From: an uncultured bacterium
Lineage (GTDB): Bacteria > Zhuqueibacterota > QNDG01 > CAYUAG01
Assembly (NCBI GenBank): GCA_964554015.1
Contig: CAZKMO010000001.1
Coordinates: forward strand, 22,756 to 86,755
Direction of reading: 5' to 3'
DNA length: 64,000 bases
Below the pieces are notes generated by a model. The model saw nothing but the letters and a program-made list of their open reading frames with translations, was not told the origin of the DNA and did no database searches. Position 1 is the stretch's first letter, and the number at the start of each line of letters is the position of its first letter. Shown one piece after another: positions 1 to 64,000 of the stretch. The position numbers and the translations under genes were made by a program.

Positions 1-722
1 GCAACGGCAGTCCCTGGGGATACCATACCGGCAATCTGGTGTATCATACAGACGGGGGCACCTGGGAGATCGTGGACTGGAAGCCCAAGCCTGGTTTTGC
101 TAATTTCAATCAGGTCATGGTCAGAATGTTTGTCACCATGTTTTATCAGCAGCTTTCAATTTATTTATTCGGAGGTCGAGGTCCCAAATTTAATCCCTAT
201 GGCGATCTTCCAAAAATAAATGCACCGTATACTGCTGAGGAAGACACCGTGTTTCACGACATGTGGCGGTGTAACACCCAGGACAGCTCCGTGACCCGGT
301 GTGCTGATTTACCCGTGGCCTTGACTAATGCAGCCGGTGTGCTTCTGGATGATGAATTCTATCTCTTTGGGGGCATGAAATCAGACAGTAGCCTCAGTGA
401 TGCACTGTACCGATATAAAATTGAAGATACCCAGATAGAAACTATGGATCAGACTCCAAATGTTTTCTGCCTGTATCCCAATTATCCCAATCCCTTCAAT
501 CCAAAAACCACCATACAATATGCGATTCCCAAAGCCGGTCGTGTTAGTCTGCGTGTGTTCGATCTACAGGGAAAACAGGTGAAATTATTAGTGAATCAAT
601 ATCAATCTCCAGGCAATCACAGCATCTCCTTCAATGGAAGTGAACTGCCCAGCGGAGTATATTTTTATAAGTTGGAAATAGGGAGACATACTCAAATCCG
701 CAAGATGTTGTTGATTAAATAA
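1..722 (+). CDS. Kelch-repeat protein with a T9SS (Por) C-terminal sorting domain. It is 5'-partial: the reading frame is open from the window edge.
   Basis: The frame is open from nt 3 with no upstream stop. Kelch-like motifs are present (YLFGGRGPKF, FYLFGGMKSD). The C-terminus LYPNYPNPFNPKTTIQYAIP...GVYFYKLEI is a typical T9SS CTD. Confidence 0.6.
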   Translation, partial: NGSPWGYHTGNLVYHTDGGTWEIVDWKPKPGFANFNQVMVRMFVTMFYQQLSIYLFGGRGPKFNPYGDLPKINAPYTAEEDTVFHDMWRCNTQDSSVTRCADLPVALTNAAGVLLDDEFYLFGGMKSDSSLSDALYRYKIEDTQIETMDQTPNVFCLYPNYPNPFNPKTTIQYAIPKAGRVSLRVFDLQGKQVKLLVNQYQSPGNHSISFNGSELPSGVYFYKLEIGRHTQIRKMLLIK

Positions 723-754
723 TTGTATATAATCAATATAATTGGAGTTAAAGG

Positions 755-1525
755 ATGAAAAAAAATATTACCTTTATAATATTGACAACCCTGCTATGCT
801 TTACCCTAACCGGATGCCCACCATCTCATAATACAGTAGAAAATAAGGATATTCTCTTTCAGTACTCCGCCCTGGGTTCTCTTCTGGCCGGAGTTTATGA
901 CGGGAACATTACTTTTGCTGAGTTAAAACAATATGGTGATTTTGGACTGGGAACCTTTAATGCTCTGGATGGGGAAATGATTGCAGTCGATCATCAGTTT
1001 TATCAAATCAAAGCAGACGGTATTGCCTATCAGGTTCCGGATGAGATGAAGGCGCCTTTCGCCGTGGTAACCTGGTTTGGAGCAGACCAGACAATTATCT
1101 CAGATACGCCCATGGACTGGGATCAGCTGCTAACCTATCTGGACAGTGTACTGCCCACTGAAAATATTCCTTTTGCCATTAAGATAGAAGGTACTTTTGA
1201 TTATATGAAAACCAGAAGTGTACCCAGACAAAACAAACCCTACCCTCGATTATTGGAGGTCCTGAAACAACAGCCTGTATTTGAATTTCACCAGATTGAA
1301 GGAGTCATGGCAGGATTCCGGCTACCGGAATATGTGCAGGGATTAAATGCATCCGGGTATCATTTTCATTTTATTACTAAAAATAGAGATGCAGGCGGAC
1401 ATGTACTGGATTGTAAGATCCAAAATATAAAAATTGAAATAGACTATACGGACCAATGGCACCTGGTATTCCCTGAAGATGAGGAATTTTATCATTTCAA
1501 TATGACAGCGGACAAATATCAATAA
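755..1525 (+). CDS. budA: Alpha-acetolactate decarboxylase family protein with a lipoprotein signal peptide (LTGC lipobox).
   Basis: An RBS GGAG lies upstream. The ALDC-family core FQYSALGSLLAGVYDG...FGLGTFNALDGEMI is present. The N-terminal hydrophobic segment ends in LTGC. Confidence 0.65.
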   Translation: MKKNITFIILTTLLCFTLTGCPPSHNTVENKDILFQYSALGSLLAGVYDGNITFAELKQYGDFGLGTFNALDGEMIAVDHQFYQIKADGIAYQVPDEMKAPFAVVTWFGADQTIISDTPMDWDQLLTYLDSVLPTENIPFAIKIEGTFDYMKTRSVPRQNKPYPRLLEVLKQQPVFEFHQIEGVMAGFRLPEYVQGLNASGYHFHFITKNRDAGGHVLDCKIQNIKIEIDYTDQWHLVFPEDEEFYHFNMTADKYQ

Positions 1526-1567
1526 TATTGATGTATAAAATTATAAATAAAAAATGGAGAATTAAGT

Positions 1568-2827
1568 ATGAAAGTACATTTATTTTTTCTGCTCATAGTA
1601 TCCTGTACACTAATGGTAAGCATGTGTTTTTCTCAAGCTGATGTTGCTTCCCAAATTACCCCGGAAGCCCTGGATGCCCGCATTGCCAAAATCCGGATGG
1701 GTGATATCATGGTTAAAACCAAACCCGATGCCGAGGTAAAGGTAAAACAGGTACGCCATGAATTTTTATTCGGTACTGCCATTACCGACAATCTGGCTGA
1801 AAAAGCCGGGAATGCCATGTCAGAGCAGGACAGAAAGATGTTTCTGAAAATTCTGGAAGAAAATTTCAACTATGCCGTACATGAGAACGCGTTGAAATGG
1901 TACGATACCGAAGTTGAATACAAAAAGGTGGATTATTACCTGGCGGACAGGATATATGAACTCTGTGAGGAACGTAATATACCTATGCGGGGTCACTGTG
2001 TATTTTGGGCTAAGGACAAGTACGCTATGCCCTGGCTGATGGAACTGGATAATGATGAACTCCGGGCTGCGGTAGTGCGCCGGGCAACCGATGTTGTAAA
2101 CCACTTTAAAGGCAGAATCGAAGAATTTGACCTGAATAACGAAATGATCAACGGCGATTTTTTCCGGCGCCGCTTAGGGTACGGCATTGTCAATGAAATG
2201 GCCTGGCTGGCAAAAGCGGCAAATCCGGAGGCTACATTATTTGTGAATGACTATGGAGTTCTGGTTGAAAACGGTTTTAATAAAAGCTCTTATATTACCC
2301 AGATCAAGAACCTGCTGGCAAATGGAGTGCCTATCGACGGGATCGGTTGTCAGGCTCATTTTGTTACTTCTGATAAAAATAATTCCGGTCCCAGAGCCAG
2401 TACCACATCCCGGCATGTGCAGGAAACTCTGAATGAGCTGGCCCAATTCAATCTGCCCATTAAAATCACCGAGTTTCTGGTTATTGCAGATACCGAAGAA
2501 GGAAAAGCCGAGGAACTGCGCCGATTTTTCCGGCTCTGTTTTGCTCATCCCAGTGTAGAAGCCATTATCATATGGGGCTTCTGGGAAGTGGGCCACTGGG
2601 TTCCGGAATCAGCCCTGTGGAAAAAAGACTGGACTCCCACCCAGCAGGCTCTGGCTTACCGCGACCTGGTATTCAAGCAATGGTGGACTGAAGTTTCCGG
2701 AAAAGCAGATAAAGAAGGCTTTTACCGAACCCGTGCTTTTTACGGCGACTATGAAATCACCTGTGAGGGGAAAACCAAAAAAGTAACCCTGAGTAAAAAA
2801 GAAAAATCCATAGAAGTCAGTTTTTAA
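1568..2827 (+). CDS. Glycoside hydrolase family 10-like protein (endo-1,4-beta-xylanase-like), secreted.
   Basis: There is a signal peptide. A GH10-type motif FNYAVHENALKWYDTE is present. The catalytic-type pairs NEM (FDLNNEMING) and ITEF (PIKITEFLV) are present. Confidence 0.6.
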   Translation: MKVHLFFLLIVSCTLMVSMCFSQADVASQITPEALDARIAKIRMGDIMVKTKPDAEVKVKQVRHEFLFGTAITDNLAEKAGNAMSEQDRKMFLKILEENFNYAVHENALKWYDTEVEYKKVDYYLADRIYELCEERNIPMRGHCVFWAKDKYAMPWLMELDNDELRAAVVRRATDVVNHFKGRIEEFDLNNEMINGDFFRRRLGYGIVNEMAWLAKAANPEATLFVNDYGVLVENGFNKSSYITQIKNLLANGVPIDGIGCQAHFVTSDKNNSGPRASTTSRHVQETLNELAQFNLPIKITEFLVIADTEEGKAEELRRFFRLCFAHPSVEAIIIWGFWEVGHWVPESALWKKDWTPTQQALAYRDLVFKQWWTEVSGKADKEGFYRTRAFYGDYEITCEGKTKKVTLSKKEKSIEVSF

Positions 2828-2861
2828 TAATTAATATTAAATGGAGGTTAAGATTACTGTC

Positions 2862-4751
2862 ATGAAGATTTATCTTAAAAAAATATTGCCTTTTAGTATG
2901 ATACTCTTTATAGGAATCTTTGTTACTTTAATTTACGCCGGGAACTCATCGGATGTTCATGTATGGGAGATGCAGGAGATTTTTCTGAAGGCAGAAAACA
3001 ATTACCAGAATTATTATAGGGATGTGCTGTGCTGGGTGGATCTTCAGGGACCCGATTTTTCCCATAGAATTTATGGTTTCTGGAATGGGGATAATGTATT
3101 TGTGGTGCGAGTGGTTGCCACTGAACCCGGTAAGTGGACCTGGAAAAGCGGCTCCAATCAGAAAAATGATATGGGGTTGAACCATCAAACCGGAGAATTT
3201 CAGGCGGTTGCCTGGACTGAAAAGGAAAAAAAGGACAATCCCAACCGCCGGGGCTTTATCCGTTCTATCCCTAATGGTCATGCTCTACAGTATGCGGACG
3301 GAACTCCTTTTTTTCTTATAGGCGATACTTGGCTGGCCGGAACTACCTGGCGGCTTCCCTTCCGAGGAGCTGCCGCTGCAGAAAATTATGAACCATCTCC
3401 GGGAATCGGTTTTGAGGATGCAGTGGCTTATCGTAAGAGGCAGGGATATAATTCGGTAAGCATGATTGCCTGTTTTCCCAATTGGGAATCGGATTGTTAT
3501 CCCAGCACCTATGCGGATTCTAACGGCATTTATTTGCGTAATGCCTGGGAAAAATTCGGTTACTATACCCAGGAAGGAAAGCTGACCGCCAAAAATATGC
3601 GGGATGAATACGGGAATCTGCCTTTCGCCATGTCAAAGAAGCATAAGGGAGTTGCTGATTTCAACCATATCAATCCTGAGTATTTCAAAAGTCTGGATAA
3701 AAAAATGCAGTACCTGTCCGAGCAGGGATTTGTCCCCCTGCTGGAAACAGTGAGAAGGGATAACTGTCCGGCCTGGAAAGCCTACTTTGATTTCAATGAG
3801 TCGTATGCCCGCTATGTACAATATCTCATTTCCCGATACGGTGCCTATAATATAATTTTTAGCGGGATTCATCTGGACTGGATCCCTAAAGAATACAGTC
3901 TGACTGCGGATGAATTCAATGAAGCCTTGACCTATCACTTAAAAAAATATGGCCCCCTGCCCTTTGGACAGCCCCATACCACCTTAATAAATAATTCCAC
4001 CTTTACCCAGTTCGGACATGCTGCAGACTGCCCCTGGCTCACCATGCACAGCGTAGGCAATAAACCCCGGGACCACCGTATTGCTGATTCTCTTCAGGTC
4101 CTCTTTCATCTTGATCCCCCCTACCCTGCCATTAATTTCGAACCTTATTATACGGGCTGGGACCATGAAATAAACAGGCCTAATGGTGAACGTCCCCCGG
4201 CAAATTCCCCCCGGGATAACTATTTCTCCCGGGCCCAGATGTACGGCTCGATTCTTTCCGGAGGACTTTCCGGGCATGTGCACGGCACTGGGGCTTACGA
4301 TATTACCACCACCGGTGAACCTGATGGTATGCGTCCGCATATCTGGGATGCTTTGAAATTCAAATCAGGGCAGTATATGCAGCATCTAAGTTCATTTGTT
4401 CTATCCCAGGGAGATACATATCAGCAGCTCCAGCCCTGTCCGGAAAATCTGCACCCGGAAAAAACTCCCCCCTATCCGGAAAAGGGCCTGGACGGGCGCT
4501 CCTATATGATGTGCACTCCTGAAAAAAATTTTGCCCTTCTTTATTTTGAAAATAAATCCTTGCTTCCCACCTTGAGCGGTCTTAAACCGGAAACCTCATA
4601 TACATTTCAATGGTATAACCCCCGCAATGGTAAGTGGGAAGAAAGTATGATAATTATGACTGATGGAGAAGGAACATTGGAACTGCCGCCCTTTCCTGAC
4701 GGACAAAATCCATCTGTCTCTGACTGGGCCGCAAAAATTTGCAATCATTAA
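2862..4751 (+). CDS. Putative glycoside hydrolase with DUF5060 N-terminal and DUF4038 catalytic-like domains (GH5/GH140-like). It has a signal/TM N-terminus.
   Basis: A GGAGG RBS lies about 15 nt upstream of ATG 2862; the ORF track's earlier in-frame start at 2841 is less likely. The sequence IYGFWNGDNVFVVRVVATEPGKWTWKSG is DUF5060-like. The sequence YADGTPFFLIGDTWLAG is DUF4038-like. Confidence 0.5.
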   Translation: MKIYLKKILPFSMILFIGIFVTLIYAGNSSDVHVWEMQEIFLKAENNYQNYYRDVLCWVDLQGPDFSHRIYGFWNGDNVFVVRVVATEPGKWTWKSGSNQKNDMGLNHQTGEFQAVAWTEKEKKDNPNRRGFIRSIPNGHALQYADGTPFFLIGDTWLAGTTWRLPFRGAAAAENYEPSPGIGFEDAVAYRKRQGYNSVSMIACFPNWESDCYPSTYADSNGIYLRNAWEKFGYYTQEGKLTAKNMRDEYGNLPFAMSKKHKGVADFNHINPEYFKSLDKKMQYLSEQGFVPLLETVRRDNCPAWKAYFDFNESYARYVQYLISRYGAYNIIFSGIHLDWIPKEYSLTADEFNEALTYHLKKYGPLPFGQPHTTLINNSTFTQFGHAADCPWLTMHSVGNKPRDHRIADSLQVLFHLDPPYPAINFEPYYTGWDHEINRPNGERPPANSPRDNYFSRAQMYGSILSGGLSGHVHGTGAYDITTTGEPDGMRPHIWDALKFKSGQYMQHLSSFVLSQGDTYQQLQPCPENLHPEKTPPYPEKGLDGRSYMMCTPEKNFALLYFENKSLLPTLSGLKPETSYTFQWYNPRNGKWEESMIIMTDGEGTLELPPFPDGQNPSVSDWAAKICNH

Positions 4752-4861
4752 GGTTAACCTGAATAAAATTATTAATAAACAGAGTATGCATACAAATATA
4801 TATAATTCATAATGGAAGTAAGTATATATAGTTTAGAAATTAAAAGGAATATTTCCGTATA

Positions 4862-5701
4862 ATGAAAGCCTGGTCCAATATTGAAGTTTCATCCCAGGAC
4901 TTAGAAATAAAAAAAATAAATGAATTCGAGAAAACCCTGGGGGAGATACCAGCTCAAGTTCGGCAGATTCGTGCGTTGATAACCAGATTTGAGATATGTC
5001 ACTTTAAATATCAGCAGCATTTAAAAAAAATCAAAGATTCAATTACCAACTTAGAACCGGCCCTAAATCCTGATAAAATAGGTGAACATCATATCCAAAA
5101 GGGAGAAAATGCCTGGAAAAAGGATAAAACCGGACGCAGTCTGCTGGGTCAGCAATATCTGTGGTCATTAATTAATTGGCTGGGAGATGATCCTGAAGTA
5201 ACCAAAAAGCATAATTATAAAAAGGATCTTAGTCAAAAAATTAAGCAATGGCTGGGAGATAAAAACCCTGATAAGCAAAGATTAGTCCGTTTATTAATAG
5301 CCAGATTGACCTGGGACTGGAATTCCTATGAAAAACTGCGGTCCGGGGGGCAAAATAAGGAACTTGAATTCCAAGCCTGCAGAATGGACATATGTCATCA
5401 TGCTTTTCCGGAACATCTCAATTCTTTGCTGCAGGCAATGGGAGTAATGAAACCGTTTAAAAATTTTGCGGGATGTGGAACCTATAATGAGGAAATCAAA
5501 AAAAATATTAAAAAGGAATTATCACAATTGTTCACTAGGTTGAAATCTAAAACCCTATCTCCTAAAAATAATACTTTGAATCGGAAAGAACACCTGGAAA
5601 CCTGGCTGTTAGCTTGTCTGGTAAAAACCATGAAAGAACAAATTGGGCTGACCAAATCTTTACCTGGATATTTTCGAGTAAAAGGAGGTATAAAAAAATG
5701 A
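4862..5701 (+). CDS. Hypothetical Lys-rich protein of 279 aa with no recognisable domain.
   Basis: This is a long ORF in a compact operon context. Its 3' end overlaps the GH88/105 gene start. There is no signal peptide. Confidence 0.35.
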   Translation: MKAWSNIEVSSQDLEIKKINEFEKTLGEIPAQVRQIRALITRFEICHFKYQQHLKKIKDSITNLEPALNPDKIGEHHIQKGENAWKKDKTGRSLLGQQYLWSLINWLGDDPEVTKKHNYKKDLSQKIKQWLGDKNPDKQRLVRLLIARLTWDWNSYEKLRSGGQNKELEFQACRMDICHHAFPEHLNSLLQAMGVMKPFKNFAGCGTYNEEIKKNIKKELSQLFTRLKSKTLSPKNNTLNRKEHLETWLLACLVKTMKEQIGLTKSLPGYFRVKGGIKK

Positions 5702-6822
5702 ATATAAAAAAACTAGTGGGTAATATGAGGGTCTTCTGTTTCTACCTCTTATTAATAATATTTTCAGCCGGATTCTTTGGGTGCAAAGAATCCAGTTCAT
5801 GGGAAAATAAAATTTTGAGAACCAAAGACACTTCACCTGAGACAATCGGAAGAATGGTCATTAATGATTTGTTGAATAGACCAGATTTAATGATGTATGT
5901 AACCGATTTCTGGACCGGCGTTCATTATGCGGAAGCCTGTGCCGGCTTCGGGGCAGCCCGGTTAGCCGGTCTTTTAAAGGACTCGCATAGTATGGACAGA
6001 TTGACTGCCCGCTACAACAAAGTAATCCAAGACAGTCTGGTAAAGGATGCAAATCATGTGGACGCCAATGTATACGGCATACTGCCGCTGGAATTGTACC
6101 TGCAAACCGGTCAGGAAAAATTCCTGCAGCAGGGGCTTGCTCTGGCTGACCAACAGTGGGAAGACACCCTGTCCAATGGACTGACCAGCCAGGTGCGTTA
6201 CTGGATCGATGATGTCTGGATGATCGGCAGTCTGCAGGTTCAGGCCTACCGAGTTACAGATAATGAAAAATATCTGGAAAGAGCTGCTAAAACTGTGGAA
6301 TCCTATCTTGAAAAATTACAGCAGCCCAATGGTTTGTTTTACCATGGAGAAAACGCTCCTTTTTTCTGGGGAAGAGGAAACGGCTGGGTGGCGGCAGGAA
6401 TGGCTGAACTTTTATCCCAACTGCCGGAAAGCAATCCCCATTATGCCTCCATTGTATCAGGCTATCAAAAAATGATGCATGCCTTACTGGAATATCAGGC
6501 TGACGATGGCATGTGGCGGCAGTTGATCGATAAAAAAGAGGCCTGGAAAGAGACCTCCTCCACTGCCATGTTTGGCTATGCTGTAACCGTGGGGGTTAAA
6601 AAGGGTATTTTATCCGACTCCACCTTTACTCCGGTGTATGAGAAAGCCTGGAAGGCCTTGACAGGATATATCAATCCACAGGGAAAAGTGACCAATGTCT
6701 GTGTAGGTACGGGTAAAAACAATAATATGGATTATTATCTCAATCGTCCCCGTACCACCGGGGATCTGCACGGTCAGGCTCCGGTACTCTGGTTTGCTTA
6801 TAGTCTGTTAGCCGAATATTAA
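5698..6822 (+). CDS. Glycosyl hydrolase family 88/105-like protein (unsaturated glucuronyl/rhamnogalacturonyl hydrolase-like), secreted.
   Basis: ATG 5698 is preceded by AAAGGAGG, so the ORF-track start at 5614 is likely too long. There is a signal peptide. The motifs WIDDVWMIG and GRGNGWVAAGMAEL are typical of the YteR/UGL fold. Confidence 0.55.
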   Translation: MNIKKLVGNMRVFCFYLLLIIFSAGFFGCKESSSWENKILRTKDTSPETIGRMVINDLLNRPDLMMYVTDFWTGVHYAEACAGFGAARLAGLLKDSHSMDRLTARYNKVIQDSLVKDANHVDANVYGILPLELYLQTGQEKFLQQGLALADQQWEDTLSNGLTSQVRYWIDDVWMIGSLQVQAYRVTDNEKYLERAAKTVESYLEKLQQPNGLFYHGENAPFFWGRGNGWVAAGMAELLSQLPESNPHYASIVSGYQKMMHALLEYQADDGMWRQLIDKKEAWKETSSTAMFGYAVTVGVKKGILSDSTFTPVYEKAWKALTGYINPQGKVTNVCVGTGKNNNMDYYLNRPRTTGDLHGQAPVLWFAYSLLAEY

Positions 6823-6860
6823 ATTCTGAACTGTAATAATAAATAAAAGGGGAAATATAA

Positions 6861-7082
6861 ATGCTGTGTCCAAAATGCGGGCAGGAAAATCCTGATAATG
6901 CCGGGCAATGTTCGAATTGTTTCTATAAATTCAGATTCGGAAACGCCTTTAATGATCCCAAGAATATGACCTTTGTCACCCCTGGTAAATCAAAAGAATC
7001 AAAAATTGCCCAATATATATTTTTCTCAATACTGTTATTCCTATTTATTTTAATTATAGTATCATGGATTAAATCTCTTTAA
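6861..7082 (+). CDS. Small zinc-ribbon membrane protein.
   Basis: A CPKCG...CSNC zinc ribbon is followed by a C-terminal TM helix (FFSILLFLFILIIVSWI). A GGGGA RBS is present. Confidence 0.45.
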   Translation: MLCPKCGQENPDNAGQCSNCFYKFRFGNAFNDPKNMTFVTPGKSKESKIAQYIFFSILLFLFILIIVSWIKSL

Positions 7083-7176
7083 ATCATCACATACTGATCA
7101 AAATAAACATGAGTAATATATTATACGTAGTTTTGGTACAATTATTATATAAAAACTAAAAAACATATCATTTATT

Positions 7177-7680
7177 ATGAAAAATTTTATAATAAAAACA
7201 GCTAGCAATTTCAACGACGCTATAATTATTTCTCAACATATCTCAGATATATGGAAAGATAAGGTTGATCATGACTACTATATGAAAATGTATAATCATA
7301 TTACAAAATTTAGGGAAGGATATCTTATAGGATACTTGACACATAAGCCGGTGGCTTCTTCCCTGGCCTTTCCCATAGGCCGCATACCCAGTTTGGAGGA
7401 AATTAACCAGGGAAATATATTTGACTTTTTCGATAAGCAGGCAAAATATTACTACATTCATATTATACAGGTTATAGATACTATGAGAAATAAAGGATTT
7501 GGTATTAAATTATTAAGATATCAGATCAATACGGCTCAAAAAAATAAATACAAGGAAATCGTTGGTATGGCAATTGATCGAGAGTTAGCATTATGGAAAA
7601 AATGCGGCTTCAGAGATTTCGGTGAATTCGGAATCTATAAACATTACGGAAGAATGAAATGGGTGAAGATGCCGATATAA
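7177..7680 (+). CDS. GNAT-like N-acetyltransferase (divergent).
   Basis: A Gly-rich segment before an acetyl-CoA-binding-like region (NKGFGIKLL...KCGF) is present. The gene is adjacent to a clear GNAT paralog. Confidence 0.4.
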   Translation: MKNFIIKTASNFNDAIIISQHISDIWKDKVDHDYYMKMYNHITKFREGYLIGYLTHKPVASSLAFPIGRIPSLEEINQGNIFDFFDKQAKYYYIHIIQVIDTMRNKGFGIKLLRYQINTAQKNKYKEIVGMAIDRELALWKKCGFRDFGEFGIYKHYGRMKWVKMPI

Positions 7681-7737
7681 ACCACTACTAAAAATAATAA
7701 AATTAAAAAAATATCATTAAGGAGCAACTTATACATT

Positions 7738-8259
7738 ATGACTCTTTGCACAAAAGTTCAAAATAATCCTCAAATAGAAACAGTGGCTCGTTTAGCCAAA
7801 ATAATCTGGACAGAACATTTCAATGAAATGATCGGACCGGAAGCCGTTGCCTACATGATCGAAACCTTCCAGTCGAAACCGGCAATAATCAAACAAATAA
7901 AAGAACAGGGCTATACCTACTATTTGATACAGCCTGGCCAGAAAGCAATCGGCTATGCAGGGATCTGTTTGAATAAAGAAAAGGATGAACTGTTTGTAAG
8001 TAAATTGTATTTGCTTTCCTCCCAGCGGGGAAAGGGGTATGGAAAGCAGGTAATGCAGTTTCTGGAAAATATGGCCAGAAAACATCAAGTCAGTAAAATC
8101 AGTTTAACCGTCTATCATAAAAATACAACTGCTATTCAGGCTTATAAAAAAATGGGATTCCGGCACACCGGCTCCATTAAACGTGATATTGGCAAGAATA
8201 TTATAATCCATGATTATACTATGGAAAAACAAATTCTATCAGAGGAAAGTATTAAATAA
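7738..8259 (+). CDS. GNAT family N-acetyltransferase.
   Basis: The motif QRGKGYGKQVMQFLENMA...AIQAYKKMGF is a classic GNAT motif A/B. Confidence 0.7.
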   Translation: MTLCTKVQNNPQIETVARLAKIIWTEHFNEMIGPEAVAYMIETFQSKPAIIKQIKEQGYTYYLIQPGQKAIGYAGICLNKEKDELFVSKLYLLSSQRGKGYGKQVMQFLENMARKHQVSKISLTVYHKNTTAIQAYKKMGFRHTGSIKRDIGKNIIIHDYTMEKQILSEESIK

Positions 8260-8356
8260 AAATATTCACCCTTCAGAACTGATGAGTAAAAGTAGAGTTT
8301 AATCTTATATCCGAATTAAATATATTCATTTTTACAAGGAGTAAATTATAAAACTT

Positions 8357-9679
8357 ATGACTCAAAAATATAACCATAATATTACCGCAACGGAAACAGA
8401 AAAAATTATGCAAGTTTCTGCCCGGGAGGTATTAAGTAACCTTGAGAATCAAAATGTAAAAATCATCGACGTCCGCTCAGTTAATGCCTACAATGGGTGG
8501 AGGGAACAAAACGAGGTTCGAGGCGGGCATATTAAAGGAGCCAAAAGCCTGCCTGCCAAATGGACAGAATATATAGACTGGATTGAAATAGTACGCTCTA
8601 AAAACATCTCTCCCCGGCATTCCCTAATTATATACGGCTATGATAAGGGCAAGACCGAAAAAGTTGCTCAGCTTTTTCAACGGTCAGGATATAAAAAAAT
8701 AAAAGTGTTTCAAAATTTTGTTCAGGAATGGAGTTCTAATGAAGACTATCCTATGCAAAGATTAGCCCGATACCGCCATTTAGTATCAGCTAAATGGCTC
8801 CATCAACTTATCAACGAAGGAACAGCCCCGGAATTTGATAACCAAAAATATGTACTCTGTCATGCCCATTACCGCCATAAGGAAGACTACCGGAAAGGGC
8901 ATATCCCGGGTGCAGTCGATGTTGATACCAATACCCTGGAATCAACTGAGACCTGGAACCGCCGTTCTCCCCAGGAAATTAAAAAAACTTTGGAAAATTT
9001 GGGTATAAGTCATGATACAGCCGTAATTTTATACGGAAGATTCTCTTTCCCTGACAGCCAGGATGCTTTTCCAGGCAGCAGTTCAGGACATCTGGCAGCT
9101 TTTCGCAGTGCTTTTATTATGCTGTATGCAGGAGTACGGGATATACGCATACTTAACGGGGGCTTGCAATCCTGGTTAGATGAGAAGTTTGACCTTTCCA
9201 CCCAAGAAGTAAAGAAACAACCAGTTTCAGAATTTGGCATAGAAATTCCTGCTCACCCGGAATATGCCGTTGGCTTGGCTGAGGCAAAAGAAATTTTACA
9301 AGCCAAAAACAAAAATCTGGTATGTATGCGAAGCTGGCGGGAGTATATCGGAGAGGTAAGTGGTTATAATTATATTGAAAAAAAGGGAAGAATACCCGGG
9401 GCTGTTTTTGCCAACTGCGGCAGCGATTCCTATCATATGGAAAACTACAGGAATCCTGATCACACTACCCGGGAATATCATGAAATAGAGGAAAATTGGG
9501 CAGAAGCAGGAATAACTTCTGACAAGTTCAATGCCTTTTATTGCGGTACCGGATGGAGGGGGAGTGAAGCTTTTTTTAATGCCTGGTTTATGGAGTGGCC
9601 ATCCATAGCCTTATTTGACGGGGGATGGTTTGAATGGAGCAACAATAATTATCCCTTTGAAACCGGAATTCCCGAATAA
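8357..9679 (+). CDS. eanB: Rhodanese-domain sulfurtransferase. It is a candidate EanB-type hercynine sulfurtransferase of the anaerobic ergothioneine pathway.
   Basis: Multiple rhodanese-like modules are present. A C-terminal active-site loop FYCGTGWRGSE (Cys-X5-Arg type) is present. The gene is immediately followed by an EgtD-like methyltransferase. Confidence 0.55.
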   Translation: MTQKYNHNITATETEKIMQVSAREVLSNLENQNVKIIDVRSVNAYNGWREQNEVRGGHIKGAKSLPAKWTEYIDWIEIVRSKNISPRHSLIIYGYDKGKTEKVAQLFQRSGYKKIKVFQNFVQEWSSNEDYPMQRLARYRHLVSAKWLHQLINEGTAPEFDNQKYVLCHAHYRHKEDYRKGHIPGAVDVDTNTLESTETWNRRSPQEIKKTLENLGISHDTAVILYGRFSFPDSQDAFPGSSSGHLAAFRSAFIMLYAGVRDIRILNGGLQSWLDEKFDLSTQEVKKQPVSEFGIEIPAHPEYAVGLAEAKEILQAKNKNLVCMRSWREYIGEVSGYNYIEKKGRIPGAVFANCGSDSYHMENYRNPDHTTREYHEIEENWAEAGITSDKFNAFYCGTGWRGSEAFFNAWFMEWPSIALFDGGWFEWSNNNYPFETGIPE

Positions 9680-9691
9680 AAAAAGGTAACA

Positions 9692-10681
9692 ATGAATATT
9701 TCTGAACGTATACCAAAAATTGAAATACGTAACTTTTTACCCAATCAAGGATTTGCAGTACAGAGAAATAAAATCCTTCGCGGACTGACTGGCAGGAACA
9801 AATATATCTCCAGCATTTTTTTCTATGATGATACAGGATCAAAACTTTTTGAACAAATAACCAGGCTTCCTGAATATTATCCTCCCCGGAAAGAAATGCT
9901 ATTACTTAAAAAAATTACCTCCCTGATTAAAAATGAACTAAAAGATATTGATATAGTTGAATTGGGAAGCGGTGACTGCTCTAAAATTTCCATTCTTTTA
10001 AAATCCGTCCCTCCCCATTTTAGAAAAACCATTCGTTACCTTCCTTTTGACGTATCTATGGGAACGATTGAAAAATCAGCAAAAACACTTGTAAAAAAAT
10101 TCCCCTATATTACCATCCTGGGTATTGTAGCAGATTTTCACACTCAGCTCCATTTAATTCCCCGGGAGAGAAAACGCATATTCTGTTTTTTCGGCAGTAC
10201 AATTGGAAATTTTACTCCTCCCAAAGCGGAAGAATTCATAAGTAATCTGAACAATATCATGAATCCGGGAGAAATGCTGTTACTCAGTTTTGACCTGGTA
10301 AAAGAAAAAGATATTCTGGAAAAAGCATACAATGACAGTCAAAAAATAACTGCAAAGTTTAATCGTAACATTTTAAATGTTGCCAACAGATATGCAAAAA
10401 CCAATTTTGATCCTCAAGACTTTCAGCACCTGGCATTTTATAACCCTCAATGCTCCCGAATTGAAATGCACCTTAAGGCTAAAAGAGACATTACCATTAA
10501 CTCCCCCTATTTAAATCAGAGCAGTATCATCAATAAGGGAGAAACCATCCATACTGAATATTCTCACAAGTTTGCTTTGAATACCATTCAAGCTCTGGTT
10601 GAGGGCAGTCAGCTTACCATTCAAAATATTTTTACTGATAAAAAAAAATGGTTTGCAGTAAGCCAACTCATTAAACAATGA
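9692..10681 (+). CDS. egtD: L-histidine N-alpha-methyltransferase (EgtD/EanA family).
   Basis: The motif FFYDDTGSKLFEQITRLPEYYPPRKE matches the EgtD signature (F-Y-D-x-x-G-S-x-L-F-E-x-I-x-x-L-P-E-Y-Y-P-T-R). The methyltransferase motif ELGSGDCSKI is present. Confidence 0.75.
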   Translation: MNISERIPKIEIRNFLPNQGFAVQRNKILRGLTGRNKYISSIFFYDDTGSKLFEQITRLPEYYPPRKEMLLLKKITSLIKNELKDIDIVELGSGDCSKISILLKSVPPHFRKTIRYLPFDVSMGTIEKSAKTLVKKFPYITILGIVADFHTQLHLIPRERKRIFCFFGSTIGNFTPPKAEEFISNLNNIMNPGEMLLLSFDLVKEKDILEKAYNDSQKITAKFNRNILNVANRYAKTNFDPQDFQHLAFYNPQCSRIEMHLKAKRDITINSPYLNQSSIINKGETIHTEYSHKFALNTIQALVEGSQLTIQNIFTDKKKWFAVSQLIKQ

Positions 10682-10690
10682 AATTCATAT

Positions 10691-11908
10691 ATGTATGATA
10701 TAAATAAAATTCGGGCTGATTTTCCTATTCTGGGGGAAAAAATCTATGATAAGCCATTAGTTTATCTTGATAATGCCGCCACTACCCAAAAACCCCAAAA
10801 GGTGCTTGATGCCATATTCGAATTTTATTCCTCTATAAACAGTAACATTCACCGGGGTGTCCACTTCCTTAGTGAGCAAGCAAGCACTGCTTATGAAGAG
10901 GCAAGAGAAACGGTAAAAAAATACATAAATGCGAAAAAAATTTCAGAAATAATATTTACCCAGGGAACCACTGACTCAATAAACATGGTGGCTGACTCTT
11001 TTGGGAGGGCATGTATAAACCAAGGAGATGAAATTATTATTTCTGAGATGGAGCATCATTCCAATATAGTGCCCTGGCAAATGCTTGGTGAGCATAAGGG
11101 TGCAGTTCTCAAGATAATTCCTATTAACCAAGATGGAACTCTCAACCTGAAAAGATTAAAAACGCTCATTACTGACAAAACCAGACTTATTGCAGTGACC
11201 TATGTATCTAATGTATTGGGAATTATATATCCGGTTAAGAAAATTATCGACGTAGCCCACCTGCGGAATATACCGGTACTGATCGATGGCGCCCAGGCAG
11301 TTCAGCACCGCCCGGTCGATGTTCAAAGTTTAGACTGTGATTTTTTTGCCTTTTCCGGACATAAAATGTATGCCGGAACCGGAATAGGAGTTTTATATGC
11401 CAAGCAAAAATGGCTGGATACCATGCCTCCTTACCGATATGGCGGAGGTATGATTTCCAGCGTAAATTTTGAAAAAACCTCATTTCTAAAACCGCCCCAT
11501 AATTTTGAAGCAGGCACTCCTAATATTGCCGGGGCAGTAAGTCTTAAGGCAGCAATTGAATATATAAATTATATTGGATTAAAAAACATTACTGACCAGG
11601 AAATGAAATTATATAATTATGCCCTGAATAGGCTTAGCCGGTTGCCGGGACTAACTGTATATGGAAAAGCAGAAAACAGGTGTGGAGCACTATCATTTAA
11701 TTTGCATGACATTCATCCCTATGATGCTGGCTCCCTACTGGATAAAATGGGGATTGCCGTGCGCACCGGCAAGCATTGTGCCGAACCCTTAATGAACCGA
11801 TTCAAAATACAGGGATCCATTCGGGCCAGCTTTGCTATGTATAATAATAAACAAGAAGTTGATATTTTAATAGACGGAATAAAAAAAGTACAGCAAATGC
11901 TAAAATAA
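10691..11908 (+). CDS. sufS: Cysteine desulfurase, SufS/CsdA group II (PLP-dependent).
   Basis: The N-terminal DFPIL...YLDNAATTQKP is present. The PLP lysine lies in FSGHKMYAGTGIGVLY. The catalytic Cys loop RTGKHCAEPL is present. Confidence 0.8.
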   Translation: MYDINKIRADFPILGEKIYDKPLVYLDNAATTQKPQKVLDAIFEFYSSINSNIHRGVHFLSEQASTAYEEARETVKKYINAKKISEIIFTQGTTDSINMVADSFGRACINQGDEIIISEMEHHSNIVPWQMLGEHKGAVLKIIPINQDGTLNLKRLKTLITDKTRLIAVTYVSNVLGIIYPVKKIIDVAHLRNIPVLIDGAQAVQHRPVDVQSLDCDFFAFSGHKMYAGTGIGVLYAKQKWLDTMPPYRYGGGMISSVNFEKTSFLKPPHNFEAGTPNIAGAVSLKAAIEYINYIGLKNITDQEMKLYNYALNRLSRLPGLTVYGKAENRCGALSFNLHDIHPYDAGSLLDKMGIAVRTGKHCAEPLMNRFKIQGSIRASFAMYNNKQEVDILIDGIKKVQQMLK

Positions 11909-11910
11909 CC

Positions 11911-12318
11911 ATGAATATTAATAACATTCAGGATCAAATCATAAAAGAATTTTCCGGTTTAGATGACTGGCTGGATAAATATGAACATCTGATTAAATTA
12001 GGAAAATCCCTTAAAATTTCCGATATGGATTTGAAGAAAGAAGAATATCAAATACCAGGATGTCAATCTAACCTTTGGATTAATGTAGAAAAGAGAAATA
12101 ATAAACTATTTATCGCCGCAGACAGCGATGCCCTCATAACCAGAGGAATCATATCTTTATTGCTCAGGGTTTTAAATAATCAATCACCTGATGATATTGT
12201 AAATGCTGATCTCTATTTTATAGATAAAATCGGATTAAGCTCCCACCTCTCACCCACCCGGGCCAATGGCTTGGCATTAATTGTAAAGACGATTAAATCC
12301 CTGGCCCAGAACGGTTAA
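11911..12318 (+). CDS. sufE: SufE-like sulfur acceptor protein.
   Basis: The length of about 135 aa fits the family. The conserved Cys loop IPGCQSNLWI is present. The gene immediately follows sufS. Confidence 0.7.
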   Translation: MNINNIQDQIIKEFSGLDDWLDKYEHLIKLGKSLKISDMDLKKEEYQIPGCQSNLWINVEKRNNKLFIAADSDALITRGIISLLLRVLNNQSPDDIVNADLYFIDKIGLSSHLSPTRANGLALIVKTIKSLAQNG

Positions 12319-12345
12319 GGTTAAAAATAAAAAAGGAGATGCTAT

Positions 12346-13029
12346 ATGCAACCTAAAGCTCTACTGATTGGAAACTCCGATGGCATTGGATTAGCAACAA
12401 CCAGAAGACTACTCCTAACCGGATGGAAAATCATGGGTGTATCCAGAAGTAAATCACCCCTATCCAACAAAACCTATATTCACCGGATCGCTGATGTGAG
12501 CAAAAGCAACTACTCAGAACTGATTAAAGAATTGACACAAAAAGGTCCATTTGATCTGTGTATTTACTTTGCAGGAATCGGAAAACTGTTTGATTTCACC
12601 AATATGAATCCTGAACCAAAAGTTATAGAGGTGAACCTAACCGGAATGGTCAAAACCGCAGCTGCAGTCATACCCCCTATGGTTACTAAAGGACAGGGAC
12701 ACTTCATTGGTATTTCCAGCGTGGCTGATGAATTACTCTCAGCCGAGGCGCCTTCTTACCACGCCTCCAAAGCAGGCTTTTCCCATTATCTGGAGAGTCT
12801 GGCCTTGGCTTTGAAAAATACGGGTGTACAGGTTACCAATGTCCGGTTAGGATTTGTAGATACAAAAATGGCAAAAGGTGAAGTTAAACCCTTTATGATA
12901 AGTATTGAAAAAGCAGTTGACCATCTGATGAAGTGCATCAAAAAGAAACCTGTCCGTTACACAGCACCAGGCATTATTGTACCATTGGTAAAGTTTCGTA
13001 AAGTACTGATAAAATTAAGAGGAGAATAA
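12346..13029 (+). CDS. Short-chain dehydrogenase/reductase (SDR) family oxidoreductase.
   Basis: The N-terminal Rossmann segment LLIGNSDGIGLATTRRLL is present. The catalytic residues YHASKAG (YxxxK) are present. Confidence 0.6.
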   Translation: MQPKALLIGNSDGIGLATTRRLLLTGWKIMGVSRSKSPLSNKTYIHRIADVSKSNYSELIKELTQKGPFDLCIYFAGIGKLFDFTNMNPEPKVIEVNLTGMVKTAAAVIPPMVTKGQGHFIGISSVADELLSAEAPSYHASKAGFSHYLESLALALKNTGVQVTNVRLGFVDTKMAKGEVKPFMISIEKAVDHLMKCIKKKPVRYTAPGIIVPLVKFRKVLIKLRGE

Positions 13030-13032
13030 CGT

Positions 13033-14124
13033 GTGATGCAAAAAACAAAAATAATTAAGTATTTTTATCTGGTTAGAGTATGTATCATAATTGGTTTACT
13101 AAACATAAGTATTACTATTAATTGCTCGAAAAATCCTGCTTCATCAGAAAATAAGGGAAATCGACTCGAGTATGTTGACCCTGAAGAGGTTGGTTATTCA
13201 TCTGAAAAACTCAACCTGGCAAAACAATTTGCAGAACAAAGCGGCTATGCTGCCGTAATGGCACTATGTGAAGGAAAAGTGTTCTTTTCCTGGGGTGAGA
13301 TAACTAAGAATTATTTATGCCATTCTATCAGAAAGCCATTTTTAAGTGCACTTTACGGTATTTATGTTGAGCAGGGTACTATCAACCTCGATGCAACCCT
13401 GGAAGAGCTAAATATTGATGATATCTCCCCCAGCCTGACTGAGGCTGAAAAACAAGCAACCGTAAGAGATTTATTGAAATCCCGCTCCGGTGTCTATCAT
13501 GAAGCTGCTTCGGAAGATCCTGTCATGATTGCAACCCGCCCGGAACGAGGAAGCCATCCTCCGGGCACTTTCTATTATTATAATAATTGGGATTTTAATG
13601 TACTGGGTACCATTTTTGAACAAGAAACCGAAACCAAGATATTCGAGGAATTCAACAACAAGATAGCCGGGCCTGTGGGTATGGAAGATTTTGCGATTGA
13701 AAACTGTTATTATAAGTATGAGATGGAAAAATCCCAGCATCCGGCCTATCATTTCAGGATGAGTGCAAGGGATATGGCAAGATTCGGGGTACTGTATCAA
13801 AAAAATGGAATGTGGAAGGAAAACCGGATAATTTCCCGTGCCTGGATTGATGAAAGTACAACCGCCTATTCACCTGTAGATAGCGCTTCCGGTATAGGGT
13901 ATGGGTATATGTGGGATGTTTTCCCGGAAGGTTCCTTAATAGCCACTCTAATCGGTTATTCAGGCTATTATCATACCGGCGTAGGTGTTCATGTCTTAGT
14001 GATTGTACCAGAACTAAATTTAGTACTGGTGGAACGGTACGATACAGACAGCGATTGGATTGATCCCGGAGAAGTAGGCATAGAGCTGGGGTTGATGATA
14101 ATAAATTCCCGTATAACTAACTAA
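13033..14124 (+). CDS. Beta-lactamase-family serine hydrolase (lipoprotein or secreted).
   Basis: There is a signal peptide. An SxxK motif (HSIRKPF) is present. The tail is rich in YxN/Gly, as in penicillin-binding-fold esterases. Confidence 0.5.
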   Translation: MMQKTKIIKYFYLVRVCIIIGLLNISITINCSKNPASSENKGNRLEYVDPEEVGYSSEKLNLAKQFAEQSGYAAVMALCEGKVFFSWGEITKNYLCHSIRKPFLSALYGIYVEQGTINLDATLEELNIDDISPSLTEAEKQATVRDLLKSRSGVYHEAASEDPVMIATRPERGSHPPGTFYYYNNWDFNVLGTIFEQETETKIFEEFNNKIAGPVGMEDFAIENCYYKYEMEKSQHPAYHFRMSARDMARFGVLYQKNGMWKENRIISRAWIDESTTAYSPVDSASGIGYGYMWDVFPEGSLIATLIGYSGYYHTGVGVHVLVIVPELNLVLVERYDTDSDWIDPGEVGIELGLMIINSRITN

Positions 14125-14181
14125 AGACTAATTTCTATTTAAACCAAAGATTCCTTATTTCTTAAAAAAGGGAGTATATCA

Positions 14182-14649
14182 ATGAGTAATCTTTTATATG
14201 TTCTGTTAATTTCGGCTGTAATATTCTGCACCTGTGTTGAAAATAAAAATTCGGAAGACCTTGCCCTTCAGGCAATCCAAGAACTGCATGCAAAAGATAA
14301 GGTTGCTTCTTTTCAAGGTGATATAAGGACCTTATTGTCTCTCTTTGCAGAGGATGGTATAGTGATTCCAGCGGAAGGTGAAATTATTAGAGGAAAAGAG
14401 GGGCTAAAAAAAATGCTGGAAAAAAATTTTAAAGACCAGAAAGACTATACGTTGATAGAATATAAGCATGATTTTAAAGAAATAAAAGTTATGGGTGAAT
14501 ATGCCTATGAATGGGGTCTATACAGTGGCGCCTATAAATCCAAAAAAAATGATAAAATATTAACCGGAAGCGGTAAACTGATGAGAATATTAAAACGACA
14601 AAAAGATGGAAGTTGGAAAATATCAAGATCGATTTGGACTGTTGATTAA
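14182..14649 (+). CDS. DUF4440/SnoaL-like (NTF2-fold) protein, secreted.
   Basis: There is a signal peptide. The C-terminus GSGKLMRILKRQKDGSWKISRSIWT is typical of the DUF4440 fold. Confidence 0.45.
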   Translation: MSNLLYVLLISAVIFCTCVENKNSEDLALQAIQELHAKDKVASFQGDIRTLLSLFAEDGIVIPAEGEIIRGKEGLKKMLEKNFKDQKDYTLIEYKHDFKEIKVMGEYAYEWGLYSGAYKSKKNDKILTGSGKLMRILKRQKDGSWKISRSIWTVD

Positions 14650-14950
14650 TAACATACAGTTTAATAACCGATAATAAAATCTTAAAAGCAAATTTAGCAG
14701 TAATAGTATCGTTTTGATTTCATTCAGAGGGAATATTTCATTGGGAAAAAATTGAAATAATATACGTAAGTCAAAAATCTTATTAAAAAAATATCTGTGA
14801 AAATATATTTTTGGGGAACTTTAAAAAAATTTCTAACGTTAAATGATGGGTATTATTTAATAAAAATTATTAAATAAGTAAGAATACTTAGTAATGGAAG
14901 TTATTAAATATAAGATTTTTTAGAGTAAATAAGCTCATTAAAGGCAATAT

Positions 14951-16861
14951 GTGAAAAAAAAATCTAAAAATATTAATTCTAAATTACCGTTTTCCAGACG
15001 AGAATTCATAAAAAAAACAGCCGGAGCCACTACTGGCTTACTTTTTTCTCCCTTTTTTGTTACAAAATATATAAAAGAACCCCGGAGAGTATCAGACAAT
15101 TCCCGGGTTGTTATGGTCAAGGATGATAGTGCCATTCCTACATCCGTTATTGATGAGAATGTTGTACAGGTTATGATGGATGTTGGTATCTGTGATCTTA
15201 CTGATATCGATAATGTGGGGGAAGCCTGGAAAAGTCTGTTCCCTGATCTCACTTTAAATTCTGTTATTGGCATTAAAGTAAACTGTATTAATAAATCGCT
15301 TTCCAGTCATCCCCGGGTTGCCAATGCCATTGTGCAGGGATTAAAACGTATGACGGTTGAAAATGAATCCTTTCCGGAAAATAATATAATAATCTGGGAT
15401 AGAACTAACCGGGAATTAAGAAATGCAGGATACACTATCAATACTAGTGATACTGGAGTCCGGTGTTTCGGAAGTAACCAAAATGGCGTCGGCTATTCCA
15501 AAAAATCCTATAATATTCATGGCAGCACCCAGAAACTCAGCCGGATCCTCACCGAATCCATTGATTATTTGATCAATCTCTCTGTATTAAAAAATCACGG
15601 AACTGCCGGCGTGACTTTAAGTATGAAAAATCATTACGGCACCTGCCAACAACCAGGACATATACATGGTAACTATTGTAACCCCTTTATACCAGCCTTA
15701 AATGCACTCTCACCCATCCGGGATAAACAAGTTGTTTGTATAAACGATGCCCTTATGGGAATTATTTCAGGGGGACCGGGAGGACCTCCTCAAATCACTC
15801 CCCAAAGTCTGATTCTGAGTACCGATCCTGTAGCTCTGGACAGCATAGGTGCTCAATTACTGGAGGACAACGGATGTAAATCCTTATATCGAGCTGCCTA
15901 TATTCACTCTGCTTCCCAAGAACCATATAATCTTGGTATAGATGATCCGGAGCAAATCGACTTGGTAACCATTACCTCGCCCTCTGTTCCCGGCTCGGTT
16001 TTTCTGGACCAGACCACTGTTACCCAGGGAGAGATGGTCAAGGTGAACTGGTCAGACTGGCCGGGAAAGGTGAACATCGCCCTTTATAAGGATGGCACTT
16101 TCTGGATGTATGCAGTTAAGGTCACAGACAGCAGCGGTACCCTGGATTTGGATACCACTGATTGGGAGATCAGAAATGATTACCAGATTAAGATCATGCT
16201 GCAGGCCAATGAAAATATCAGCCAGTCTTCTAGTACTTTCTCTGTTACCTCTCCATTTTCACCCGGCTCGGTTTCTCTGAACCAGACCACTGTCACCCAG
16301 GGAGAGTGGGTCAAGGTGAACTGGTCAGGCTGGCCGGGAAAGGTGAATATTGCCCTTTATAAGGGCGGCACTTTCTGGATATATGTTGCTAAGGAAGCAG
16401 ACAGCAGCGGTACCCTGAATTTGGATACCACTGATTGGGAGATCAGAGATGACTACCGGATCAAAATCGTTCTTTGTGCGGATGAAAATATCAGTCAATT
16501 CTCAAGTACCTTCTCTGTGGAAGAACCCACCGGGGAAACAGATCCCACCACCATAGAAGAACAAAATGGAGGAAAGATTCCGAAACGATTTCGACTATAT
16601 CAGAATTATCCCAATCCCTTCAATGCCAGCACTATAATTGCTTATCAATTAATGAAGTCATCCTACGTTGATCTGGGCATATACAATGTAAAAGGTTCAT
16701 TATTAAGGAGAATGGTGCATCAGCGACAGAATACTGGATTTCATCGCCTTAGATGGGATGGGACCAATACATTCGGCGTACCAGTTCCCAGTGGAATTTA
16801 TATAGTCCGTCTTACAGTGGATGGATACAGCCAAGCCAGAAAAATGCAGTTGCTGCGTTGA
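14951..16861 (+). CDS. DUF362-domain protein with a Tat signal peptide, two Kre9/KNH-like repeat domains and a T9SS C-terminal sorting domain.
   Basis: The Tat motif SRREFIKK plus a hydrophobic stretch is present. The DUF362-like core (VLKNHGTAGVTLSMKNHYG) is present. Two ~90-aa repeats (VTQGEMVKVNWSDWPGKVNIALYKDGTFW...) are present. The CTD LYQNYPNPFNAST...GIYIVRL is present. Confidence 0.55.
   Translation: MKKKSKNINSKLPFSRREFIKKTAGATTGLLFSPFFVTKYIKEPRRVSDNSRVVMVKDDSAIPTSVIDENVVQVMMDVGICDLTDIDNVGEAWKSLFPDLTLNSVIGIKVNCINKSLSSHPRVANAIVQGLKRMTVENESFPENNIIIWDRTNRELRNAGYTINTSDTGVRCFGSNQNGVGYSKKSYNIHGSTQKLSRILTESIDYLINLSVLKNHGTAGVTLSMKNHYGTCQQPGHIHGNYCNPFIPALNALSPIRDKQVVCINDALMGIISGGPGGPPQITPQSLILSTDPVALDSIGAQLLEDNGCKSLYRAAYIHSASQEPYNLGIDDPEQIDLVTITSPSVPGSVFLDQTTVTQGEMVKVNWSDWPGKVNIALYKDGTFWMYAVKVTDSSGTLDLDTTDWEIRNDYQIKIMLQANENISQSSSTFSVTSPFSPGSVSLNQTTVTQGEWVKVNWSGWPGKVNIALYKGGTFWIYVAKEADSSGTLNLDTTDWEIRDDYRIKIVLCADENISQFSSTFSVEEPTGETDPTTIEEQNGGKIPKRFRLYQNYPNPFNASTIIAYQLMKSSYVDLGIYNVKGSLLRRMVHQRQNTGFHRLRWDGTNTFGVPVPSGIYIVRLTVDGYSQARKMQLLR
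15963..16515 (+). repeat. Direct tandem duplication of about 270 bp, two copies at roughly 85-90% identity, inside the DUF362/T9SS gene.
   Basis: Copy 1 begins near 15963 and copy 2 near 16246. Both encode the SP(S/F)xPGSV(F/S)L(D/N)QTTVTQGE... domain. Confidence 0.8.
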
Positions 16862-17000
16862 GTTGAGTATAATGGTTCTTAAAAGAATTAGCTATAAGGG
16901 GATAGGGAAAATAGAGGATATAAGCAAAAGAAAAAAAATAATTAGCAAAATTTTGTAATAATAGAAGGACATTATCAATCTTGTTTGAAGGAGAAATAAT

Positions 17001-17543
17001 ATGAATCGTAAATATGTTGTTCTGCTGTTTAGCATAATCTTAATTAGTTCTCTTACCTGTTCTAAAAAAAATTCTACCAATCCTGAAATAGTCACCATAA
17101 CCGATTTGCTTCCCCAGGATAATGAAATAAGCGGATGGGTGAGCACAGGAAATACCTGGTGGGCTACCAGCAGCAGTGAATTGAACCAATATATCAATGG
17201 AGAAGAACCCGATTACACTAAATATGGATTTAGGGAAGGAGCCATGCAGAGCTATTCCGGCACTGTATTGGAAAACTCAACTATTATGGAAGTTCGGGTA
17301 TTCGATCAGCAATCAGAGGAAAATGCGCAGGCATTGTTTCAGGAATTAGCTACCCGTTTAGTTAATCCCCTGGTCTGGTCTGAAGCAGGTGAAGAGGCAA
17401 GAATAGAACGATTTTTCCTCTCTCAGAAAATTATCTTCTGGAAATCGAAATATTTCGTATCACTCACTATTGATTCAGGTTTGGATGAGGCATTGAACGT
17501 TCTTAAAACCTTTGCTACCAATATGGATGCAAAAATTTCATAA
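17001..17543 (+). CDS. Hypothetical lipoprotein.
   Basis: The signal peptide ends in LTCS (lipobox). It lies between the two DUF362 genes. A GGAG RBS is present. Confidence 0.4.
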   Translation: MNRKYVVLLFSIILISSLTCSKKNSTNPEIVTITDLLPQDNEISGWVSTGNTWWATSSSELNQYINGEEPDYTKYGFREGAMQSYSGTVLENSTIMEVRVFDQQSEENAQALFQELATRLVNPLVWSEAGEEARIERFFLSQKIIFWKSKYFVSLTIDSGLDEALNVLKTFATNMDAKIS

Positions 17544-17561
17544 TTAAAAAATTGAATCTCC

Positions 17562-18521
17562 ATGCAGAATGAAAATATAAAATTAAAAAATCCCATATCT
17601 CGAAGAGCCTTTCTGGAATACTCGGCCAAATTGGGGAGTGCCCTAACCGCAGGGATGCTTTTCCCAGGATTGCCATCAGAAAGCATCCCCTTATCCCCTT
17701 CTTCACCAGTAGTGGCTGTAGTTAAGGGAACCCCCCCCAACGCAGTCAGCAAAGCCATCGAGCTGGTGGGGGGGATAGGCAGTTTCGTACAACCTGGCAG
17801 TACAGTACTGATTAAACCCAATGTATCTTTTCCTAATTCCAAAACCTGGGGAACCACTACCAGCCCGGAAGTTGTAAAAGCTGTTACCCAGCTTACCCTG
17901 GATGCTGGTGCCCAAAGAGTAATCATTGCAGATAATACCATGCGTAAAACCGATATCTGTTTCCATAAAACTGGTATAATGGAAATGCTTTCTAATATGG
18001 ATAAGGTAAACATCATTCCCATACAACAGGAAAATTTTTTCAGGGAAGTTCCGGTTCCCGGGGGAAAAGCACTCACCAAGGTGAAAATAGCCAAGCTTAT
18101 CCAGCGAGCTGATTTGATTATCAATCTGCCCTGTGCCAAATCTCATTCAGCCACTCAGGTAAGTTTTGGTTTGAAAAACCTGATGGGACTAATCTGGGAT
18201 AGAAGTTATTTACATCAGGGAACTGATCTGCATACTGCCATTGCTGAACTGGCTTTGATAATGCAACCCCAGCTTACCATACTGGATGCCACTCGTGCCC
18301 TGATAACTGCCGGCCCTACCGGTCCGGGCAAAGTGCAGAATTTGAACACCATTGTAGCTAGTACTAATATCTTGGCTGTGGATGCCTATGCCGTAGGCCT
18401 GGCACCCTGGAATAATCGTTTTCTGACCGCAAAAACAGTTAAACATCTTTACCGGGCTTCCCAATTAGGAATTGGAGAGATAAATATTGATAATATGATC
18501 ATCCGCAAAGCTATCCTCTAA
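17562..18521 (+). CDS. DUF362-domain protein with a Tat signal peptide. It is a paralog of 14951..16861.
   Basis: The Tat-like signal ISRRAFLEYSAKLGSALTAG is present. The core VVKGTPPNAVSKAIELVGGIGSFVQPGSTVLIKPNVSF...GLKNLMG aligns with the upstream paralog. Confidence 0.55.
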   Translation: MQNENIKLKNPISRRAFLEYSAKLGSALTAGMLFPGLPSESIPLSPSSPVVAVVKGTPPNAVSKAIELVGGIGSFVQPGSTVLIKPNVSFPNSKTWGTTTSPEVVKAVTQLTLDAGAQRVIIADNTMRKTDICFHKTGIMEMLSNMDKVNIIPIQQENFFREVPVPGGKALTKVKIAKLIQRADLIINLPCAKSHSATQVSFGLKNLMGLIWDRSYLHQGTDLHTAIAELALIMQPQLTILDATRALITAGPTGPGKVQNLNTIVASTNILAVDAYAVGLAPWNNRFLTAKTVKHLYRASQLGIGEINIDNMIIRKAIL

Positions 18522-18576
18522 TAAAAGGTATGGGATTAGAATGTTATAAATATGACATTTTATATAAGGAAAATAA

Positions 18577-21500
18577 ATTATAAAATCCCTTTCCAAGGTT
18601 ATTTGTACCAGGAATATCTGGCTTTCCTGGTTATTTGTATTTCTGAGCCTATTTCCCGCTTTTTCCCAGGTAAAAAAATACTGGCCTAAACGGCGGTTCC
18701 CCCACCTGGTTGTAAAAGATAAACTCTGGATTGGTACTCCCCGGGGATTATATCAGTATCATGCTGAGGATGACACCTGGACAATATACGGCAAGCACAA
18801 TGGTCTCCCTTCCAACCGTATTCAACTAATTCAATATGACGGAGAATATCTCTGGGTAGTCACCCCCGAAGGTACAGCATTTGGTGATATTCGTCTGAAT
18901 AAATGGCTGGTTTATAATCAAGAAAACGGTCTTCCCAGCAATAAGGTTAATTCCATAGCTTTTCAGGAAGACTATGTATGGGTAGCCACCGACAGGGGAG
19001 CTGCCCGTTTTGATAAACTCATTCAGGAATGGGAACACTTTACCCTTGAAGATGGTCTTCCTGACTCCGTAGTTACAGATGTGATTGTGGAAGAGGATCT
19101 GGTGTATCTTTCCACCTATAAAGGTCTGGTCGAATATGATATAAATTTTGAAAAATGGCGTGTATATCCTATTCTTCATGACAGTATATCCTCGGTAATA
19201 AAATTTATATATCCCACCACAGATTACCTCTGGTTGTTTACTGATCAGGGCCCCCTGAGATTTAACAAACAGCTTCATTCTATTCTTTCCTTCCCCGAAA
19301 ATGATCAACTGAAATTTTCCAACATACAAGACCTGGTGGTTGACAATGAAAAATTTTGGTCTGCCACCACTGCAGGAGTATTTATCTATGATCCGGCCAA
19401 CATTCTCTGGCGTCCATTTCAGGAACAAATTCATCTTCCCGATTCATCAGTAAAAGCTATGGCCTTTAGCCAGGGCAAGCGTTGGTTTGTCACTGAAACC
19501 GGTATAGCAGTATTTGATGAGCAAATAAAAAGCTGGGATTATTATGGGAAAGCACATGGACTCTCCTCCCAACAGTATGACGCCATAGCCACTTTCCGGA
19601 GTCAGGTTTTTCTGATAAATAATTCAACTATTGACTATTATATACCTCAGGAAAATCGCTGGAGAGTATATCCTCTGAAAGATGTAAGCATATTATCACA
19701 GAGAAAAACTCCTTATGTTTCCCTGGATCAGGAAAAGGGAAGTTTTGTACAAATTACACCCAAGGCGCAACTCGGGATCAGCGGCAGCCGTTGGAATTCT
19801 CGTTTTAATTTCTCCCACTCTTTTGATCTGGAGACGGATCAATCCCAAAGCGAAAATGATATAGCTCACCGAAGAGATGTGAAATCTCAGCTGACTCTTC
19901 CTAAAGGACAAACAATTAATGGATTCTATGATGATACAGATTTCAATCAGACCATGTATGGTATTCGATATAAAGGGTTGAAGAAGGATCTGGTGCAGGA
20001 AGTAAATTGGGGAGATATTCGTTATGAACAGGGTAAGACTCATCTGATTCCGTCTATCGGCATATTCGGAGTTTCAGGTCGGTTGGAAACCGGATCCAAA
20101 ACAGAGCAATACGGCCGGAGTCTGGTATCAGCCAAGGTCTGGAGTGGTGAAAAAACAACAGGGCAGGACACTGAATTTTTCACCGGAAATATGCATGAGG
20201 CCCGAATTTCCCTTCGAGATGTCGATTACATCCCCTATACCTATTTTTGCTGGGATACTACTGATACAGGCATTGATCTGGATAAAAACTCGGAACAGAT
20301 CTTTGTTGATGATGGCAATGAACAAACCAATACCCGCAATACGCTGATTGACTTTACCATAGGAGGCATAAAAGGAGATTTCGATAAACTCCTGCCTTTT
20401 GAGGATTATGTTGTTGATCATGATAAAGGTATATTAATGCTGACCAGACCACTATCTCCATCAGCTGTCATGATCCTGAAAGCAAAATCGGCAGGCTTAC
20501 CCTGGGAACGGGTGTTAAAAACTACTGAGAAATCTTCTTATACCATGCTGAATCGATACTTTGTGGACGGAATGAAAATTATTCCTTCCAGTTTCAGCCT
20601 GCAGATTACTGATTCGACTGGAAAGGATTTACCTATTTTCCAATTCGGCCTGGATGGGAATAGAGATGGAAGAGTTGATCCGGAATGGATAGATACCAGA
20701 GAAGGGATTCTGTCTTTTCCCTCCCCCCAACCTTTTCCCCAGGCTGTATATCAGATAGAAAATCCCCTGTCTTCTTTTCTGATGCATATCCAGTTTGAAA
20801 CCGAAATTTCTATTTTTATGTTAAAACATAACCGCTTGATTCGGGGAACGGAGACGGTTACCGTGGATGGGGATATTCTGACCGCAGGGCAAGATTATAT
20901 AATTGATTATACCAGTGGTTCCCTGCTTATTCTTAAGGAAGGAATAGTTGCAGAAGATAGTGAGATAAAAGTAAAGTATGAATTTTACCAGAATTCATCG
21001 GAAAAATTTCATTTAGGCGGAATTGGATTCGGACCTTCGGATAATATACTGATGGAAGTGAATGGATTTGCTTATGATGAAGAAAACTCGGGAAGTGATT
21101 CTGGATCCATGCAAGGTATTAATTTTTTTGGGGAATTTAAAGGGAAAATAAAGGGATTGGATTTCAAATTAACTCCTGAACTTGCCCAGAGTCTGGGAAG
21201 GGAAAGCAAGGGCAGCAGTTTTCATATCAGAACCGATATAAGTTCACAACGGATACGACTGTATTCGGAATATGAAAAATATGATTCCGAATTTAAAAAT
21301 CTTTTTCCCAGAAAATTCCAGTTAGGTGAAATGGAGAAGCGGTTAGCTGCAGGAGTAACTGTATTACCCCTAGATTTTCTGGATATTACAGGTCAATGGT
21401 CTCAGCAGCAAACCCCAAAAACTATTTCGGGAAAACATAATAAGGAAGAAAACCTGAGTGGAAAACTTTTACTGAATAAAAAACAACTGCCAGCTTTATC

Positions 21501-22773
21501 CCTTTCTTTAAGACACCGTACTCTTAAGACAGAAGAATATCAATCCTCCAAGCAAACCGTAAAGGGAGAAGTGGAATATAAGATTCCTGCCTCAATCTTG
21601 GATATGCTTTCCCTTAAATCCATACGTATTTACGGAGTATGGAGAAAAAGCTGGGAGTCCAGGGATAGTACTAATACTCATGCTGATCATTCCCCTAATA
21701 GATTATATGACAACCGCTATTTTCGCATTGATTGTTCTCCTGTAAATCTTATACAGATTAATGCTTATTATCGGGGAGAAAGCGTAACCATGCAGAATCT
21801 CGATAACCGGGGAAAACGTCCCTTAACCCGGCAGCAGAAATGGTTTTTGGATGCAACTGTAGACAGGATTCAGGGAATTAACCTGAATGTACGTTACCAG
21901 AGTGAAATTGCTCAAAGGTTTGATTTATCACCTTCCGGGATTTCTTCTATAACCCTGCAACGACTACTGCAGTCAAACATTCGTTTTTTCCCCGGTCAGT
22001 GGGTACGATTCTTATCGCCTTTTACCTTTGAAATAAATCTTAATCCCGGCTGGAAAGGAACCCTGGAAGATAATACCCGGAAATTGAAGTGGAAGGAAAA
22101 ATTATGGCAGCTAACCGAATCAAAAGCCCTGAATGTAGGGGAAGATAATATGCTGTATCAATTACGGGGTGAGTGGAGACCCACTGCTTCTCTCTTTCTA
22201 TATACCGGACTGGAATTTTTTCGTTTTGACTCCAAACATCTGGATAGCAGATCTCAAACCAGAGGTAAACGGTTTCATAATAAAGTTGAATACCAACCAT
22301 CCCCTCAATCCCTGATCACTCTGCAATATTTTTACACTGAAGATAATATCGATCTCTATAAACATACCATCAGATACAATCCTATGCTCTGGGTGGAGCA
22401 TCGATGGAACGACAAACTGCAGACTAAAATCAATCTGGCCTATCTGCAAGAAGATAAAACCTTAGTAAGCATAAAAGAAATTACATCCAATTTTTCTCCC
22501 TTGGTAGGAATAACTTATCGATGGCGTCATTCTGAAACCGGTAAAATAAGAGCAGAAGTCCGCAATGACCTTTCTTCCTCATTTTATCAGCATTCATCTT
22601 CGAATTTGAATACAGCTGTTAACAGTTATACCAATACCCTGGCTTTGGATATTTACCCGACTTCAATCTTTATTCTCCGTTTCCGTTTATCCACCATATT
22701 CAGGGATAAACTGGATTCTGTAAAAGATAATCTGTCCAATTCCCTGGAATTAAGATTGACAGCACAATTTTAA
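18577..22773 (+). CDS. Very large secreted protein of about 1400 aa. It has N-terminal two-component-regulator-propeller (Reg_prop-like) repeats and a long C-terminal region with outer-membrane beta-barrel character ending ...RLTAQF. The start codon is uncertain.
   Basis: The ORF track calls GTG 19081. The same frame is open back to the stop at 18574-18576. That upstream stretch encodes a signal peptide (RNIWLSWLFVFLSLFPAFSQ) and further propeller repeats (YVWVATDRGAARFD, LWIGTPRGLYQY). There is no ATG/GTG/TTG in that frame upstream of 19081. Confidence 0.5.
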   Translation: MIKSLSKVICTRNIWLSWLFVFLSLFPAFSQVKKYWPKRRFPHLVVKDKLWIGTPRGLYQYHAEDDTWTIYGKHNGLPSNRIQLIQYDGEYLWVVTPEGTAFGDIRLNKWLVYNQENGLPSNKVNSIAFQEDYVWVATDRGAARFDKLIQEWEHFTLEDGLPDSVVTDVIVEEDLVYLSTYKGLVEYDINFEKWRVYPILHDSISSVIKFIYPTTDYLWLFTDQGPLRFNKQLHSILSFPENDQLKFSNIQDLVVDNEKFWSATTAGVFIYDPANILWRPFQEQIHLPDSSVKAMAFSQGKRWFVTETGIAVFDEQIKSWDYYGKAHGLSSQQYDAIATFRSQVFLINNSTIDYYIPQENRWRVYPLKDVSILSQRKTPYVSLDQEKGSFVQITPKAQLGISGSRWNSRFNFSHSFDLETDQSQSENDIAHRRDVKSQLTLPKGQTINGFYDDTDFNQTMYGIRYKGLKKDLVQEVNWGDIRYEQGKTHLIPSIGIFGVSGRLETGSKTEQYGRSLVSAKVWSGEKTTGQDTEFFTGNMHEARISLRDVDYIPYTYFCWDTTDTGIDLDKNSEQIFVDDGNEQTNTRNTLIDFTIGGIKGDFDKLLPFEDYVVDHDKGILMLTRPLSPSAVMILKAKSAGLPWERVLKTTEKSSYTMLNRYFVDGMKIIPSSFSLQITDSTGKDLPIFQFGLDGNRDGRVDPEWIDTREGILSFPSPQPFPQAVYQIENPLSSFLMHIQFETEISIFMLKHNRLIRGTETVTVDGDILTAGQDYIIDYTSGSLLILKEGIVAEDSEIKVKYEFYQNSSEKFHLGGIGFGPSDNILMEVNGFAYDEENSGSDSGSMQGINFFGEFKGKIKGLDFKLTPELAQSLGRESKGSSFHIRTDISSQRIRLYSEYEKYDSEFKNLFPRKFQLGEMEKRLAAGVTVLPLDFLDITGQWSQQQTPKTISGKHNKEENLSGKLLLNKKQLPALSLSLRHRTLKTEEYQSSKQTVKGEVEYKIPASILDMLSLKSIRIYGVWRKSWESRDSTNTHADHSPNRLYDNRYFRIDCSPVNLIQINAYYRGESVTMQNLDNRGKRPLTRQQKWFLDATVDRIQGINLNVRYQSEIAQRFDLSPSGISSITLQRLLQSNIRFFPGQWVRFLSPFTFEINLNPGWKGTLEDNTRKLKWKEKLWQLTESKALNVGEDNMLYQLRGEWRPTASLFLYTGLEFFRFDSKHLDSRSQTRGKRFHNKVEYQPSPQSLITLQYFYTEDNIDLYKHTIRYNPMLWVEHRWNDKLQTKINLAYLQEDKTLVSIKEITSNFSPLVGITYRWRHSETGKIRAEVRNDLSSSFYQHSSSNLNTAVNSYTNTLALDIYPTSIFILRFRLSTIFRDKLDSVKDNLSNSLELRLTAQF

Positions 22774-23635
22774 GATACAAATTTCATTCTACCCGGTTAA
22801 GGGAAAATAAGTGTTAACAGAATTCTCTTTCCTTACCTAAATTTATTATCTTTTACCTTGATTTTTTATAAAAAATTCACCATCATACTAACCAAGGTTA
22901 TTTTAATTTATATTGATGATTAAAAAATATTATGACGGAAAAAGATAAAAATGCCGGAGTTAATTCTTCCCGTATTCGTTTTTGTACCCCGCAATGTGAA
23001 CACGCCTCATTTCCTGTGGATAGGGATATTGATGGGGCAAAAAGCTGTCGAACTTTTTCTGCCCTTTGGTGTGATATTTTAAAAGAATACGTAACCAGGA
23101 ATGCACCCTGCTCGGCTCAGTTTGGTAAACGGAGACCAAAAAGTAACTGGTAGAAATAAAAGGAAAAGGACAAAGGATAAAGAGTTAGTCAGATAAGGTA
23201 ATAATGTACATTACATACATTAATGTATCTTATTATTAAAATTCCTACAAAATTGTAATTATGAATTTATAATCCATCTTGTTTTCTCTGAATGATTTAC
23301 CAAATAGAGATTCATAATTCATTTTGTAGGTTTTAAATACAATATTTCAATTTATAACAGTCATTTACCCCGTTATTTCTTATTTATTTTAGCTAAAAAT
23401 GCGAAAATACTACATAAATGTATTAAATATTTATTAAAATTACAATATTGTCTTTTATTTCTTTCATTTTCTATGCTTCATTTTAAATTTTTTTTTTCCA
23501 GTCCCCTCTTTTAAACATTGTATTTTCAAGTCATTAGGTATATGTAATTTCTTAAATTCTAGATGTATTCTTATATGTCTTACTTCTGGCATAACTATTG
23601 CGAATATATACTTAAATTAACTGAATACGACTATT

Positions 23636-23711
23636 TGGGGTGTAGCATAATTGGCAATGCGCCTGGCTGTTAACCAGGATATTGGAAGTTCGAGTCTTCC
23701 CGCCCCAGCCA
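23636..23711 (+). tRNA. tRNA-Asn (anticodon GTT).
   Basis: A manual cloverleaf fold was made. The acceptor pairing is TGGGGTG/CGCCCCA. The D stem is GCAT/ATGC. The anticodon stem is CCTGG/CCAGG with loop CTGTTAA. The T arm is GGAAG-TTCGAGT-CTTCC. The 3' end is discriminator G + CCA. Confidence 0.75.
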
Positions 23712-23814
23712 TATTTTTTCTGAGACTGTAACGGTGTTAATTTAAATCATATCAGATATTCCCTATTCAAATATTGTACTTTTATTAATTTTTAATTTTA
23801 ATGGAGGATTTTGT

Positions 23815-25227
23815 ATGACCTCAAAAAAATTTTTTGATTTTGCCAAAAGACATAATGCAAAAATGGTTGACTTAAAGTTTACTGATCTCCTCGGAACGTG
23901 GCAGCACTGTACTTTTCCAGTCGATTCCTGGGATGAAAAAACTTTTATCAATGGAGTGGGATTTGATGGTTCATCAATTAGAGGATGGCAAGGTATCCAT
24001 ATGTCCGATATGCTAGGAGTTCCTGTCGCCGATACGGTATGCCTCGATCCTTTTTTCAAAAAACCCACCATCAGTGTGCTTGCCAAGATTGTGGATCCTA
24101 TTACCAAAGAGGATTATTCCCGCGATCCGCGTCATGTGGCCTGGAAAGGAGAGAAATACCTTAAAAAGACAGGTATTGCCGATGTCTGCTACATCGGACC
24201 GGAACCCGAATTTTTTATCTTCGATGAAATCCGTTTCGAACAAAAACAGAATACAGGATTTTATCAAATTGATTCTGTGGAAGGAGCTTGGAATACTAAT
24301 CGTATTGAAGAACCCAACCTCGGATATAAGCCAAGCTACAAAGGAGGATATTTTCCAGTAAGTCCTACTGATACCTATCACGATTTACGCGGAGATATGG
24401 TGGATGAAATGCAAAAAGTAGGGATCGAAGTGGAAGCCCACCATCACGAGGTAGGAACCGGGGGGCAGGCAGAAATAGATATGAAGTATGCAGAACTAGT
24501 CAGGATGGCCGACCAGTTCATGTGGTTTAAATATATCATCAAGAATGTGGCACGAAGAGCAGGCAAAACTGTTACTTTTATGCCCAAACCCATTTTTGAA
24601 GATAACGGTAGCGGAATGCACACCCATGTATCTTTATGGAAAAAAGGGAAACCGCTTTTTGGAGGAAACAAATATGCTGGATTAAGTCAATTGGCCCTCC
24701 ATGCCATTGGGGGATTGCTAAAGCATGCTCCAGCAGTTCTTGCCTTTGCAGCGCCTACCACAAATTCCTATCGCCGACTTGTTCCCGGATTTGAGGCGCC
24801 GGTTCATCTGGTTATGTCGCAGAGGAATCGTTCGGCTGCCGTCCGCATTCCTATGTACCACAGTGATCCTAAAACAAAACGATTTGAATTTCGATGCCCG
24901 GATCCCAGCTGTAATTCCTATCTTGCTTTTACAGCTATACTTATGGCGGTTATTGACGGAATTGAAAATAAAATCGACCCCGGTGAACCCCTGGATCGCG
25001 ACATCTACGAAATGAGTCCCGAAGAATTGGCAGGAAACCATAAAGTTCCCCCATCACTGGGAAAAGCTTTAGAAGCGCTGGAAAAGGATCATTCCTTCCT
25101 CACCAAAGGAGGTGTTTTCACTGATGATCTGATCCAAACCTGGATCACTTACAAAAAAGATTTTGAGCTGGATCCGCTTGCCTTGCGACCCCATCCTTTT
25201 GAATTTCAATTGTATTATGATAGTTGA
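23815..25227 (+). CDS. glnA: Glutamine synthetase type I.
   Basis: A GGAGG RBS is present. The GS-I N-terminal beta-grasp and catalytic-domain motifs ([22 protein letters not shown]) are present. Confidence 0.85.
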
Positions 25228-25285
25228 GGAGGAATAAACAACATATAAATAATATTTAACAATTTCTAAATGAAGAAGTTTTATT

Positions 25286-28200
25286 ATGACAAGGAAAGAT
25301 TATTTTCAACGCAATACAGCAGGCGTTCCGGAATCCCGGGGATTATACACGCCTGCTTTTGAACATGATAGCTGCGGTACCGGCTTCGTCGCTCGAATAG
25401 ACGGAATCCCTAAACATTCTATCGTAGAAAAAGGAATTAAAATTTCAGTGAATCTGGAACACCGGGGAGCTGTTGGTGGTGATAAGTCAACCGGAGACGG
25501 CGCTGGCCTTCTTGTACAACTTCCCCATGCTTTTTTCCAGCAGGAATGCCGTGATATTAAACTGCCGGATCCGGGAGAGTACGGTGTGGGAATGATCTTT
25601 CTACCTTCTGAAAAAAATTTAGCTGAACAATGCAAAAAAGCACTTAAAAATATTATCCAGCAAGAAGGGGGAAAAATCCTGGGATGGCGGCAGGTACCAG
25701 TACAATCTCACCACCTGGGTAATTTTGCCCGTATCACTGAACCAAAAATTTATCAACTTTTTGTGTCCCGGGGAAAAATCCTCCTGGAGGATTTTGAACG
25801 AAAATTGTACATCATTCGCCGACTGGCGGAAAAAGAAATATCTGGTTGGAAAGAAAAAGACTTCAGTCAGTTTTATGTGGTTAGTCTTTCTCATCGAACA
25901 ATTGTTTACAAAGGTCTTTTAACCGGCACCCAGCTTCCTCTTTATTATCCTGATCTGAACAACCATACCTTTGTCAGTGCTTTTGCCTTAGTGCATCAGA
26001 GATACAGTACCAATACACTACCAACCTGGAATATGGCCCAGCCTTTTCGTTACTTGGCTCATAACGGTGAAATTAATACACTTAAGGGCAACATTAATCG
26101 TATGCGTATGCGGGAATCGGTAATGAAGTCAGATTTTTTTGGAGAAGATATCGAAAAAATTAAGCCGGTCATTGTCAGCCAAGGAAGTGATTCAGCTATG
26201 TTTGACAATGTCCTGGAATTACTGGTCATGGCAGGGCGCTCCATACCTCATGCCATGATGATGATGGTTCCGGAAGCCCATGCAGCTAAAATCCATATGA
26301 GTGAGGATAAACGAGCATTTTATGCTTTCCATTCCTCCATTATGGAACCCTGGGATGGCCCGGCTGCTTTGGTTTTTTCCGACGGTCGATACATCGGTGC
26401 CACCTTGGACAGGAACGGTTTACGGCCTGCCCGATACACCATCACCAGAGATGGTTTAATAATCCTGGCATCAGAGACCGGCGTGTTGAAAGTGCCCGGA
26501 ACTCAGATAAGAAGTCGGGGGCGTCTTCAACCCGGTAAAATGTTTTTGGTGGATCTGAAACAAAACCGAATCGTGCCGGATAAAGAAATCAAAGCCAAGA
26601 TATCCAGGCAGAGCCCCTACCGCAGGTGGGTGAAAGACAAACAGATTACCTTAAGAGGATTATTTATGCCTTCCCGGGTTCCCACTATCGAACCAGAAGT
26701 ACTGCTTCGCAAACAGCATGTGTTTGGATATACCGATGAAGAGCTGAAAATGATAGTCAGCCCCATGGCATCCCGGGGTCAGGAACCAGTGGGATCTATG
26801 GGAAATGACACAGCTCTGGCCGTACTTTCACATCGTTCCCAGTTACTGTTCTCATATTTCAAACAGTTGTTTGCTCAGGTGACCAATCCGCCCATAGATC
26901 CTCTGAGAGAAGAATTGGTAATGTCCCTGGAAAGTTTTCTGGGAGGAGAAGAAAATTTTCTGGAAGAGACTTCCGAACAGTACCGGGGTCTAAAATTAAG
27001 TCATCCCATTTTGAGTATTCGGGATATGGCCCGCATAAAAGAGGCAAACCATCCTGATGTGGTTCCCATGACAATTGATCTGATTTTCCCGGTCAACAAC
27101 GACGGAACTACCCTGAAATCCGCTTTACAAAAATTATTCAAACAGGCTGAGAAATGTATTGCTAAGGGATGTACTCTGCTTATTCTCTCTGATAGAAATG
27201 TAGATAAAGATCATGCTCCCATTCCTTCTCTTTTAGCTACCTCGGCTCTTCATCATCACTTGATCAAAAAAGGACTCCGTCATTCAGCCGGTCTGATTAT
27301 CGAAACAGGTGAGGCCCGGGAAGTAATGCATTTTTCTCTCCTTATAGGCTACGGAGCTGATGCCATCTGTCCCTATTTAGCTTTTTACACTATAGGAAAT
27401 ATGGCTGCATCCGACTTACTAGAAAAGCCCTTAACTCCGGAAAATGCCATGGATGAATATGTCACTGCGGTTAAAAAAGGCCTTTTAAAAACCATGAGTC
27501 GGATGGGGATATCAACTTTACATAGTTTTTTCGGATCCCAAATTTTCGAAGCTGTAGGGTTGAACAATAAAATTGTTAATACTTACTTCTGCGGTACAAC
27601 TTCGCGTATCGGAGGTATAGGTCTGAAAGAGATCGCTGAAGAATCCATAATGCGACACCGTCGAGGATATCCCCTCCAAGGCATGCCGGACAAATTACTG
27701 GATGTTGGTGGTGCTTACCATTACCGAGTAGGAGGAGAAAAACATCTCTGGAATACTGAGGCGATTTACAAACTCCAGTCAGCAACCCGTACTAAAAATT
27801 ATTCTGTTTTCAAGGAGTATACCAGCTTGGTCAATGACCAATCCAAGGAACAAGTTACCCTGCGCAGTCTATTCCATTTTAAAAAACGTGATCCCATCCC
27901 TTTGAATAAAGTGGAACCAGCAGCATCGATTCTCTCTCGGTTCGTATCCGCTGCTATGTCCTTTGGTTCCATCAGCCCGGAAGCTCATGAAGCTATTGCC
28001 ATTGCTATGAACCGACTTGGTGCACGAAGCAATTCCGGTGAAGGAGGTGAAGATCCGGCCCGCAACATTCCTTTACCCAACGGTGATCGCAGGGGTTCCG
28101 TTATCAAACAGGTGGCTTCCGGCCGCTTTGGGGTTACCACCGAATATCTTGTCCATGCCCATGAAATTCAGATAAAAATGGCTCAAGGGGCTAAACCAGG

Positions 28201-29857
28201 AGAGGGAGGACAGCTTCCGGGACACAAAGTAAGCAAAGAGATTGCCAAGGTCCGTCATACTACTCCTGGGGTAACTCTGATTTCTCCTCCTCCTCATCAT
28301 GATATCTATTCTATTGAAGATTTGGCTCAATTAATATTTGATTTAAAATCAGTAAATCCCCGGGCTCGGGTATCGGTCAAACTGGTTTCGGAAGCTGGAG
28401 TGGGTACCATTGCCGCTGGTGTGGCAAAAGCAAATGCTGATACAGTACTGATTTCAGGACAGGATGGTGGTACCGGTGCCTCCCCCCTTACAGCCATCAA
28501 ACATGCAGGACTTCCCTGGGAATTGGGCCTGGCCGAGACCCAGCAGACCCTTATAGGAAACAACCTTCGGGAGCGGATTCGCATTCAGGTGGATGGTCAG
28601 CTGAAAACCGGACGTGATCTGGCTATAGCGGCTTTACTGGGAGCTGAGGAGTTTGGGTTTGGGACCGCCATTTTAATTACTTTGGGTTGTGTAATGATGC
28701 GTAAATGTCATCTAAATACCTGCTCCACAGGTATAGCAACCCAGGATCCTAAGCTTCGTTCCCGATTTAAAGGTAAACCGGAATATATCGAATGTTTTCT
28801 CCGATTTATTGCTGAAGAGCTGCGTGAAATTATGGCCCAGCTTGGTTTTCGCACCCTGGACGATATGATCGGCCGAGTGGATGTCCTTGATTTTCAACCC
28901 GCGCTTGGTCACTGGAAAACCAGCAACCTGGATCTCTCCCCTCTACTTTCTTCCCTAAGTGAAAGGAAAGATGCACCCCGGCATTCCTTATCTCATAAGA
29001 ATCCAAACCGGGTAACTAGTTTGCATAGTAGATTGTTGAAGCAAGTTAATTCCGCTTTGGAAAAGAAAGAAAAGGTTAAGATCGAAACAACTATACGAAA
29101 TGTCCACCGAACCATTGGAACCCGGATTAGTGGAGAAATCATTCAACAATATGGGTCAGAGGGATTACCTGAAGATACCATTCAACTCAGTTTCAAGGGG
29201 TCAGCCGGACAGAGTCTGGGTGCCTTTTTAGCTCCGGGAATCAGTATTCAGGTGGAAGGAGATGCCAATGATTATTTGGCAAAAGGTATGACCGGAGGAA
29301 GGATTGTGTTGATTCCTCCTCAAGGAGCAAAATTTTTATCTCACGAAAATGTCATCTGCGGTAATGTTGTGCTTTATGGTGCCACTGGTGGGGAATTGTA
29401 TATCAATGGTATGGCTGGCGAACGATTTGCGGTACGAAACAGCGGAGGAAGTGCAGTGGTGGAAGGAGTAGGAGATCACTGCTGTGAATATATGACCGGT
29501 GGTGTAGTAGTGGTTATTGGTTCCACCGGAAATAATTTTGCCGCTGGAATGAGTGGTGGTATTGCCTATGTATATGATGAAAACGAGTTGTTTGACACCA
29601 GATGCAATCTGGATATGGTTGATCTGGAAAGTGTATGGAGCAAAGAAGATCGAATGCTCCTGCGGTCTATGCTGGAAAAGCATTTTCGCTTTACCAATAG
29701 TACACGGGCAAAAATGCTGCTGGAAAACTGGGATACCCATTTACCCCTGTTTGTGAAAGTCATGCCTATTGATTATCGCCAAGTCCTGGAAAGAATTCAC
29801 CTTAAGGAAGATACCGACCGGGTGACCGTATCAGCAACCGAGGAAGTGTATGGTTAA
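25286..29857 (+). CDS. gltB: Glutamate synthase large subunit.
   Basis: The N-terminal Cys amidotransferase (CGTGFVA), the FMN/Fe-S central domain and the GXGXG C-terminal repeats (GMTGG...GGSAVVEGVGDH) are present. Length is 1523 aa. Confidence 0.9.
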   Translation: MTRKDYFQRNTAGVPESRGLYTPAFEHDSCGTGFVARIDGIPKHSIVEKGIKISVNLEHRGAVGGDKSTGDGAGLLVQLPHAFFQQECRDIKLPDPGEYGVGMIFLPSEKNLAEQCKKALKNIIQQEGGKILGWRQVPVQSHHLGNFARITEPKIYQLFVSRGKILLEDFERKLYIIRRLAEKEISGWKEKDFSQFYVVSLSHRTIVYKGLLTGTQLPLYYPDLNNHTFVSAFALVHQRYSTNTLPTWNMAQPFRYLAHNGEINTLKGNINRMRMRESVMKSDFFGEDIEKIKPVIVSQGSDSAMFDNVLELLVMAGRSIPHAMMMMVPEAHAAKIHMSEDKRAFYAFHSSIMEPWDGPAALVFSDGRYIGATLDRNGLRPARYTITRDGLIILASETGVLKVPGTQIRSRGRLQPGKMFLVDLKQNRIVPDKEIKAKISRQSPYRRWVKDKQITLRGLFMPSRVPTIEPEVLLRKQHVFGYTDEELKMIVSPMASRGQEPVGSMGNDTALAVLSHRSQLLFSYFKQLFAQVTNPPIDPLREELVMSLESFLGGEENFLEETSEQYRGLKLSHPILSIRDMARIKEANHPDVVPMTIDLIFPVNNDGTTLKSALQKLFKQAEKCIAKGCTLLILSDRNVDKDHAPIPSLLATSALHHHLIKKGLRHSAGLIIETGEAREVMHFSLLIGYGADAICPYLAFYTIGNMAASDLLEKPLTPENAMDEYVTAVKKGLLKTMSRMGISTLHSFFGSQIFEAVGLNNKIVNTYFCGTTSRIGGIGLKEIAEESIMRHRRGYPLQGMPDKLLDVGGAYHYRVGGEKHLWNTEAIYKLQSATRTKNYSVFKEYTSLVNDQSKEQVTLRSLFHFKKRDPIPLNKVEPAASILSRFVSAAMSFGSISPEAHEAIAIAMNRLGARSNSGEGGEDPARNIPLPNGDRRGSVIKQVASGRFGVTTEYLVHAHEIQIKMAQGAKPGEGGQLPGHKVSKEIAKVRHTTPGVTLISPPPHHDIYSIEDLAQLIFDLKSVNPRARVSVKLVSEAGVGTIAAGVAKANADTVLISGQDGGTGASPLTAIKHAGLPWELGLAETQQTLIGNNLRERIRIQVDGQLKTGRDLAIAALLGAEEFGFGTAILITLGCVMMRKCHLNTCSTGIATQDPKLRSRFKGKPEYIECFLRFIAEELREIMAQLGFRTLDDMIGRVDVLDFQPALGHWKTSNLDLSPLLSSLSERKDAPRHSLSHKNPNRVTSLHSRLLKQVNSALEKKEKVKIETTIRNVHRTIGTRISGEIIQQYGSEGLPEDTIQLSFKGSAGQSLGAFLAPGISIQVEGDANDYLAKGMTGGRIVLIPPQGAKFLSHENVICGNVVLYGATGGELYINGMAGERFAVRNSGGSAVVEGVGDHCCEYMTGGVVVVIGSTGNNFAAGMSGGIAYVYDENELFDTRCNLDMVDLESVWSKEDRMLLRSMLEKHFRFTNSTRAKMLLENWDTHLPLFVKVMPIDYRQVLERIHLKEDTDRVTVSATEEVYG

Positions 29858-31280
29858 TCACACAGGTTTTATGAAATATGAACGTCTGGATCCGCCTAAG
29901 CGAGCTGTGAAAAAGCGGATTAAGGATTTTAAAGAATTTGAAGAATTGTTACCGGTTGAATCACTGACCCAACAAGCTGCACGCTGTATGTACTGCGGTG
30001 TACCCAGTTGTCATGCCTTCGGCTGCCCATTACAAAATCGCATTCCAGATTGGAACGATATGGTACATAGAGGTCACTGGAAACGAGCATTGGAATTACT
30101 ACATATAACCAATAATTTTCCCGAAATAACCGGCCGTATTTGTCCGGCTCCCTGTGAAGCTGCCTGTACCCTTTCCATCAATCAATCTGCTGTCTTGATT
30201 CGACACATTGAGCTTCAAATAATCGAACAGGGATGGCAAAAGGGTTGGATTCAGCCAGAGCCTTCTCAGTATAAAACCGGGAAAAGAGTAGCCATTGTTG
30301 GTTCAGGACCAGCAGGACTTGCTGCTGCTCAACAACTGGCCCGATATGGACACGAAGTGGTAGTCTTTGAAAAAATGGATCGGATTGGAGGAATTCCCCG
30401 CTATGGAATTCCTGATTTTAAAATGGAAAAATGGATCATTGACCGGCGCCTCGAGCACCTGCGAAAAGAGGGAGTTATATTCGAGACCAGGGTGGATGCC
30501 GGGATTGATATTTCTGCCCGCTATATGAAACGCAGCTTTGATGCTATGGTGATAGCTACCGGTGCTGTTGTGCCTCGATCTCTTGATGTACCTGGAAGTA
30601 ATTTACAATCTATACATTTTGCCATGGATTTTCTGATTCAGCAAAACCGGCGCTTGGCTGGCGACACACTCAGACCTGAAAAACAGATTACAGTAAAGGA
30701 TAAGAATGTAGTAGTGATTGGTGGTGGAGATACAGGTGCAGATTGTGTAGGAACTGCACGGCGTTTGGGAGCTGATAAAATTGTTCTAATCGAGATACTA
30801 CCCAAGCCTCCCCTTGAACGTTCCCTTAATAATCCCTGGCCAACCTGGCCTAATATTCTCTGTTCCTCCAGTTCCCATCAGGAAGGATGTAAGCGATTAT
30901 GGAGTATTTTAGTGCAAAAATTTGTAGGTGATAATAATAAGGTTAAACAACTTGAATGTGTTAAGTTGGAATGGTATCAATCAGACAAGACAGGAAAGGC
31001 TGAATTTCGTCAAATTCCGGGTTCAGAGTTTTCTATTCAGGCAGATCTGGTACTCCTAGCCACCGGATTTCTCCATGTTGAGCACGGACCCTTGCTGAAA
31101 AATCTTAATATCAAAATTAACCCCAAAGGAAATATTATTGTTGATACCAACCAAATGACTTCCACTCCAGGAGTATTTGCTGCAGGTGACAGCGTACTGG
31201 GGGCATCCTTGGTGGTTAAAGCCATTGCCCAGGGGCGGAAAACAGCCGAAGGAGTGCAAAGATATCTTACAACCCCCTAA
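29850..31280 (+). CDS. gltD: Glutamate synthase small subunit (NADPH-dependent).
   Basis: The 4Fe-4S Cys motifs CMYCGVPSC and CPAPCEAAC are present. The FAD/NAD motifs GSGPAGLAAA and VIGGGDTGADC are present. It overlaps gltB by 8 nt. Confidence 0.85.
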   Translation: MVNHTGFMKYERLDPPKRAVKKRIKDFKEFEELLPVESLTQQAARCMYCGVPSCHAFGCPLQNRIPDWNDMVHRGHWKRALELLHITNNFPEITGRICPAPCEAACTLSINQSAVLIRHIELQIIEQGWQKGWIQPEPSQYKTGKRVAIVGSGPAGLAAAQQLARYGHEVVVFEKMDRIGGIPRYGIPDFKMEKWIIDRRLEHLRKEGVIFETRVDAGIDISARYMKRSFDAMVIATGAVVPRSLDVPGSNLQSIHFAMDFLIQQNRRLAGDTLRPEKQITVKDKNVVVIGGGDTGADCVGTARRLGADKIVLIEILPKPPLERSLNNPWPTWPNILCSSSSHQEGCKRLWSILVQKFVGDNNKVKQLECVKLEWYQSDKTGKAEFRQIPGSEFSIQADLVLLATGFLHVEHGPLLKNLNIKINPKGNIIVDTNQMTSTPGVFAAGDSVLGASLVVKAIAQGRKTAEGVQRYLTTP

Positions 31281-31546
31281 ATTTCCCTTTACATTAAAAT
31301 ACCTTCTTTATTTATAATTTCCCTTAGCTTCTCTTTACCAAAGAGTAATTTAAGTATATAGATTATAAGGTATAAAGGAATTAAATATATTTTTATCTGT
31401 TTGTTAATTCGGAAAATATTATTTTTTCATCCAGAAGATTGCAGAAATACATAAAAATTTGTATAATAATAAATGATACCATTTTTTTATGATTTCGATT
31501 ATCCATAATAAGATATTGCTGTTAAAAAAATATTAGGGAGGTAGAT

Positions 31547-31846
31547 ATGCAAACCTATATTTTATTAACTAAGCTTTCTACTGGTATAAGTAAGAAAGTG
31601 AAGGATCGTAAAGAAATTGGAAGAGCCTGGTTGGATGAAGTCAAAAAGAAATGTCCGAAGGTTAACTTTATATCCCATTACGCTCTTCTGGGTGAATATG
31701 ATTTTATGGACATTTATGAAGCCCCCAATGAAGAGACAGCAGCAAAAGTATCCATAATAAGTCTGCAAAACGAGGCTTTTCAGGCAAAGAGCATGATAGC
31801 TATTCCATACAAACGTTATCTAAAGCTAATAAACGAAATTACTTAA
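31547..31846 (+). CDS. GYD-domain protein.
   Basis: It is about 100 aa. The sequence YILLTKLS...GEYDFMDIYEAPNEETAAK matches the GYD family. Confidence 0.5.
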   Translation: MQTYILLTKLSTGISKKVKDRKEIGRAWLDEVKKKCPKVNFISHYALLGEYDFMDIYEAPNEETAAKVSIISLQNEAFQAKSMIAIPYKRYLKLINEIT

Positions 31847-31847
31847 T

Positions 31848-32723
31848 CTAAGATTCCCTTAATCCTTGCTTAATTCCTATAAATTTGGTGGAGAGTAAAC
31901 GACGAGCTTTGCTGATGTCAAAACTGGTATCCTGAGGCCGGGGAGCTTGCGTTTTGATCGAAGACATGGATACTGGTTGTAACAGATCTTCAGATAATCC
32001 CTTTATCTCTGCCAGACAGGTGCCAAAGGTATACCTATCGGTTCTTTCTTTTCCTCCCAAATGAATAATCCCACAAAAATCACTCCTGGCAAGCTCCAGT
32101 AGCGCTTGGGCCAGATTCTGGACTAAAATAGGGGAACGAAACTGATCCCTAAAAAGAGGCATGATTTCACCCGCAGAGAGTTTTTCCAAAATCTTCTCAG
32201 AAAATGAATTGGACCCGGTAAGGGGCGAACCGTAAATCAAGGCGGAACGAGCAATTACATAATTTGTACAGATTGCCTTTACAAACATCTCCGCAGTCAG
32301 TTTGGTTTTGCCATAAATATTTATGGGATTGGTTGTATCTGTTTCTTTATAATTACCCTTTTTGCCATCAAATACCATATCTGAGGAGATAAATAAAAAC
32401 CGGATTCCGGCTTTTACACTTATTTCGGCAAAAACTTCGGTGGCAGTAGTATTTATTCGAAACGCCTGTTCTGGATTTTTCTCACATTTTTCCAGATCTG
32501 ACCAGGCAGCAGTATGTATAACCACTTGTGGCTGTAGTTTATCTACCAGATCTTCTATGGCTTTTTCAGATGAAATATCAAGATTTACTGATCGTACTCC
32601 TTTCATTGAAATAGGATGTGTATTCCAGGTCGTCCAGACATCCCATTCACTCTGGGCCAGATTAATTAGATGCCCTCCGACAAAACCGCTGCCTCCGGTT
32701 ATTAGCAATCTATTCTTTATCAT
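31848..32723 (-). CDS. NAD(P)-dependent SDR-family reductase, dTDP-4-dehydrorhamnose reductase (RmlD)-like.
   Basis: The N-terminus LLITGGSGFVGGHL is present. The length and the YxxxK region (YGKTK) fit the RmlD substrate-binding-domain family. Confidence 0.6.
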   Translation of the reverse strand: MIKNRLLITGGSGFVGGHLINLAQSEWDVWTTWNTHPISMKGVRSVNLDISSEKAIEDLVDKLQPQVVIHTAAWSDLEKCEKNPEQAFRINTTATEVFAEISVKAGIRFLFISSDMVFDGKKGNYKETDTTNPINIYGKTKLTAEMFVKAICTNYVIARSALIYGSPLTGSNSFSEKILEKLSAGEIMPLFRDQFRSPILVQNLAQALLELARSDFCGIIHLGGKERTDRYTFGTCLAEIKGLSEDLLQPVSMSSIKTQAPRPQDTSFDISKARRLLSTKFIGIKQGLRES

Positions 32724-32806
32724 AATTTAATAATCTAAAATATTAAAATATTAAAAAATGTATCATTTATGCCTGTTTCGCGGAAAATTTCTAAATAATT
32801 GACTTT

Positions 32807-33709
32807 TTATTTATGATCAGAAATAAAAACCAGATAATCACCCTTATTCTGATAGGTATCATACTGGAGAGCAGATAAATTATCTACAGGAATACAGACA
32901 GCAATTTTTTGATTAATTTCTGGTTTTAATAAATGCAGTTTCTGAGCAAGGCCCAAACCATTAGCAACATGAAAAACCCCCTGAAAAGCAATAACTTGGC
33001 ATCCCGGATTCTTTTCTAAAAAATCACTTATGGTCTCAGCCATGGTATCATCCTTTAAACACTGAGCTTTATACAAATTCTGCATATCAAATTTTAGCAT
33101 GGGAAGGGGACGATTCTTTTCACTCATTTGTTCCATAAAGTTTTCTTTATAAGCGTCATCAAAACACTTTAATTCTCTGGCCATCCATACTTTCTCAGAA
33201 TCAGGGATTGCATAAAGAACCTGTTCTCCCCCTAAAGCAACCTGATTCGCATAGGACCGGGGAACATTCATAGCTAATACTGGAAGTTTATGCGTCTTGG
33301 CAAACTCAACTAAAAGTCGATAGGAAGATTTATAATTACTCCAGAATTTGACATTTTTCAGAAATTCTTTTTCAGTAATCCTTCCGGCAAGATATTTATT
33401 GAGAATCTCCTGGTCATCCCGTTCAAACATCTCCAAAGCTACTGCATATTTTTTATGTTTTGTATGAAGGATTTGGAGAAGTTCATACTCAAAAATATGG
33501 GTAGCGCTGTCGGAATGAATCTCTCCCACAAAAATCACATCCACATTTGAGACCTCCTTTAAAAACTGCTCACTGGTAAGCTCAGCTTTTTCCCTTCCCC
33601 TCATAATGGTGATCATCTTATTAAGCTCATAAGAGAATCTTAATTCCGAACTGCATCCCAGCCAAACAATAACGACTATAGTAATCAGTAAAAATAATGA
33701 ACGCTTCAT
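32807..33709 (-). CDS. ChaN-family (Cofac_haem_bdg/DUF399) lipoprotein.
   Basis: A GGAGGGGAG RBS lies before ATG 33709, so the ORF-track start at 33757 is less likely. There is a lipoprotein signal (LGCSS). The motif IFVGEIHSDSATHIFEYELL matches the ChaN signature. Confidence 0.55.
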   Translation of the reverse strand: MKRSLFLLITIVVIVWLGCSSELRFSYELNKMITIMRGREKAELTSEQFLKEVSNVDVIFVGEIHSDSATHIFEYELLQILHTKHKKYAVALEMFERDDQEILNKYLAGRITEKEFLKNVKFWSNYKSSYRLLVEFAKTHKLPVLAMNVPRSYANQVALGGEQVLYAIPDSEKVWMARELKCFDDAYKENFMEQMSEKNRPLPMLKFDMQNLYKAQCLKDDTMAETISDFLEKNPGCQVIAFQGVFHVANGLGLAQKLHLLKPEINQKIAVCIPVDNLSALQYDTYQNKGDYLVFISDHK

Positions 33710-33761
33710 CTCCCCTCCAAATTGTCTTCGCCTCACTTTTTTGTTTTGTTTATTCATTTAT

Positions 33762-34502
33762 TCAAAATTTTTTTACCAGCCAAAGTTGCACTCCACCCCC
33801 AGGAACAGGAGAAAGTCCCATCTTTAGCGAAGTTTTATCCTGATCAGCTTTAATGGCAACCCGCATGGCATCAATACCACTCACTATATGATTCACCACT
33901 ACAATACCAAGTAACAGAACAGAGTTAGAAAAAGCTTGGTCACTGGACATCCTGATTTTTTCATATTTCAACCGATTACTTTTATTGTCCCATTTCCAAG
34001 AGTACTCCCGGTTCTCGGGATATAATGCATCCAGATTTCTCTGCTGCAATTTGGTTTGATTATATGTCTGTATATCATCATAATGTTCAATATTAACAAA
34101 ATAATCATGGTCCTTACCTGCAGGATTTATATGAGCATGAGCGATGGCAAAATTTTTATAATCGTTCTCTCTCCAATTGCCGTATACTCTAAAACAACAA
34201 TAGGAAGTCCATAAGGCGATCTCAGCTCCCAGAAATATTTTTGCCATTTTAGGGGAACCGGCATAGTACTCTCCCCATCCTGGAATTAATAAGGACAAAA
34301 GAAATGCCTTGCCCCGGGAAGGAGAGCTGACATCAGATTGCTGATCAGGTTTATCCTTGGAGACAAGAAATGATTTATTAAATTCCTGCTTGCCGGATAC
34401 TCCATCTTGTTTCTTTTTAATTCCACCCCATCCATGGGAGGAAAGTAACATAGAAATAATTAAAACTGATATCAACAATATATTATTTTTGCCCACCTTC
34501 AT
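33762..34502 (-). CDS. DUF5683-like secreted/membrane-associated protein.
   Basis: There is a signal peptide. The motif LSLLIPGWGEYYAGSPKMAKIFLGAEIALW is shared with the downstream paralog. Confidence 0.4.
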   Translation of the reverse strand: MKVGKNNILLISVLIISMLLSSHGWGGIKKKQDGVSGKQEFNKSFLVSKDKPDQQSDVSSPSRGKAFLLSLLIPGWGEYYAGSPKMAKIFLGAEIALWTSYCCFRVYGNWRENDYKNFAIAHAHINPAGKDHDYFVNIEHYDDIQTYNQTKLQQRNLDALYPENREYSWKWDNKSNRLKYEKIRMSSDQAFSNSVLLLGIVVVNHIVSGIDAMRVAIKADQDKTSLKMGLSPVPGGGVQLWLVKKF

Positions 34503-34548
34503 TTTTCTCTCTTTTTTATTTATATCTCAAACTAATATTTAACAATGC

Positions 34549-34730
34549 CGTCATCCTGAGGAACGCTGGTGACGAAGGATATCACGCTACATTGGATTCA
34601 GTAAAGGAGTATGTTTAGCTGGAAATGAATGTAATTTCTTTAAAGAATCGCACTTTATCGGGTAAAAATAGTCATACCTTTTCATTCATTGGCGTGAGAT
34701 TCTTCGCTCCTTTCAGTCGTTCAGAATGAC
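34549..34730. repeat. Imperfect ~39-bp inverted repeat (GTCAT[C/T]CTGA...GCGAAG[G/A]AT[A/C]TCACGC) flanking about 104 bp. It is a member of a small dispersed repeat family.
   Basis: The left arm is 34549-34587. The right arm is 34692-34730, in reverse complement. A related motif GTCCTGAGCGAAAGCGAAGGGAT occurs at 54214-54236. Confidence 0.6.
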
Positions 34731-34826
34731 AATACAGAGTTACTGTTTTGAAAAATTGTAAACTTTTTCCAGGACGACACATTTTTTTATCTTTTGTCTT
34801 TTTTATTTTTTCTTTTGTCTTTATTT

Positions 34827-35615
34827 TTACCACCTGGTAATAAGTGACAGAAAAGGAACCTCACATCCATGCACCTTTCGGTAACTCATCCGCACCTGCG
34901 ATTCGATCTTTCTGTTCACTCCCCGAATGGTCCAGGCTGCATCCAAGGCTGAAAAAACATGGTTGGCCAGGGTAAGCATGGCACAGGTTGATGCTTTGGC
35001 AAATTCATTATTACTGTTAAGCCGCATGGTCATGTATCTGTCCCTGTGTTCAGTAACAGCCGTGCCACCTTCCTCGTAATCATCCCATCCTGCTTTAAAC
35101 TGATCGTATTTTCCTATCATTTCATAGTACTGCTGGGTTTTAGTTGCCGGCAGCGTGTGAGTGGTGTCACCAAACTCCGGATGCTGCTGCATCCAGTCTT
35201 TCCATCTTATCTCATTCCAATTAGTATCAGCAAAAGCCTCATATTCTTCTTCAAGGTCAAATCCTTTTCCCCGAAAATCAACGTATTTCCACCAGAGCAG
35301 AATTTCAAACCCTAAAAATACAGCCCCTTTAATTTTAGATCCGGCATAGATTTCTCCGGTTCCCGGAACAGCGCCGGAAAGCAGTATGCCTATGGCCGGT
35401 ATCTTTCTTTTAGGGGCAGGATTAGCACTATTCTTGTCAAAAATTATATGATCATTCCCTGCATACTGGTATTTATTTAGCATAAAATATCTCAACTCTG
35501 CATTATGATTAAGGGAATTATTCTTATCTTTTGCCTTTAAAACTTGAGGCATGAATATAGCTTGAAAAAATACTATCATACTCATTATGACAATTTTATG
35601 TTTAAATTTTTCCAT
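34827..35615 (-). CDS. DUF5683-like protein. It is a paralog of 33762..34502.
   Basis: There is a signal peptide. The motif LLSGAVPGTGEIYAGSKIKGAVFLGFEILLW is shared with the paralog. Both share a C-terminal VxxHxxSAxDA motif. Confidence 0.4.
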   Translation of the reverse strand: MEKFKHKIVIMSMIVFFQAIFMPQVLKAKDKNNSLNHNAELRYFMLNKYQYAGNDHIIFDKNSANPAPKRKIPAIGILLSGAVPGTGEIYAGSKIKGAVFLGFEILLWWKYVDFRGKGFDLEEEYEAFADTNWNEIRWKDWMQQHPEFGDTTHTLPATKTQQYYEMIGKYDQFKAGWDDYEEGGTAVTEHRDRYMTMRLNSNNEFAKASTCAMLTLANHVFSALDAAWTIRGVNRKIESQVRMSYRKVHGCEVPFLSLITRW

Positions 35616-35626
35616 ATGATTCCTCT

Positions 35627-38575
35627 CTAATCAAGAAAATCAAATAAAACTCCCAGATAAAACCGCCATTCTTCACCATAGGAATTTCCCCGCAGCCGAT
35701 ACTTGTCAAAACCATACACACTGTCAAAGGTTAGGCATAAGGGAAAATTATAAAAAGAGAACAGCTGCAAACGAAGTTGTAACCCTGCATCCCTTTTAAT
35801 TTGGTCAAAATCAAAATCTTTACTCCATATATTCCCTGCCTGGGCATATACTGACAGATAAAGTTTATGCAGATGGAGAAACCATAATCTGGTATTGAGA
35901 TGGGTTGAAATGGGGAAACGGTAGGCTGCATCAAATTGCAATAATTTTCTTCCCTGCAGGCTGTAAAAGGAATAGCCTTTTAATCCTTCCAGGCCTCCAC
36001 CGAAAAAATAGTAAAAATCATCAACTGGTCTGTCAATGTATCCGGCCTTGAGTCTGAGGGCAGAAGAATGCTGTTTGAATAAACCAGGCAGATATTCAAA
36101 CCAGTCCATCTCCAAGGAATAAAATTTATAGGTTTTATATTTTTCCACCAGGGTTCCATAATCTTTATGAACTTTAAAATCATCCAGAAATTTATTATAT
36201 GACCATTTACCCCAGATACTTATATTCCGCCCGCCATCAGGAGCAATACTTGATGAAGCGCTGGGTTTTAGGGCCCGATAATCCCATTTGACCTGTAGAT
36301 CATTGCCCAGATGATAATTATAGGAAAAATCAATCTTCTGATTCTGTTCTTCAAAAGACATGCCAGCGTCAGATCGGGAAAAAATATAGGCAGTACGCAG
36401 CTTATGATCATCACCAAGAGGCCAATCCGCCCCCAGGTCTACTTCTATCAGATTAAAACTATAGTCTCTTTCTTCTATACTGGTATGACGGCGCTGATTG
36501 TAAGCTTCCAAAAACAAAGTGGGATATAATTCCCGATCATTGAAAATACAAAACAGATCAGTATCAAACTGAGTATTCAAAGCAGCACCACCAAAAATAA
36601 AAATCTTGTCCAAAAAATCACTTCCGGTAAAATAGGCGCCCAATTTTATTTTCCCGGGATAATCTGACATTATTCTGGGGAAAAAAGATAACTTGGACAA
36701 CATTTTTTTATAAGGCCTGCTTTCATAGTCAGGGATTTTGGTATCATCATAGCTGCTGATGGCAATCTTTTGAGAATCCCGCCACTCTCTGATCTTCTGA
36801 TAGGGTGATACATATCTTTGTTTAGGGATAGATGAGTTACTGATCGAATCCATATAGGCAATTTTATATCCATCCGCAGTAAACAGAGAAAAGGTCAGTT
36901 TTTCATTCCTGTCTACAGCCGGCATAAAAGCTCCTCCCGGCACTGCGGTGAGTACTGTCGAATTGCCGGTTTCCATATTCAGGCAGTAAACATTAAAAAT
37001 TCCGGAACTGTCACTGGAAAAGTATAATTTCTTTCCCTCCGGACCAGGAAAGGCATCCCGGTTATCCCACTTGTTTTTAATCAAATAGGTAAATTCTGAA
37101 CCGGAAGAATCCACACAAGCAATAGCCCGGGATTCTTTACCCTCATCAAAGCTGAAAACAATTCGCCCGTCCGGCATCCAGCGGGGAGCTAAGATCTGTT
37201 CTCCCTTACTGAACTCTGTAATCATTTTCAGTGTATTCTGTTGTAAATCATAGATGCAGAGATTACAAGTACCGTCCTTTTGCACCACACACACAATTTT
37301 TCTATACTGGGAAGACACATCAGGCTCTTGCGTACGGGCACTGTGCGTTAAACGCTTCTCCTTTTTGTTTTTCAGATCAAAGATGTATAGATCATAGAAA
37401 TGAGAACCCTGCACGGTCGGGTCAGTTCTTTTTGCGTATACCAAGCTGGTATCAGAGAGCCAGGAAACCGAGGTTGTCACTCCGGATTGAACCATCTTTT
37501 TTTCCCCGGTTTGTAAGTTCCACACCCATAAATTCAATTGAGAAGAGTAATCGTTACCGCAGCTGGAAATATAGGCGATATGTTTACTGTCCGGAGACAG
37601 TACCGGATAGTAATTGCCGCTTCCTTTTGGTTCCAAAATTTTATAATTTTTATTTTTACTGAAGTTATTATTAAAATAGCCGGTAAGCAGCCAGTCTTTC
37701 CATTCAGCATACAGTTCTTTACTGCTCTTGCCTAAAACCTGTTTGGTTGCCTGGGAAAAACTCAAATCAAGAGGTTTACTCATAGAATGAATCAGCTGAT
37801 TAAGTTTTTCTTCACCATAGGTAAAGGCCAGGTAAAGGGTAAATCCGTACCCTTGGTTGTACACTCTTTCATTTCCCAGTCCCTTTTTGCCGAATACTCC
37901 CATCTGCTTAATTCCCAGCAGTCTATCTTCCAGACAAGCGGTTCTCAATACCATATCCCGGTGAGTATCCCAGGTATCATAATCCAAGCCTGCTCGCTGG
38001 AATTGAGCAACTCCCTCTGCAAACCACATGGGAATCACTGTGCCTGCCAGGGGAAATGATACCAGTCTGTTAGGATATCCGTGAATCACATCCGGTCTTT
38101 TTTCTTTTTCGTACCCCAGCCACTGAATATATAGAGCCGGGATCTGTCTGGGTAATTTTCTGGCTGCTCCCAGGGAAATCATATGAGAAAATTCATGGGT
38201 AATAACGTTCCGCAGCCAGTTATGACTGCCTCTGAGAAAAAATTCCAGGGAAGGGGCCCAGAGTTCAACTTTATTATTATAGTAAAAAGCAGCACCATTG
38301 GAAACATCGCCATGATCTCGGACAATAAAATGCATTTTCCCGTCGGGTTTATAGGAATACAGGGAAGTTATGGGATCAAAAATTTGTTCGGCAATCTTTG
38401 CGGTTAAGCGGGCAGTACGTTCTGTTCCCTGATGAAAATGTATGTAAAAATGATCTGTTTCTATCGTACGCCAGTTCAGCTCCGGGTGGTTGAATGTCTC
38501 CATCTGCCCCCATAAAGGAACTGAGATAAGTATAAGTAAGAAAGGAATTAATATATTTTTCAATTGCATATTCAA
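35627..38575 (-). CDS. Secreted zinc-metallopeptidase-like protein with HEXXH, TolB-type PD40 beta-propeller repeats and a C-terminal beta-rich (barrel-like) domain.
   Basis: There is a signal peptide. The motif HEFSHMISLGAARK is present. PD40-like repeats (YYPVLSPDSKHIAYIS, WMPDGRIVFSF) are present. Length is 982 aa. Confidence 0.5.
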   Translation of the reverse strand: MNMQLKNILIPFLLILISVPLWGQMETFNHPELNWRTIETDHFYIHFHQGTERTARLTAKIAEQIFDPITSLYSYKPDGKMHFIVRDHGDVSNGAAFYYNNKVELWAPSLEFFLRGSHNWLRNVITHEFSHMISLGAARKLPRQIPALYIQWLGYEKEKRPDVIHGYPNRLVSFPLAGTVIPMWFAEGVAQFQRAGLDYDTWDTHRDMVLRTACLEDRLLGIKQMGVFGKKGLGNERVYNQGYGFTLYLAFTYGEEKLNQLIHSMSKPLDLSFSQATKQVLGKSSKELYAEWKDWLLTGYFNNNFSKNKNYKILEPKGSGNYYPVLSPDSKHIAYISSCGNDYSSQLNLWVWNLQTGEKKMVQSGVTTSVSWLSDTSLVYAKRTDPTVQGSHFYDLYIFDLKNKKEKRLTHSARTQEPDVSSQYRKIVCVVQKDGTCNLCIYDLQQNTLKMITEFSKGEQILAPRWMPDGRIVFSFDEGKESRAIACVDSSGSEFTYLIKNKWDNRDAFPGPEGKKLYFSSDSSGIFNVYCLNMETGNSTVLTAVPGGAFMPAVDRNEKLTFSLFTADGYKIAYMDSISNSSIPKQRYVSPYQKIREWRDSQKIAISSYDDTKIPDYESRPYKKMLSKLSFFPRIMSDYPGKIKLGAYFTGSDFLDKIFIFGGAALNTQFDTDLFCIFNDRELYPTLFLEAYNQRRHTSIEERDYSFNLIEVDLGADWPLGDDHKLRTAYIFSRSDAGMSFEEQNQKIDFSYNYHLGNDLQVKWDYRALKPSASSSIAPDGGRNISIWGKWSYNKFLDDFKVHKDYGTLVEKYKTYKFYSLEMDWFEYLPGLFKQHSSALRLKAGYIDRPVDDFYYFFGGGLEGLKGYSFYSLQGRKLLQFDAAYRFPISTHLNTRLWFLHLHKLYLSVYAQAGNIWSKDFDFDQIKRDAGLQLRLQLFSFYNFPLCLTFDSVYGFDKYRLRGNSYGEEWRFYLGVLFDFLD

Positions 38576-38694
38576 TTTTTTCTGTCTTTAGAAGATAAAA
38601 ATTTGAAGATAAGACCCTATTCCCATCCTCTCAAACCAATTAATTTTTAATCTTCTGTTTTATCCTTTATCTTTTATCTTTTGTATTTTTTCTT

Positions 38695-41600
38695 CTATTT
38701 AATGACTGCAATCTTACAAATGACTGCTTTCTCTCTGGAACCGGCATCTGCCTTAACCCGGCAGAAATAAACCCCGCTTTCCTTTCCGGAAATATCCCAC
38801 CTAATTTCATTTTCCGTGTTACCCATGCCGGGGCCGGAAAAGGAATCCACTAATTCCCCCGCCAGATCATATATTTCTATGGATACCTTAGCCTGCTTTT
38901 CCAGACGGTACCTGATATAAGTAAAATTCCCTTTTGCCGGGTTGGGATAGTTATACACCAGATTATCAGGCATAAGATCGGACTTCTCCGGAACAGCAAT
39001 TGGTTTTACTCTGCTCATCCCGGAATTGGCTGCATCGTAAAGATAACTTCCCCAAGGAATCAATTCGGCTGAATAACTGCCGGGAAGATCCCATACAAAC
39101 AACTCTCCCCTTTCCGAAACCGCTGCCATCTCCAGGTCGCCATCCTTATCCAGATCCAACAAAGTAGGTGAACCCGGAATTGATCCGCCCGTGGTCAGGG
39201 GAAAACCGGTTACCATTTCTCCGGAATAATTCCAGGCTTCAATATTCCCTTCAGAGTTGGCAACCACAATATCAATCTTATCATCTCCATTAACATCTCC
39301 CAGCAGGCAGGAAGACAACTCCGCTGTACGGGGAAAATAGGGAAAAGGTGAATAGTCGACATAACTGGCATTGGCGTTAAATCCGTATATCTTATCCTGC
39401 GCTGTAATTACAATCTCACTTATTCCATCCCCGTCAATATCTCCGGCAGCAGGGAAAGAGAGAGAGGAACCGGTTATTTTATCTTCTGTAGTATAATAAT
39501 CATCCTCAAATCTGTCATAAATCAGCAGATTTCCGCTCCGGGAAACAACTGCAGTCAAAGGATAATCTTGTTCTCCCAGATAAGCCGATATGGGATTATG
39601 GAGTTCTCCAGCTTCTGAAAACTGTTTTTCTTTTATCAGAGAACCGGCGTTATCTATAAATATTAGATTAGAGGAAACAGTAACCGCAATAGCCCCCTCC
39701 TCATCAGCCTGACAGATACCGGTGATAGCTTCCTCTCCTGCCTGGTAATCCCATTTAAGAGATCCGGTGCTGGTGAGACTGAAAACTTTCCCTTCTCTGG
39801 TACCAAATATCAAACAGGTATCCGAGGGTGATGTAATTATGTGCAGATTGGTGGAAATCGAAGTTTGATCATTATTCCAGGAAAATACCTTGGTTGCTGC
39901 CAGGCCCCCGCCATTTCCCCCTTCCATACCCCAGCCGGACACGGTTCCGCTCTTATCAGCTATTATAATTTCATCCCGAAAATCTCCATTGATATCAAAC
40001 ACCAGGGGAGAAATGGATATTGTTTCCGAACATTTGATTAATAAAGGAACCTTATAAAAAATAGTATCATGGGTAACCGTCACCCGAAAACCGGTAGAAT
40101 CGGAGGAAAAGGGAGTACCATCCTGGTTCCAGGCAAATATTGCGTGGTCTGAAGCAATGATCAGTTCCCGATTTCCTTCTCCGTTCAGGTCTCCTGTCAG
40201 TACCGGAGAAACCCAGGTGGAGCAGCTCTGAAAATAAGAGGGGAAACCTGGCTGCAGCATATCGGTGGTAAGGGAAAAACTCATCACTGTATCTCTGGGG
40301 GAAAAATCAGTGATCACAATATGGGAATTACCACCCTGGTTTGATCGGGAGTTAGGGAAACTGAAGGGAGTAAACATCACCTTAGTTGTATCATTTACTT
40401 CTTGATTTATCTCATTGTCCTGATACCAGGCATCCTGTAAAACACCGTATTCTGAACCATAACCATAAGAAGTATAACTATATAATTCACCGATATCCTG
40501 AGCCCCATCTGCCTCCTCCAGGTCAACCCCCCGGTGATTCTTATCCGCATTGATCCTATTTTCTTCTATGGTTCTGCGGATCACCTCTTCATCAATATGC
40601 CAGATCAATATACCTGAGCCGGGAAGGCCGTAATCATACTCTTCCACTGAAGTTATAACTCCATACCTTTCCATCTCAATAGTTCCATCGGATCGGAATA
40701 TTACTTGTCCGCCGTTAGCGGTTCTTCCGGTAGTTATACTGTCTCCGTTGGTATCATACTGGCGGTTTTCAATCAGAAAATATTCATGATCATTAATGGG
40801 CACTTTATAAATTTTATTGGATTCAGTTGCTTTGGAGCAGGCTATTTTTATATTATTCTGGTGAGTAATTGTTATTGGTTTTTCCCAACCCATTAATACT
40901 TTGCTGAAAGCACAGGGCTCGGCTGGTATCAATCCTATATAATTTCCGGATCCCTGATCCATTAATCCCCACATACCAATACCGGAATGACCGGTCTCCG
41001 TATTCCAGAGAGCAGGCAGACCCAGCTGGAATCCATACATAATACTCATAGTACCCAAAAGACCTATTTCATAAAAATATTGACTGTCTTCCTGATTTTG
41101 GGTTTCAGGAAGGATAATTCCTTCTTGTACCCGGAAACTGCTGTTCTCAACTTCAATACCCGGAAAATTCGGATCTCCTGGGGCAAGATATCTGCGTAAT
41201 TTATCCAGATCTAAAAAGGCGGAAGAAATATCATGAGGTGTGGGATCATAATCAAAAGCAAAATCATTTCCTACTCCGGCATGAAAAATAATATAGGAAT
41301 CATAATGGGAGAACTCAGCACCTGCTGCATCAGCAGCATGGATTGCATCACCAAAAAGTTCAACCAATCCTCTATCAACTCCGGTATCACTATCTTCTGA
41401 GCTATAATAGGACATGGCATGATTAAGTTTCAGTATTTCCGGAAATACTGTACCACTTAAAATCAGCTTTCCTCCGGAAACCGCTTTATAGTAGGAACTC
41501 AGGGCTGTAAGTTGATTTTTAAAATAAGATTGGTTATGAGGTGACGGATCAATGACAGTATCTTCAACGGTGAGCATAAATGTACCATCTCCAGTAGTAA

Positions 41601-41859
41601 GGGAATCATCTTTTTTAATAAATTCAACCATAAAGGCCAAAATATTAACTGTATCACTATTATTAATTGTAAAATTTCTATTCTTTTCCGAGAAAAAGAC
41701 TTTTTCTCCCTTCCAGGAAAGAAAAGATGATTTCACTAAATTTTTTCTGGAAATAGAGCATTTTTTAAAATCGTATTTTATATTATTAACCGAAGCAGAA
41801 ACGATGCTTGAGAATATAATGAAAATATTGATAAACAATTTACAGATACTACTTTTCAT
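38695..41859 (-). CDS. Large FG-GAP/VCBS-repeat surface protein with a T9SS C-terminal sorting domain.
   Basis: There is a signal peptide. Repeated FDINGDFRDEIII, GDIDGDGISEIVI, GDVNGDDKIDIVV and LDLDKDGDLEM (FG-GAP calcium loops) are present. The CTD YNYPNPAKGNFTYIRY...GVYFCRV is present. Confidence 0.6.
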   Translation of the reverse strand: MKSSICKLFINIFIIFSSIVSASVNNIKYDFKKCSISRKNLVKSSFLSWKGEKVFFSEKNRNFTINNSDTVNILAFMVEFIKKDDSLTTGDGTFMLTVEDTVIDPSPHNQSYFKNQLTALSSYYKAVSGGKLILSGTVFPEILKLNHAMSYYSSEDSDTGVDRGLVELFGDAIHAADAAGAEFSHYDSYIIFHAGVGNDFAFDYDPTPHDISSAFLDLDKLRRYLAPGDPNFPGIEVENSSFRVQEGIILPETQNQEDSQYFYEIGLLGTMSIMYGFQLGLPALWNTETGHSGIGMWGLMDQGSGNYIGLIPAEPCAFSKVLMGWEKPITITHQNNIKIACSKATESNKIYKVPINDHEYFLIENRQYDTNGDSITTGRTANGGQVIFRSDGTIEMERYGVITSVEEYDYGLPGSGILIWHIDEEVIRRTIEENRINADKNHRGVDLEEADGAQDIGELYSYTSYGYGSEYGVLQDAWYQDNEINQEVNDTTKVMFTPFSFPNSRSNQGGNSHIVITDFSPRDTVMSFSLTTDMLQPGFPSYFQSCSTWVSPVLTGDLNGEGNRELIIASDHAIFAWNQDGTPFSSDSTGFRVTVTHDTIFYKVPLLIKCSETISISPLVFDINGDFRDEIIIADKSGTVSGWGMEGGNGGGLAATKVFSWNNDQTSISTNLHIITSPSDTCLIFGTREGKVFSLTSTGSLKWDYQAGEEAITGICQADEEGAIAVTVSSNLIFIDNAGSLIKEKQFSEAGELHNPISAYLGEQDYPLTAVVSRSGNLLIYDRFEDDYYTTEDKITGSSLSFPAAGDIDGDGISEIVITAQDKIYGFNANASYVDYSPFPYFPRTAELSSCLLGDVNGDDKIDIVVANSEGNIEAWNYSGEMVTGFPLTTGGSIPGSPTLLDLDKDGDLEMAAVSERGELFVWDLPGSYSAELIPWGSYLYDAANSGMSRVKPIAVPEKSDLMPDNLVYNYPNPAKGNFTYIRYRLEKQAKVSIEIYDLAGELVDSFSGPGMGNTENEIRWDISGKESGVYFCRVKADAGSREKAVICKIAVIK

Positions 41860-42015
41860 AATTACTATTCCTAGAAAAAGTTACACCTTGCCATCTTAAT
41901 GCATACTGAATAAACTGCCCGCCAAAAACACAAAATTTTTCTATCTAAATTATACCTATAATTTAAATTATTTGATGTATTCTGTATTTTTGGCAGGCAA
42001 ATATAAACTCGGGTT

Positions 42016-43074
42016 CTAAAATCCGAGACTAAGAGAAAATCTCATGGTATCAGAGAGGGGATGTCCTTTTTCAGCAGCCACATAAGCAAAATCAAACCTG
42101 TAGGTATTATATTGAAGACCGGCACCAAAGGTAGGAAACTTTACTTTGCCAATTTCATCATAATAGTAGCCGGTTCTTAAAAATATCATATCACTATAAA
42201 CATATTCTAATCCCATACAGGTAATAAGCTCTTGCAATTGTTCATCTATGGGTTTATCTGTCCAACTGGTAAAAATGGCTTTATAAAAAGCATCCGATTC
42301 ATTCCCTTTCTTGACTACCATAAGTTTATTAGTATCAAGAGTTAAAGTTAGTCTATTATATTTTTTATCCAAGACTTTGTAGGCAAATCCCAATTTTAAA
42401 TTTGTCGGCAAGGGATCTGCTTGGGCAGCATCAACATAAGCTATTTTGGGGCCCATATTGGCAAGATTTGCTCCAAATGATAATCCTTTGATAAATCCAA
42501 TTTTCCAGAGAACTCCCACATCAAAAGCAAAGGCATTACCAGAACCACTGCCCTTCTCGGTTCCGACATCAACCCAATCAGGAGCAAGCATACTTTGGAT
42601 GTAACGTACATTAACACCCAATCCAACATTATCGGTTACCTTGGTTGCATACCCCAGGGTTATAGCAAAATCATAACTTTGGAATCTGCCTCTTTCTTCC
42701 CCGGTTTCACCTGTCCATACCTGCTCTCCCATATTCAGATAGGTAACATTAGCAGCGATAGTCCCTCCCAAGCTCTCCACATAATGCCGGTAAGAAGCAA
42801 ATTCATAAAACATATCATCAACTAATCCCGGAAGCCATTTACAATGCATAAAAATAATCTCTTTACCTTTCAGAAAGGCAAGTCCACCCGGATTCCAATA
42901 TATGGCTGTTGCATCATCGGCAAGGGCTACAAATGATTCTCCCATACCCGAAGCCCGGGCTCCTGGTGAAATTAATAGAAACAGCACCGCAGCTTCACTT
43001 ACAGCAAATACATTAGATGCCATAATCAAGCTAAATACGAAAACCAATAAAATTATTGTTAATTTTTTCATCAA
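42016..43074 (-). CDS. FadL/OMPP1-family outer-membrane beta-barrel protein. It may be a T9SS PorV-like shuttle.
   Basis: There is a signal peptide. The N-terminal hallmark GARASGMGESFVALADDATAIYWNPGGLAF is present. It ends in aromatic ...SLGF. It is adjacent to T9SS cargo genes. Confidence 0.5.
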   Translation of the reverse strand: MMKKLTIILLVFVFSLIMASNVFAVSEAAVLFLLISPGARASGMGESFVALADDATAIYWNPGGLAFLKGKEIIFMHCKWLPGLVDDMFYEFASYRHYVESLGGTIAANVTYLNMGEQVWTGETGEERGRFQSYDFAITLGYATKVTDNVGLGVNVRYIQSMLAPDWVDVGTEKGSGSGNAFAFDVGVLWKIGFIKGLSFGANLANMGPKIAYVDAAQADPLPTNLKLGFAYKVLDKKYNRLTLTLDTNKLMVVKKGNESDAFYKAIFTSWTDKPIDEQLQELITCMGLEYVYSDMIFLRTGYYYDEIGKVKFPTFGAGLQYNTYRFDFAYVAAEKGHPLSDTMRFSLSLGF

Positions 43075-43656
43075 TAATACCTCCCTAAAATAAAAAAACC
43101 GAACTTTTCAAAAAAATATAACCCGTATCATTAGTTATATTTTTTTAGTAATCCGGTCTGATGCAATAATTCGTTGCAGGCCATGGATACAGCTTAACTA
43201 TAATAGAAAAAAATTGTTTTATCCATCAGACCTATAACGAATTCTTATACGTAAACCTCTTATCTTTATTTAAAATTTCATTTAATATATAAATTTATGA
43301 TTTCAATGTCAAGTTTTTTTTAACTCTTTTTTAGTATGAAATTAAAACCTAAATATACCTTTATAAAAAAGACTGCAAAAAAAATGCCATCATATATTAA
43401 ATCACTAAAATCCTCATTAGGTGAGATATTTCCCTGTTACCAAGCCGGCCTTTATAGCTCTGGAGCCGAATAATACAGGCATAGCAATAACTTCACACAT
43501 ATATTTTGATTCACCGTGAAAACAATCAAATAAAACTTCACCCTGGTAAATAAATTGTATACCGATAATAAAAAAATAAAAAATTATATCCATCCCACCT
43601 CCATTTACTTGAATAAATAATAAAAAATCAGTACTTTAAAAAAAATATAAAAATCT

Positions 43657-44094
43657 ATGAATGAAAATACCCAAAAAGTACGAATAGATTCCTGGTTGAA
43701 TGCAGCCAGATTTTATAAAACCAGATCACAGGCAGCCAAAGCTTGTAAAGGTGGAAAAATTAAGGTAAATGGTAAGCGGGTAAAACCCCACAAATTCCTT
43801 AATATAGGTGATAATATCATCATACACTGGCATGATAGATATAGAGATATTACCGTAGAAGCTCTTGCTGACAGAGGTCTTCCTGCCCTAGAAGCCCAAA
43901 AATTATATAAGGAAGAAAAACAAATAACTCTTTCTGAAGAAGGCCAGCAGCTGATTAAAATCTTTAAAATAGGTCATAAAAAAAATAAAAAGAAATACAG
44001 GAAAAAACAAGGAAGACCCACTAAAAAGGAACGGCGAACGTTAGAGAAATTTAAACACAAAATGCATGGATCCAGTAATAATCAACATTCCTGA
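43657..44094 (+). CDS. hslR: RNA-binding S4-domain protein, Hsp15-like (ribosome-associated heat shock protein), with a Lys-rich tail.
   Basis: The sequence VRIDSWLNAARFYKTRSQAAKACKGGKIKVNGKRVKP is an S4 domain. Confidence 0.55.
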   Translation: MNENTQKVRIDSWLNAARFYKTRSQAAKACKGGKIKVNGKRVKPHKFLNIGDNIIIHWHDRYRDITVEALADRGLPALEAQKLYKEEKQITLSEEGQQLIKIFKIGHKKNKKKYRKKQGRPTKKERRTLEKFKHKMHGSSNNQHS

Positions 44095-44109
44095 AGAAAA
44101 TTATAATAA

Positions 44110-44766
44110 ATGAATACTAAAACCTTAATTACCGTATTATCTGTTCTACAAAAAGAATATAAACATTGGAAGACTCCTATAGTAACCGATATTGCCGAAA
44201 AAACAAAACAGCCCTTTAAAGTGCTTATTTCCACCATGCTTAGTTTAAGAACTAAAGATGAAGTAACTGCAAAAGCTGCTCACCGTCTTTTCCAGTTTGC
44301 AGACACACCTGAAACCATGCAAAATCTCCCTGTCTCCCGCCTTGAAAAATTAATTTATCCAGTAGGATTTTATAAAAAAAAAGCGGAAAATATCCACGCT
44401 GTAAGCACTATTCTTATGAACACCTATAAGGGTAAGGTTCCTGATGATCTGGAACTCCTTCTTGCTCTTCCCGGAGTAGGCAGAAAAACTGCTAATTTGG
44501 TTATGACCCGCGGCTTTTATAAACAGGGAATTTGTGTTGATACCCATGTGCATAGAATAATAAACAGGTTGGGATATGCAAAGACAAGAACACCCGAGGA
44601 AACGGAAAGAGTACTCAGAAATAAACTTCCCCCTCAATGGTGGATTCCCATCAATGATATACTGGTGGCTTTCGGGCAAAATCTCTGCAAACCGGTTAGC
44701 CCCTGGTGCAGCAGATGCCCTGTATTTAAAAAATGTAAAAAAATAGGAGTTGTTAAAAATCGTTAA
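44110..44766 (+). CDS. nth: Endonuclease III (DNA glycosylase/AP lyase).
   Basis: The HhH-GPD motif LLALPGVGRKTANLVM is present. The 4Fe-4S cluster motif CxxxxxxC..C...C lies at the C-terminus (CKPVSPWCSRCPVFKKC). Confidence 0.85.
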   Translation: MNTKTLITVLSVLQKEYKHWKTPIVTDIAEKTKQPFKVLISTMLSLRTKDEVTAKAAHRLFQFADTPETMQNLPVSRLEKLIYPVGFYKKKAENIHAVSTILMNTYKGKVPDDLELLLALPGVGRKTANLVMTRGFYKQGICVDTHVHRIINRLGYAKTRTPEETERVLRNKLPPQWWIPINDILVAFGQNLCKPVSPWCSRCPVFKKCKKIGVVKNR

Positions 44767-44889
44767 GAAAACTGAAATAACCATAATACTTTTTTTTAAA
44801 TTATAAAAGAATGCTTGAATGATTAGTCATTTTATATTATCTTTACTAGAAAAATAGTTAAATCATATAGGTCTATTTATGGAGGTAAA

Positions 44890-46197
44890 ATGAATATTGC
44901 CGTAATTGGAACCGGATACGTGGGACTGGTAGCTGGAACTTGTTTTGCTGAATCCGGAAATAATGTTATCTGTATGGATAATGATAAAAATAAAATTGAT
45001 AACCTAAAAAATGGTATTATTCCTATTTATGAACCCGGTCTAGAGCCCCTTATTATCAGAAATGTAAAAAATAAAAATCTACATTTTTCAACCGATATTA
45101 AAAAGACAATTAAAAATTCTGAAATAATATTTATTGCAGTAGGAACACCTCCTGATGAAGACGGTTCTGCTGATCTGAGTTATGTACTTGAGGTGGCTAA
45201 TTCCATAGGTAAGTATATGGAAAAACCAAAAATTGTAGTGGATAAAAGTACAGTTCCGGTAGGCACTGCCGCCCTGGTAAAAAAAACCATACAAAAGCAA
45301 ACTGATATTCCCGTCCAGGTAGTGTCCAATCCTGAATTTCTTAAAGAAGGTGCAGCCGTAGATGATTTTATGTATCCTGACCGGGTGGTTATAGGAACCA
45401 GTGATCCTGAAGTTGGTGAAACCATGAAAAAATTATACGAACCCTTTGTAAGAACCGGCAATCCAATCCATATTATGGATGAAATAAGTGCTGAAATGAC
45501 CAAATATGCAGCTAACGCTCTGCTTGCCACTAAAATATCCTTTATTAATGAAATGGCCAGACTATGCGAATTAGTGGGAGCCGATATAGAAAGCATACGA
45601 TTAGGTATTGGTTCGGATAAAAGAATAGGCTATTCCTTCATATTTCCAGGGGTAGGATATGGAGGGTCCTGCTTCCCTAAAGATGTAAAGGCAATAATAA
45701 AAACAGCCCAAAAAAATAATTTTCCCATGCGCATTTTAGAATCAGTTGAACAGGTAAATGAAGAGCAAAAAAAGCATTTGATCCCCAAAATTAAAAATCA
45801 TTTTAAAAATCTGAAAGGAAAGACAGTGGCAATCTGGGGATTAAGCTTTAAACCTAAAACCGATGACATGCGGGAAGCACCTTCCCGGGTAATGATAAAG
45901 GAGCTTAACAAGCTGGGAGTTAAAATTCAAGCGCATGATCCGGTTGCCATGGAGGAGGCAAAACGCTTACAATTAGACAAAAAAATCACTTTATGTGATG
46001 ATAATTATAAGGCTCTAAAAGGAGCAGACTGCCTGGTTATTGTTACCGAATGGCTTGAATATCGTAAACCTGATTTTGATAAAATAAAAAAATTACTAAA
46101 ACATCCGGTAATTTTTGACGGAAGAAATATCTATAATCCGAAAAATATGAAAGAGTTAGGTTTTGAATACTATTGTATTGGAAGACCAAAAAAATAA
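44890..46197 (+). CDS. ugd: UDP-glucose 6-dehydrogenase.
   Basis: The N-terminus MNIAVIGTGYVGLV is present. The catalytic motif GGSCFPKD is present. Length is 435 aa. Confidence 0.85.
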   Translation: MNIAVIGTGYVGLVAGTCFAESGNNVICMDNDKNKIDNLKNGIIPIYEPGLEPLIIRNVKNKNLHFSTDIKKTIKNSEIIFIAVGTPPDEDGSADLSYVLEVANSIGKYMEKPKIVVDKSTVPVGTAALVKKTIQKQTDIPVQVVSNPEFLKEGAAVDDFMYPDRVVIGTSDPEVGETMKKLYEPFVRTGNPIHIMDEISAEMTKYAANALLATKISFINEMARLCELVGADIESIRLGIGSDKRIGYSFIFPGVGYGGSCFPKDVKAIIKTAQKNNFPMRILESVEQVNEEQKKHLIPKIKNHFKNLKGKTVAIWGLSFKPKTDDMREAPSRVMIKELNKLGVKIQAHDPVAMEEAKRLQLDKKITLCDDNYKALKGADCLVIVTEWLEYRKPDFDKIKKLLKHPVIFDGRNIYNPKNMKELGFEYYCIGRPKK

Positions 46198-46200
46198 TAA

Positions 46201-47517
<1,317 letters not shown>

Positions 47518-47531
47518 CAAAGTTTATTTTA

Positions 47532-47831
47532 ATGGCTAAAAAGAAAAAATTTTTTAAAAGATTTGGATGGCTGATTTATCTAATAATCTTTTTAATGGTT
47601 TTGATACTTCTTTCCTTAGGTGATCGTGGTTTTATCAAGCAATTCCAGGCTTACAAGCAACAATCGACCCTGAAAAAACAAATTAAGGAACTGAAAGCTC
47701 AAGAAGATAATCTGCAACAAAAGGTTGAAGACCTGGATCAGCCTGAAACCATTGAAAAAGTAGCCAGAGAGGAATATGGGATGGCCAAAGAGGGCGAAGA
47801 AGTCTATAAGGTTGTCCCCAAAGAAAAATAA
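47532..47831 (+). CDS. Septum formation initiator (FtsB/DivIC-like) family protein.
   Basis: It has a single N-terminal TM helix and a coiled coil (LKKQIKELKAQEDNLQQKVEDL). It lies just downstream of eno, as in many bacteria. Confidence 0.5.
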   Translation: MAKKKKFFKRFGWLIYLIIFLMVLILLSLGDRGFIKQFQAYKQQSTLKKQIKELKAQEDNLQQKVEDLDQPETIEKVAREEYGMAKEGEEVYKVVPKEK

Positions 47832-47930
47832 ATAAAAAAATATCAGCTGTCCAAAATCTTTTTCTTCTCCACTATCTGTTTTGTTTTTAAATTTATTAAA
47901 AGATTATTATAGATAAGCTAGAGGATTTAT

Positions 47931-48620
47931 ATGTGGGCTAAAATACGAAAAACATTTTTTGCTGGGATATTAGTTCTGGCGCCAATTGCTCTTTCGGTTT
48001 ATATCTTATATTTTCTTTTTAATTTTCTGGATGGCATTCTCAGGGGAACAGTAACTAATATACTCATTAAACGATTTGGAGATGAAAGTATGGTTACTGC
48101 TATTCCGGGCTTGGGTATACTATTTTTAATTGCCTTGATCTTTATAACTGGGGCAATAGCGCGAAACTATGTTGGGCGTAAAATCCTTGCTCTGGGGGAT
48201 TATATTGTAACTCGTATACCTCTTTTAAATCGTATTTACATTGCCATTCAGGAAATAAGTGAGGCAGTGTTTTCAGAAAAAAGAGAACTGTTTAAGAAAG
48301 CTGTTCTTATTGAATATCCCCGCATTGGTTGTTATTCCATTGCCTTTTTTACTCAGGATACCAAGGGAAAAATTCAGGAGAATATTGGTGAGGATGTGGT
48401 CAGTGTAATAGTTCCTACTACTCCCAATCCAACTTCAGGGTATCTTCTTTTTGTCCCCAAAAAGGACGTACTAGAGCTTAATATGTCGGTAGAAGAAGCT
48501 TTAAAACTGGTAATCTCAGGAGGATCAATTCATATAAAAGAAAAAATTGGTTTGGAGAAGTTATTCCCTTCTCGAAAAAAGAAAAAAAATAAAAACTTAC
48601 CCGTCAATGGAAAAAAATAA
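47931..48620 (+). CDS. DUF502-family membrane protein.
   Basis: The N-terminal TM segment FFAGILVLAPIALSVYILYFLFNFLDG and overall layout match DUF502. Confidence 0.5.
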   Translation: MWAKIRKTFFAGILVLAPIALSVYILYFLFNFLDGILRGTVTNILIKRFGDESMVTAIPGLGILFLIALIFITGAIARNYVGRKILALGDYIVTRIPLLNRIYIAIQEISEAVFSEKRELFKKAVLIEYPRIGCYSIAFFTQDTKGKIQENIGEDVVSVIVPTTPNPTSGYLLFVPKKDVLELNMSVEEALKLVISGGSIHIKEKIGLEKLFPSRKKKKNKNLPVNGKK

Positions 48621-49023
48621 AAAATATTTTAAATATAAAATTTCCAGTACAAGAGACCAATTACCAAAGGTTGAAAAGATCACCTCCTCCCTTGCAGATA
48701 AGATGAAACTTAATGATGAACAGAAAGATAATCTTTCCATAGCGGTTACAGAAGCAGTAGGAAATGCCATTGTGCATGGAAATAAAGAAGATGCAAAAAA
48801 AAAAGTAACCTTGGAATTTTATCTCAAAAAAAATAAAATAACGGTCATGGTAAAAGATGAAGGAAACGGTTTTAATCCTGATAGCTTATCTAATCCCTTG
48901 GAACCAGAAAACATCATGAAAGAAAGCGGCAGAGGTATTTTTATTCTCACATCACTTATGGATCAAGTTAAATTCAGCGAAAAGGGAACTAAAATTATTT
49001 TTAGCATGAAGATTTCCGCTTAA
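48607..49023 (+). CDS. Anti-sigma regulatory factor-like Ser/Thr protein kinase (HATPase_c, RsbW/SpoIIAB-like).
   Basis: The start was moved to internal ATG 48607 to avoid a long overlap with the upstream gene. The N-box-like segment SIAVTEAVGNAIVHGN and the G-box-like segment GRGIFIL are present. Confidence 0.5.
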   Translation: MEKNKKYFKYKISSTRDQLPKVEKITSSLADKMKLNDEQKDNLSIAVTEAVGNAIVHGNKEDAKKKVTLEFYLKKNKITVMVKDEGNGFNPDSLSNPLEPENIMKESGRGIFILTSLMDQVKFSEKGTKIIFSMKISA

Positions 49024-49120
49024 AATATACCTCCTTAATAAATATATTTATAAAGATTAAATTCTGCCTTAGTAAAAAATTTATACTAAACCTGACTTTT
49101 TTTAATAATGCTTATTAAAA

Positions 49121-50140
49121 ATGAACAAAATTAATTTAATTGGTCTATCCCGTAAAGAGCTGGGAGACTTTATAAAAAAAATTGATGAGAAAGAATTTCG
49201 TGTCTCTCAGATATGGTCCTGGATCTATGGAAAAAAAGTAAAAAAATTTCAAGAAATGACCAATATATCAAAAAATTTCCGTTCCGGGTTAGATGAAATT
49301 TCCTATGTGGGATCACTTACTCTCCTCGACAAAAAAACATCGGTGAAATCCGGAACTGTGAAATATCTCTGGCAATTGGATGACGGAAATAAAATCGAAT
49401 CTGTATTTATTCCGGAGGGAAAACGGAAAACCATTTGCCTCTCTTCTCAAGTCGGATGTGCTCTGGGATGCAGGTTTTGTGCCACTGCCAATCTGGGATT
49501 TATTCGTAACCTTACTTCATTCGAGATTGTATCCCAAGTATTGGATATAATTAGGAATATACAAGTTACTCCTACCAATCTGGTATTTATGGGTATGGGT
49601 GAACCTCTCTTAAACTATGAAAATCTGATAAAATCACTTAAAATATTAAATGATCCGGAAGGATTAGCCTTTAGTCATAGAAAAATCACTATCTCAACTG
49701 CCGGATTAGTTCCCCAGATCCAAAGATATACCGGAGAAAAACATCCCTTTAAATTAGCAATTTCCCTTAATGCCACTGACGATGCTATACGATCTGACCT
49801 TATGCCCATAAATAGGAAATATCCGCTGGCGCAATTAATAAACGCAGCCAAAGAGTATACGAAAATATCAGGCAAAAGAATTACCTTCGAATATGTACTT
49901 TTAGGTGAGATAAATGATCATCCCCAAGATGCAGAAAAGTTATACCAGTTACTAAATGGATTAAAATGTAAACTCAATCTCATTGTGTACAATACTACCA
50001 AAAATAAATTCCATCCTCCTTCGGAAAAAAAAATCCATAAATTTACAGCCTTGGTCAGAAAACTGACTGTACCGGTTATGATCCGGAACAGCAAGGGAGA
50101 TGATATCCAGGGAGCCTGTGGTCAGCTGGCTGGGAAATGA
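49121..50140 (+). CDS. rlmN: 23S rRNA (adenine2503-C2)-methyltransferase, radical SAM.
   Basis: The radical SAM motif CALGCRFCAT is present. The C-terminal catalytic Cys in GACGQL is present. The RlmN N-terminal domain is present. Confidence 0.8.
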   Translation: MNKINLIGLSRKELGDFIKKIDEKEFRVSQIWSWIYGKKVKKFQEMTNISKNFRSGLDEISYVGSLTLLDKKTSVKSGTVKYLWQLDDGNKIESVFIPEGKRKTICLSSQVGCALGCRFCATANLGFIRNLTSFEIVSQVLDIIRNIQVTPTNLVFMGMGEPLLNYENLIKSLKILNDPEGLAFSHRKITISTAGLVPQIQRYTGEKHPFKLAISLNATDDAIRSDLMPINRKYPLAQLINAAKEYTKISGKRITFEYVLLGEINDHPQDAEKLYQLLNGLKCKLNLIVYNTTKNKFHPPSEKKIHKFTALVRKLTVPVMIRNSKGDDIQGACGQLAGK

Positions 50141-50492
50141 AACGATGATAGTGTGTATAGTTCAGAAATCAGTAATAAGAAACCAGAAGTATCTTGATAT
50201 TGAGGTTAAAGAAACAGAGTAACGGGGTATTGAAGAATTTATATTTCGGATTGATTGTTTTTAGTAATGAAAGAAATTTAATGTTGATATAAAGTTGAAA
50301 AGAAAGTATAATCATTAATGATTTTCCCCCCTTTCTCCGGTTCTCCAATACACCGTTCCTGTAAACCTGATCAGTAGTTTATAAGCGGCAGACTGAATAA
50401 AAGTATTCAAACAATAAAAAATCAACTTGCATTCCTAGACTAATATTATTATTTTAATCATAGTTAATCTCCCAAAAAACTCGAGGTTCAGT

Positions 50493-51239
50493 ATGAAGAT
50501 TGTAATCATTGGCTATGGCAACATGGGCAGGGAAGTGGAAAAAGCTGCTTTAAAGAAAAATCATACTATAATACAAAAAATCGATCCCCAAGCGCAAGGA
50601 GCAGAAACAGCTGAAATTACCCCACAAACGTTATCTGGAGCAGACGTCTGCATTGAATTTACCCATCCGGATAGTGTTGTTGAAAATATAAAAAAAGTTG
50701 TGGAAATAGGAATTCCTATTGTAGTTGGTACTACCAAGTGGTTTGACCACCTGAAAGAGATTGAAACACTGATACAAAAGAAAAACGGTTCCTTATTATA
50801 TGCACCCAATTTTTCTCTGGGAATGAATATATTTTTTAAAATCTGCGAAGTTACTGCCAAGATAATGAACCGTTTTGATGATTATGATATCGGGGGAATG
50901 GAACTTCATCATAACCAAAAAGCCGATGCTCCCTCCGGAACAGCTAAAAAATTGTCTCAGATTTTAATAGATAACATTAAGAGGAAAAAAACACCCGTAT
51001 TTCACCTGGGTGACAGAAAAATTCAGCCGGATGAGCTGCATTTTTCTTATCTGCGGTCTGGAGCAATTCCCGGAACTCATCAGATTGTATTTGATTCTGA
51101 ACCAGATACCATTACCTTAACCCATACTGCCCGCTCCAGACAAGGTTTTGCCAGTGGAGCGATTACTGCTGCAGAATGGATTGTAGGTAAAAAAGGATTA
51201 TTCTCTTTTGATGAAATGATGAATCATTTATTAAAATAA
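50493..51239 (+). CDS. dapB: 4-hydroxy-tetrahydrodipicolinate reductase.
   Basis: The N-terminus MKIVIIGYGNMGR is present. The DapB core EL(H)HNQKADAPSGTA is present. Confidence 0.85.
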   Translation: MKIVIIGYGNMGREVEKAALKKNHTIIQKIDPQAQGAETAEITPQTLSGADVCIEFTHPDSVVENIKKVVEIGIPIVVGTTKWFDHLKEIETLIQKKNGSLLYAPNFSLGMNIFFKICEVTAKIMNRFDDYDIGGMELHHNQKADAPSGTAKKLSQILIDNIKRKKTPVFHLGDRKIQPDELHFSYLRSGAIPGTHQIVFDSEPDTITLTHTARSRQGFASGAITAAEWIVGKKGLFSFDEMMNHLLK

Positions 51240-51254
51240 GGAAAGGAATAACCC

Positions 51255-52142
51255 ATGAAAATAAGAGGAACTTTTACTGCCCTGATTACTCCCTTTAAAA
51301 ATAATAAAGTCGATTACGACGGATTTAAAGAAAATATCAGATTTCAAATAGAAAACGGAATAAATGGTATATTGCCTCTAGGGACAACAGGCGAGACTCC
51401 AACCTTGGAGGAAGATGAACAGAGAAAAATAATCCGGATAGCAGTTAAGGAAACCGATAAAAAAATTCCGGTTATGGTGGGAACAGGAAGCAATTCAACC
51501 AAACACACCATTGAAAATACAAAACAGGCAAAACAGGAAGGAGCAGATATAGCCCTCATAGTTACTCCCTATTACAATAAACCCACTCAAGAAGGGATTT
51601 TTCTGCACTTTAAGAAAGTAACGGAATCTGTAAATATACCAGTAATTGTCTATAACATTAAAGGGCGGACCGGTACTAATATAGAAACTCCCACCTTAAG
51701 AAGAATTGCTGCCCTGCCCCATATTATAGGAGTAAAGGAAGCTTCCGGTGATATTATGCAGATGGGAGATGTAATAAATCAGATAAAAAAAGAATTTCCT
51801 CAATTCTCAGTTATGAGCGGGGATGACAAAATTACCTTACCCCTGCTGGCTTTGGGAGGTGACGGAGTAATCTCAGTGATAAGTAACCTTATTCCTGCCC
51901 AAATAAGCCAGATGGTAGAAGCGGGATTAGCCGGAGATTTTAATAAAGCAAGAAAAATGCACTATGAATTGCTGCCACTAATGACAGGCGCTTTTGTGGA
52001 AACTAATCCTATACCCATAAAAGCCGCTATGCAGATGTGTGGCAAACCTGCCGGAGATGTCCGACTTCCCCTATGTGAATTAAAACCGGAAAACAGAGAA
52101 AAGGTAAAAAAAATACTACAGGATATGGGACTGCTTTCATGA
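51255..52142 (+). CDS. dapA: 4-hydroxy-tetrahydrodipicolinate synthase.
   Basis: The sequence GTTGETPTL and the active-site Lys context (GVKEASG) are present. Length is 295 aa. Confidence 0.85.
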   Translation: MKIRGTFTALITPFKNNKVDYDGFKENIRFQIENGINGILPLGTTGETPTLEEDEQRKIIRIAVKETDKKIPVMVGTGSNSTKHTIENTKQAKQEGADIALIVTPYYNKPTQEGIFLHFKKVTESVNIPVIVYNIKGRTGTNIETPTLRRIAALPHIIGVKEASGDIMQMGDVINQIKKEFPQFSVMSGDDKITLPLLALGGDGVISVISNLIPAQISQMVEAGLAGDFNKARKMHYELLPLMTGAFVETNPIPIKAAMQMCGKPAGDVRLPLCELKPENREKVKKILQDMGLLS

Positions 52143-52984
52143 ATAAAAAACTAAAAGAACAGATTGAGCAATTTTATGAGAAAGATCAGAATGAGTTTAA
52201 AAATTCCTCCCAATGGAAAAGAATCTTCCAAGAATTTATTCAGGGATTAAATTCAGGAAAAATTCGTTCCGCAGAACCTGAAAAAAATATATGGAAAGTA
52301 AACCAATGGATTAAGAAAGGAATTATCCTTGGATTCCGTACTGGTTCCTTGACTGACATGTCCTCAGGAAAATTTACCTATTTTGATAAATCCACCTATC
52401 CTTTAAAAAAGGTAGGTATTAAAGATGAGATTCGCATTGTTCCGGGAGGAACAAGCATACGCTCAGGTTGTTATATTGCTCCTGGAGTGGTAATGATGCC
52501 TCCCTGCTATGTAAATGTAGGTGCCTATGTGGATGAGGGAACCATGCTCGACTCCCATTCCCTAGTGGGAAGCTGTGCCCAGGTGGGGAAGAACTGTCAT
52601 ATTAGTGCTGCTGCCCAGATTGGAGGTGTTCTGGAACCTATCAACGCCAGACCAGTGATAATTGAAAATAATGTCCTGATCGGGGGAAACTGCGGAATTT
52701 ATGAGGGAATTCTAATCAAAAAAAACGCAATACTTGCTTCCGGAGTTATAATAACCTCCTCCACTCCGGTGTATGATCTGGTAAAAAAACAGGTATATAA
52801 AACCACATCCTTGGATCCTTTAACAATTCCTGAAAACAGTGTGGTAGTACCGGGTTCCCGACCGGCTTCCGGAGAATTTGCCCGGGGAAATATGATAAGC
52901 CTGCATACACCGGTTATTGTAAAATACAGGGATGCCAGCAGTAATTCTAAAACTGCACTGGAGGAGGCCCTGCGTACTTCATGA
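52139..52984 (+). CDS. dapD: 2,3,4,5-tetrahydropyridine-2,6-dicarboxylate N-acyltransferase (DapD-type, hexapeptide-repeat).
   Basis: Left-handed beta-helix hexapeptide repeats are present. It sits between dapA and an aminotransferase. It overlaps the dapA stop (ATGA). Confidence 0.65.
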   Translation: MNKKLKEQIEQFYEKDQNEFKNSSQWKRIFQEFIQGLNSGKIRSAEPEKNIWKVNQWIKKGIILGFRTGSLTDMSSGKFTYFDKSTYPLKKVGIKDEIRIVPGGTSIRSGCYIAPGVVMMPPCYVNVGAYVDEGTMLDSHSLVGSCAQVGKNCHISAAAQIGGVLEPINARPVIIENNVLIGGNCGIYEGILIKKNAILASGVIITSSTPVYDLVKKQVYKTTSLDPLTIPENSVVVPGSRPASGEFARGNMISLHTPVIVKYRDASSNSKTALEEALRTS

Positions 52985-54123
52985 AATTCCCCAGAACTAA
53001 GAATATCAAAATCTCAAAAATACGATCTATCTATAGCCAGGCTCCGGAACAATGTATTGATCTGGGCATAGGAAAACCTTTTTGTCCTACTCCTGCTTCC
53101 ATCAAAGAAAAAGCCTGTGCTGCTCTTAGGGAAAATTATACCAGCTATACCCCTACCCGAGGAATTACCGAATTAAGAGAAGCAGTAGCTGAAAGATATA
53201 ATCGTGAGTATAATATAACCATAACTGCCGATAATGTACTGATAACCTGCGGAGTGGCTGAAGCTATTTTTACTTCTATGTTCTCACAACTCCGGAAAAA
53301 TGATGAAGTGTTGATTCCTGATCCCGGATATCCGGCCTATGCTGCTGTTGCAGAATTGTTAGAAGCCCGGCCTGTTTTCTACTCTTTGTCTCTTGAAAAT
53401 AAATTTAGCGCCCGGGCTGAGGATATAATTCCACTCCTCCGCTCCCGAACCAAAATTATAATTTTCAATTCTCCTTCTAATCCTACCGGAGGAATAAATG
53501 AGAAAAAAGAATTAGAGAAAATTGCTCGATATCTGAAAAATAAAAAAATCTGTGTCATCTCGGACCAGGTGTATCACAAACTGAACTATACACACCAACC
53601 CTTAACCTCTCTAACAGATTTCTTGAACCTGGATAACCTTATCCTACTCTCCGGGGTTTCCAAAGAATTTTCCATGACCGGATGGAGAATCGGATGGGCT
53701 TTGTCTTCACCTGAGAACATAGCTGAACTTGCTAAATCTCATCTCTACCAGGTTTCCTGTGCTCCTTCCCTCAGCCAAAAAGCCGCCCTGGAAGCCTTAC
53801 ATTCTGGATCTGAAGAGGTAAAAAATAGTATGCTTAACAACAGAAATCTCATGTTATCTGGACTTAAGAAAATTAATGATCTGAAATATATAATACCAGA
53901 GGCAGGACTCTATTTTTTTGTGGATGTATCAGCCTATGGGACTGGTGATACAATCTGCCAAGAAATATTAAATACAGTTAAGGTAATCACCATACCAGGT
54001 TCTGGATTTGGTAAGAATGGCAAAAATTACATTCGCTTATCATTTGGGGCCAATCCCGAGGATATAAAAGAAGGCATGAAAAGGCTGCAGCAATTTTTTA
54101 ATTCAAAAGCTAAAGATAGCTAA
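52981..54123 (+). CDS. Class I/II PLP-dependent aminotransferase. It may be N-succinyl-diaminopimelate aminotransferase.
   Basis: It has the aminotransferase I/II fold (NSPSNPTG, SKEFSMTGWRIG with the Lys). It is in the dap operon. Confidence 0.6.
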   Translation: MKFPRTKNIKISKIRSIYSQAPEQCIDLGIGKPFCPTPASIKEKACAALRENYTSYTPTRGITELREAVAERYNREYNITITADNVLITCGVAEAIFTSMFSQLRKNDEVLIPDPGYPAYAAVAELLEARPVFYSLSLENKFSARAEDIIPLLRSRTKIIIFNSPSNPTGGINEKKELEKIARYLKNKKICVISDQVYHKLNYTHQPLTSLTDFLNLDNLILLSGVSKEFSMTGWRIGWALSSPENIAELAKSHLYQVSCAPSLSQKAALEALHSGSEEVKNSMLNNRNLMLSGLKKINDLKYIIPEAGLYFFVDVSAYGTGDTICQEILNTVKVITIPGSGFGKNGKNYIRLSFGANPEDIKEGMKRLQQFFNSKAKDS

Positions 54124-54180
54124 TCAGTAAAATCATAAATCATGAAAGTTGAGTTGTAAGAGGGAGAGAATAAAGATTAA

Positions 54181-54240
54181 AGAAAAAATACAAAATACAA
54201 AAGATACAAGCTTGTCCTGAGCGAAAGCGAAGGGATAAAA
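54181..54240 (+). repeat. Intergenic copy of the dispersed ACAAAAGATA.../GTCCTGAGCGAAAGCGAAGGGAT repeat motif.
   Basis: The sequence AGAAAAAATACAAAATACAAAAGATACAAGCTTGTCCTGAGCGAAAGCGAAGGGAT resembles the minus-strand sequence at 34741-34830 and the repeat arms at 34549/34730. Confidence 0.5.
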
Positions 54241-54383
54241 AGTAATAGTGATAGATTCATATAACTATTCTTTGCTTATGAACCTTGTGTTTTCTTTGAT
54301 AAAACTTAATTTAAAACTAACATTATAAGAAATTCTATTTAAAATTAAATATACTATAAAATTATTGAATTAAAAGGAAAAGT

Positions 54384-55277
54384 ATGAGCAGTTCTAAAAT
54401 TATAATATGGCTCAAGCAAATCAGAGCTCCCTTTTTAGTCTTATCAGTGGTTCTGGTTTTAATCGGTGTAGGCTTTGCTTACAGAGAAGGATATGCAAGC
54501 TGGTTTTATACTTTACTGCTGCTAACAGGGGTAATATTGGCTCACATTTCGGTCAATTTATTTAATGAGTTATCCGACTTTAAAACCGGAATTGACTTCC
54601 ATACCACTCCCACTCCTTTTAGCGGTGGAAGTGGTATGCTGCAAAAGCAAAACACTGATCCCAAGACAGTAAAAACTATTGCTTATATCTGTATTTTTTT
54701 GAGTGCTATAATAGGATTATACTTTTTCTTAAGCAGGGGATGGTTAATTCTTGTTTTTATGATAAGTGGAGCTTTTGCTGCCCGTTTTTACACTTCTCAT
54801 CTTACCCGCTATCTATTAGGAGAACTGGTGGCAGGACTCACTCTGGGGACATTTGTGGTACTGGGTAGTTTTTATGCTCTATCTGGGTTCCTGAATCCTC
54901 TAGTTATATGGGTATCTGTTCCTGCTGGTATACTTACTTCCCTGCTGCTGCTATTAAATGAATTCCCGGATAGAGAAGCTGATCAAAAAGGAGGACGGCA
55001 TCATCTAATTATTCACTTTGGTACTAAAACTTCCTCAAAAATATACCTTATAGGAATGGTGGTAACTTTTTCCATGATATGCCTCACTCCTCTGCTATTC
55101 AACCTTTCTTATCTATTTCTTATCTCACTTTCCACAGTTCCCTTAGCTGTGAAAGCTGTTCTCATCACCAGAAAATATCATGATGATGAAAAAAATCTTC
55201 TCCCTGCCCTGGGATTGAATGTAGGAGTAATAATATTAACTGATTTGTTAATTGCAATAGGGAGCATACTATCATAA
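54384..55277 (+). CDS. menA: UbiA-family prenyltransferase (MenA-like 1,4-dihydroxy-2-naphthoate polyprenyltransferase).
   Basis: It has about 8-9 TM helices. The Asp-rich motifs NELSDFKTGID and NEFPDREADQK are present. Confidence 0.55.
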   Translation: MSSSKIIIWLKQIRAPFLVLSVVLVLIGVGFAYREGYASWFYTLLLLTGVILAHISVNLFNELSDFKTGIDFHTTPTPFSGGSGMLQKQNTDPKTVKTIAYICIFLSAIIGLYFFLSRGWLILVFMISGAFAARFYTSHLTRYLLGELVAGLTLGTFVVLGSFYALSGFLNPLVIWVSVPAGILTSLLLLLNEFPDREADQKGGRHHLIIHFGTKTSSKIYLIGMVVTFSMICLTPLLFNLSYLFLISLSTVPLAVKAVLITRKYHDDEKNLLPALGLNVGVIILTDLLIAIGSILS

Positions 55278-55328
55278 CTATTCTTTCATATTTCTCGTTC
55301 TTATACAATAAGGAATACAGCCCTAAAA

Positions 55329-55718
55329 ATGACTAAAGATAAAAAAATTATTAAAAATTTCCTACAACAGGTTCTGGGCTGCCAGTGTCCGGAAAAGGTT
55401 TTCCACAATATACAGTGGGGGAATAAAAACCAGATTCTGGAGATAACTGTATCTAATCAACTGCTGATCAATATTTTTTTGGAACCCTTAAAAGAATTGA
55501 ATAAAAAACACATCATTGATGTACTTAAAGTGGGACAGAAAAAAAGAGATTATAAAAATTTTAACAGATTTCGGTTAGTGATTCCTTCCCATCAGGTAGC
55601 AGAAATGCAAAAACAATATAATCAAATAATAAAAAAAATTTTCCCTCAGGATAACAAAATCCATCTGCATATCGTAGAAAATAAACAGTTAAAAAATATT
55701 TTTAGTATTATCCGATAA
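55329..55718 (+). CDS. Hypothetical protein of 129 aa.
   Basis: This is an ORF only. It is Lys-rich and has no recognisable motif. Confidence 0.3.
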   Translation: MTKDKKIIKNFLQQVLGCQCPEKVFHNIQWGNKNQILEITVSNQLLINIFLEPLKELNKKHIIDVLKVGQKKRDYKNFNRFRLVIPSHQVAEMQKQYNQIIKKIFPQDNKIHLHIVENKQLKNIFSIIR

Positions 55719-55740
55719 TAATAAAAAATTATTTATGTTG

Positions 55741-56388
55741 TTAATTTTTTTGCTTGCTTTCCTGTTCCGCCTTCTCTATCTGGGGTTTAAGATATTTTTC
55801 AAAACATTCGGGACAAACACCATGACTGAATTGAAGCTCGGAATGATTGGAAATATAGGTTTCAACCTGTTGCCAGTAATTTTTATCATCTCTTACTTTT
55901 TTGCAGTAGCAACATATGGGTAAAAGACCCTGTAGTATTTCTACTTTATTCAGCGCCTCTTGTAATTTTCGAACATGATGATTAAGGTTCGCCTCCAAAT
56001 TAATAACCCGTAATCCCACATTAATCCTGGCTCGCAGTTCCTTAAGATTGAAAGGTTTAGTCATGTAGTCATCCGCACCAGCATCCAAACCACTCACGAT
56101 ATTTTCTAATTCGGATAAAGATGTTAAAATAATTATATAGGTGTAATAATCACATTTCAGCTTACGAATTTTCCTGCATAATTCTATGCCGTCCATCTCA
56201 GGCATCATCCAGTCAATAATGGCAAGATGGGGCAGATCTGATTGCACCTGTGCCCAGGCTTTTCCCCCATCTTCTACCGCTGTAACCGTATATCCCCACT
56301 TCTGAAGGGACGAAGTTACTAATTTTCTGGAAATAACATCATCCTCAGCTACCAATATTTTAAGGTCTTTCTTTTTGTAAAAACTCAT
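55741..56388 (-). CDS. Response regulator: a receiver domain fused to a Cys-rich C-terminal module (CCYCKK...W...HGVCPEC).
   Basis: The REC motifs [19 protein letters not shown] and K in TKPF are present. The C-terminal 60 aa carry C-x-C-x2-C...H-x2-C-x2-C. Confidence 0.6.
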   Translation of the reverse strand: MSFYKKKDLKILVAEDDVISRKLVTSSLQKWGYTVTAVEDGGKAWAQVQSDLPHLAIIDWMMPEMDGIELCRKIRKLKCDYYTYIIILTSLSELENIVSGLDAGADDYMTKPFNLKELRARINVGLRVINLEANLNHHVRKLQEALNKVEILQGLLPICCYCKKVRDDKNYWQQVETYISNHSELQFSHGVCPECFEKYLKPQIEKAEQESKQKN

Positions 56389-56771
56389 ATTAATTTCTCA
56401 ATAGTTTTGATTAATATGTCGTGACTAACGGTTTTAACTAAAAACTCATCTGCACCGCAATGCTTGGCTAGATCCCTGTCTTTATGCATATCCCGCGATG
56501 TTAATACAATAAATGGAATATTCCTATAATTCTTATCATATTTTAAAAACCTGCAAATTTTATGCCCGTCCATTTGAGGAAGCAATAAATCACAAATAAT
56601 CAGATCCGGTTTCTTTGCCTTTGCCAGATTAAACCCGGTAAGTCCGTTTTCAGCTGAAATCACCCTATACCCACTGGACTCCAGTTTTAATCGTACTATC
56701 TTTAAAAATGAAGGATTATCTTCAATAAATAATATTAATGGTTTCTGTAAGCTTTCCATCTTTTTCTCCAT
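56385..56771 (-). CDS. Single-domain response regulator (CheY-like receiver).
   Basis: The REC motifs ILFIEDN, LIICDLLLPQMDG and the K in VKT are present. The start was set at internal ATG 56771, which is an inference; the ORF track extends to 56816. Confidence 0.6.
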   Translation of the reverse strand: MEKKMESLQKPLILFIEDNPSFLKIVRLKLESSGYRVISAENGLTGFNLAKAKKPDLIICDLLLPQMDGHKICRFLKYDKNYRNIPFIVLTSRDMHKDRDLAKHCGADEFLVKTVSHDILIKTIEKLI

Positions 56772-56787
56772 TTTAAGCAATAAGTAC

Positions 56788-58260
56788 TTAATCCAATATT
56801 CCTTCCACTTTGGCAACTAATTTTTCATTATCTATTGGTTTTTCCATTACAGGTAATGTGCTTTCTCCATTCAAATCATTTAGTCTTTTATAATCAATCT
56901 CCACCCCACTAATTATAATAGCCGGAATAGAAATTTTTTCTTTTTTCATTTGTTCCAGAATTTCATAACCGTCAATTTCAGGGAGCATTAAATCCAGAAT
57001 GACCAGAGATGGATTTTGAGATTTAATTTTCTCAAGCGCACTCTTCCCATCATAAGCAGCTATGAATTTGTAGCCTTTATATTTCAGTAATTTCCCTACT
57101 ATATCCACAATTTTCTCAGAATCATCAACTACCAATACGGAAGGAAACTCTGCTTTCTCCAAAGTGAAATAAAAGGTTGTTCCTTTTCCCAATTCTGAAT
57201 CTACAGTAATGTTTCCTCCATGCTTTTCCACTAAAGCTTTGGAAATCGCCAGTCCCAGACCAGTTCCCTTGTATCCAGAGCCTTGGGTTCTGTCAAACTG
57301 TTCAAACCGTGAAAATAATTTCGGTACATTCTCTTTGGCTATTCCTGTCCCGGTATCAGACACCCAGCAGGTTACATATTTTTCCTGATCTTTAAAACCT
57401 AAACTTATTTCTCCTTTTAAAGTAAATCTTATACTGTTACTCACTAAATTGGTAAAAATCTGAATAATCCTATCTCGGTCAGCATATATATTCAAAGAAT
57501 TATCAGGAATAGTAAGCGCAAACTTCAAACCCTTTTCCGATACTTGTTGAGTAAAATCCCTCTCTATTTTTTTTGCCACCGCACATAGATCCACTGAAGA
57601 TTTGTGAATACTCAATTTACCAGCTTCAATCTTTGCCGCATCTAAAAGATCAGTTACTAACCGATTCAGCCGGTCAATGTTTTCCAGTGAATCACTGAGT
57701 ATATCCTGCTGCTTTTCATTCAATTCTCCGATAACTCCATCCAGGCATAGAGATATACCGCCTCGCATAACAGCGATCGGTGTTCTCAGTTCATGGGTAA
57801 CGGTTGAAATAAATTCATCTTTCAAATTATCTAATTCTTTGAGACGTTCAATATGGGAATTAAGCTGATTCTCCAACCCTAAAATTCTTTGTCCCACCTC
57901 GATACGTGCCATTAATTCCTGTGTATCGAAGGGTTTACTGATATAATCATCGGCACCGGCAGACATGCCTTTTGAGAGATCTTCTTTTTGCCCCTTAGCG
58001 GTTAGAAAAATAATATAAGTATATTTATTATCATTTTTATTACGGACTTTCTTACACACTTCAACTCCATCCATCTCCGGCATCATCCAGTCTAAAATAA
58101 TCAACTGAGGTGCATTTTTTTTCTTAAGTATCTCCCATGCCTCCAATCCGTTAACTGCATCAGTTACCAAAAATCCCCGCTTCTCTAAAACTCTCCGTAA
58201 TATTTTTCTTGAAATAGGATCATCTTCAGCAATTAATATTTTTGTTTTATTTTCAGACAT
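56788..58260 (-). CDS. Hybrid histidine kinase: REC-HisKA-HATPase_c-REC.
   Basis: The N-terminal REC (ILIAEDDP...[11 protein letters not shown]) is present. The H-box is THELRTPI. The G-boxes are [10 protein letters not shown]. The C-terminal REC is VLVVDDS...[11 protein letters not shown]. Confidence 0.75.
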
Positions 58261-60784
58261 TTACATATTCCTTCCCTTCCGTGCAGAAAAAATCCTTTAT
58301 CAGCTGTAACTGTTTTTCCAATTCCTGCAAAACATGAAGACTTTTCTCCTGGTCAAAATCAGAATCTATTTTTTCTAACTCAAAAGCAAGATCGTATGCT
58401 TTTTGAACGCCAAAATTACTGATTGCACCTTTGAAACTATGAGCTCTTTCCTTCAGTTTTTCAACCTCACCTGCCTGAATTAATTTCTCTAATTCGGTTA
58501 CCTGTCGGGGATATTCATCTAAAAAAGATTCGACCATTTCTTCTAACAAATCTCTGTCTCCATCCAAACGTTTGAGTAAATCCGTTATATTTATCTTTAC
58601 TACCTTTGCATTAGTAGAATGTTTAATTTCTGGATTTGCTTTCTCACTTTGAAATTCTGAACCATTGATTACTTTATTTATTATCTTATAAACATCCTCG
58701 GATTTAACAGGTTTGGAAATATATTCATCCATACCCGCAGAGATGCATTTTCCCCGATCCTTGGCCAGGGCATGGGCGGTCAAGGCTATGATGGGAATAT
58801 GGCCACCTTTTTCTTTCTCATATTTTCTGATTAATTTTGTGGATTCAAAACCATCCATTTGCGGCATCTGTACATCCATAAAAATTAAGTCATATGCATT
58901 CTGCTTAACTTTCTCCAGTGCCTCTTTACCATTTCCTACCTGGCTTACTTCCCATCCCTTTTTACTTAATAGAGTATGAACAACTCTGCTGTTAATAGGA
59001 TTATCCTCAGCCAGCAGTATTTTCAAATTCTCAGGAAGATTATTTTCCCTATATGATAATCTTTTCTTTTGTGATTGCTTATAACCGATAATTTCAACTT
59101 TTTGTTTACTGTTAAGTTCATAGATCATTGCCTTTATTAAATTAGATTTTTTGACCGGCTTTATAAGAAAACTAGAGACCCCCAAATCTTTCTTCTTTTT
59201 ATTTCTTTCCGGTCTATCTGCAGAAGTTAATATGATTACCGGAAGTTTGGCAAACCTCTTATCCTTACGCAATTCTTCTGTAAATTCTAAACCATTCATT
59301 TCTGCAATGTTCAAATCACATAGTACAATTGAATATTTTTCCCCCTTCTTATCGTTTTGAGTTAATGTTTTTAATCCAAGTATACAATTATCTTTCAGGG
59401 TCGGAAGCATCCCTAAGCTGGTTACCATCTCTTTTAATACAATTCTATTTGTTTTATTATCATCTATAATAAGAACCTTCTTATTTTTAAGTATTTTAAA
59501 ATCCTCGGATGATGTTGATTTTTTACCTAACTGTTTTTTAAATTGAGCTGTAAAATGAAATATACTTCCCGGTCCGTCACTCGAAATGCTACTATTTTTT
59601 ACTGGACTTTCCACCCATATATCACCATCCATTAAGTCAACCAGTTTGGATGATATAGCCAGTCCCAATCCTGAACCACCATATTTACGAGTGGTAGAGC
59701 CATCGGCTTGTTCAAATACCTCAAAAATAAACTTCTGCTTATCTGGTGATACCCCTATACCGGTATCCTGAACCATAAAATGGAGTTTTGTGTAATCCTG
59801 TTCATTCTCTTCAGAATCGATCCTCAGTATAATTTCTCCCTGGTTGGTAAATTTAATTGCATTATTTATAAGATTGATCACTATTTGACCTAACCGGTGA
59901 GGATCACCGATTAATCTATCCGGAACCCCGGGGAGTACATGAACAATCAATTCCAGTCCTTTCTCCGAGGCTTTAGCGGAAAATGTTTGCACTATCTCCC
60001 CGATTGTATCTCTTAACATAAATGGTAGTGATTCCATTTCCAGTTTTCCGGCTTCAATTTTGGAATAGTCTAAAATATCGTTAATAATAACCATTAATAA
60101 ATCTGCGGAAACTTTTACTCCTTCCAGATAATCTTTTCTATCCTCATCGGATTCAGCCTCCAAAGCAAGTTCCGTCATTCCAATAATACCATTCATAGGA
60201 GTACGTATTTCATGACTCATGTTGGCCAGAAATTCACTCTTGGCGCGGGTTGCAGCCTCGGCTTTACGTTTGGCAATATCTAACTCGTCAATCATATGAA
60301 ATAACCTTGAGGTATTTTGCTCTTCTTTTTCATGGGCCAATTGCAGATCTTTAGCTTGTTTCCTTAATTCCTCTTCGGTTCGTTTTCTTTGTTCAATTTC
60401 TTTTTTAAGAATTTTATTTAAGGCTTCCAGATCCGCTGCTTTTTCTTCAATTCCATTATACAAATCCGATGTCTTTTCATCAAAATATTTTATTCGATAA
60501 AGATATATTCCATAAGCAACTCCCACTATTAATAAAAACATTAATCCTATAAACCAATGAGTTTGCCAGAAAGGTGGAGTGATATTTATTGCTAAATCTG
60601 AATATCCATTACCCGACTCATTATAAACAACCATAATTCTCTCATAATCCACATCATTTGCCTTACAATTTTCAGATACCATTAAAATTATGTTCAATAG
60701 AACTGCAATCCATACTGCTAAAATTTGAATTTTCTTTAAAGAAAATAAATTACAGTACATGTTCTTCCCACTTATTTTCCGCAA
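58253..60784 (-). CDS. Membrane-anchored hybrid sensor histidine kinase: TM-coiled coil-HisKA-HATPase_c-REC-REC-HPt.
   Basis: The TM segments and the H-box [10 protein letters not shown] are present. The G-box is [10 protein letters not shown]. Two REC domains are present ([10 protein letters not shown]...; [10 protein letters not shown]...[11 protein letters not shown]). The HPt motif is [11 protein letters not shown]. Confidence 0.75.
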
Positions 60785-61529
60785 AATAATCTTTTACATG
60801 AATCATCTCTTCTTTTAATCTTTTAAATACTTCTAAGGCAGCATCCATTCGCGATTCTTTTCCCAGATTCTCAAGCTCAACTACAAGTTCATAAGCTCGC
60901 TCTGCTCCAAAACTAGCTACAGCACCTTTAAAACTATGAGCTCTCTTCTGAAGCTGACGGGAATCCTTCTTTTGGATCATTTCTCCTATTCCTGAAAGTT
61001 GTTTGGGAAATAAGGTAAGAAAATCCTCAATTAACTCCTGAAAAAGTTCCTTGTCACCTTCTACCGTTTCCATTGCCTTAGATAGATTAATACAAAAATC
61101 ATCATTCGTCCAACTGCTACTTTCACGTACTACTTTACTTATGGTCTGCCAAAGTTCTTCAACTTCAATTGGCTTTGAAATAAAAGCATCCATTCCTGCT
61201 TCTATACATTTATCCATATCCTCTTTCATAGCTGAAGCAGTTAAAGCAATTATGGGAATATGTTCTCCGGTAGTTTTTTCTTGTTTTCTAATCTCTTGGG
61301 TGGTTTCCAAACCATCCATAAGCGGCATTTTAGCATCCATTAAAATTAGATCAAAATATTCACGTTCCAAGCCACTCAATACTTCTTTTCCATTTTCAAC
61401 CGAGGTTACCCTAAATCCTTTTTTCTTTAATATGGTCTCTATTACTATTTTATTTATGGAATTATCTTCTGCTAATAAAATTTTTAATGATTTTTCCGGA
61501 AAAGGCATTACATTATTATTTGATTTCAT
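60750..61529 (-). CDS. Response regulator receiver + HPt phosphotransfer protein.
   Basis: The REC motifs [11 protein letters not shown] and [13 protein letters not shown] are present. The HPt motif is [11 protein letters not shown]. Confidence 0.7.
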
Positions 61530-61583
61530 TGTCTTACCCTTTATTTATTTTTTTTAAGTTGACCTTTTATAATAAATTGATAC

Positions 61584-62045
61584 TTAAAACTCATCGGTTA
61601 GGGTATAGATTATATTTATTTTTTTATTTTTTGTGTTTACCATTTCAGAAGATATATTATAATTTATTCTGCACTCTCCAGAATCATTCGCATTCCAAAT
61701 TAAAACATTTTTAATTTTGGGGACCATAGTTATAAGTTTCATTTCACTATCCTGACCTTTTTTTGTTAATCCTATACTGCATCCTTTATATATTGTATCC
61801 GTTGTGACTGTAATTTTTTTACTTCTATCGGATAGATGCCATTTTAAGGTAATATCATTGGATATATTCTTTCCCCTTACATCTTTTGATTGAGACAAAC
61901 TTTGATTTTCTTTTATAAAAAATTCATTCCTGCTAATTATTTTTATCCGAATTGAATGTGAACATATATCCTCAGCTCCGACGTCCAGCAGGAAATCGAA
62001 TAAAGTAAACAAAAATAAAAATATAATTAAAAGAAAACGTCTCAC
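61584..62045 (-). CDS. Small secreted hypothetical protein inside the phosphorelay operon.
   Basis: It has a signal peptide and conserved Cys residues. There is no known motif. Confidence 0.35.
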   Translation of the reverse strand: MRRFLLIIFLFLFTLFDFLLDVGAEDICSHSIRIKIISRNEFFIKENQSLSQSKDVRGKNISNDITLKWHLSDRSKKITVTTDTIYKGCSIGLTKKGQDSEMKLITMVPKIKNVLIWNANDSGECRINYNISSEMVNTKNKKINIIYTLTDEF

Positions 62046-62071
62046 CCCAAGAACCTATACAATAGATATTA

Positions 62072-62446
62072 TTAATTTAAACTCTCCAAAACGGATCTTA
62101 ATTTATTAAAGGTAAAAGGCTTAAGAAGCACATCTTCTACATTATTCTCATTAAACTTATGTTCATTGAATATGTAATCACTACCCATTCCAGTAACCAG
62201 AACTATTTTTTGTTCTGGTTTATATTTGCGTAGTTTCTGTATTAAATCCCAACCAGATATACCGGGTAAAAGCAAATCTACCATCACCAGATCGAATGTT
62301 TTTCTTTTAAATTTCTGTAAAGCATCCGTGCCAGTTTCAGATACTGTTGTATGGTATCCTAACTGGGAAATCATTTTTTCCAAAACTTCCAGGACAATTC
62401 TCTCGTCATCTACAATTAAAATCCGTTTCATTAATACCCCCTGCAT
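62072..62446 (-). CDS. Single-domain response regulator (CheY-like receiver).
   Basis: The REC motifs ILIVDDERIV, LVMVDLLLPGISG and the K in LKPF are present. Confidence 0.65.
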   Translation of the reverse strand: MQGVLMKRILIVDDERIVLEVLEKMISQLGYHTTVSETGTDALQKFKRKTFDLVMVDLLLPGISGWDLIQKLRKYKPEQKIVLVTGMGSDYIFNEHKFNENNVEDVLLKPFTFNKLRSVLESLN

Positions 62447-62938
62447 TAATATATACTAACATCACTACTGTCGTTAAAAGCAATCAACATGCCATATCAG
62501 TGAAAATCATTAAATATTAACATTATTCTTAGTTACTTAAGTACTTGAAAAACAATCCTTGACTTTAAAAATTTATTATCCTGAAATTGTTAATTTCTTC
62601 ATAAAATAAATTAAATATAAACCGATTATTTTTTAACTATCTTCAGGTAATAATTACTTTCTTTGATCAATATATAATTGTTATGAAAAATGTGATTAGA
62701 AAGGAAGATAAATGATGATAAAATTTCACATTTATCTCTGTGGTGGGATTTCTTTCAAATCTTAGAATCAATTAATAAAATTTAAATGGAATGATTAAAT
62801 AATTTCGAAATTTATATATAGATAAAAATCAGTATTGAAATTTAAAATTTTTTAAAAACGTAAAATATAACAAGTAATTTCATACACAGCTATTATAATT
62901 ATTAATAAAAATTATGTATGCTTATTTACTGTGAAATC

Positions 62939-63178
62939 TTACTCATCCTGAATTCCACCTGAATGGAAAATCTGTCGGATATTATCAATATTGATATTAG
63001 AAGCAGCTCTTTTGTTTTCTTCAACTATTCTTTGATAAATTTCTTCTCTATACACAGTTATTTCTCTGGGAGCTTTAATACCAACCTTAACTCCTCTTCC
63101 CTGAACAGAGAGAATAGTGAGTTTTATATTCTCTCCTAAAAGAATACTTTCTCCAACTTTTCTTGCTAATACAAGCAC
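62939..63178 (-). CDS. csrA: Carbon storage regulator CsrA.
   Basis: The sequence [48 protein letters not shown] is a near-canonical CsrA sequence. Confidence 0.9.
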
Positions 63179-63191
63179 CGTTCACTCCATT

Positions 63192-63668
63192 TTATTTAAT
63201 TGAATTAACAATTTTATGACGAATTAAATAATTCGAATCAGTTAAAATTATCTGTCTTCCCCACTTATCCGTTCTAGATAAGAGTACAGGAGCACGCATA
63301 TTAACCGTAACATCATCCTGAGAATTTCCGATGGTAACAATAGTATAAATGTATTCCCAATCCTTGACATCCTTAATATTAGGTTTATAATCCGGTATTA
63401 AAATTTTTGGATTAATAAGTGGAAAAAATAAATTTGGATCATCTATTGAAATTAGAAGTTTAAAAGGGCGATATTTTTCTCCACTCCAGATTATATAATC
63501 TTTAAACTCTTTATAGCCATAAAGACCTTCCTGAAAAGTATAAATGCTATCATCCGTATATTCAATTTTACCAACTTGAGTATCTAGATAATAAACATCC
63601 TTTTCTTGTTGTCTTTTTTTTTGTTTCTCTTTTTTTAACATTATTGTATCCTTTAAAATATTCCCCAT
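63192..63668 (-). CDS. fliW: FliW-like CsrA-antagonist/assembly factor.
   Basis: It lies immediately upstream of csrA in the same orientation. Its size and the FxEGLxGYxEF motif (FQEGLYGYKEF) fit FliW. Confidence 0.55.
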   Translation of the reverse strand: MGNILKDTIMLKKEKQKKRQQEKDVYYLDTQVGKIEYTDDSIYTFQEGLYGYKEFKDYIIWSGEKYRPFKLLISIDDPNLFFPLINPKILIPDYKPNIKDVKDWEYIYTIVTIGNSQDDVTVNMRAPVLLSRTDKWGRQIILTDSNYLIRHKIVNSIK

Positions 63669-64000
63669 AATTTTATTTGATTATCTTAATCTAATATCTA
63701 AAATAAAATTATAATTCTTATAAAAACTACTCAATCCAGCTACTCCTTAAAAACTTTTGCTCCCAGTTTTATCTTTTTTGAAACTGAGAAATTATCAATT
63801 TGTTCCCTGGAAACCTTTCATTTGTTACAATCAAATACGGATATAGTTTACTTGATTACTACCATAATCCTTCGAATTTCTGAGAACAAGACTTTTTCCT
63901 TTCTTGATGTCCTTAATATAAAATAAAAACTCAAATAATTATAAAGATACTGTTAAAGAAATGATTCTTGAGGATTATAATAAAAACTGTTTATATCAGG

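What the first reader, a model, noticed from the sequence alone, without database searches (positions are those of the whole stretch)
8357..12318. Candidate anaerobic ergothioneine cluster with its own sulfur-mobilisation module (eanB-eanA-sufS-sufE)
Four tightly spaced co-directional genes have intergenic gaps of 12, 9 and 2 nt. They encode a multi-rhodanese sulfurtransferase with a C-terminal CGTGWR active-site loop, an EgtD-signature histidine N-methyltransferase, a group-II cysteine desulfurase, and SufE. The EgtD-like methyltransferase plus rhodanese sulfurtransferase pairing is the hallmark of the oxygen-independent EanA/EanB route to ergothioneine. A SufS/SufE pair in the same operon, with no sufBCD nearby, suggests a dedicated Cys-to-persulfide relay. 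That relay would feed sulfur to the hercynine sulfurtransferase. This sulfur donor has not been firmly established in vivo.
Basis: partly seen in the sequence, partly recalled or inferred. Interest (0 to 1): 0.7.

Follow-up and report, generated by a model that had tools for sequence, protein, structure and literature searches.

The report
Anaerobic ergothioneine operon with SufS/SufE
These four genes encode the known oxygen-independent route to the antioxidant ergothioneine (EanA/EanB) plus a cysteine desulfurase and its sulfur carrier (SufS/SufE), and this cassette recurs in distant bacteria and archaea, which points to cysteine as the natural sulfur source for a reaction whose in-cell donor is still debated.

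Summary
Four co-directional ORFs lie at 8357-12318 with gaps of 12, 9 and 2 nt.

- **ORF1 is EanB.** It scores 597 bits over its full length against Chlorobium limicola EanB, versus 262 for YnjE and 79 or less for TST/MST rhodaneses. Tyr353, Cys412, Thr414 and Arg417 are all conserved.
- **ORF2 is EanA.** It passes the curated EgtD equivalog model and keeps every EgtD histidine-binding residue checked.
- **ORF3 and ORF4** are a type-II SufS and a SufE, with catalytic Lys/Cys and Cys51 intact.
- **No sufBCD** occurs anywhere in the 64 kb window.

The new result is comparative. Of 70 distinct metagenomic EanB loci, 24 carry sufE and/or sufS directly next to eanB, in five gene orders. Another 15 lack them and 31 contigs are too short to tell. 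The same four-gene order occurs in Aminicenantes, Omnitrophica, cultured Anaerohalosphaera lusitana and two archaeal contigs. All four sampled close SufS relatives sit in ergothioneine clusters. C. limicola EanB groups with the unlinked loci.

The best reading is a Cys→SufS→SufE→EanB sulfur supply. Whether SufE hands sulfur to EanB directly is unproven. No readable paper links EanB with SufE. I class it as a new variant of a known pathway, of moderate-to-high interest.

The parts
8260..8356 (+). Upstream intergenic region of 97 nt, with an AAGGAG ribosome-binding motif and a probable promoter region for the operon
   Evidence: Sequence read. The sigma-70 consensus scan is not informative (40 sites versus 30.7 expected). 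There is no Rfam match.
8357..9679 (+). eanB: three-rhodanese-domain ergothioneine synthase (hercynine sulfurtransferase). Catalytic residues are Cys396, Tyr337, Thr398 and Arg401.
   Evidence: phmmer against PDB gives C. limicola EanB 6ktv/6h98 at E=1.9e-178 and 597 bits over the full length; YnjE scores 262 bits and TST/MST 79 or less. Y353/C412/T414/R417 equivalents are invariant in 90 EanB sequences, apart from one Lys at R417. Pfam finds three Rhodanese stretches.
9692..10681 (+). eanA: EgtD-type SAM-dependent L-histidine N-alpha-methyltransferase, which makes hercynine (trimethylhistidine)
   Evidence: TIGR03438 egtD equivalog scores 343.7 bits against a cutoff of 290.9. PF10017 gives E=2e-100. 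The PDB EgtD alignment and the locus alignment show Y45, F53, Y62, N173, Y213, T220, M259, E289 and S291, which correspond to MsEgtD Y39, F47, Y56, N166, Y206, T213, M252, E282 and S284.
10691..11908 (+). sufS: type-II (SufS/CsdB) PLP-dependent cysteine desulfurase. PLP Lys225 and persulfide Cys363 lie in the RTGKHCA motif.
   Evidence: TIGR01979 SufS scores 583.6 bits against a cutoff of 475.1. E. coli SufS 1i29 scores 466 bits, with K226, C364, H123/H124 and R379 aligned. These residues are invariant in 22 ean-linked SufS sequences.
11911..12318 (+). sufE: persulfide acceptor and carrier with Cys51 in the GCQS loop
   Evidence: PF02657 scores 140.6 bits. E. coli SufE 1mzg aligns with Cys51 matched. 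G50-C51-Q52 is invariant in 33 ean-linked SufE sequences.
12346..13029 (+). Short-chain dehydrogenase/reductase, probably co-transcribed (27-nt gap with a GGAG motif, no terminator). It is not part of the conserved core.
   Evidence: Pfam adh_short; junction read. A homologous SDR lies downstream of sufE only in the closest relative, L083. It is absent from the other loci.
13033..14124 (+). Beta-lactamase-fold protein, co-directional and 3 nt after the SDR stop codon. It is not conserved with the cassette.
   Evidence: PF00144 at 85.5 bits. No tblastn hits in the other loci.

Best explanation
The locus is an operon for oxygen-independent ergothioneine biosynthesis that carries its own sulfur supply. 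EanA trimethylates L-histidine with SAM to give hercynine. SufS, using PLP, takes sulfur from L-cysteine as a persulfide on Cys363 and passes it to Cys51 of SufE. SufE then supplies that sulfane sulfur to Cys396 of EanB. EanB inserts the sulfur at C2 of the hercynine imidazole, with Tyr337 as the acid/base catalyst, to give ergothioneine.

What is shown here: the gene identities, the intact catalytic residues, and the recurrent co-inheritance of eanB with sufE and sufS. What is inferred: that SufS/SufE feed EanB. What is inferred more weakly: that the last hand-over is a direct SufE-to-EanB protein persulfide transfer and does not go through a small-molecule persulfide or polysulfide.
For: Gene identities and catalytic residues.

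Tight spacing with no internal terminator.

Recurrence in an EanB-seeded sample: of 70 distinct metagenomic EanB loci, 24 have sufE and/or sufS directly next to eanB. The orders are eanB-eanA-sufS-sufE (9 loci, plus 3 cut off inside sufS), eanB-sufS-sufE (3), eanB-sufE (7) and eanA-eanB-sufE (2). All gaps are under about 150 nt.

Same four-gene order in distant lineages: an unclassified MAG (L083), a complete Ca. Aminicenantes genome (L085), a complete Thermoplasmatales archaeon genome (L086), cultured Anaerohalosphaera lusitana (L087), Omnitrophica (L088), L089 and a second archaeal contig (L093).

Reverse test: 4 of 4 sampled close SufS homologues (61-73% identity) lie in ergothioneine clusters, and at least 18 of the 120 listed share a contig length with EanB hits. 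A Bacteroidales SufS in a non-ean context is more distant, at 57%.

No SufB/C/D was found in the window or in any of the seven Pfam-annotated four-gene loci.

Distance matrices of EanB, EanA, SufS and SufE correlate, with r=0.69-0.83 and Mantel p about 5e-4.

Precedent from the literature: IscS plus cysteine supports EanB in vitro (PMC9103826), and the unrelated ergothioneine synthase MES is fused to an obligatory cysteine desulfurase with a persulfide relay (PMC9516567).
Against: There is no biochemical evidence here. Published work, as summarised in PMC9103826, argues that polysulfide is the direct EanB substrate. The reasoning is that Cys412 lies at the end of a ~13 A tunnel that the IscS persulfide could not reach, and the same objection could apply to SufE.

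I could not check whether the source genome has a second, housekeeping sufS/sufE, so 'dedicated' is not proven. A Bacteroidales SufE in a housekeeping-type context (next to FeS_assembly_P, no eanB) is 59% identical to the window SufE, as close as many ean-linked SufEs. SufE therefore does not form an ean-exclusive clade.

Fifteen EanB loci with enough flank lack sufSE, so the module is not obligatory for the family. The split between linked and unlinked EanB lineages has no bootstrap support as an exact bipartition (3 and 23 of 100). The 80 loci analysed are those most similar to the query, so the frequencies are not family-wide estimates.
Confidence: 0.7

Rival explanations
1. SufS/SufE do serve ergothioneine synthesis, but indirectly. 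They generate a local pool of low-molecular-weight persulfide or polysulfide from cysteine. That small molecule, not SufE itself, enters the EanB tunnel and persulfidates Cys396.
For: In vitro, polysulfide is the best EanB sulfur source. The IscS effect was reinterpreted as polysulfide/S8 formation, with Cys412 buried behind a ~13 A tunnel (PMC9103826; PMC9516567 Fig. 1 legend). The active-site residues of the window EanB are identical to those of the C. limicola enzyme.
Against: SufE normally shields the persulfide and passes it only to specific partners (established knowledge of the SUF system). The most frequent minimal unit is eanB-sufE without sufS (7 loci plus L084 and L092), which suggests a specific EanB-SufE partnership more than bulk polysulfide production. 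No natural EanB-SufE fusion appeared among the top 120 hits of either protein, so there is no direct evidence for physical contact either.
Confidence: 0.25
2. The SufS/SufE pair is the organism's general cysteine desulfurase system for Fe-S clusters, tRNA thiolation and similar needs. It sits next to eanBA only because both belong to a shared oxidative-stress or iron regulon, with no sulfur transfer between them.
For: Ean loci are often flanked by stress genes: peroxiredoxin, thioredoxin-like, bacterioferritin, DJ-1, rubrerythrin and Fur. SUF is classically the stress-responsive Fe-S system (established knowledge). A housekeeping-type Bacteroidales SufE is as similar to the window SufE as some ean-linked ones. 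L090 has MnmA about 5 kb from sufSE.
Against: No SufB/C/D scaffold was found in the 64 kb window or in any annotated four-gene locus. The adjacency survives rearrangement into five gene orders and transfer between bacteria and archaea. All four sampled members of the closest SufS group are in ergothioneine clusters.
Confidence: 0.12
3. The cassette makes a different product. One option is selenoneine, through the selenocysteine-lyase activity of SufS-type enzymes. Another is a thiolated heterocycle other than ergothioneine.
For: SufS/CsdB enzymes are annotated as, and active as, selenocysteine lyases (PDB names). Some eanB-sufE pairs have no eanA within up to 10 kb. Leisinger and co-workers suggested EanB-like enzymes may sulfurize other heterocycles (cited in PMC9516567).
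Against: The window encodes a bona fide EgtD-type histidine methyltransferase with the His-specific residues Met259 and Glu289. The EanB active site is invariant. An attempt to make selenoneine with EanB was reported as unsuccessful (PMC9103826).
Confidence: 0.03

Closest known systems
EanA/EanB anaerobic ergothioneine pathway of Chlorobium limicola (Burn et al. 2017; structures 6H98, 6KTV)
   Same: The same two enzymes are present. EanB aligns over its full length at 597 bits with identical Tyr353, Cys412, Thr414 and Arg417. EanA passes the EgtD equivalog model. eanB and eanA are adjacent.
   Different: Here, and in at least 24 other distinct loci, the pair is joined to sufS and/or sufE. C. 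limicola EanB groups with loci that lack them. The C. limicola neighbourhood itself was not inspected. The published pathway is described as two genes, with polysulfide or added IscS as the in vitro sulfur source.
MES, the metallopterin-dependent ergothioneine synthase of Caldithrix abyssi (Beliaeva & Seebeck 2022, PMC9516567)
   Same: It is an oxygen-independent ergothioneine route. A dedicated PLP cysteine desulfurase extracts sulfur from cysteine and relays it as protein persulfides to the hercynine-sulfurizing site. It is co-encoded with an EgtD-type methyltransferase.
   Different: MES uses an IscS/NifS-type desulfurase fused to a Mo/W-pterin catalytic module. Here the desulfurase is a separate type-II SufS with a separate SufE carrier, and the C-S bond-forming enzyme is a rhodanese.
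SufS-SufE of the E. coli SUF Fe-S assembly system (and CsdA-CsdE)
   Same: It has a type-II desulfurase fold with the catalytic Lys and Cys, and a SufE with Cys51. The two genes are adjacent, 2 nt apart.
   Different: There is no SufBCD scaffold in 64 kb. The inferred acceptor is a rhodanese. The E. coli equivalog models are not passed: SufS NF006791 scores 522.7 against 661, and SufE PRK09296 scores 95.3 against 160.
Cysteine desulfurase to rhodanese sulfur relays (IscS to ThiI, IscS to YnjE, NFS1 to MOCS3)
   Same: A desulfurase persulfide is passed to a rhodanese-domain cysteine. YnjE is the nearest non-EanB structural relative of this protein, at 262 bits. That these relays exist rests on established knowledge and was not tested here.
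   Different: Those relays use type-I IscS directly and end in cofactor or tRNA thiolation. Here a type-II SufS with a SufE intermediary is implied, and the end product is a small-molecule thione.

Membership tests
EanB (anaerobic ergothioneine synthase) | Full-length similarity to characterised EanB that exceeds similarity to YnjE and to TST/MST rhodaneses | tested here: met
   597 bits against 6ktv/6h98, 262 against YnjE, and 79 or less against TST/MST. The best NCBIfam hit, 3-MST, scores 79.6 against a cutoff of 250.
EanB (anaerobic ergothioneine synthase) | Catalytic Cys412 in the CGTGWR loop, plus Tyr353, Thr414 and Arg417 | tested here: met
   The window residues are C396, Y337, T398 and R401. 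They are invariant in 90 sequences, apart from one Lys at R417.
EanB (anaerobic ergothioneine synthase) | Three tandem rhodanese-like domains | tested here: met
   Pfam PF00581 matches three stretches.
EanB (anaerobic ergothioneine synthase) | Hercynine-to-ergothioneine activity | not testable with these tools
   This needs an enzyme assay or LC-MS.
EanA / EgtD histidine N-alpha-methyltransferase | Passes the curated equivalog model | tested here: met
   TIGR03438 scores 343.7 bits against a cutoff of 290.9. The EasF model is below its cutoff, at 179.5 against 205.55.
EanA / EgtD histidine N-alpha-methyltransferase | His-binding and His-specificity residues (MsEgtD Y39, F47, Y56, N166, Y206, T213, M252, E282, S284) | tested here: met
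   All are conserved in the window protein (alignment; positions). The residue list comes from my own knowledge of the EgtD structures.
SufS (type-II cysteine desulfurase) | Passes the SufS subfamily model; PLP Lys and catalytic Cys in the RTGxHCA motif | tested here: met
   TIGR01979 scores 583.6 against 475.1. K225 and C363 align with E. coli K226 and C364.
SufS (type-II cysteine desulfurase) | Equivalog of E. coli SufS (NF006791) or CsdA | tested here: not met
   522.7 against a cutoff of 661, and 414.9 against 607. It is a member of the SufS subfamily but not an E. coli-type equivalog.
SufE persulfide acceptor | SufE domain with the conserved Cys51 loop | tested here: met
   PF02657 scores 140.6 bits. 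Cys51 aligns with E. coli SufE Cys51. The NCBIfam SufE equivalog is not passed, at 95.3 against 160.
SUF Fe-S cluster assembly operon | SufB/SufC/SufD scaffold encoded with SufS/SufE | tested here: not met
   No such Pfam families in about 50 window ORFs, nor in L083, L085-L089 or L093.
EgtE (aerobic-pathway C-S lyase) | Passes TIGR04343 | tested here: not met
   66 bits against a cutoff of 400.
Family 2A encapsulin cargo cysteine desulfurase | Passes NF041166, including the N-terminal cargo region | tested here: not met
   589 bits against a cutoff of 800. Only model positions 225-622 are matched, meaning the catalytic domain alone.
MES (metallopterin ergothioneine synthase) | Metallopterin-binding module fused to a desulfurase | tested here: not met
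   ORF3 is 405 aa with class-V aminotransferase-type domains only. No molybdopterin-enzyme domain appears in the window scans.

The most novel reading that the evidence does not exclude
A large lineage of EanB enzymes, distinct from the characterised C. limicola type, is physiologically loaded by SufE-persulfide through a direct protein-protein relay (Cys to SufS to SufE to EanB). eanB-sufE would be the functional core, and the four-gene cassette moves horizontally between Bacteria and Archaea. If so, cysteine and not environmental polysulfide is the in vivo sulfur donor for anaerobic ergothioneine synthesis in most carriers. SufE would also gain a role outside Fe-S assembly, as a donor to a rhodanese that forms a C-S bond on an unactivated carbon.
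Probability: 0.4. Interest if true: 0.7.

Novelty: new variant of a known kind. Interest (0 to 1): 0.6.

Why it matters
EanB catalyses an unusual reaction: direct replacement of an aromatic C-H bond by C-S without oxygen. Its physiological sulfur donor is unsettled. IscS plus cysteine works in vitro, but this was reinterpreted as polysulfide chemistry. A conserved, horizontally shared eanB-eanA-sufS-sufE cassette gives a concrete genetic hypothesis for the in vivo donor.

It also identifies a cultured carrier, Anaerohalosphaera lusitana, in which the idea can be tested. For engineered anaerobic ergothioneine production, it suggests that co-expressing the cognate SufS/SufE could remove the sulfur-supply bottleneck. 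Finally, it would extend SufE's known clients beyond Fe-S scaffolds.

Tried and rejected
- **Genome scan.** The genome-contig scan with the single EanB protein returned only one short Spirochaetaceae contig (L001) with no useful context.
- **Clade test.** I tested whether sufSE-linked EanBs form one clean clade. The exact bipartition was absent from the corrected-distance NJ tree and had 3/100 and 23/100 bootstrap support. Linked loci fall into one or two blocks depending on the distance method used, and in the second tree a small unlinked clade sits between the two linked blocks. I therefore claim only strong clustering of the trait and not monophyly.
- **SufE exclusivity.** SufE as an ean-exclusive clade is rejected. 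A Bacteroidales housekeeping-type SufE is 59% identical to the window SufE.
- **Regulatory signals.** There is no Rfam hit at E of 1 or less in 6800-14800. Sigma-70 promoter and terminator scans were at background level.
- **Other roles for the desulfurase.** EgtE, encapsulin-cargo and E. coli-equivalog assignments all fall below their cutoffs.
- **Flanking genes.** The upstream GNATs (7177-8259) and the downstream beta-lactamase-fold gene are not conserved with the cassette. The SDR recurs only in the closest relative.
- **Fusions.** No EanB-SufE fusion appeared among the top 120 hits of either protein.
- **Specificity positions.** Positions that separate linked from unlinked EanBs lie mostly in the middle domain. 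I could not map them onto a structure, so I drew no conclusion.
- **Literature access.** Cheng et al. 2020 and 2021 could not be opened. Burn 2017 and Leisinger 2019 were not retrieved. An earlier mention of sufSE neighbours in those papers cannot be excluded.

Full report
**Observation**

The ORF list shows four co-directional ORFs on the + strand: 8357-9679 (440 aa), 9692-10681 (329 aa), 10691-11908 (405 aa) and 11911-12318 (135 aa). Reading the junctions confirms gaps of 12, 9 and 2 nt. A 97-nt upstream gap contains an AAGGAG motif. A short-chain dehydrogenase follows after 27 nt, and a beta-lactamase-fold gene comes 3 nt after that. The consensus scans show no terminator-like site between the genes and are otherwise at background level. 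There is no Rfam match at E of 1 or less.

**Gene identities**

- **ORF1 (EanB).** It has three Pfam rhodanese stretches. Against all PDB sequences its best match is Chlorobium limicola EanB (6ktv/6h98), at E=1.9e-178 and 597 bits, aligned end to end. The next relative is the three-domain rhodanese YnjE at 262 bits. Ordinary thiosulfate and mercaptopyruvate sulfurtransferases score 79 bits or less. The Y353F mutant chain in the PDB list fixes the numbering offset. With that offset, the window residues Tyr337, Cys396, Thr398 and Arg401 correspond to EanB Tyr353, Cys412, Thr414 and Arg417. They are invariant across 90 EanB sequences, apart from one Lys at the Arg position.
- **ORF2 (EanA).** It passes NCBIfam's EgtD equivalog model, at 343.7 bits against a cutoff of 290.9. 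It retains all the EgtD substrate-binding residues I checked, including Met and Glu at the positions that set histidine specificity. That residue list comes from my own knowledge of the EgtD structures.
- **ORF3 (SufS).** It passes the SufS subfamily model, at 583.6 against 475.1. It aligns to E. coli SufS at 466 bits with the PLP lysine, the RTGxHCA cysteine and the His-His motif in place. It is not EgtE (66 against 400) and not an encapsulin cargo desulfurase (589 against 800, catalytic domain only).
- **ORF4 (SufE).** It is a SufE-family protein with Cys51 conserved.

Pfam scans of about 40 further ORFs covering the 64 kb window found no SufB, SufC or SufD. The wider context includes a type IX secretion system, glycoside hydrolases, GS/GOGAT and lysine biosynthesis genes. 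The source is an unclassified bacterial MAG.

**Comparative evidence starting from EanB**

A metagenome scan seeded with an EanB alignment returned 80 loci. I searched them with the window proteins and removed near-duplicates at 97% identity. Of the 70 distinct loci:

| Arrangement | Loci |
|---|---|
| eanB-eanA-sufS-sufE | 9 |
| Same order, contig ends inside sufS | 3 |
| eanB-sufS-sufE | 3 |
| eanB-sufE | 7 |
| eanA-eanB-sufE | 2 |
| No sufS/sufE, with at least 1.5 kb of flank | 15 |
| Contig too short to decide | 31 |

All gaps in the linked loci are under about 150 nt.

Context look-ups of named EanB homologues show the identical four-gene order in three places: an unclassified MAG (L083), a complete Candidatus Aminicenantes genome (L085) and a complete Thermoplasmatales archaeon genome (L086). 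A Caldithrix MAG carries eanB-sufE (L084).

**Comparative evidence starting from SufS and SufE**

The 120 closest SufS homologues are 61-73% identical to the window protein. At least 18 of them share a contig length with EanB hits. I deliberately sampled four that did not share one, and all four lie in ergothioneine clusters:

- cultured Anaerohalosphaera lusitana, with fur-eanB-eanA-sufS-sufE (L087);
- an Omnitrophica MAG (L088);
- an ENA contig (L089);
- an eanA-sufS-sufE variant with no eanB in view (L090).

Of three sampled SufE homologues, one is an eanB-sufE pair (L092) and one is a second archaeal four-gene cassette (L093). The third is a Bacteroidales housekeeping-type sufE next to an FeS_assembly_P gene (L091). 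The Bacteroidales SufS on that contig is 57% identical to the window SufS, below the ean-linked group.

None of the annotated four-gene loci contains sufBCD. The pairwise distance matrices of EanB, EanA, SufS and SufE are correlated, with r=0.69-0.83 and Mantel p about 5e-4. That fits inheritance as a unit, although shared species history would also contribute.

**Phylogenetic distribution**

In neighbour-joining trees of 90 EanB sequences, sufE/sufS-linked loci fall into one or two contiguous blocks, depending on the distance method. Within those blocks, every unlinked locus except L005 is a contig that ends before sufSE could appear; L005 is itself too short to decide. The characterised C. 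limicola EanB falls among the unlinked loci.

An exact linked/unlinked bipartition is not supported (3 and 23 of 100 bootstraps). In the second tree a small unlinked clade sits between the two linked blocks, and it shares the linked group's residues at discriminating positions. I therefore claim only that the trait is strongly clustered and deep: linked EanBs are as little as 52-55% identical to one another.

**Mechanism**

The best-supported reading has three steps:

1. EanA makes hercynine from histidine and SAM.
2. SufS abstracts sulfur from cysteine onto Cys363 and passes it to SufE Cys51.
3. SufE supplies EanB Cys396, whose persulfide sulfurizes C2 of hercynine.

The gene functions rest on homology to characterised enzymes with intact active sites. 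The SufSE-to-EanB link rests on conserved gene neighbourhood across rearrangements and across domains of life. The direct SufE-EanB hand-over is inference.

The direct hand-over faces a published objection. EanB Cys412 lies behind a ~13 A tunnel, and polysulfide is the best in vitro donor (PMC9103826; PMC9516567). One counter-argument rests on established SUF knowledge and was not tested here: SufE is built to insert its Cys51 loop into the recessed active site of a type-II desulfurase.

The main sub-rival is that SufSE generate a small-molecule persulfide or polysulfide that then enters the tunnel. The housekeeping or co-regulation rival is weakened by the absence of sufBCD and by the archaeal cassettes. 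It is not excluded, because I could not search the carrier genomes for a second sufS.

**Comparison with known systems and novelty**

EanA/EanB is a known pathway, and this locus is a clear member. A dedicated cysteine desulfurase in anaerobic ergothioneine synthesis is also known in principle from MES, where it is fused to a metallopterin enzyme.

What appears unreported is the SufS/SufE module joined to EanB. No paper in the searchable library contains both 'EanB' and 'SufE'. The 'ergothioneine' plus 'SufE' or 'SufS' hits are unrelated. Reviews up to 2026 describe a two-gene pathway using polysulfide, EanB's own persulfide, or added IscS.

One caveat applies. Cheng et al. 2020 and 2021 could not be opened, and Burn 2017 and Leisinger 2019 were not retrieved. 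I class the finding as a new variant of a known kind, of moderate-to-high interest, because it makes the in vivo sulfur-donor question directly testable, including in a cultured organism.

Noticed in passing
L090:5911-8652 (Logan SRR21360042 contig, 46.9 kb): This locus has an eanA-sufS-sufE unit flanked by AhpC and DJ-1, with no rhodanese or EanB in the 15 kb seen. Two neighbouring proteins (370 aa and 558 aa) have no Pfam hit. EanB may be encoded elsewhere, or a different sulfurizing enzyme may be used.
   Followed up: partly
L086:6364-6648, and cluster c4 in 14 loci including L010, L024, L026, L027, L039, L047, L052, L055, L059, L063, L076, L077: A ~94-aa DUF427 protein (PF04248, 113.8 bits) recurs immediately next to eanB/eanA, in both sufSE-linked and unlinked loci and in the Thermoplasmatales archaeon. 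Its function is unknown, and it may be an unrecognised accessory of the pathway.
   Followed up: partly
L022, L036, L084:869-2748, L092:4662-6411: These loci carry eanB-sufE pairs with no eanA within the available flanks (up to 10 kb). EanA may be encoded elsewhere, hercynine may be imported, or these EanBs may act on another substrate.
   Followed up: no
L085:11025-12401; L086:1112-1648 and 11112-13608; L087:3871-4380; L088; L090; clusters c6, c8, c9, c11: Ean clusters are repeatedly flanked by redox and iron-stress genes. Examples are a pyridine-nucleotide disulfide oxidoreductase directly after sufE in Aminicenantes, rubrerythrin, a CDGSH protein, a rubredoxin-TPP enzyme, Fur, peroxiredoxin, thioredoxin-like proteins, bacterioferritin and DJ-1. 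This hints at a stress regulon and possibly an ergothioneine-disulfide reductase.
   Followed up: partly
window:7177-7680 and 7738-8259: Two tandem GNAT acetyltransferase genes lie directly upstream of eanB and run in the same direction. They also appear on the identical contig L002 but were not found next to eanB in the other loci searched.
   Followed up: partly
window:12346-13029; L083:9440-11449: An SDR follows sufE after 27 nt. In the closest relative (L083) a homologous 227-aa SDR is also downstream, but it is separated from sufE by an FMN_red gene and a 126-aa protein with no Pfam hit. It may be a lineage-specific add-on.
   Followed up: partly
window:19081-22773 and 4862-5701: A 1230-aa ORF and a 279-aa ORF have no Pfam match at E of 1e-5 or less.
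   Followed up: no
window:14951-16861 and 17562-18521: There are two DUF362 proteins. The first carries two near-identical internal repeats of roughly 90 aa (…VTQGE.VKVNWS.WPGKVNIALYK.GTFW…) and a FlgD_ig-type C-terminal region, consistent with a type IX secretion cargo. PorV lies at 42016-43074.
   Followed up: no

What the first reader, a model, noticed from the sequence alone, without database searches (positions are those of the whole stretch)
14951..18521. Two Tat-signal DUF362 paralogs flanking a lipoprotein; one paralog also bears a T9SS C-terminal sorting domain
Both DUF362 proteins start with twin-arginine motifs (SRREFIKK and ISRRAFLEY plus a hydrophobic stretch). This implies export of a folded and possibly cofactor-loaded protein. 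The first paralog additionally ends with a canonical Por-secretion CTD, which directs outer-membrane translocation and surface attachment. T9SS cargo is normally Sec-dependent, so a Tat plus T9SS combination would be unusual. It suggests a cofactor-containing enzyme displayed on the cell surface. The function of DUF362 is unknown.
Basis: partly seen in the sequence, partly recalled or inferred. Interest (0 to 1): 0.55.

Follow-up and report, generated by a model that had tools for sequence, protein, structure and literature searches.

The report
Tat-exported enzyme with T9SS sorting tail
Two distantly related enzymes of unknown function carry signals for export in the folded state, and one also carries the tail that sends proteins through the type IX secretion system, a route so far described only for proteins exported unfolded.

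Summary
ORFs 14951-16861 and 17562-18521 are both DUF362 proteins and flank a DUF6599 lipoprotein. Both begin with [S]-R-R-x-F-[IL]. This motif is kept in 114/120 and 108/120 of their closest homologues, and their h-regions are weakly hydrophobic. The first protein ends in a T9SS type A C-terminal domain (CTD; TIGR04183 32.7 bits, cut-off 23). PorV and two Sec-type CTD cargo lie in the same window.

The Tat+CTD pairing is a family trait. All 28 complete CTD-bearing orthologues found in genome loci have the RR motif. Two orthologues (WOR-3, Zixibacteria) pass the curated Tat and CTD models together. Orthologues in Desulfobacterota, Spirochaetota and one Rhodothermales MAG keep Tat but lack the CTD.

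The cassette extends to 22773 with a 1398-aa outer-membrane protein whose middle region is homologous to the T9SS translocon SprA.

Reviews and a T9SS cargo predictor treat cargo as Sec-only. I rate this a new variant of a known kind, supported by sequence evidence only.

The parts
14951..16861 (+). P1 (F1 subfamily). A 636-aa protein made of a Tat signal, a DUF362 domain, two Ig-like repeats and a T9SS type A CTD.
   Evidence: ORF. Pfam and NCBIfam hits. 629 homologues, most about 440 aa with DUF362 plus FlgD_ig or Por_Secre_tail.
14951..15061 (+). P1 signal peptide: a 14-residue basic n-region, the motif S15-R-R-E-F-I-K (nt 14993-15013), a weakly hydrophobic h-region and a basic c-region (K..K..RR).
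   Evidence: Sequence. Motif conserved in 114/120 homologues. Kyte-Doolittle score 1.34. TIGR01409 14.0 bits, below the 16.7 cut-off.
15266..15853 (+). DUF362 domain of P1 (aa 106-301). It carries K109, N111, D150, N209, K214, H216, K226, N227, H239, D266 and D297, which are shared as conserved positions with the P3 family.
   Evidence: Pfam. Joint alignment.
15980..16537 (+). Two tandem repeats of about 90 aa (79% identical), probably Ig-like spacers. No Pfam match. They are absent from most (~440-aa) homologues.
   Evidence: Homologue lengths.
16607..16858 (+). T9SS type A C-terminal sorting domain (aa 553-636).
   Evidence: TIGR04183 32.7 bits against cut-off 23. PF13860 32.8 bits, PF18962 23.7 bits.
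17001..17543 (+). DUF6599 lipoprotein (180 aa). Invariant Cys20 at nt 17058-17060. Fold resembles the PknH sensor domain and Mog1/PsbP proteins.
17562..18521 (+). P3 (F3 subfamily). A 319-aa protein made of a Tat signal (S13-R-R-A-F-L-E, nt 17598-17618) and a DUF362 domain (aa 82-278, nt 17805-18395). No CTD, so it is predicted to be periplasmic.
   Evidence: Model pLDDT 91.6. LarA-like fold.
18577..22773 (+). Fourth gene of the cassette ('BIG', 1398 aa). Probable ATT start at 18577 with a Sec-type signal. N-terminal Reg_prop beta-propeller, middle region homologous to SprA/Sov, and a C-terminal region that looks like a beta-barrel.
   Evidence: start codon; 48% identity to the syntenic Latescibacter gene; 4a2l E 4.7e-33; hhalign probability 99.8%, E 2.7e-29 to an SprA-family protein; weak BBP2 hit.
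42016..43074 (-). PorV-family T9SS outer-membrane shuttle protein. It shows that this organism has T9SS parts. It is not part of the cassette.
   Evidence: PF19572 109.5 bits. NF033709 325 bits against cut-off 90, and NF033710 249.1 bits against cut-off 250.
38695..41859 (-). Control cargo: a T9SS-dependent M6-like protein with a type A CTD and an ordinary Sec signal (MKSSICKLFINIFIIFSSIVSA).
   Evidence: Kyte-Doolittle score 2.6.

Best explanation
P1 and P3 are two subfamilies of extracytoplasmic DUF362 enzymes with a LarA-like fold.

Proposed pathway:
1. Both proteins fold in the cytoplasm and probably take up a cofactor there.
2. Both cross the inner membrane through the Tat pathway.
3. P3 stays in the periplasm.
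4. P1 carries a T9SS type A C-terminal domain. PorV and the T9SS translocon recognise it and carry the already folded protein across the outer membrane, where it is displayed on the cell surface or released.

The genes form a conserved cassette with a DUF6599 lipoprotein and an SprA-related outer-membrane protein.

Shown here:
- the domain architecture;
- Tat-type signals conserved across both families;
- a CTD that passes the curated model;
- T9SS parts in the window;
- the LarA-like fold;
- conserved gene order across phyla, with the CTD gained on a Tat-exported ancestor.

Inferred:
- actual Tat dependence;
- cofactor loading;
- signal-peptide cleavage;
- T9SS transit and the final location;
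- the catalytic activity. My best guess is a hydride-transfer or redox reaction on an extracytoplasmic, perhaps sugar-derived, substrate.
For: Tat signal:
- Both families have the consensus [ST/D]-R-R-x-F-[LI]-[KRD]. RR is present in every motif-bearing member and F in 97-100%.
- The h-regions score 1.46 +/- 0.30 and 1.49 +/- 0.27. The lipoprotein signals of the same cassette score 2.80. The window's BIG signal scores 2.2 and its other CTD cargo 2.6.
- TIGR01409 matches 26/54 P3 orthologues at E <= 0.1 and passes its cut-off in six F1 orthologues.
- Of 21 non-DUF362 CTD proteins in the same loci, 20 lack the motif. These include the DUF6599+CTD fusions.

CTD and T9SS:
- TIGR04183 32.7 bits against cut-off 23.
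- PorV and two further CTD cargo lie in the window.

The combination:
- 28 of 32 F1+CTD ORFs in the genome loci have the RR motif. The other four are cut by a locus end.
- The L018 (WOR-3) and L010 (Zixibacteria) orthologues pass both curated cut-offs.
- CTD-less but Tat-positive orthologues occur in Desulfobacula, Desulfatitalea, Spirochaetota, Poribacteria and one Rhodothermales MAG.

Fold:
- The top 19 Foldseek hits are all LarA-type.
- DUF362 and DUF2088 (the Pfam family that holds LarA) are in the same Pfam clan (PMC11770544).
- An ungapped motif, H-x5-S-x-G-x-K, matches LarA H174/S180/G182/K184.

Compatibility: T9SS moves folded proteins (PMC9251779).

Cassette:
- Gene order is shared.
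- BIG co-occurs with CTD-bearing F1 in 16/23 loci, against 9/60 other loci (Fisher p = 3.6e-6).
Against: - The window's own proteins fall short of the curated Tat model (14.0 bits against 16.7 for P1; no hit for P3).
- Pfam PF18962 is below its gathering score for P1.
- No clear A-x-A cleavage site follows either h-region, so either protein might stay anchored in the inner membrane.
- No tatA/tatC, sprA, porU or larBCE genes are in the 64 kb window.
- Profile comparison of DUF362 with LarA is not significant (E 0.36 and 0.29). The second alignment does not pair the lysines. LarA His108 aligns with Met in P3. The LarA C-terminal domain is missing.
- P1 of this window has Tyr317 where 96% of its family, and all of the P3 family, have His.
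- The loci in the Fisher test are related by descent and some flanks are cut, so the p-value overstates independence.
- There are no experimental data of any kind.
Confidence: 0.7

Rival explanations
1. The RR motifs are not used for Tat targeting. Both proteins are ordinary Sec substrates, and P1 is a conventional Sec-then-T9SS cargo.
For: TIGR01409 is below its cut-off for P1 and absent for P3. All 102 experimentally verified T9SS cargo used to design T9GPred fit a Sec-only rule (PMC10515386). No Tat genes are in the window.
Against: RR and F are conserved as strongly as catalytic residues across more than 200 homologues at 35-70% identity, whereas ordinary signal peptides drift. The h-region hydrophobicity is about half that of Sec signals in the same operon. 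Orthologues pass TIGR01409. Other CTD cargo in the same genomes lack the motif.
Confidence: 0.1
2. The C-terminal domain of P1 is only a structural Ig-like (FlgD-type) module. P1, like P3, remains in the periplasm or tethered to the inner membrane.
For: Pfam scores FlgD_ig above its threshold and Por_Secre_tail below. No obvious signal-peptidase site follows the signal. Fibrobacterota and Desulfobacterota orthologues work without a CTD.
Against: TIGR04183 passes its cut-off. The domain sits at the extreme C-terminus. The tail shows NYPNPF and KMQLLR, which I recognise as CTD motifs. In these data the CTD appears on F1 in FCB-type lineages (WOR-3, Zixibacteria, LCP-89, Latescibacter) and is absent from the Desulfobacterota, Spirochaetota and Poribacteria orthologues. 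PorV and other CTD cargo are in the window. An SprA-related gene is linked to CTD-bearing F1.
Confidence: 0.1
3. Tat is used because the proteins fold fast or oligomerise, not because of a cofactor. The DUF362 domains are cofactor-free binding proteins or enzymes.
For: No cofactor-synthesis genes lie nearby. The residue-level match to the LarA cofactor site is not statistically supported. The LarA C-terminal domain is absent.
Against: [quoted passage not shown] His, Lys and His are invariant at LarA-like spacing in both subfamilies. In about 55 of 80 related loci the F3 gene is directly followed, often with a 4-nt overlap, by a membrane polyferredoxin gene. This points to redox chemistry.
Confidence: 0.2

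Closest known systems
Classical T9SS cargo (gingipains, SprB, chitinase ChiA; here the M6-like protein at 38695-41859)
   Same: An N-terminal signal plus a type A C-terminal sorting domain recognised by PorV/SprA. The cargo crosses the outer membrane folded.
   Different: Known cargo carry Sec signals (PMC9251779, PMC8047123, PMC10515386). P1 and all its complete CTD-bearing orthologues carry a twin-arginine signal.
Tat-dependent type II secretion substrates (for example Pseudomonas aeruginosa phospholipases PlcH/PlcN)
   Same: Two-step secretion in which a folded Tat substrate is passed to an outer-membrane secretion system. The abstract of PMC4899797 states that some Tat-exported proteins are secreted further. 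The specific examples are from my own knowledge.
   Different: The outer-membrane step here is T9SS, signalled by a discrete C-terminal domain, not T2SS.
LarA lactate racemase and LarA homologues (DUF2088, nickel-pincer nucleotide enzymes; PDB 5HUQ, 9EIA, 7S91, 9Q3J, 4NAR)
   Different: No significant sequence match. No LarA C-terminal domain. LarA His108 is not conserved. LarA carries no export signal that I know of, whereas these proteins are exported. Cofactor binding is untested.
NapGH-like quinol dehydrogenase and the dual Sec-Tat polyferredoxin 'PFD' of delta proteobacterium MLMS-1 (PMC5449189)
   Same: In most related loci the F3 gene is directly followed by a membrane polyferredoxin. 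It has CxxxCP motifs, four CxxCxxCxxxC motifs and, in some members, an internal SRRGF motif. This suggests a periplasmic redox partner for DUF362.
   Different: No such gene is in this window. The link is by gene neighbourhood in relatives only.
SprA/Sov, the T9SS outer-membrane translocon (TIGR04189)
   Same: BIG residues 390-831 align with an SprA-family protein at hhalign probability 99.8%. All five second-tier homologues tested hit TIGR04189, three of them above its cut-off.
   Different: BIG is 1398 aa against about 2300 aa. It scores only 31 bits on TIGR04189 (cut-off 200). It has an N-terminal Reg_prop propeller, and its C-terminal half shows no SprA match.

Membership tests
Twin-arginine (Tat) signal peptide | Consensus S/T-R-R-x-F-L-K near the N-terminus | tested here: met
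   P1 has SRREFIK at aa 15-21. P3 has SRRAFLE at aa 13-19. The consensus is quoted in the PMC3383694 abstract.
Twin-arginine (Tat) signal peptide | Motif conserved among orthologues | tested here: met
   114/120 and 108/120 homologues. R, R and F are invariant columns.
Twin-arginine (Tat) signal peptide | h-region less hydrophobic than in Sec signals | tested here: met
   Kyte-Doolittle scores of 1.34 (P1) and 1.18 (P3), against 2.88, 2.6 and 2.22 for Sec or lipoprotein signals in the window.
Twin-arginine (Tat) signal peptide | Curated model TIGR01409 at or above its cut-off (16.7 bits) | tested here: not met
   P1 scores 14.0 bits and P3 gives no hit at E <= 0.1. Orthologues do pass: L008, L053, L067, L011, L018 and L010. 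26/54 match at E <= 0.1.
Twin-arginine (Tat) signal peptide | Tat translocase genes in the same genome, and export that depends on them | not testable with these tools
   Only 64 kb is available and it holds no tatA or tatC. No experiments are possible.
T9SS type A C-terminal sorting domain | TIGR04183 at or above its cut-off, at the extreme C-terminus | tested here: met
   32.7 bits against 23, over aa 553-631 of 636.
T9SS type A C-terminal sorting domain | Pfam PF18962 at or above its gathering score | tested here: not met
   23.7 bits against 27. The overlapping PF13860 scores 32.8 against 27.
T9SS type A C-terminal sorting domain | T9SS machinery in the organism | tested here: met
   PorV-family gene at 42016-43074. 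Two further CTD cargo in the window. SprA, PorU and PorZ were not seen in the window.
DUF362 (PF04015) | Pfam model above its gathering score (24 bits) | tested here: met
   P1 72.2 bits and P3 163.3 bits.
LarA / nickel-pincer nucleotide enzyme superfamily | LarA-type fold | tested here: met
LarA / nickel-pincer nucleotide enzyme superfamily | Sequence membership (DUF2088 / LarA profile) | tested here: not met
   No PDB sequence hit. hhalign E 0.36 and 0.29.
LarA / nickel-pincer nucleotide enzyme superfamily | Cofactor-tethering Lys184, Ni ligand His200, catalytic His108 and His174 | tested here: inconclusive
   pairs P3 H195 with H174 and K205 with K184, with identical 10-residue spacing. H218 may correspond to H200. 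H108 aligns with Met127. The alignment is not significant and differs. No structural superposition was available.
LarA / nickel-pincer nucleotide enzyme superfamily | LarB, LarC and LarE cofactor-synthesis genes in the genome | not testable with these tools
   None in the window. The rest of the genome was not available.
SprA/Sov translocon (for the downstream gene) | TIGR04189 at or above its cut-off (200 bits) | tested here: not met
   31.4 bits over aa 754-802 only.
SprA/Sov translocon (for the downstream gene) | Homology to bona fide SprA-family proteins | tested here: met
   hhalign probability 99.8%, E 2.7e-29 to P0411, which scores 315 bits on TIGR04189.
Bacterial lipoprotein (for the middle gene) | Lipobox with an invariant Cys after the h-region | tested here: inconclusive
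   Cys20 is invariant in 26 sequences. However, positions -3 to -1 (S-L-T) are not the canonical L-[AS]-[GA]. No lipoprotein predictor was available.

The most novel reading that the evidence does not exclude
The four genes form a self-contained envelope module. Tat-exported LarA-like enzymes that carry a nickel-pincer-type (or other cytoplasmically built) cofactor are passed to a dedicated, shortened SprA-type outer-membrane channel encoded next to them. This would be a cargo-specific branch of the T9SS fed by Tat. It would place hydride-transfer or redox chemistry on the cell surface. In relatives that chemistry would be wired to the quinol pool through a NapGH-like polyferredoxin.
Probability: 0.15. 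Interest if true: 0.85.

Novelty: new variant of a known kind. Interest (0 to 1): 0.62.

Why it matters
T9SS cargo are described, and computationally filtered, as Sec substrates. A widespread family that pairs a conserved Tat signal with a T9SS sorting domain would have three consequences.
- It would show that the T9SS, like the T2SS, can be fed by the folded-protein export pathway.
- It would mean that current cargo predictors discard real cargo.
- It would extend T9SS cargo to enzymes that may carry a preassembled cofactor.

It also gives DUF362 a concrete structural lead, namely a LarA-like fold with conserved His, Lys and His. This bears on whether nickel-pincer or related cofactors are used outside the LarA family. 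Finally, it points to an unannotated SprA-related outer-membrane protein family linked to this cargo.

Tried and rejected
- A profile of the P3 family against PDB sequences gave no relevant hit.
- hhalign of DUF362 profiles against a three-sequence LarA alignment was not significant and was partly inconsistent. The active-site equivalence is therefore kept as a lead only.
- An exact look-up of P1 in the contig index found nothing.
- The promoter and terminator scan was no better than shuffles for terminators and uninformative for operon structure.
- Pfam scans of all 43 other large ORFs tested in the window found no Tat, Lar, SprA or PorU genes.
- The internal repeat of P1 has no Pfam match.
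- Literature searches for Tat combined with T9SS cargo found only general reviews and the T9GPred rule. One search was rejected for syntax.
- A later start codon for P1 (Met55) was considered and rejected. The RR-containing N-terminus is conserved at the protein level in homologues such as P0004, and a CTD protein needs a signal.
- The idea that the C-terminal domain is a flagellar FlgD domain was rejected on its position, on TIGR04183 and on the distribution across lineages.
- The idea that BIG is a generic porin was set aside. Only a sub-threshold BBP2 hit supports it, whereas the SprA homology is strong.
- The polyferredoxin seen in relatives was sought in the window and is absent.

Full report
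**What is there**

Three co-directional ORFs fill 14951-18521.
- P1 (14951-16861, 636 aa, GTG start) contains DUF362 (PF04015, 72.2 bits, aa 106-301). Its C-terminal domain hits TIGR04183, the T9SS type A sorting domain, at 32.7 bits against a cut-off of 23. It also hits Pfam FlgD_ig at 32.8 bits and Por_Secre_tail at 23.7 bits, both with a gathering score of 27.
- Between the two domains lie two repeats of about 90 aa that are 79% identical and have no Pfam match.
- The middle ORF (17001-17543, 180 aa) is a borderline DUF6599 (26.7 bits against 27). Cys20, right after a strongly hydrophobic N-terminus, is invariant in 26 homologues.
- P3 (17562-18521, 319 aa) is a clear DUF362 (163.3 bits).
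- P1 and P3 share only 22% identity. Each has its own orthologues at 45-70% identity, so they represent two subfamilies, here called F1 and F3.

**Tat signals**

- P1 reads MKKKSKNINSKLPF-SRREFIK-KTAGATTGLLFSPFFV-TKYIKEPRR. P3 reads MQNENIKLKNPI-SRRAFLE-YSAKLGSALTAGMLFPGL.
- GTG 14951 is the first start codon after the upstream in-frame stop. The RR-bearing N-terminus is conserved at the protein level in homologues such as P0004.
- Among the 120 best homologues of each protein, 114 and 108 carry RR-x-[F]-[LI] near the N-terminus. Most of the rest are truncated gene calls.
- The family consensus is [ST/D]-R-R-x-F-[LI]-[KRD], which is the canonical S/T-R-R-x-F-L-K.
- In a 54-sequence alignment of the P3 family, R14, R15 and F17 are invariant, on a par with the putative catalytic residues.
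- The most hydrophobic 13-residue stretch after the motif averages 1.46-1.49 on the Kyte-Doolittle scale. P1 scores 1.34 and P3 1.18. The DUF6599 lipoprotein signals score 2.80, another T9SS cargo in the window 2.6, and the downstream outer-membrane protein 2.2.
- The curated model TIGR01409 is sub-threshold for P1 (14.0 against 16.7) and silent for P3. It matches 26 of 54 P3 orthologues at E <= 0.1 and passes its cut-off in six F1 orthologues.

**T9SS context**

- The window encodes a PorV-family protein at 42016-43074 (PF19572 109.5 bits; NF033709 325 bits).
- It also encodes two other CTD proteins. One is a T9SS-dependent M6-like protein (NF052323, 642.8 bits) with a textbook Sec signal.
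- T9SS parts and ordinary Sec-type cargo therefore exist in the same organism.

**The combination is a family trait**

- A scan of one genome per species found 582 relatives of P3, and 80 loci were fetched.
- I built HMMs for F1, F3, the CTD, DUF6599 and the downstream protein and ran them on all ORFs of these loci.
- The cassette F1-DUF6599-F3 recurs in WOR-3, Zixibacteria, LCP-89, Stahlbacteria, Fibrobacterota, Poribacteria, a Rhodothermales MAG, Spirochaetota and Desulfobacterota. In the Eisenbacteria loci the order is DUF6599-F3-BIG, with F1 downstream in one.
- Of 32 F1 ORFs with a CTD, 28 have the RR motif. The other four are cut by a locus end.
- The WOR-3 (L018) and Zixibacteria (L010) orthologues pass TIGR01409 and TIGR04183 together.
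- Orthologues in Desulfobacula, Desulfatitalea, Spirochaetota and the Rhodothermales MAG pass TIGR01409 but have no CTD.
- Of 21 CTD proteins in these loci that are not DUF362, 20 lack the motif. These include DUF6599+CTD fusions, which have Sec-type signals.
- The simplest reading is that a Tat-exported periplasmic enzyme acquired a T9SS sorting domain in lineages that have a T9SS.

**What DUF362 is**

- The top 19 Foldseek hits are the same family.
- DUF362 and LarA's DUF2088 belong to one Pfam clan (PMC11770544).
- Both subfamilies keep invariant Lys, Asn, Asp, Lys-x-His, Lys-Asn, His and Asp residues.
- The P3 stretch H195-SATQV-S-F-G-L-K205 lines up without gaps with LarA H174-FFAGF-S-G-G-R-K184, where K184 tethers the nickel-pincer nucleotide. 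A further invariant His (H218) lies 13 residues on, against 16 in LarA.
- Limits: the profile comparisons are not significant (E 0.36 and 0.29), a second alignment differs, LarA His108 has no counterpart, and the LarA C-terminal domain is absent. A cytoplasmically inserted cofactor is a reasonable explanation for Tat dependence but is not shown.
- The F1 family also has three or four conserved cysteines next to these motifs.

**The rest of the cassette**

- In some relatives DUF6599 is itself fused to a CTD, and in two cases to a concanavalin-like lectin domain.
- Directly downstream, an ORF that the ORF lister starts at 19081 continues in frame back to 18577. There an ATT codon follows an AAGGA box and opens a Sec-type signal.
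- This 1398-aa protein is 48% identical to the gene at the same position in a Latescibacter MAG.
- Its N-terminus is a Reg_prop propeller like the glycan-sensing domains of Bacteroides hybrid two-component systems (4a2l, E 4.7e-33).
- Residues 390-831 are homologous to SprA/Sov. This rests on a local TIGR04189 hit, second-tier homologues that are SprA-family proteins, and hhalign probability 99.8% with E 2.7e-29.
- The gene accompanies CTD-bearing F1 in 16 of 23 loci, against 9 of 60 others. The loci are not independent.
- In about 55 of the 80 genome loci, but not in this window, F3 is followed, often with a 4-nt overlap, by a membrane polyferredoxin. That protein resembles the NapH-NapG fusion shown to be inserted by Sec and Tat together (PMC5449189). 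This hints at redox chemistry.

**Mechanism proposed**

- Shown: the architecture, conserved Tat-type signals, a valid CTD, T9SS parts, the LarA-like fold and the conserved cassette.
- Inferred:
  - folding and cofactor loading in the cytoplasm;
  - Tat export of both proteins;
  - periplasmic residence of P3;
  - PorV/SprA-type transport of folded P1 to the surface, with the two Ig-like repeats acting as a stalk.
- T9SS is known to move folded proteins (PMC9251779), so the handover is mechanistically plausible. It parallels Tat-fed type II secretion.

**Novelty**

- Reviews and summary tables give Sec as the only inner-membrane route for T9SS cargo (PMC9251779, PMC8047123, PMC7073777).
- T9GPred excludes proteins with a Tat signal on the basis of 102 verified cargo (PMC10515386).
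- Four searches of the paper library found no report of Tat-dependent T9SS cargo. Subscription literature was not covered.
- I rate this a new variant of a known kind.

**Limits**

- No signal-peptide predictor was available and no whole genome could be examined.
- No structural superposition could be made.
- No experiment was possible.

Noticed in passing
window 18577-22773 (+): The ORF lister starts this gene at GTG 19081. The frame is open back to an ATT at 18577, preceded by AAGGA and followed by a Sec-type signal. The 1398-aa product combines a Reg_prop beta-propeller with an SprA/Sov-homologous region. It is an unannotated, shortened SprA relative that is linked to the DUF362 cassette in many FCB-type genomes.
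   Followed up: yes
L055:3446-5062, L014:11071-12402, L012:2874-4388, L008:3029-4741 and about 50 other loci: In most relatives the F3-type DUF362 gene is followed directly by a membrane polyferredoxin of about 540 aa, often with a 4-nt overlap. It has four CxxCxxCxxxC motifs, several CxxxCP motifs and sometimes an internal SRRGF motif. It resembles the NapH-NapG fusion shown to be inserted by Sec and Tat together (PMC5449189). It is absent from this window.
   Followed up: partly
L016:2450-3250, L010:6638-7948, L048:6266-8098, L061:6178-8004, L071:4590-6500: DUF6599 domains fused to a T9SS CTD, two of them also to a Laminin_G_3 lectin-like domain, all with Sec-type signals. The partner lipoprotein family is therefore also sent to the cell surface in some lineages.
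   Followed up: partly
window 15899-15901 (P1 residue 317): P1 of this window has Tyr where 96% of its subfamily and all of the P3 subfamily have His. This may affect activity.
   Followed up: no
window 38695-43074 (-): A PorV-family gene lies next to a 1054-aa T9SS-dependent M6-like inactivated metalloprotease (NF052323, 642.8 bits) with FG-GAP repeats and a type A CTD. A further CTD protein with Kelch repeats runs off the window start (39-722).
   Followed up: partly
window 8357-12318 (+): A triple-rhodanese protein (440 aa), a histidine-specific SAM methyltransferase (Methyltransf_33, 336 bits), a class V aminotransferase/cysteine desulfurase and SufE lie in a row. From memory this resembles the anaerobic ergothioneine pathway (EanB/EanA) with sulfur donors.
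   Followed up: no
window 1568-6822 (+): A cluster of GH10, apiosidase-like (with DUF5060) and GH88 glycoside hydrolases. The organism degrades plant or uronic-acid-containing polysaccharides. No direct link to the DUF362 cassette was established.
   Followed up: no
window 55741-63668 (-): A dense run of response-regulator, hybrid histidine-kinase and Hpt genes, followed by FliW. G+C falls to 27-35% and GC skew is strongly negative towards the window end.
   Followed up: no

What the first reader, a model, noticed from the sequence alone, without database searches (positions are those of the whole stretch)
18577..22773. Unusual architecture: periplasmic/surface beta-propeller repeats fused to a ~900-aa C-terminal domain with outer-membrane barrel hallmarks
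The N-terminal third carries repeats normally found in Bacteroidetes hybrid two-component sensors (Reg_prop/Y_Y_Y type). There is no HisKA/HATPase or DNA-binding output. Instead the remaining ~900 aa are rich in alternating aromatic/polar beta-strand-like segments. The protein ends ...LELRLTAQF, and a terminal Phe is a classic OMP beta-signal. This could be a novel outer-membrane receptor that uses a sensor-type propeller for ligand capture.
Basis: inference. Interest (0 to 1): 0.5.

Follow-up and report, generated by a model that had tools for sequence, protein, structure and literature searches.

The report
Half-size SprA-like barrel with propeller
This gene encodes an outer-membrane protein whose giant beta-barrel is a half-size relative of SprA, the pore of the type IX protein secretion system; it is fused to a sensor-type propeller, almost always sits next to Tat-exported DUF362 enzymes, and I found no description of this combination, which occurs in many uncultured bacteria.

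Summary
The reading frame 18577-22773 is open for 1,398 codons. It encodes a signal peptide and an 8-bladed Reg_prop-type propeller (residues ~43-366). A ~1,000-residue all-beta domain follows and ends in a conserved OMP beta-signal (terminal Phe).

The barrel is not BamA-, LptD- or SusC-like. Its AlphaFold model (pLDDT 90) matches only the type IX secretion translocon SprA over its full length (Foldseek E 1e-24, TM 0.59-0.64). The next-best barrels reach TM 0.26 or less. Profile comparisons confirm homology: 97% probability to Sov, and 99.8% to a 1,682-aa SprA-like protein encoded two genes from a porV gene.

By analogy with SprA's periplasmic N-terminus, the propeller should be periplasmic, not a surface ligand trap.

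About 85 full-length homologues were listed, all named hypothetical or unnamed. The named ones come from FCB-group or unclassified MAGs. In 30 of 33 assessable loci the gene follows the same cassette: Tat-signal DUF362 enzyme(s) with a T9SS C-terminal sorting domain, a DUF6599 lipoprotein, and a Tat-signal periplasmic DUF362.

Best reading (inferred): a cassette-dedicated, SprA-derived outer-membrane conduit that delivers the folded DUF362 cargo to the cell surface.

Rivals: an uptake channel, a redox-complex sheath, the lineage's general translocon, or a surface anchor.

Verdict: new variant of a known kind; function untested.

The parts
14951..16861 (+). Cassette gene 1, the presumed cargo. 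It has a twin-arginine signal (SRREFIKK), a DUF362 enzyme domain, two ~100-aa internal repeats and a T9SS type-A C-terminal sorting domain.
   Evidence: Pfam DUF362 E 8e-20, FlgD_ig, Por_Secre_tail E 6e-5. NCBIfam TIGR04183 scores 32.7 bits against a cut-off of 23. Sequence. An RR motif is present in 38 of 38 orthologues. The copy number (1-3) and position of this gene vary between loci.
17001..17543 (+). Cassette gene 2: a DUF6599 lipoprotein with an invariant lipobox Cys.
   Evidence: Pfam DUF6599 E 5e-6, 26.7 bits, just below the 27-bit cut-off. An alignment of 26 orthologues has an invariant Cys20 followed by x-Lys. No solved-structure relative was found by sequence.
17562..18521 (+). Cassette gene 3: a periplasmic DUF362 paralogue with a twin-arginine signal (SRRAFLEY) and no sorting domain. 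Where the cassette is present it lies directly upstream of the barrel gene; in two loci a polyferredoxin gene intervenes.
   Evidence: Pfam DUF362 E 1e-47. Sequence. An RR motif is present in 30 of 34 orthologues; 3 of the 4 misses are cut at a locus edge and 1 is a split gene. Lys85, Asn87, Lys193, His195, Lys205, Asn206, Asp242 and Asp274 are at least 97% conserved across both paralogues, and there is no conserved Cys.
18577..18666 (+). Signal peptide of the target (…WLSWLFVFLSLFPAFS|Q). No canonical start codon precedes it.
   Evidence: Homologues have equivalent signal peptides ending …S/A-Q. The ATG of the L001 orthologue aligns with AAT in the window.
18703..19674 (+). Eight-bladed Reg_prop-type beta-propeller (residues ~43-366), predicted to be periplasmic.
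   Evidence: AF2 model pLDDT 91.4, pTM 0.85, 8 x 4 strands. Foldseek best hits are the HTCS sensor propellers (E 1e-15), with PorZ at 4e-10. PDB profile hit 4A2L at E 6e-30. The periplasmic location is inferred from SprA's periplasmic N-terminus.
19789..20217 (+). First ~7 barrel strands (residues ~405-547).
   Evidence: DSSP of model mdfa09cd64a70. This stretch lies within the segment homologous to Sov/SprA.
20218..20961 (+). A ~250-residue domain inserted between barrel strands (residues ~548-795). It carries the DYxxDYTxGxL motif shared with SprA and is probably an extracellular cap remnant.
   Evidence: The NCBIfam SprA model hits residues 754-802 (E 3e-8). tblastn of Parabacteroides Sov hits window 20419-20973. 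hhalign results are. The extracellular side is inferred from strand parity (7 strands before, 31 after).
20962..22773 (+). The remaining ~29-31 barrel strands (residues ~796-1398), the C-terminal beta-signal …LELRLTAQF, and the stop codon.
   Evidence: AF2 pLDDT mostly above 90. Weak Pfam BBP2 porin hit at residues 1227-1385. The beta-signal is conserved. Foldseek gives a whole-model match to SprA.

Best explanation
What it is (confidence about 0.9). The gene encodes an outer-membrane protein made of three parts: a Sec signal peptide, an eight-bladed Reg_prop-type propeller, and a giant beta-barrel of roughly 36-38 strands. The barrel is a trimmed homologue of SprA/Sov, the type IX secretion translocon. 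It keeps the barrel wall and one SprA-type inserted domain. It lacks most of SprA's cap, and the propeller replaces the SkpA/SprE-binding N-terminus.

How it works (inferred, confidence about 0.4). The protein is the outer-membrane conduit of a self-contained four-gene module. Both DUF362 enzymes fold in the cytoplasm, probably acquire a cofactor there, and cross the inner membrane by the Tat pathway. The copy or copies carrying a T9SS C-terminal sorting domain then pass through this SprA-like pore to the cell surface. The fused periplasmic propeller, the DUF6599 lipoprotein and the sorting-domain-less DUF362 paralogue act on the periplasmic side as gate, plug or adaptor. In the canonical system separate subunits (Plug, SprE, SkpA) do these jobs.
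For: Shown:
- The AF2 model of residues 375-1398 has pLDDT 90.1 and pTM 0.77 and is almost entirely long strands.
- The four best Foldseek PDB hits are SprA chains (8GL6, 8GL8, 6H3I, 6H3J; E 1e-24 to 3e-14; TM normalised to the query 0.53-0.64). The next classes (SlpA, MtrB, LptD) reach TM 0.26 or less.
- hhalign of the family against Parabacteroides Sov gives 97% probability, E 3e-11 to 5e-11, over ~373 columns. That Sov scores 2,561 bits on TIGR04189.
- hhalign against P0211, a 1,682-aa SprA-like protein, gives 99.8% probability, E 5e-30. P0211 passes the SprA cut-off (210 bits against 200) and lies two genes from a porV gene.
- A signal peptide and a conserved beta-signal are present.
- The organism has a T9SS: PorV at 42016-43074 and cargo with sorting domains are in the same window.
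- The cassette is conserved. DUF362_peri sits directly upstream of the family gene in 30 of 33 assessable loci, drawn from MAGs labelled KSB1, Latescibacterota, Bacteroidota, Calditrichota, Zixibacteria, Ignavibacteria and WOR-3/Stahlbacteria.
- The order DUF6599, DUF362_peri, barrel is fixed and tightly spaced, whereas the DUF362 gene with the sorting domain varies in copy number and position, as a client would.
- Twin-arginine motifs are essentially universal in both DUF362 paralogues.

From the literature (PMC10994853):
- SprA is a 36-strand pore for folded proteins bearing a sorting domain.
- Its N-terminus is periplasmic and recruits SkpA and SprE.
- Both PorV loops and SprA itself bind the sorting domain.
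Against: - No function was tested; the secretion role rests on homology and gene linkage.
- The organism should already have a general T9SS able to export folded cargo with sorting domains, so the need for a dedicated pore is unexplained.
- No PorV paralogue lies next to any cassette.
- Sequence-level homology to SprA covers only residues ~454-838. For the remaining ~560 residues the link is structural only.
- Model coordinates could not be inspected, so barrel closure, strand number and a lateral opening are inferred from DSSP and TM-scores.
- A membrane polyferredoxin (Fer4_5) lies inside or beside the cassette in 6 loci. This hints at a redox process that a pure secretion model does not explain.
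- Reg_prop propellers in known proteins bind small glycans, which fits a sensing or uptake role equally well.
Confidence: 0.45

Rival explanations
1. A PUL-like uptake system. The surface-anchored DUF362 enzyme(s) modify or release an extracellular substrate, perhaps a glycan or hydroxy-acid. The barrel imports the product, the periplasmic propeller and the DUF6599 lipoprotein bind it, and the periplasmic DUF362 processes it further. This is closest to the first reader's 'receptor' idea.
For: - The layout (surface enzyme, lipoprotein, outer-membrane barrel, periplasmic enzyme paralogue) mirrors Sus-like loci.
- The nearest relatives of the propeller are glycan-sensing HTCS periplasmic domains.
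- DUF362 shares a Pfam clan with the LarA 2-hydroxy-acid racemase N-terminal domain (PMC11770544). It occurs fused to CBM9 and dockerin in lignocellulose-degrading communities (PMC5742341).
- Glycoside hydrolases lie elsewhere in the window.
Against: - The only characterised relative of the barrel is a protein exporter.
- There is no TonB box or plug domain.
- A pore of ~36 strands is far larger than any known solute importer and would need tight gating.
- Flanking genes other than the cassette are not conserved, so no transporter or catabolic genes co-travel.
Confidence: 0.2
2. A sheath for a trans-outer-membrane enzymatic or redox complex, analogous to MtrB in MtrCAB. The periplasmic DUF362 would insert from below and the surface DUF362 would dock on top. 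In some lineages an inner-membrane NapH-like polyferredoxin would feed the complex.
For: - There are two DUF362 paralogues, one periplasmic and one surface-targeted. Both are Tat substrates, so both are probably cofactor-loaded.
- DUF6599, DUF362_peri and the barrel are tightly coupled genes.
- Fer4_5 polyferredoxin genes lie inside the cassette in L047, L035 and L006. In L022, L030 and L032 they lie in an adjacent DUF362 + Fer4_5 module.
- MtrB is among the better non-SprA structural hits.
Against: - Neither DUF362 paralogue has conserved Cys or heme motifs. The conserved residues are Lys, His, Asn and Asp, typical of an enzyme active site rather than an electron wire.
- Most cassettes, including the window's, have no polyferredoxin within reach.
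- No cofactor is known for DUF362.
Confidence: 0.12
3. It is the lineage's general, minimal T9SS translocon, replacing long SprA and serving all cargo with sorting domains.
For: - It is homologous to SprA.
- The window has PorV and several cargo proteins with sorting domains, but no long SprA within 64 kb.
- Shorter SprA forms (1.5-1.8 kaa) exist in other phyla.
Against: - The strict linkage to the DUF362 cassette in 30 of 33 loci is not expected of a housekeeping translocon.
- The family also occurs in Bacteroidales and Bacteroidota MAGs. From general knowledge, T9SS-positive members of that phylum carry long Sov/SprA.
- No PorV gene adjoins it, unlike the short SprA-like gene in L048, which has one two genes away.
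- 64 kb is too little sequence to call SprA absent.
Confidence: 0.1
4. It is a cargo-specific surface anchor or partner barrel. The DUF362 cargo would be exported by the ordinary T9SS and then held on this barrel, as type-B cargo is held by adjacent PorP/SprF-like barrels.
For: - There is a precedent for cargo genes lying next to a dedicated outer-membrane partner (PMC9143113 abstract).
- The DUF362 cargo genes vary in number around a fixed barrel gene.
Against: - The sorting domain is type A (TIGR04183). From general knowledge of T9SS biology, type-A cargo is normally attached to lipopolysaccharide by PorU.
- A barrel of ~36 strands with a periplasmic propeller is far more than an anchor needs.
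- PorP-like barrels are small and unrelated.
Confidence: 0.08

Closest known systems
SprA/Sov, the type IX secretion system outer-membrane translocon (PDB 6H3I, 6H3J, 8GL6, 8GL8; NCBIfam TIGR04189)
   Same: - Giant single-chain beta-barrel fold; it is the only full-length structural match (TM 0.59-0.64).
- Homologous first barrel strands and inserted DYxxDYTxGxL domain.
- Found in an organism with a T9SS, and genetically linked to cargo with sorting domains.
   Different: - 1,398 aa against about 2,300-2,400 aa.
- Scores 31 bits against the 200-bit family cut-off.
- Most of the cap and insert domains are missing.
- The SkpA/SprE-binding N-terminus is replaced by a propeller.
- It is tied to one cassette rather than being a stand-alone housekeeping gene.
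- No adjacent PorV.
Uncharacterised short SprA-like proteins (about 1,450-1,830 aa). The named cluster members come from MAGs labelled Elusimicrobiota, Firestonebacteria, Caldisericota or just 'bacterium' (e.g. P0211, MFH1783638.1).
   Same: - Closest sequence relatives outside the family (E 1e-45 to 1e-28; hhalign 99.8%).
- Also trimmed relative to Bacteroidota SprA.
   Different: - The match begins near their N-terminus (about residue 100), leaving no room for a ~340-residue propeller, and Pfam finds none in the three checked.
- They score 134-210 bits on the SprA model.
- P0211 lies two genes from a porV gene, not beside DUF362 genes.
- All are annotated 'hypothetical'.
Periplasmic sensor domains of Bacteroides hybrid two-component systems (BT4663 4A2L, BT4673 3OTT/3VA6, BT3049 3V9F)
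   Same: The Reg_prop-type propeller repeats match by sequence profile (E 6e-30) and by fold (E 1e-15).
   Different: - One eight-bladed propeller instead of two propellers plus a Y_Y_Y domain.
- No transmembrane helix, kinase, receiver or AraC output.
- Fused to an outer-membrane barrel.
PorZ (T9SS attachment-complex component, PDB 5M11)
   Same: Weak Pfam match to its N-terminal propeller (E 5e-7) and fold match (E 4e-10). Both belong to T9SS organisms.
   Different: From general knowledge, PorZ is a surface protein with two propellers and its own sorting domain, and it has no barrel. The match here is generic to propellers.
Large barrels that work with a lipoprotein or an inserted partner (LptD-LptE, MtrB-MtrA/MtrC)
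   Same: - A big barrel encoded with a lipoprotein and a periplasmic partner.
- Both appear as lower-ranked structural hits.
   Different: TM 0.21 or less over the model, no sequence relationship, and 26 strands against about 36-38.

Membership tests
SprA/Sov T9SS translocon (TIGR04189 equivalog) | Scores at or above the curated cut-off (200 bits) on the family model | tested here: not met
   31.4 bits, one short stretch at residues 754-802. A genuine Sov scores 2,561 bits.
SprA/Sov T9SS translocon (TIGR04189 equivalog) | Single giant (36-strand) transmembrane beta-barrel fold | tested here: met
SprA/Sov T9SS translocon (TIGR04189 equivalog) | Detectable sequence homology to SprA | tested here: met
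   hhalign 97% to Sov. hhalign 99.8% to P0211, which itself passes the SprA cut-off. Homology covers residues ~454-838 only.
SprA/Sov T9SS translocon (TIGR04189 equivalog) | Length about 2,300-2,400 aa, a large extracellular cap, and an extended N-terminus that binds SkpA and SprE | tested here: not met
   1,398 aa with a single ~250-aa insert, and the N-terminus is a propeller. SprA features are taken from PMC10994853.
SprA/Sov T9SS translocon (TIGR04189 equivalog) | Works with PorV docked at a lateral opening and is required for export of cargo with sorting domains | not testable with these tools
   PorV is encoded about 20 kb away in the window. No PorV paralogue lies beside any cassette. 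A lateral opening cannot be judged without coordinates.
Hybrid two-component sensor (HTCS) | Reg_prop propeller(s) | tested here: met
Hybrid two-component sensor (HTCS) | Y_Y_Y domain, transmembrane helix, HisKA/HATPase, receiver and AraC-type output | tested here: not met
   None detected at E<=1 in Pfam or NCBIfam.
BAM-dependent outer-membrane beta-barrel protein (generic) | N-terminal signal peptide, barrel domain, and a C-terminal beta-signal ending in an aromatic residue | tested here: met
   Signal peptide. Barrel. Terminal residue Phe in 61 and Leu in 16 of 78 sequences, with an alternating hydrophobic pattern.
TonB-dependent receptor / SusC | N-terminal plug domain with TonB box inside a 22-strand barrel | tested here: not met
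BamA/TamA (Omp85) and LptD | POTRA domains with a 16-strand barrel, or an OstA/LptD N-terminal domain with a 26-strand barrel | tested here: not met

The most novel reading that the evidence does not exclude
The cassette is an autonomous envelope machine not yet described. A SprA-derived pore with a built-in periplasmic propeller gate would work together with a lipoprotein and a periplasmic DUF362. It would export Tat-folded, cofactor-loaded DUF362 enzymes and then stay coupled to them on the cell surface. The result would be a trans-outer-membrane catalytic or redox unit, fed in some lineages by an inner-membrane polyferredoxin. It would act independently of the canonical T9SS motor and PorV. 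This would make SprA-like barrels a broad, modular superfamily rather than a T9SS-only part.
Probability: 0.2. Interest if true: 0.85.

Novelty: new variant of a known kind. Interest (0 to 1): 0.62.

Why it matters
SprA is described as the largest known single-chain beta-barrel (bioRxiv 10.64898/2026.03.07.710327). So far it has been studied only as a ~2,400-residue protein within the Bacteroidota T9SS.

- **A minimal SprA.** A naturally trimmed ~1,000-residue version indicates which parts of SprA are the irreducible core: the barrel wall and one conserved insert. It is also a much smaller target for structural and mechanistic work on how folded proteins cross the outer membrane.
- **A testable client.** The fixed genetic coupling to Tat-exported DUF362 enzymes gives a concrete client. 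It is also a first functional handle on two domains of unknown function, DUF362 and DUF6599, in widespread but uncultured sediment and soil phyla.
- **A possible new export route.** The cargo combines a Tat signal with a T9SS sorting domain. If confirmed, that would be a two-step route for folded, cofactor-bearing proteins. One recent paper describes T9SS substrates as Sec-dependent (PMC12618676 abstract).

Tried and rejected
- **Sequence search of the family profile against PDB.** Only the propeller matched (HTCS sensors). Nothing matched the barrel at E<=1.
- **Fe-S or electron-carrier role for DUF362.** Rejected as the main reading because no Cys is conserved in either paralogue.
- **TonB-dependent receptor, SusC, BamA, TamA or LptD membership.** Rejected.
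- **Dedicated PorV paralogue beside the cassette.** None found.
- **Canonical SprA in the window or in the fetched flanks.** None found, but the sequence available is too short to conclude absence.
- **Literature searches** for DUF6599, DUF362 with outer membrane, SprA paralogues, SprA-like or 34/38/40-strand barrels, and Latescibacteria with SprA. Nothing describes this family.
- **C-terminal-only profile built from locus translations.** It ran after pruning to 11 rows.
- **Rfam and promoter/terminator scans around the gene.** They added nothing beyond a tRNA-Asn.

Full report

Translating 18577-22773 on the + strand gives 1,398 codons without a stop, ending …LELRLTAQF*. The mechanical ORF list starts the ORF only at a GTG at 19081. 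The reason is that no ATG, GTG or TTG lies between the upstream stop (TAA at 18574-18576) and that point.

The upstream part is clearly coding. It encodes a signal peptide (…WLSWLFVFLSLFPAFS|Q) that aligns with the signal peptides of homologues. In the closest orthologue (70% identity) an ATG sits where the window has AAT. The gene therefore either starts at a near-cognate codon (ATT 18577 or 18604, ATA 18580, ATC 18619) or carries a sequence error at its start.

The protein is not a chance ORF. A database search returned about 85 listed full-length homologues of 1,350-1,420 aa, at 70% down to 26% identity. All are annotated 'hypothetical' or unnamed. The named ones come from MAGs labelled Latescibacteria, KSB1, Zixibacteria, Bacteroidales or just 'bacterium'.

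**2. N-terminal part**

- A profile of the family hits the periplasmic propellers of Bacteroides hybrid two-component sensors (4A2L at E 6e-30; 3OTT, 3VA6, 3V9F).
- Pfam gives PorZ_N_b_propeller at E 5e-7.
- An AlphaFold2 model of residues 25-440, built with 76 sequences, has pLDDT 91.4 and pTM 0.85. It shows 32 strands arranged as eight four-stranded blades (residues ~43-366). A small linker sheet and the first barrel strands follow.
- The best Foldseek hits for this model are BT4673, BT4663 and BT3049 (E about 1e-15). PorZ scores 4e-10.
- No Y_Y_Y, HisKA, HATPase, receiver or DNA-binding domain is detectable.

**3. C-terminal part**

The AlphaFold2 model of residues 375-1398 (78 sequences) has pLDDT 90.1 and pTM 0.77. 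It consists almost entirely of long beta-strands: about 7-8 before a ~250-residue inserted domain (protein residues ~548-795) and 31 after it.

Foldseek against the full PDB is decisive:
- The four best hits are all chains of SprA, the type IX secretion translocon (8GL6_A at E 1e-24, then 8GL8_A, 6H3I_A and 6H3J_A). TM-scores normalised to the 1,024-residue query are 0.53-0.64.
- The next classes are SlpA (30 strands), MtrB (26) and LptD (26), with TM 0.26 or less.

Sequence evidence agrees:
- The NCBIfam SprA model touches residues 754-802 (E 3e-8, far below the family cut-off).
- tblastn with a genuine Parabacteroides Sov (2,561 bits on TIGR04189) hits window 20419-20973.
- hhalign of the family against that Sov gives 97% probability, E 3e-11 to 5e-11. 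It aligns family residues ~454-838 with Sov residues ~180-706.

A full HMMER scan of 1.84 billion cluster representatives with a barrel-only profile found 835 relatives at E<=1e-3, 382 of them at E<=1e-10. They fall into three groups:
- the family proper;
- a 1,240-1,330-aa divergent branch whose members also have ~380 residues ahead of the barrel match;
- a tier of 1,450-1,830-aa proteins in which the barrel match starts near residue 100. The named cluster members come from MAGs labelled Elusimicrobia, Firestonebacteria, Caldiserica or just 'bacterium'.

The three third-tier proteins tested score 134-210 bits on the SprA model. One of them, P0211, lies two genes from a porV gene and aligns to the family at 99.8% probability, E 5e-30. 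The chain family ↔ short SprA-like ↔ canonical SprA is therefore well supported.

The C-terminus carries a conserved OMP beta-signal. The last residue is Phe in 61 and Leu in 16 of 78 sequences, with hydrophobic residues at -2, -4, -6 and -8.

Strand parity suggests the insert is extracellular, that is, a remnant of the SprA cap. With 31 strands after the insert, 7 before it and both termini periplasmic, the insert falls on the outer side.

**4. Topology of the propeller**

In SprA the N-terminus is periplasmic, where it is wrapped by SkpA and contacts SprE (PMC10994853). By homology, the propeller here precedes the first barrel strand and should hang from the periplasmic rim. It takes the place of the SkpA/SprE docking region.

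**5. Neighbourhood**

The three genes upstream in the window are:
- **14951-16861.** Twin-arginine signal (SRREFIKK), DUF362 domain, two internal repeats, and a T9SS type-A sorting domain (TIGR04183, 32.7 bits against a cut-off of 23).
- **17001-17543.** A DUF6599 lipoprotein.
- **17562-18521.** Twin-arginine signal (SRRAFLEY) and a DUF362 domain, with no sorting domain.

I fetched 41 loci that carry the family gene: six by looking up individual homologues, 34 from a scan of 185,579 species genomes, and one WOR-3 locus (two duplicate earlier ones, leaving 39 distinct). I searched all of them with the window's proteins.
- DUF362_peri lies directly upstream of the family gene in 30 of 33 loci that have enough flank. 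The exceptions are L014, L019 and L034.
- DUF6599 precedes DUF362_peri, often overlapping it.
- The DUF362 gene with the sorting domain is present in 1-3 copies. It may lie upstream, downstream or on the opposite strand.
- The remaining flanking genes differ from locus to locus.
- The source MAGs are labelled KSB1, Latescibacterota, Bacteroidota/Bacteroidales, Calditrichota, Zixibacteria, Ignavibacteria and WOR-3/Stahlbacteria.

RR-x-F-L-type Tat motifs are present in 38 of 38 cargo copies and 30 of 34 periplasmic copies. Three of the four misses are truncated at a locus edge and one is a split gene.

Both paralogues share Lys, Asn, His and Asp residues that are at least 97% conserved (Lys85, Asn87, Lys193, His195, Lys205, Asn206, Asp242, Asp274). 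Neither has a conserved Cys. DUF362 sits in the same Pfam clan as the N-terminal domain of LarA racemases (PMC11770544). It has been seen fused to CBM9 and dockerin (PMC5742341). These proteins therefore look like cofactor-bearing enzymes, not Fe-S carriers.

A NapH-like membrane polyferredoxin (Fer4_5) lies inside the cassette in three loci. In three others it lies in an adjacent DUF362 + Fer4_5 module. The window has none.

The window also encodes PorV (42016-43074, minus strand) and other cargo with sorting domains, so the organism has a T9SS. No PorV paralogue accompanies any cassette.

**6. Most likely mechanism**

Shown:
- The protein is an outer-membrane member of the SprA superfamily with a fused Reg_prop propeller.
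- It is genetically locked to Tat-exported DUF362 proteins, one class of which carries a T9SS sorting domain.

Inferred: the barrel is the outer-membrane conduit of this module.
- The invariant trio (lipoprotein, periplasmic DUF362, propeller-barrel) would form the machine.
- The variable-copy DUF362 gene with the sorting domain would be the client.
- The client would fold and load its cofactor in the cytoplasm, be exported by Tat, and pass through the SprA-like pore to the surface.
- The propeller, alone or with DUF6599 and DUF362_peri, would gate or plug the periplasmic mouth and recruit the client. In the canonical system separate subunits (Plug, SprE, SkpA) do this.

I put about 0.9 on the structural identity and about 0.4 on this function.

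Weak points:
- The general T9SS should already handle such cargo.
- No PorV gene is linked.
- The polyferredoxin association is unexplained.
- Nothing here has been tested experimentally.

**7. Rivals**

- (a) A PUL-like uptake route: surface enzyme, barrel, then periplasmic propeller, lipoprotein and enzyme. The glycan-sensor ancestry of the propeller and the Sus-like gene logic support it. The exporter ancestry of the barrel, the lack of a plug or TonB box, and the very large pore weaken it.
- (b) An MtrB-like sheath for a trans-membrane DUF362-DUF362 complex fed by a polyferredoxin. The paralogue pair and the Fer4_5 linkage support it. The lack of redox motifs, and of Fer4_5 in most loci, weakens it.
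- (c) The lineage's general minimal translocon. The strict cassette linkage and the family's presence in Bacteroidales MAGs weaken it. I could not exclude it, because I could not search the carrier genomes for a second SprA.
- (d) A cargo-specific surface anchor, like the PorP/SprF partners of type-B cargo.

**8. Comparison and novelty**

The protein works like, and is homologous to, SprA/Sov. It is not a member of the SprA equivalog family. It scores 31 bits against a 200-bit cut-off, is half the length, lacks most of the cap, and has a different N-terminus. It is not an HTCS, a TonB-dependent receptor, an Omp85 protein or LptD.

I found no paper describing SprA-like short barrels, this fusion, DUF6599, or DUF362 in an outer-membrane context. 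Every database name is 'hypothetical protein'.

I class it as a new variant of a known kind. It is of real interest to secretion and outer-membrane specialists: a minimal SprA, a dedicated client, and a possible Tat-plus-T9SS route. Its function rests on inference.

Noticed in passing
window 18552-18620: The target gene has no ATG, GTG or TTG ahead of its signal peptide. The orthologue's ATG aligns with AAT (18616-18618). An out-of-frame ATG at 18552 opens a 45-codon ORF. Translation may start at ATT, ATA or ATC, or there may be an assembly error.
   Followed up: partly
window 14951-16861, and orthologues in L001-L047: The same protein carries a textbook twin-arginine (Tat) signal and a T9SS type-A sorting domain, in 38 of 38 orthologues. 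One recent paper describes T9SS substrates as Sec-dependent, so this may be a Tat-then-T9SS export route.
   Followed up: partly
L048:5751-10799 (P0211); also P0207, P0219, P0261 and others: SprA-like proteins of about 1,450-1,830 aa form a tier whose named cluster members come from MAGs labelled Elusimicrobia, Firestonebacteria, Caldiserica or 'bacterium'. The three tested score 134-210 bits on the SprA model, and P0211 lies two genes from a porV gene. This suggests T9SS-like translocons outside the FCB group. All are annotated hypothetical.
   Followed up: partly
L041:949-4506 (Armatimonadetes MAG): A 1,185-aa protein shares the SprA-type DYxxDYTxGxL domain and the following strands with the family (hhalign 96%, E 2.5e-9). 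It is another short SprA-related barrel in a non-FCB phylum.
   Followed up: partly
L047:8547-10004, L035:1569-2987, L006:5296-6927; also L022, L030 and L032 (minus strand, downstream): A NapH-like multi-pass polyferredoxin (Fer4_5) recurs inside or beside the cassette. In three loci it pairs with an extra Tat-DUF362 gene. This hints at a redox input to DUF362 enzymes. The window has none.
   Followed up: partly
L047:13915-16660 (complete WOR-3 genome CP070795.1): Directly downstream of the WOR-3 family member lies a Pal/YbgF/TolQ(ExbB)/TolR(ExbD)/TolA-like cluster. This may be coincidental, or it may be an energising system. It was not seen in other loci.
   Followed up: no
window 42016-43074 (-), 38695-41859 (-), 39-722 (+): A PorV homologue (Pfam E 2.5e-31) and two further cargo proteins with T9SS sorting domains (an FG-GAP protein and a Kelch protein) show that the organism has a type IX secretion system.
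   Followed up: yes
window 23636-23711 (+): A tRNA-Asn (GTT) lies in the AT-rich 1-kb gap between the target and the glnA-gltB-gltD block.
   Followed up: yes
window 1568-6822: A cluster of glycoside hydrolase genes (GH10, apiosidase-like with DUF5060, GH88) lies 12-17 kb upstream. It is not conserved next to the cassette in other loci.
   Followed up: no
N-termini of family members: The predicted signal-peptidase site is very often followed by Gln (…FSQ, …AQN, …FAQ). From general knowledge, this recalls the Bacteroidota habit of an N-terminal Gln that is cyclised to pyroglutamate.
   Followed up: no
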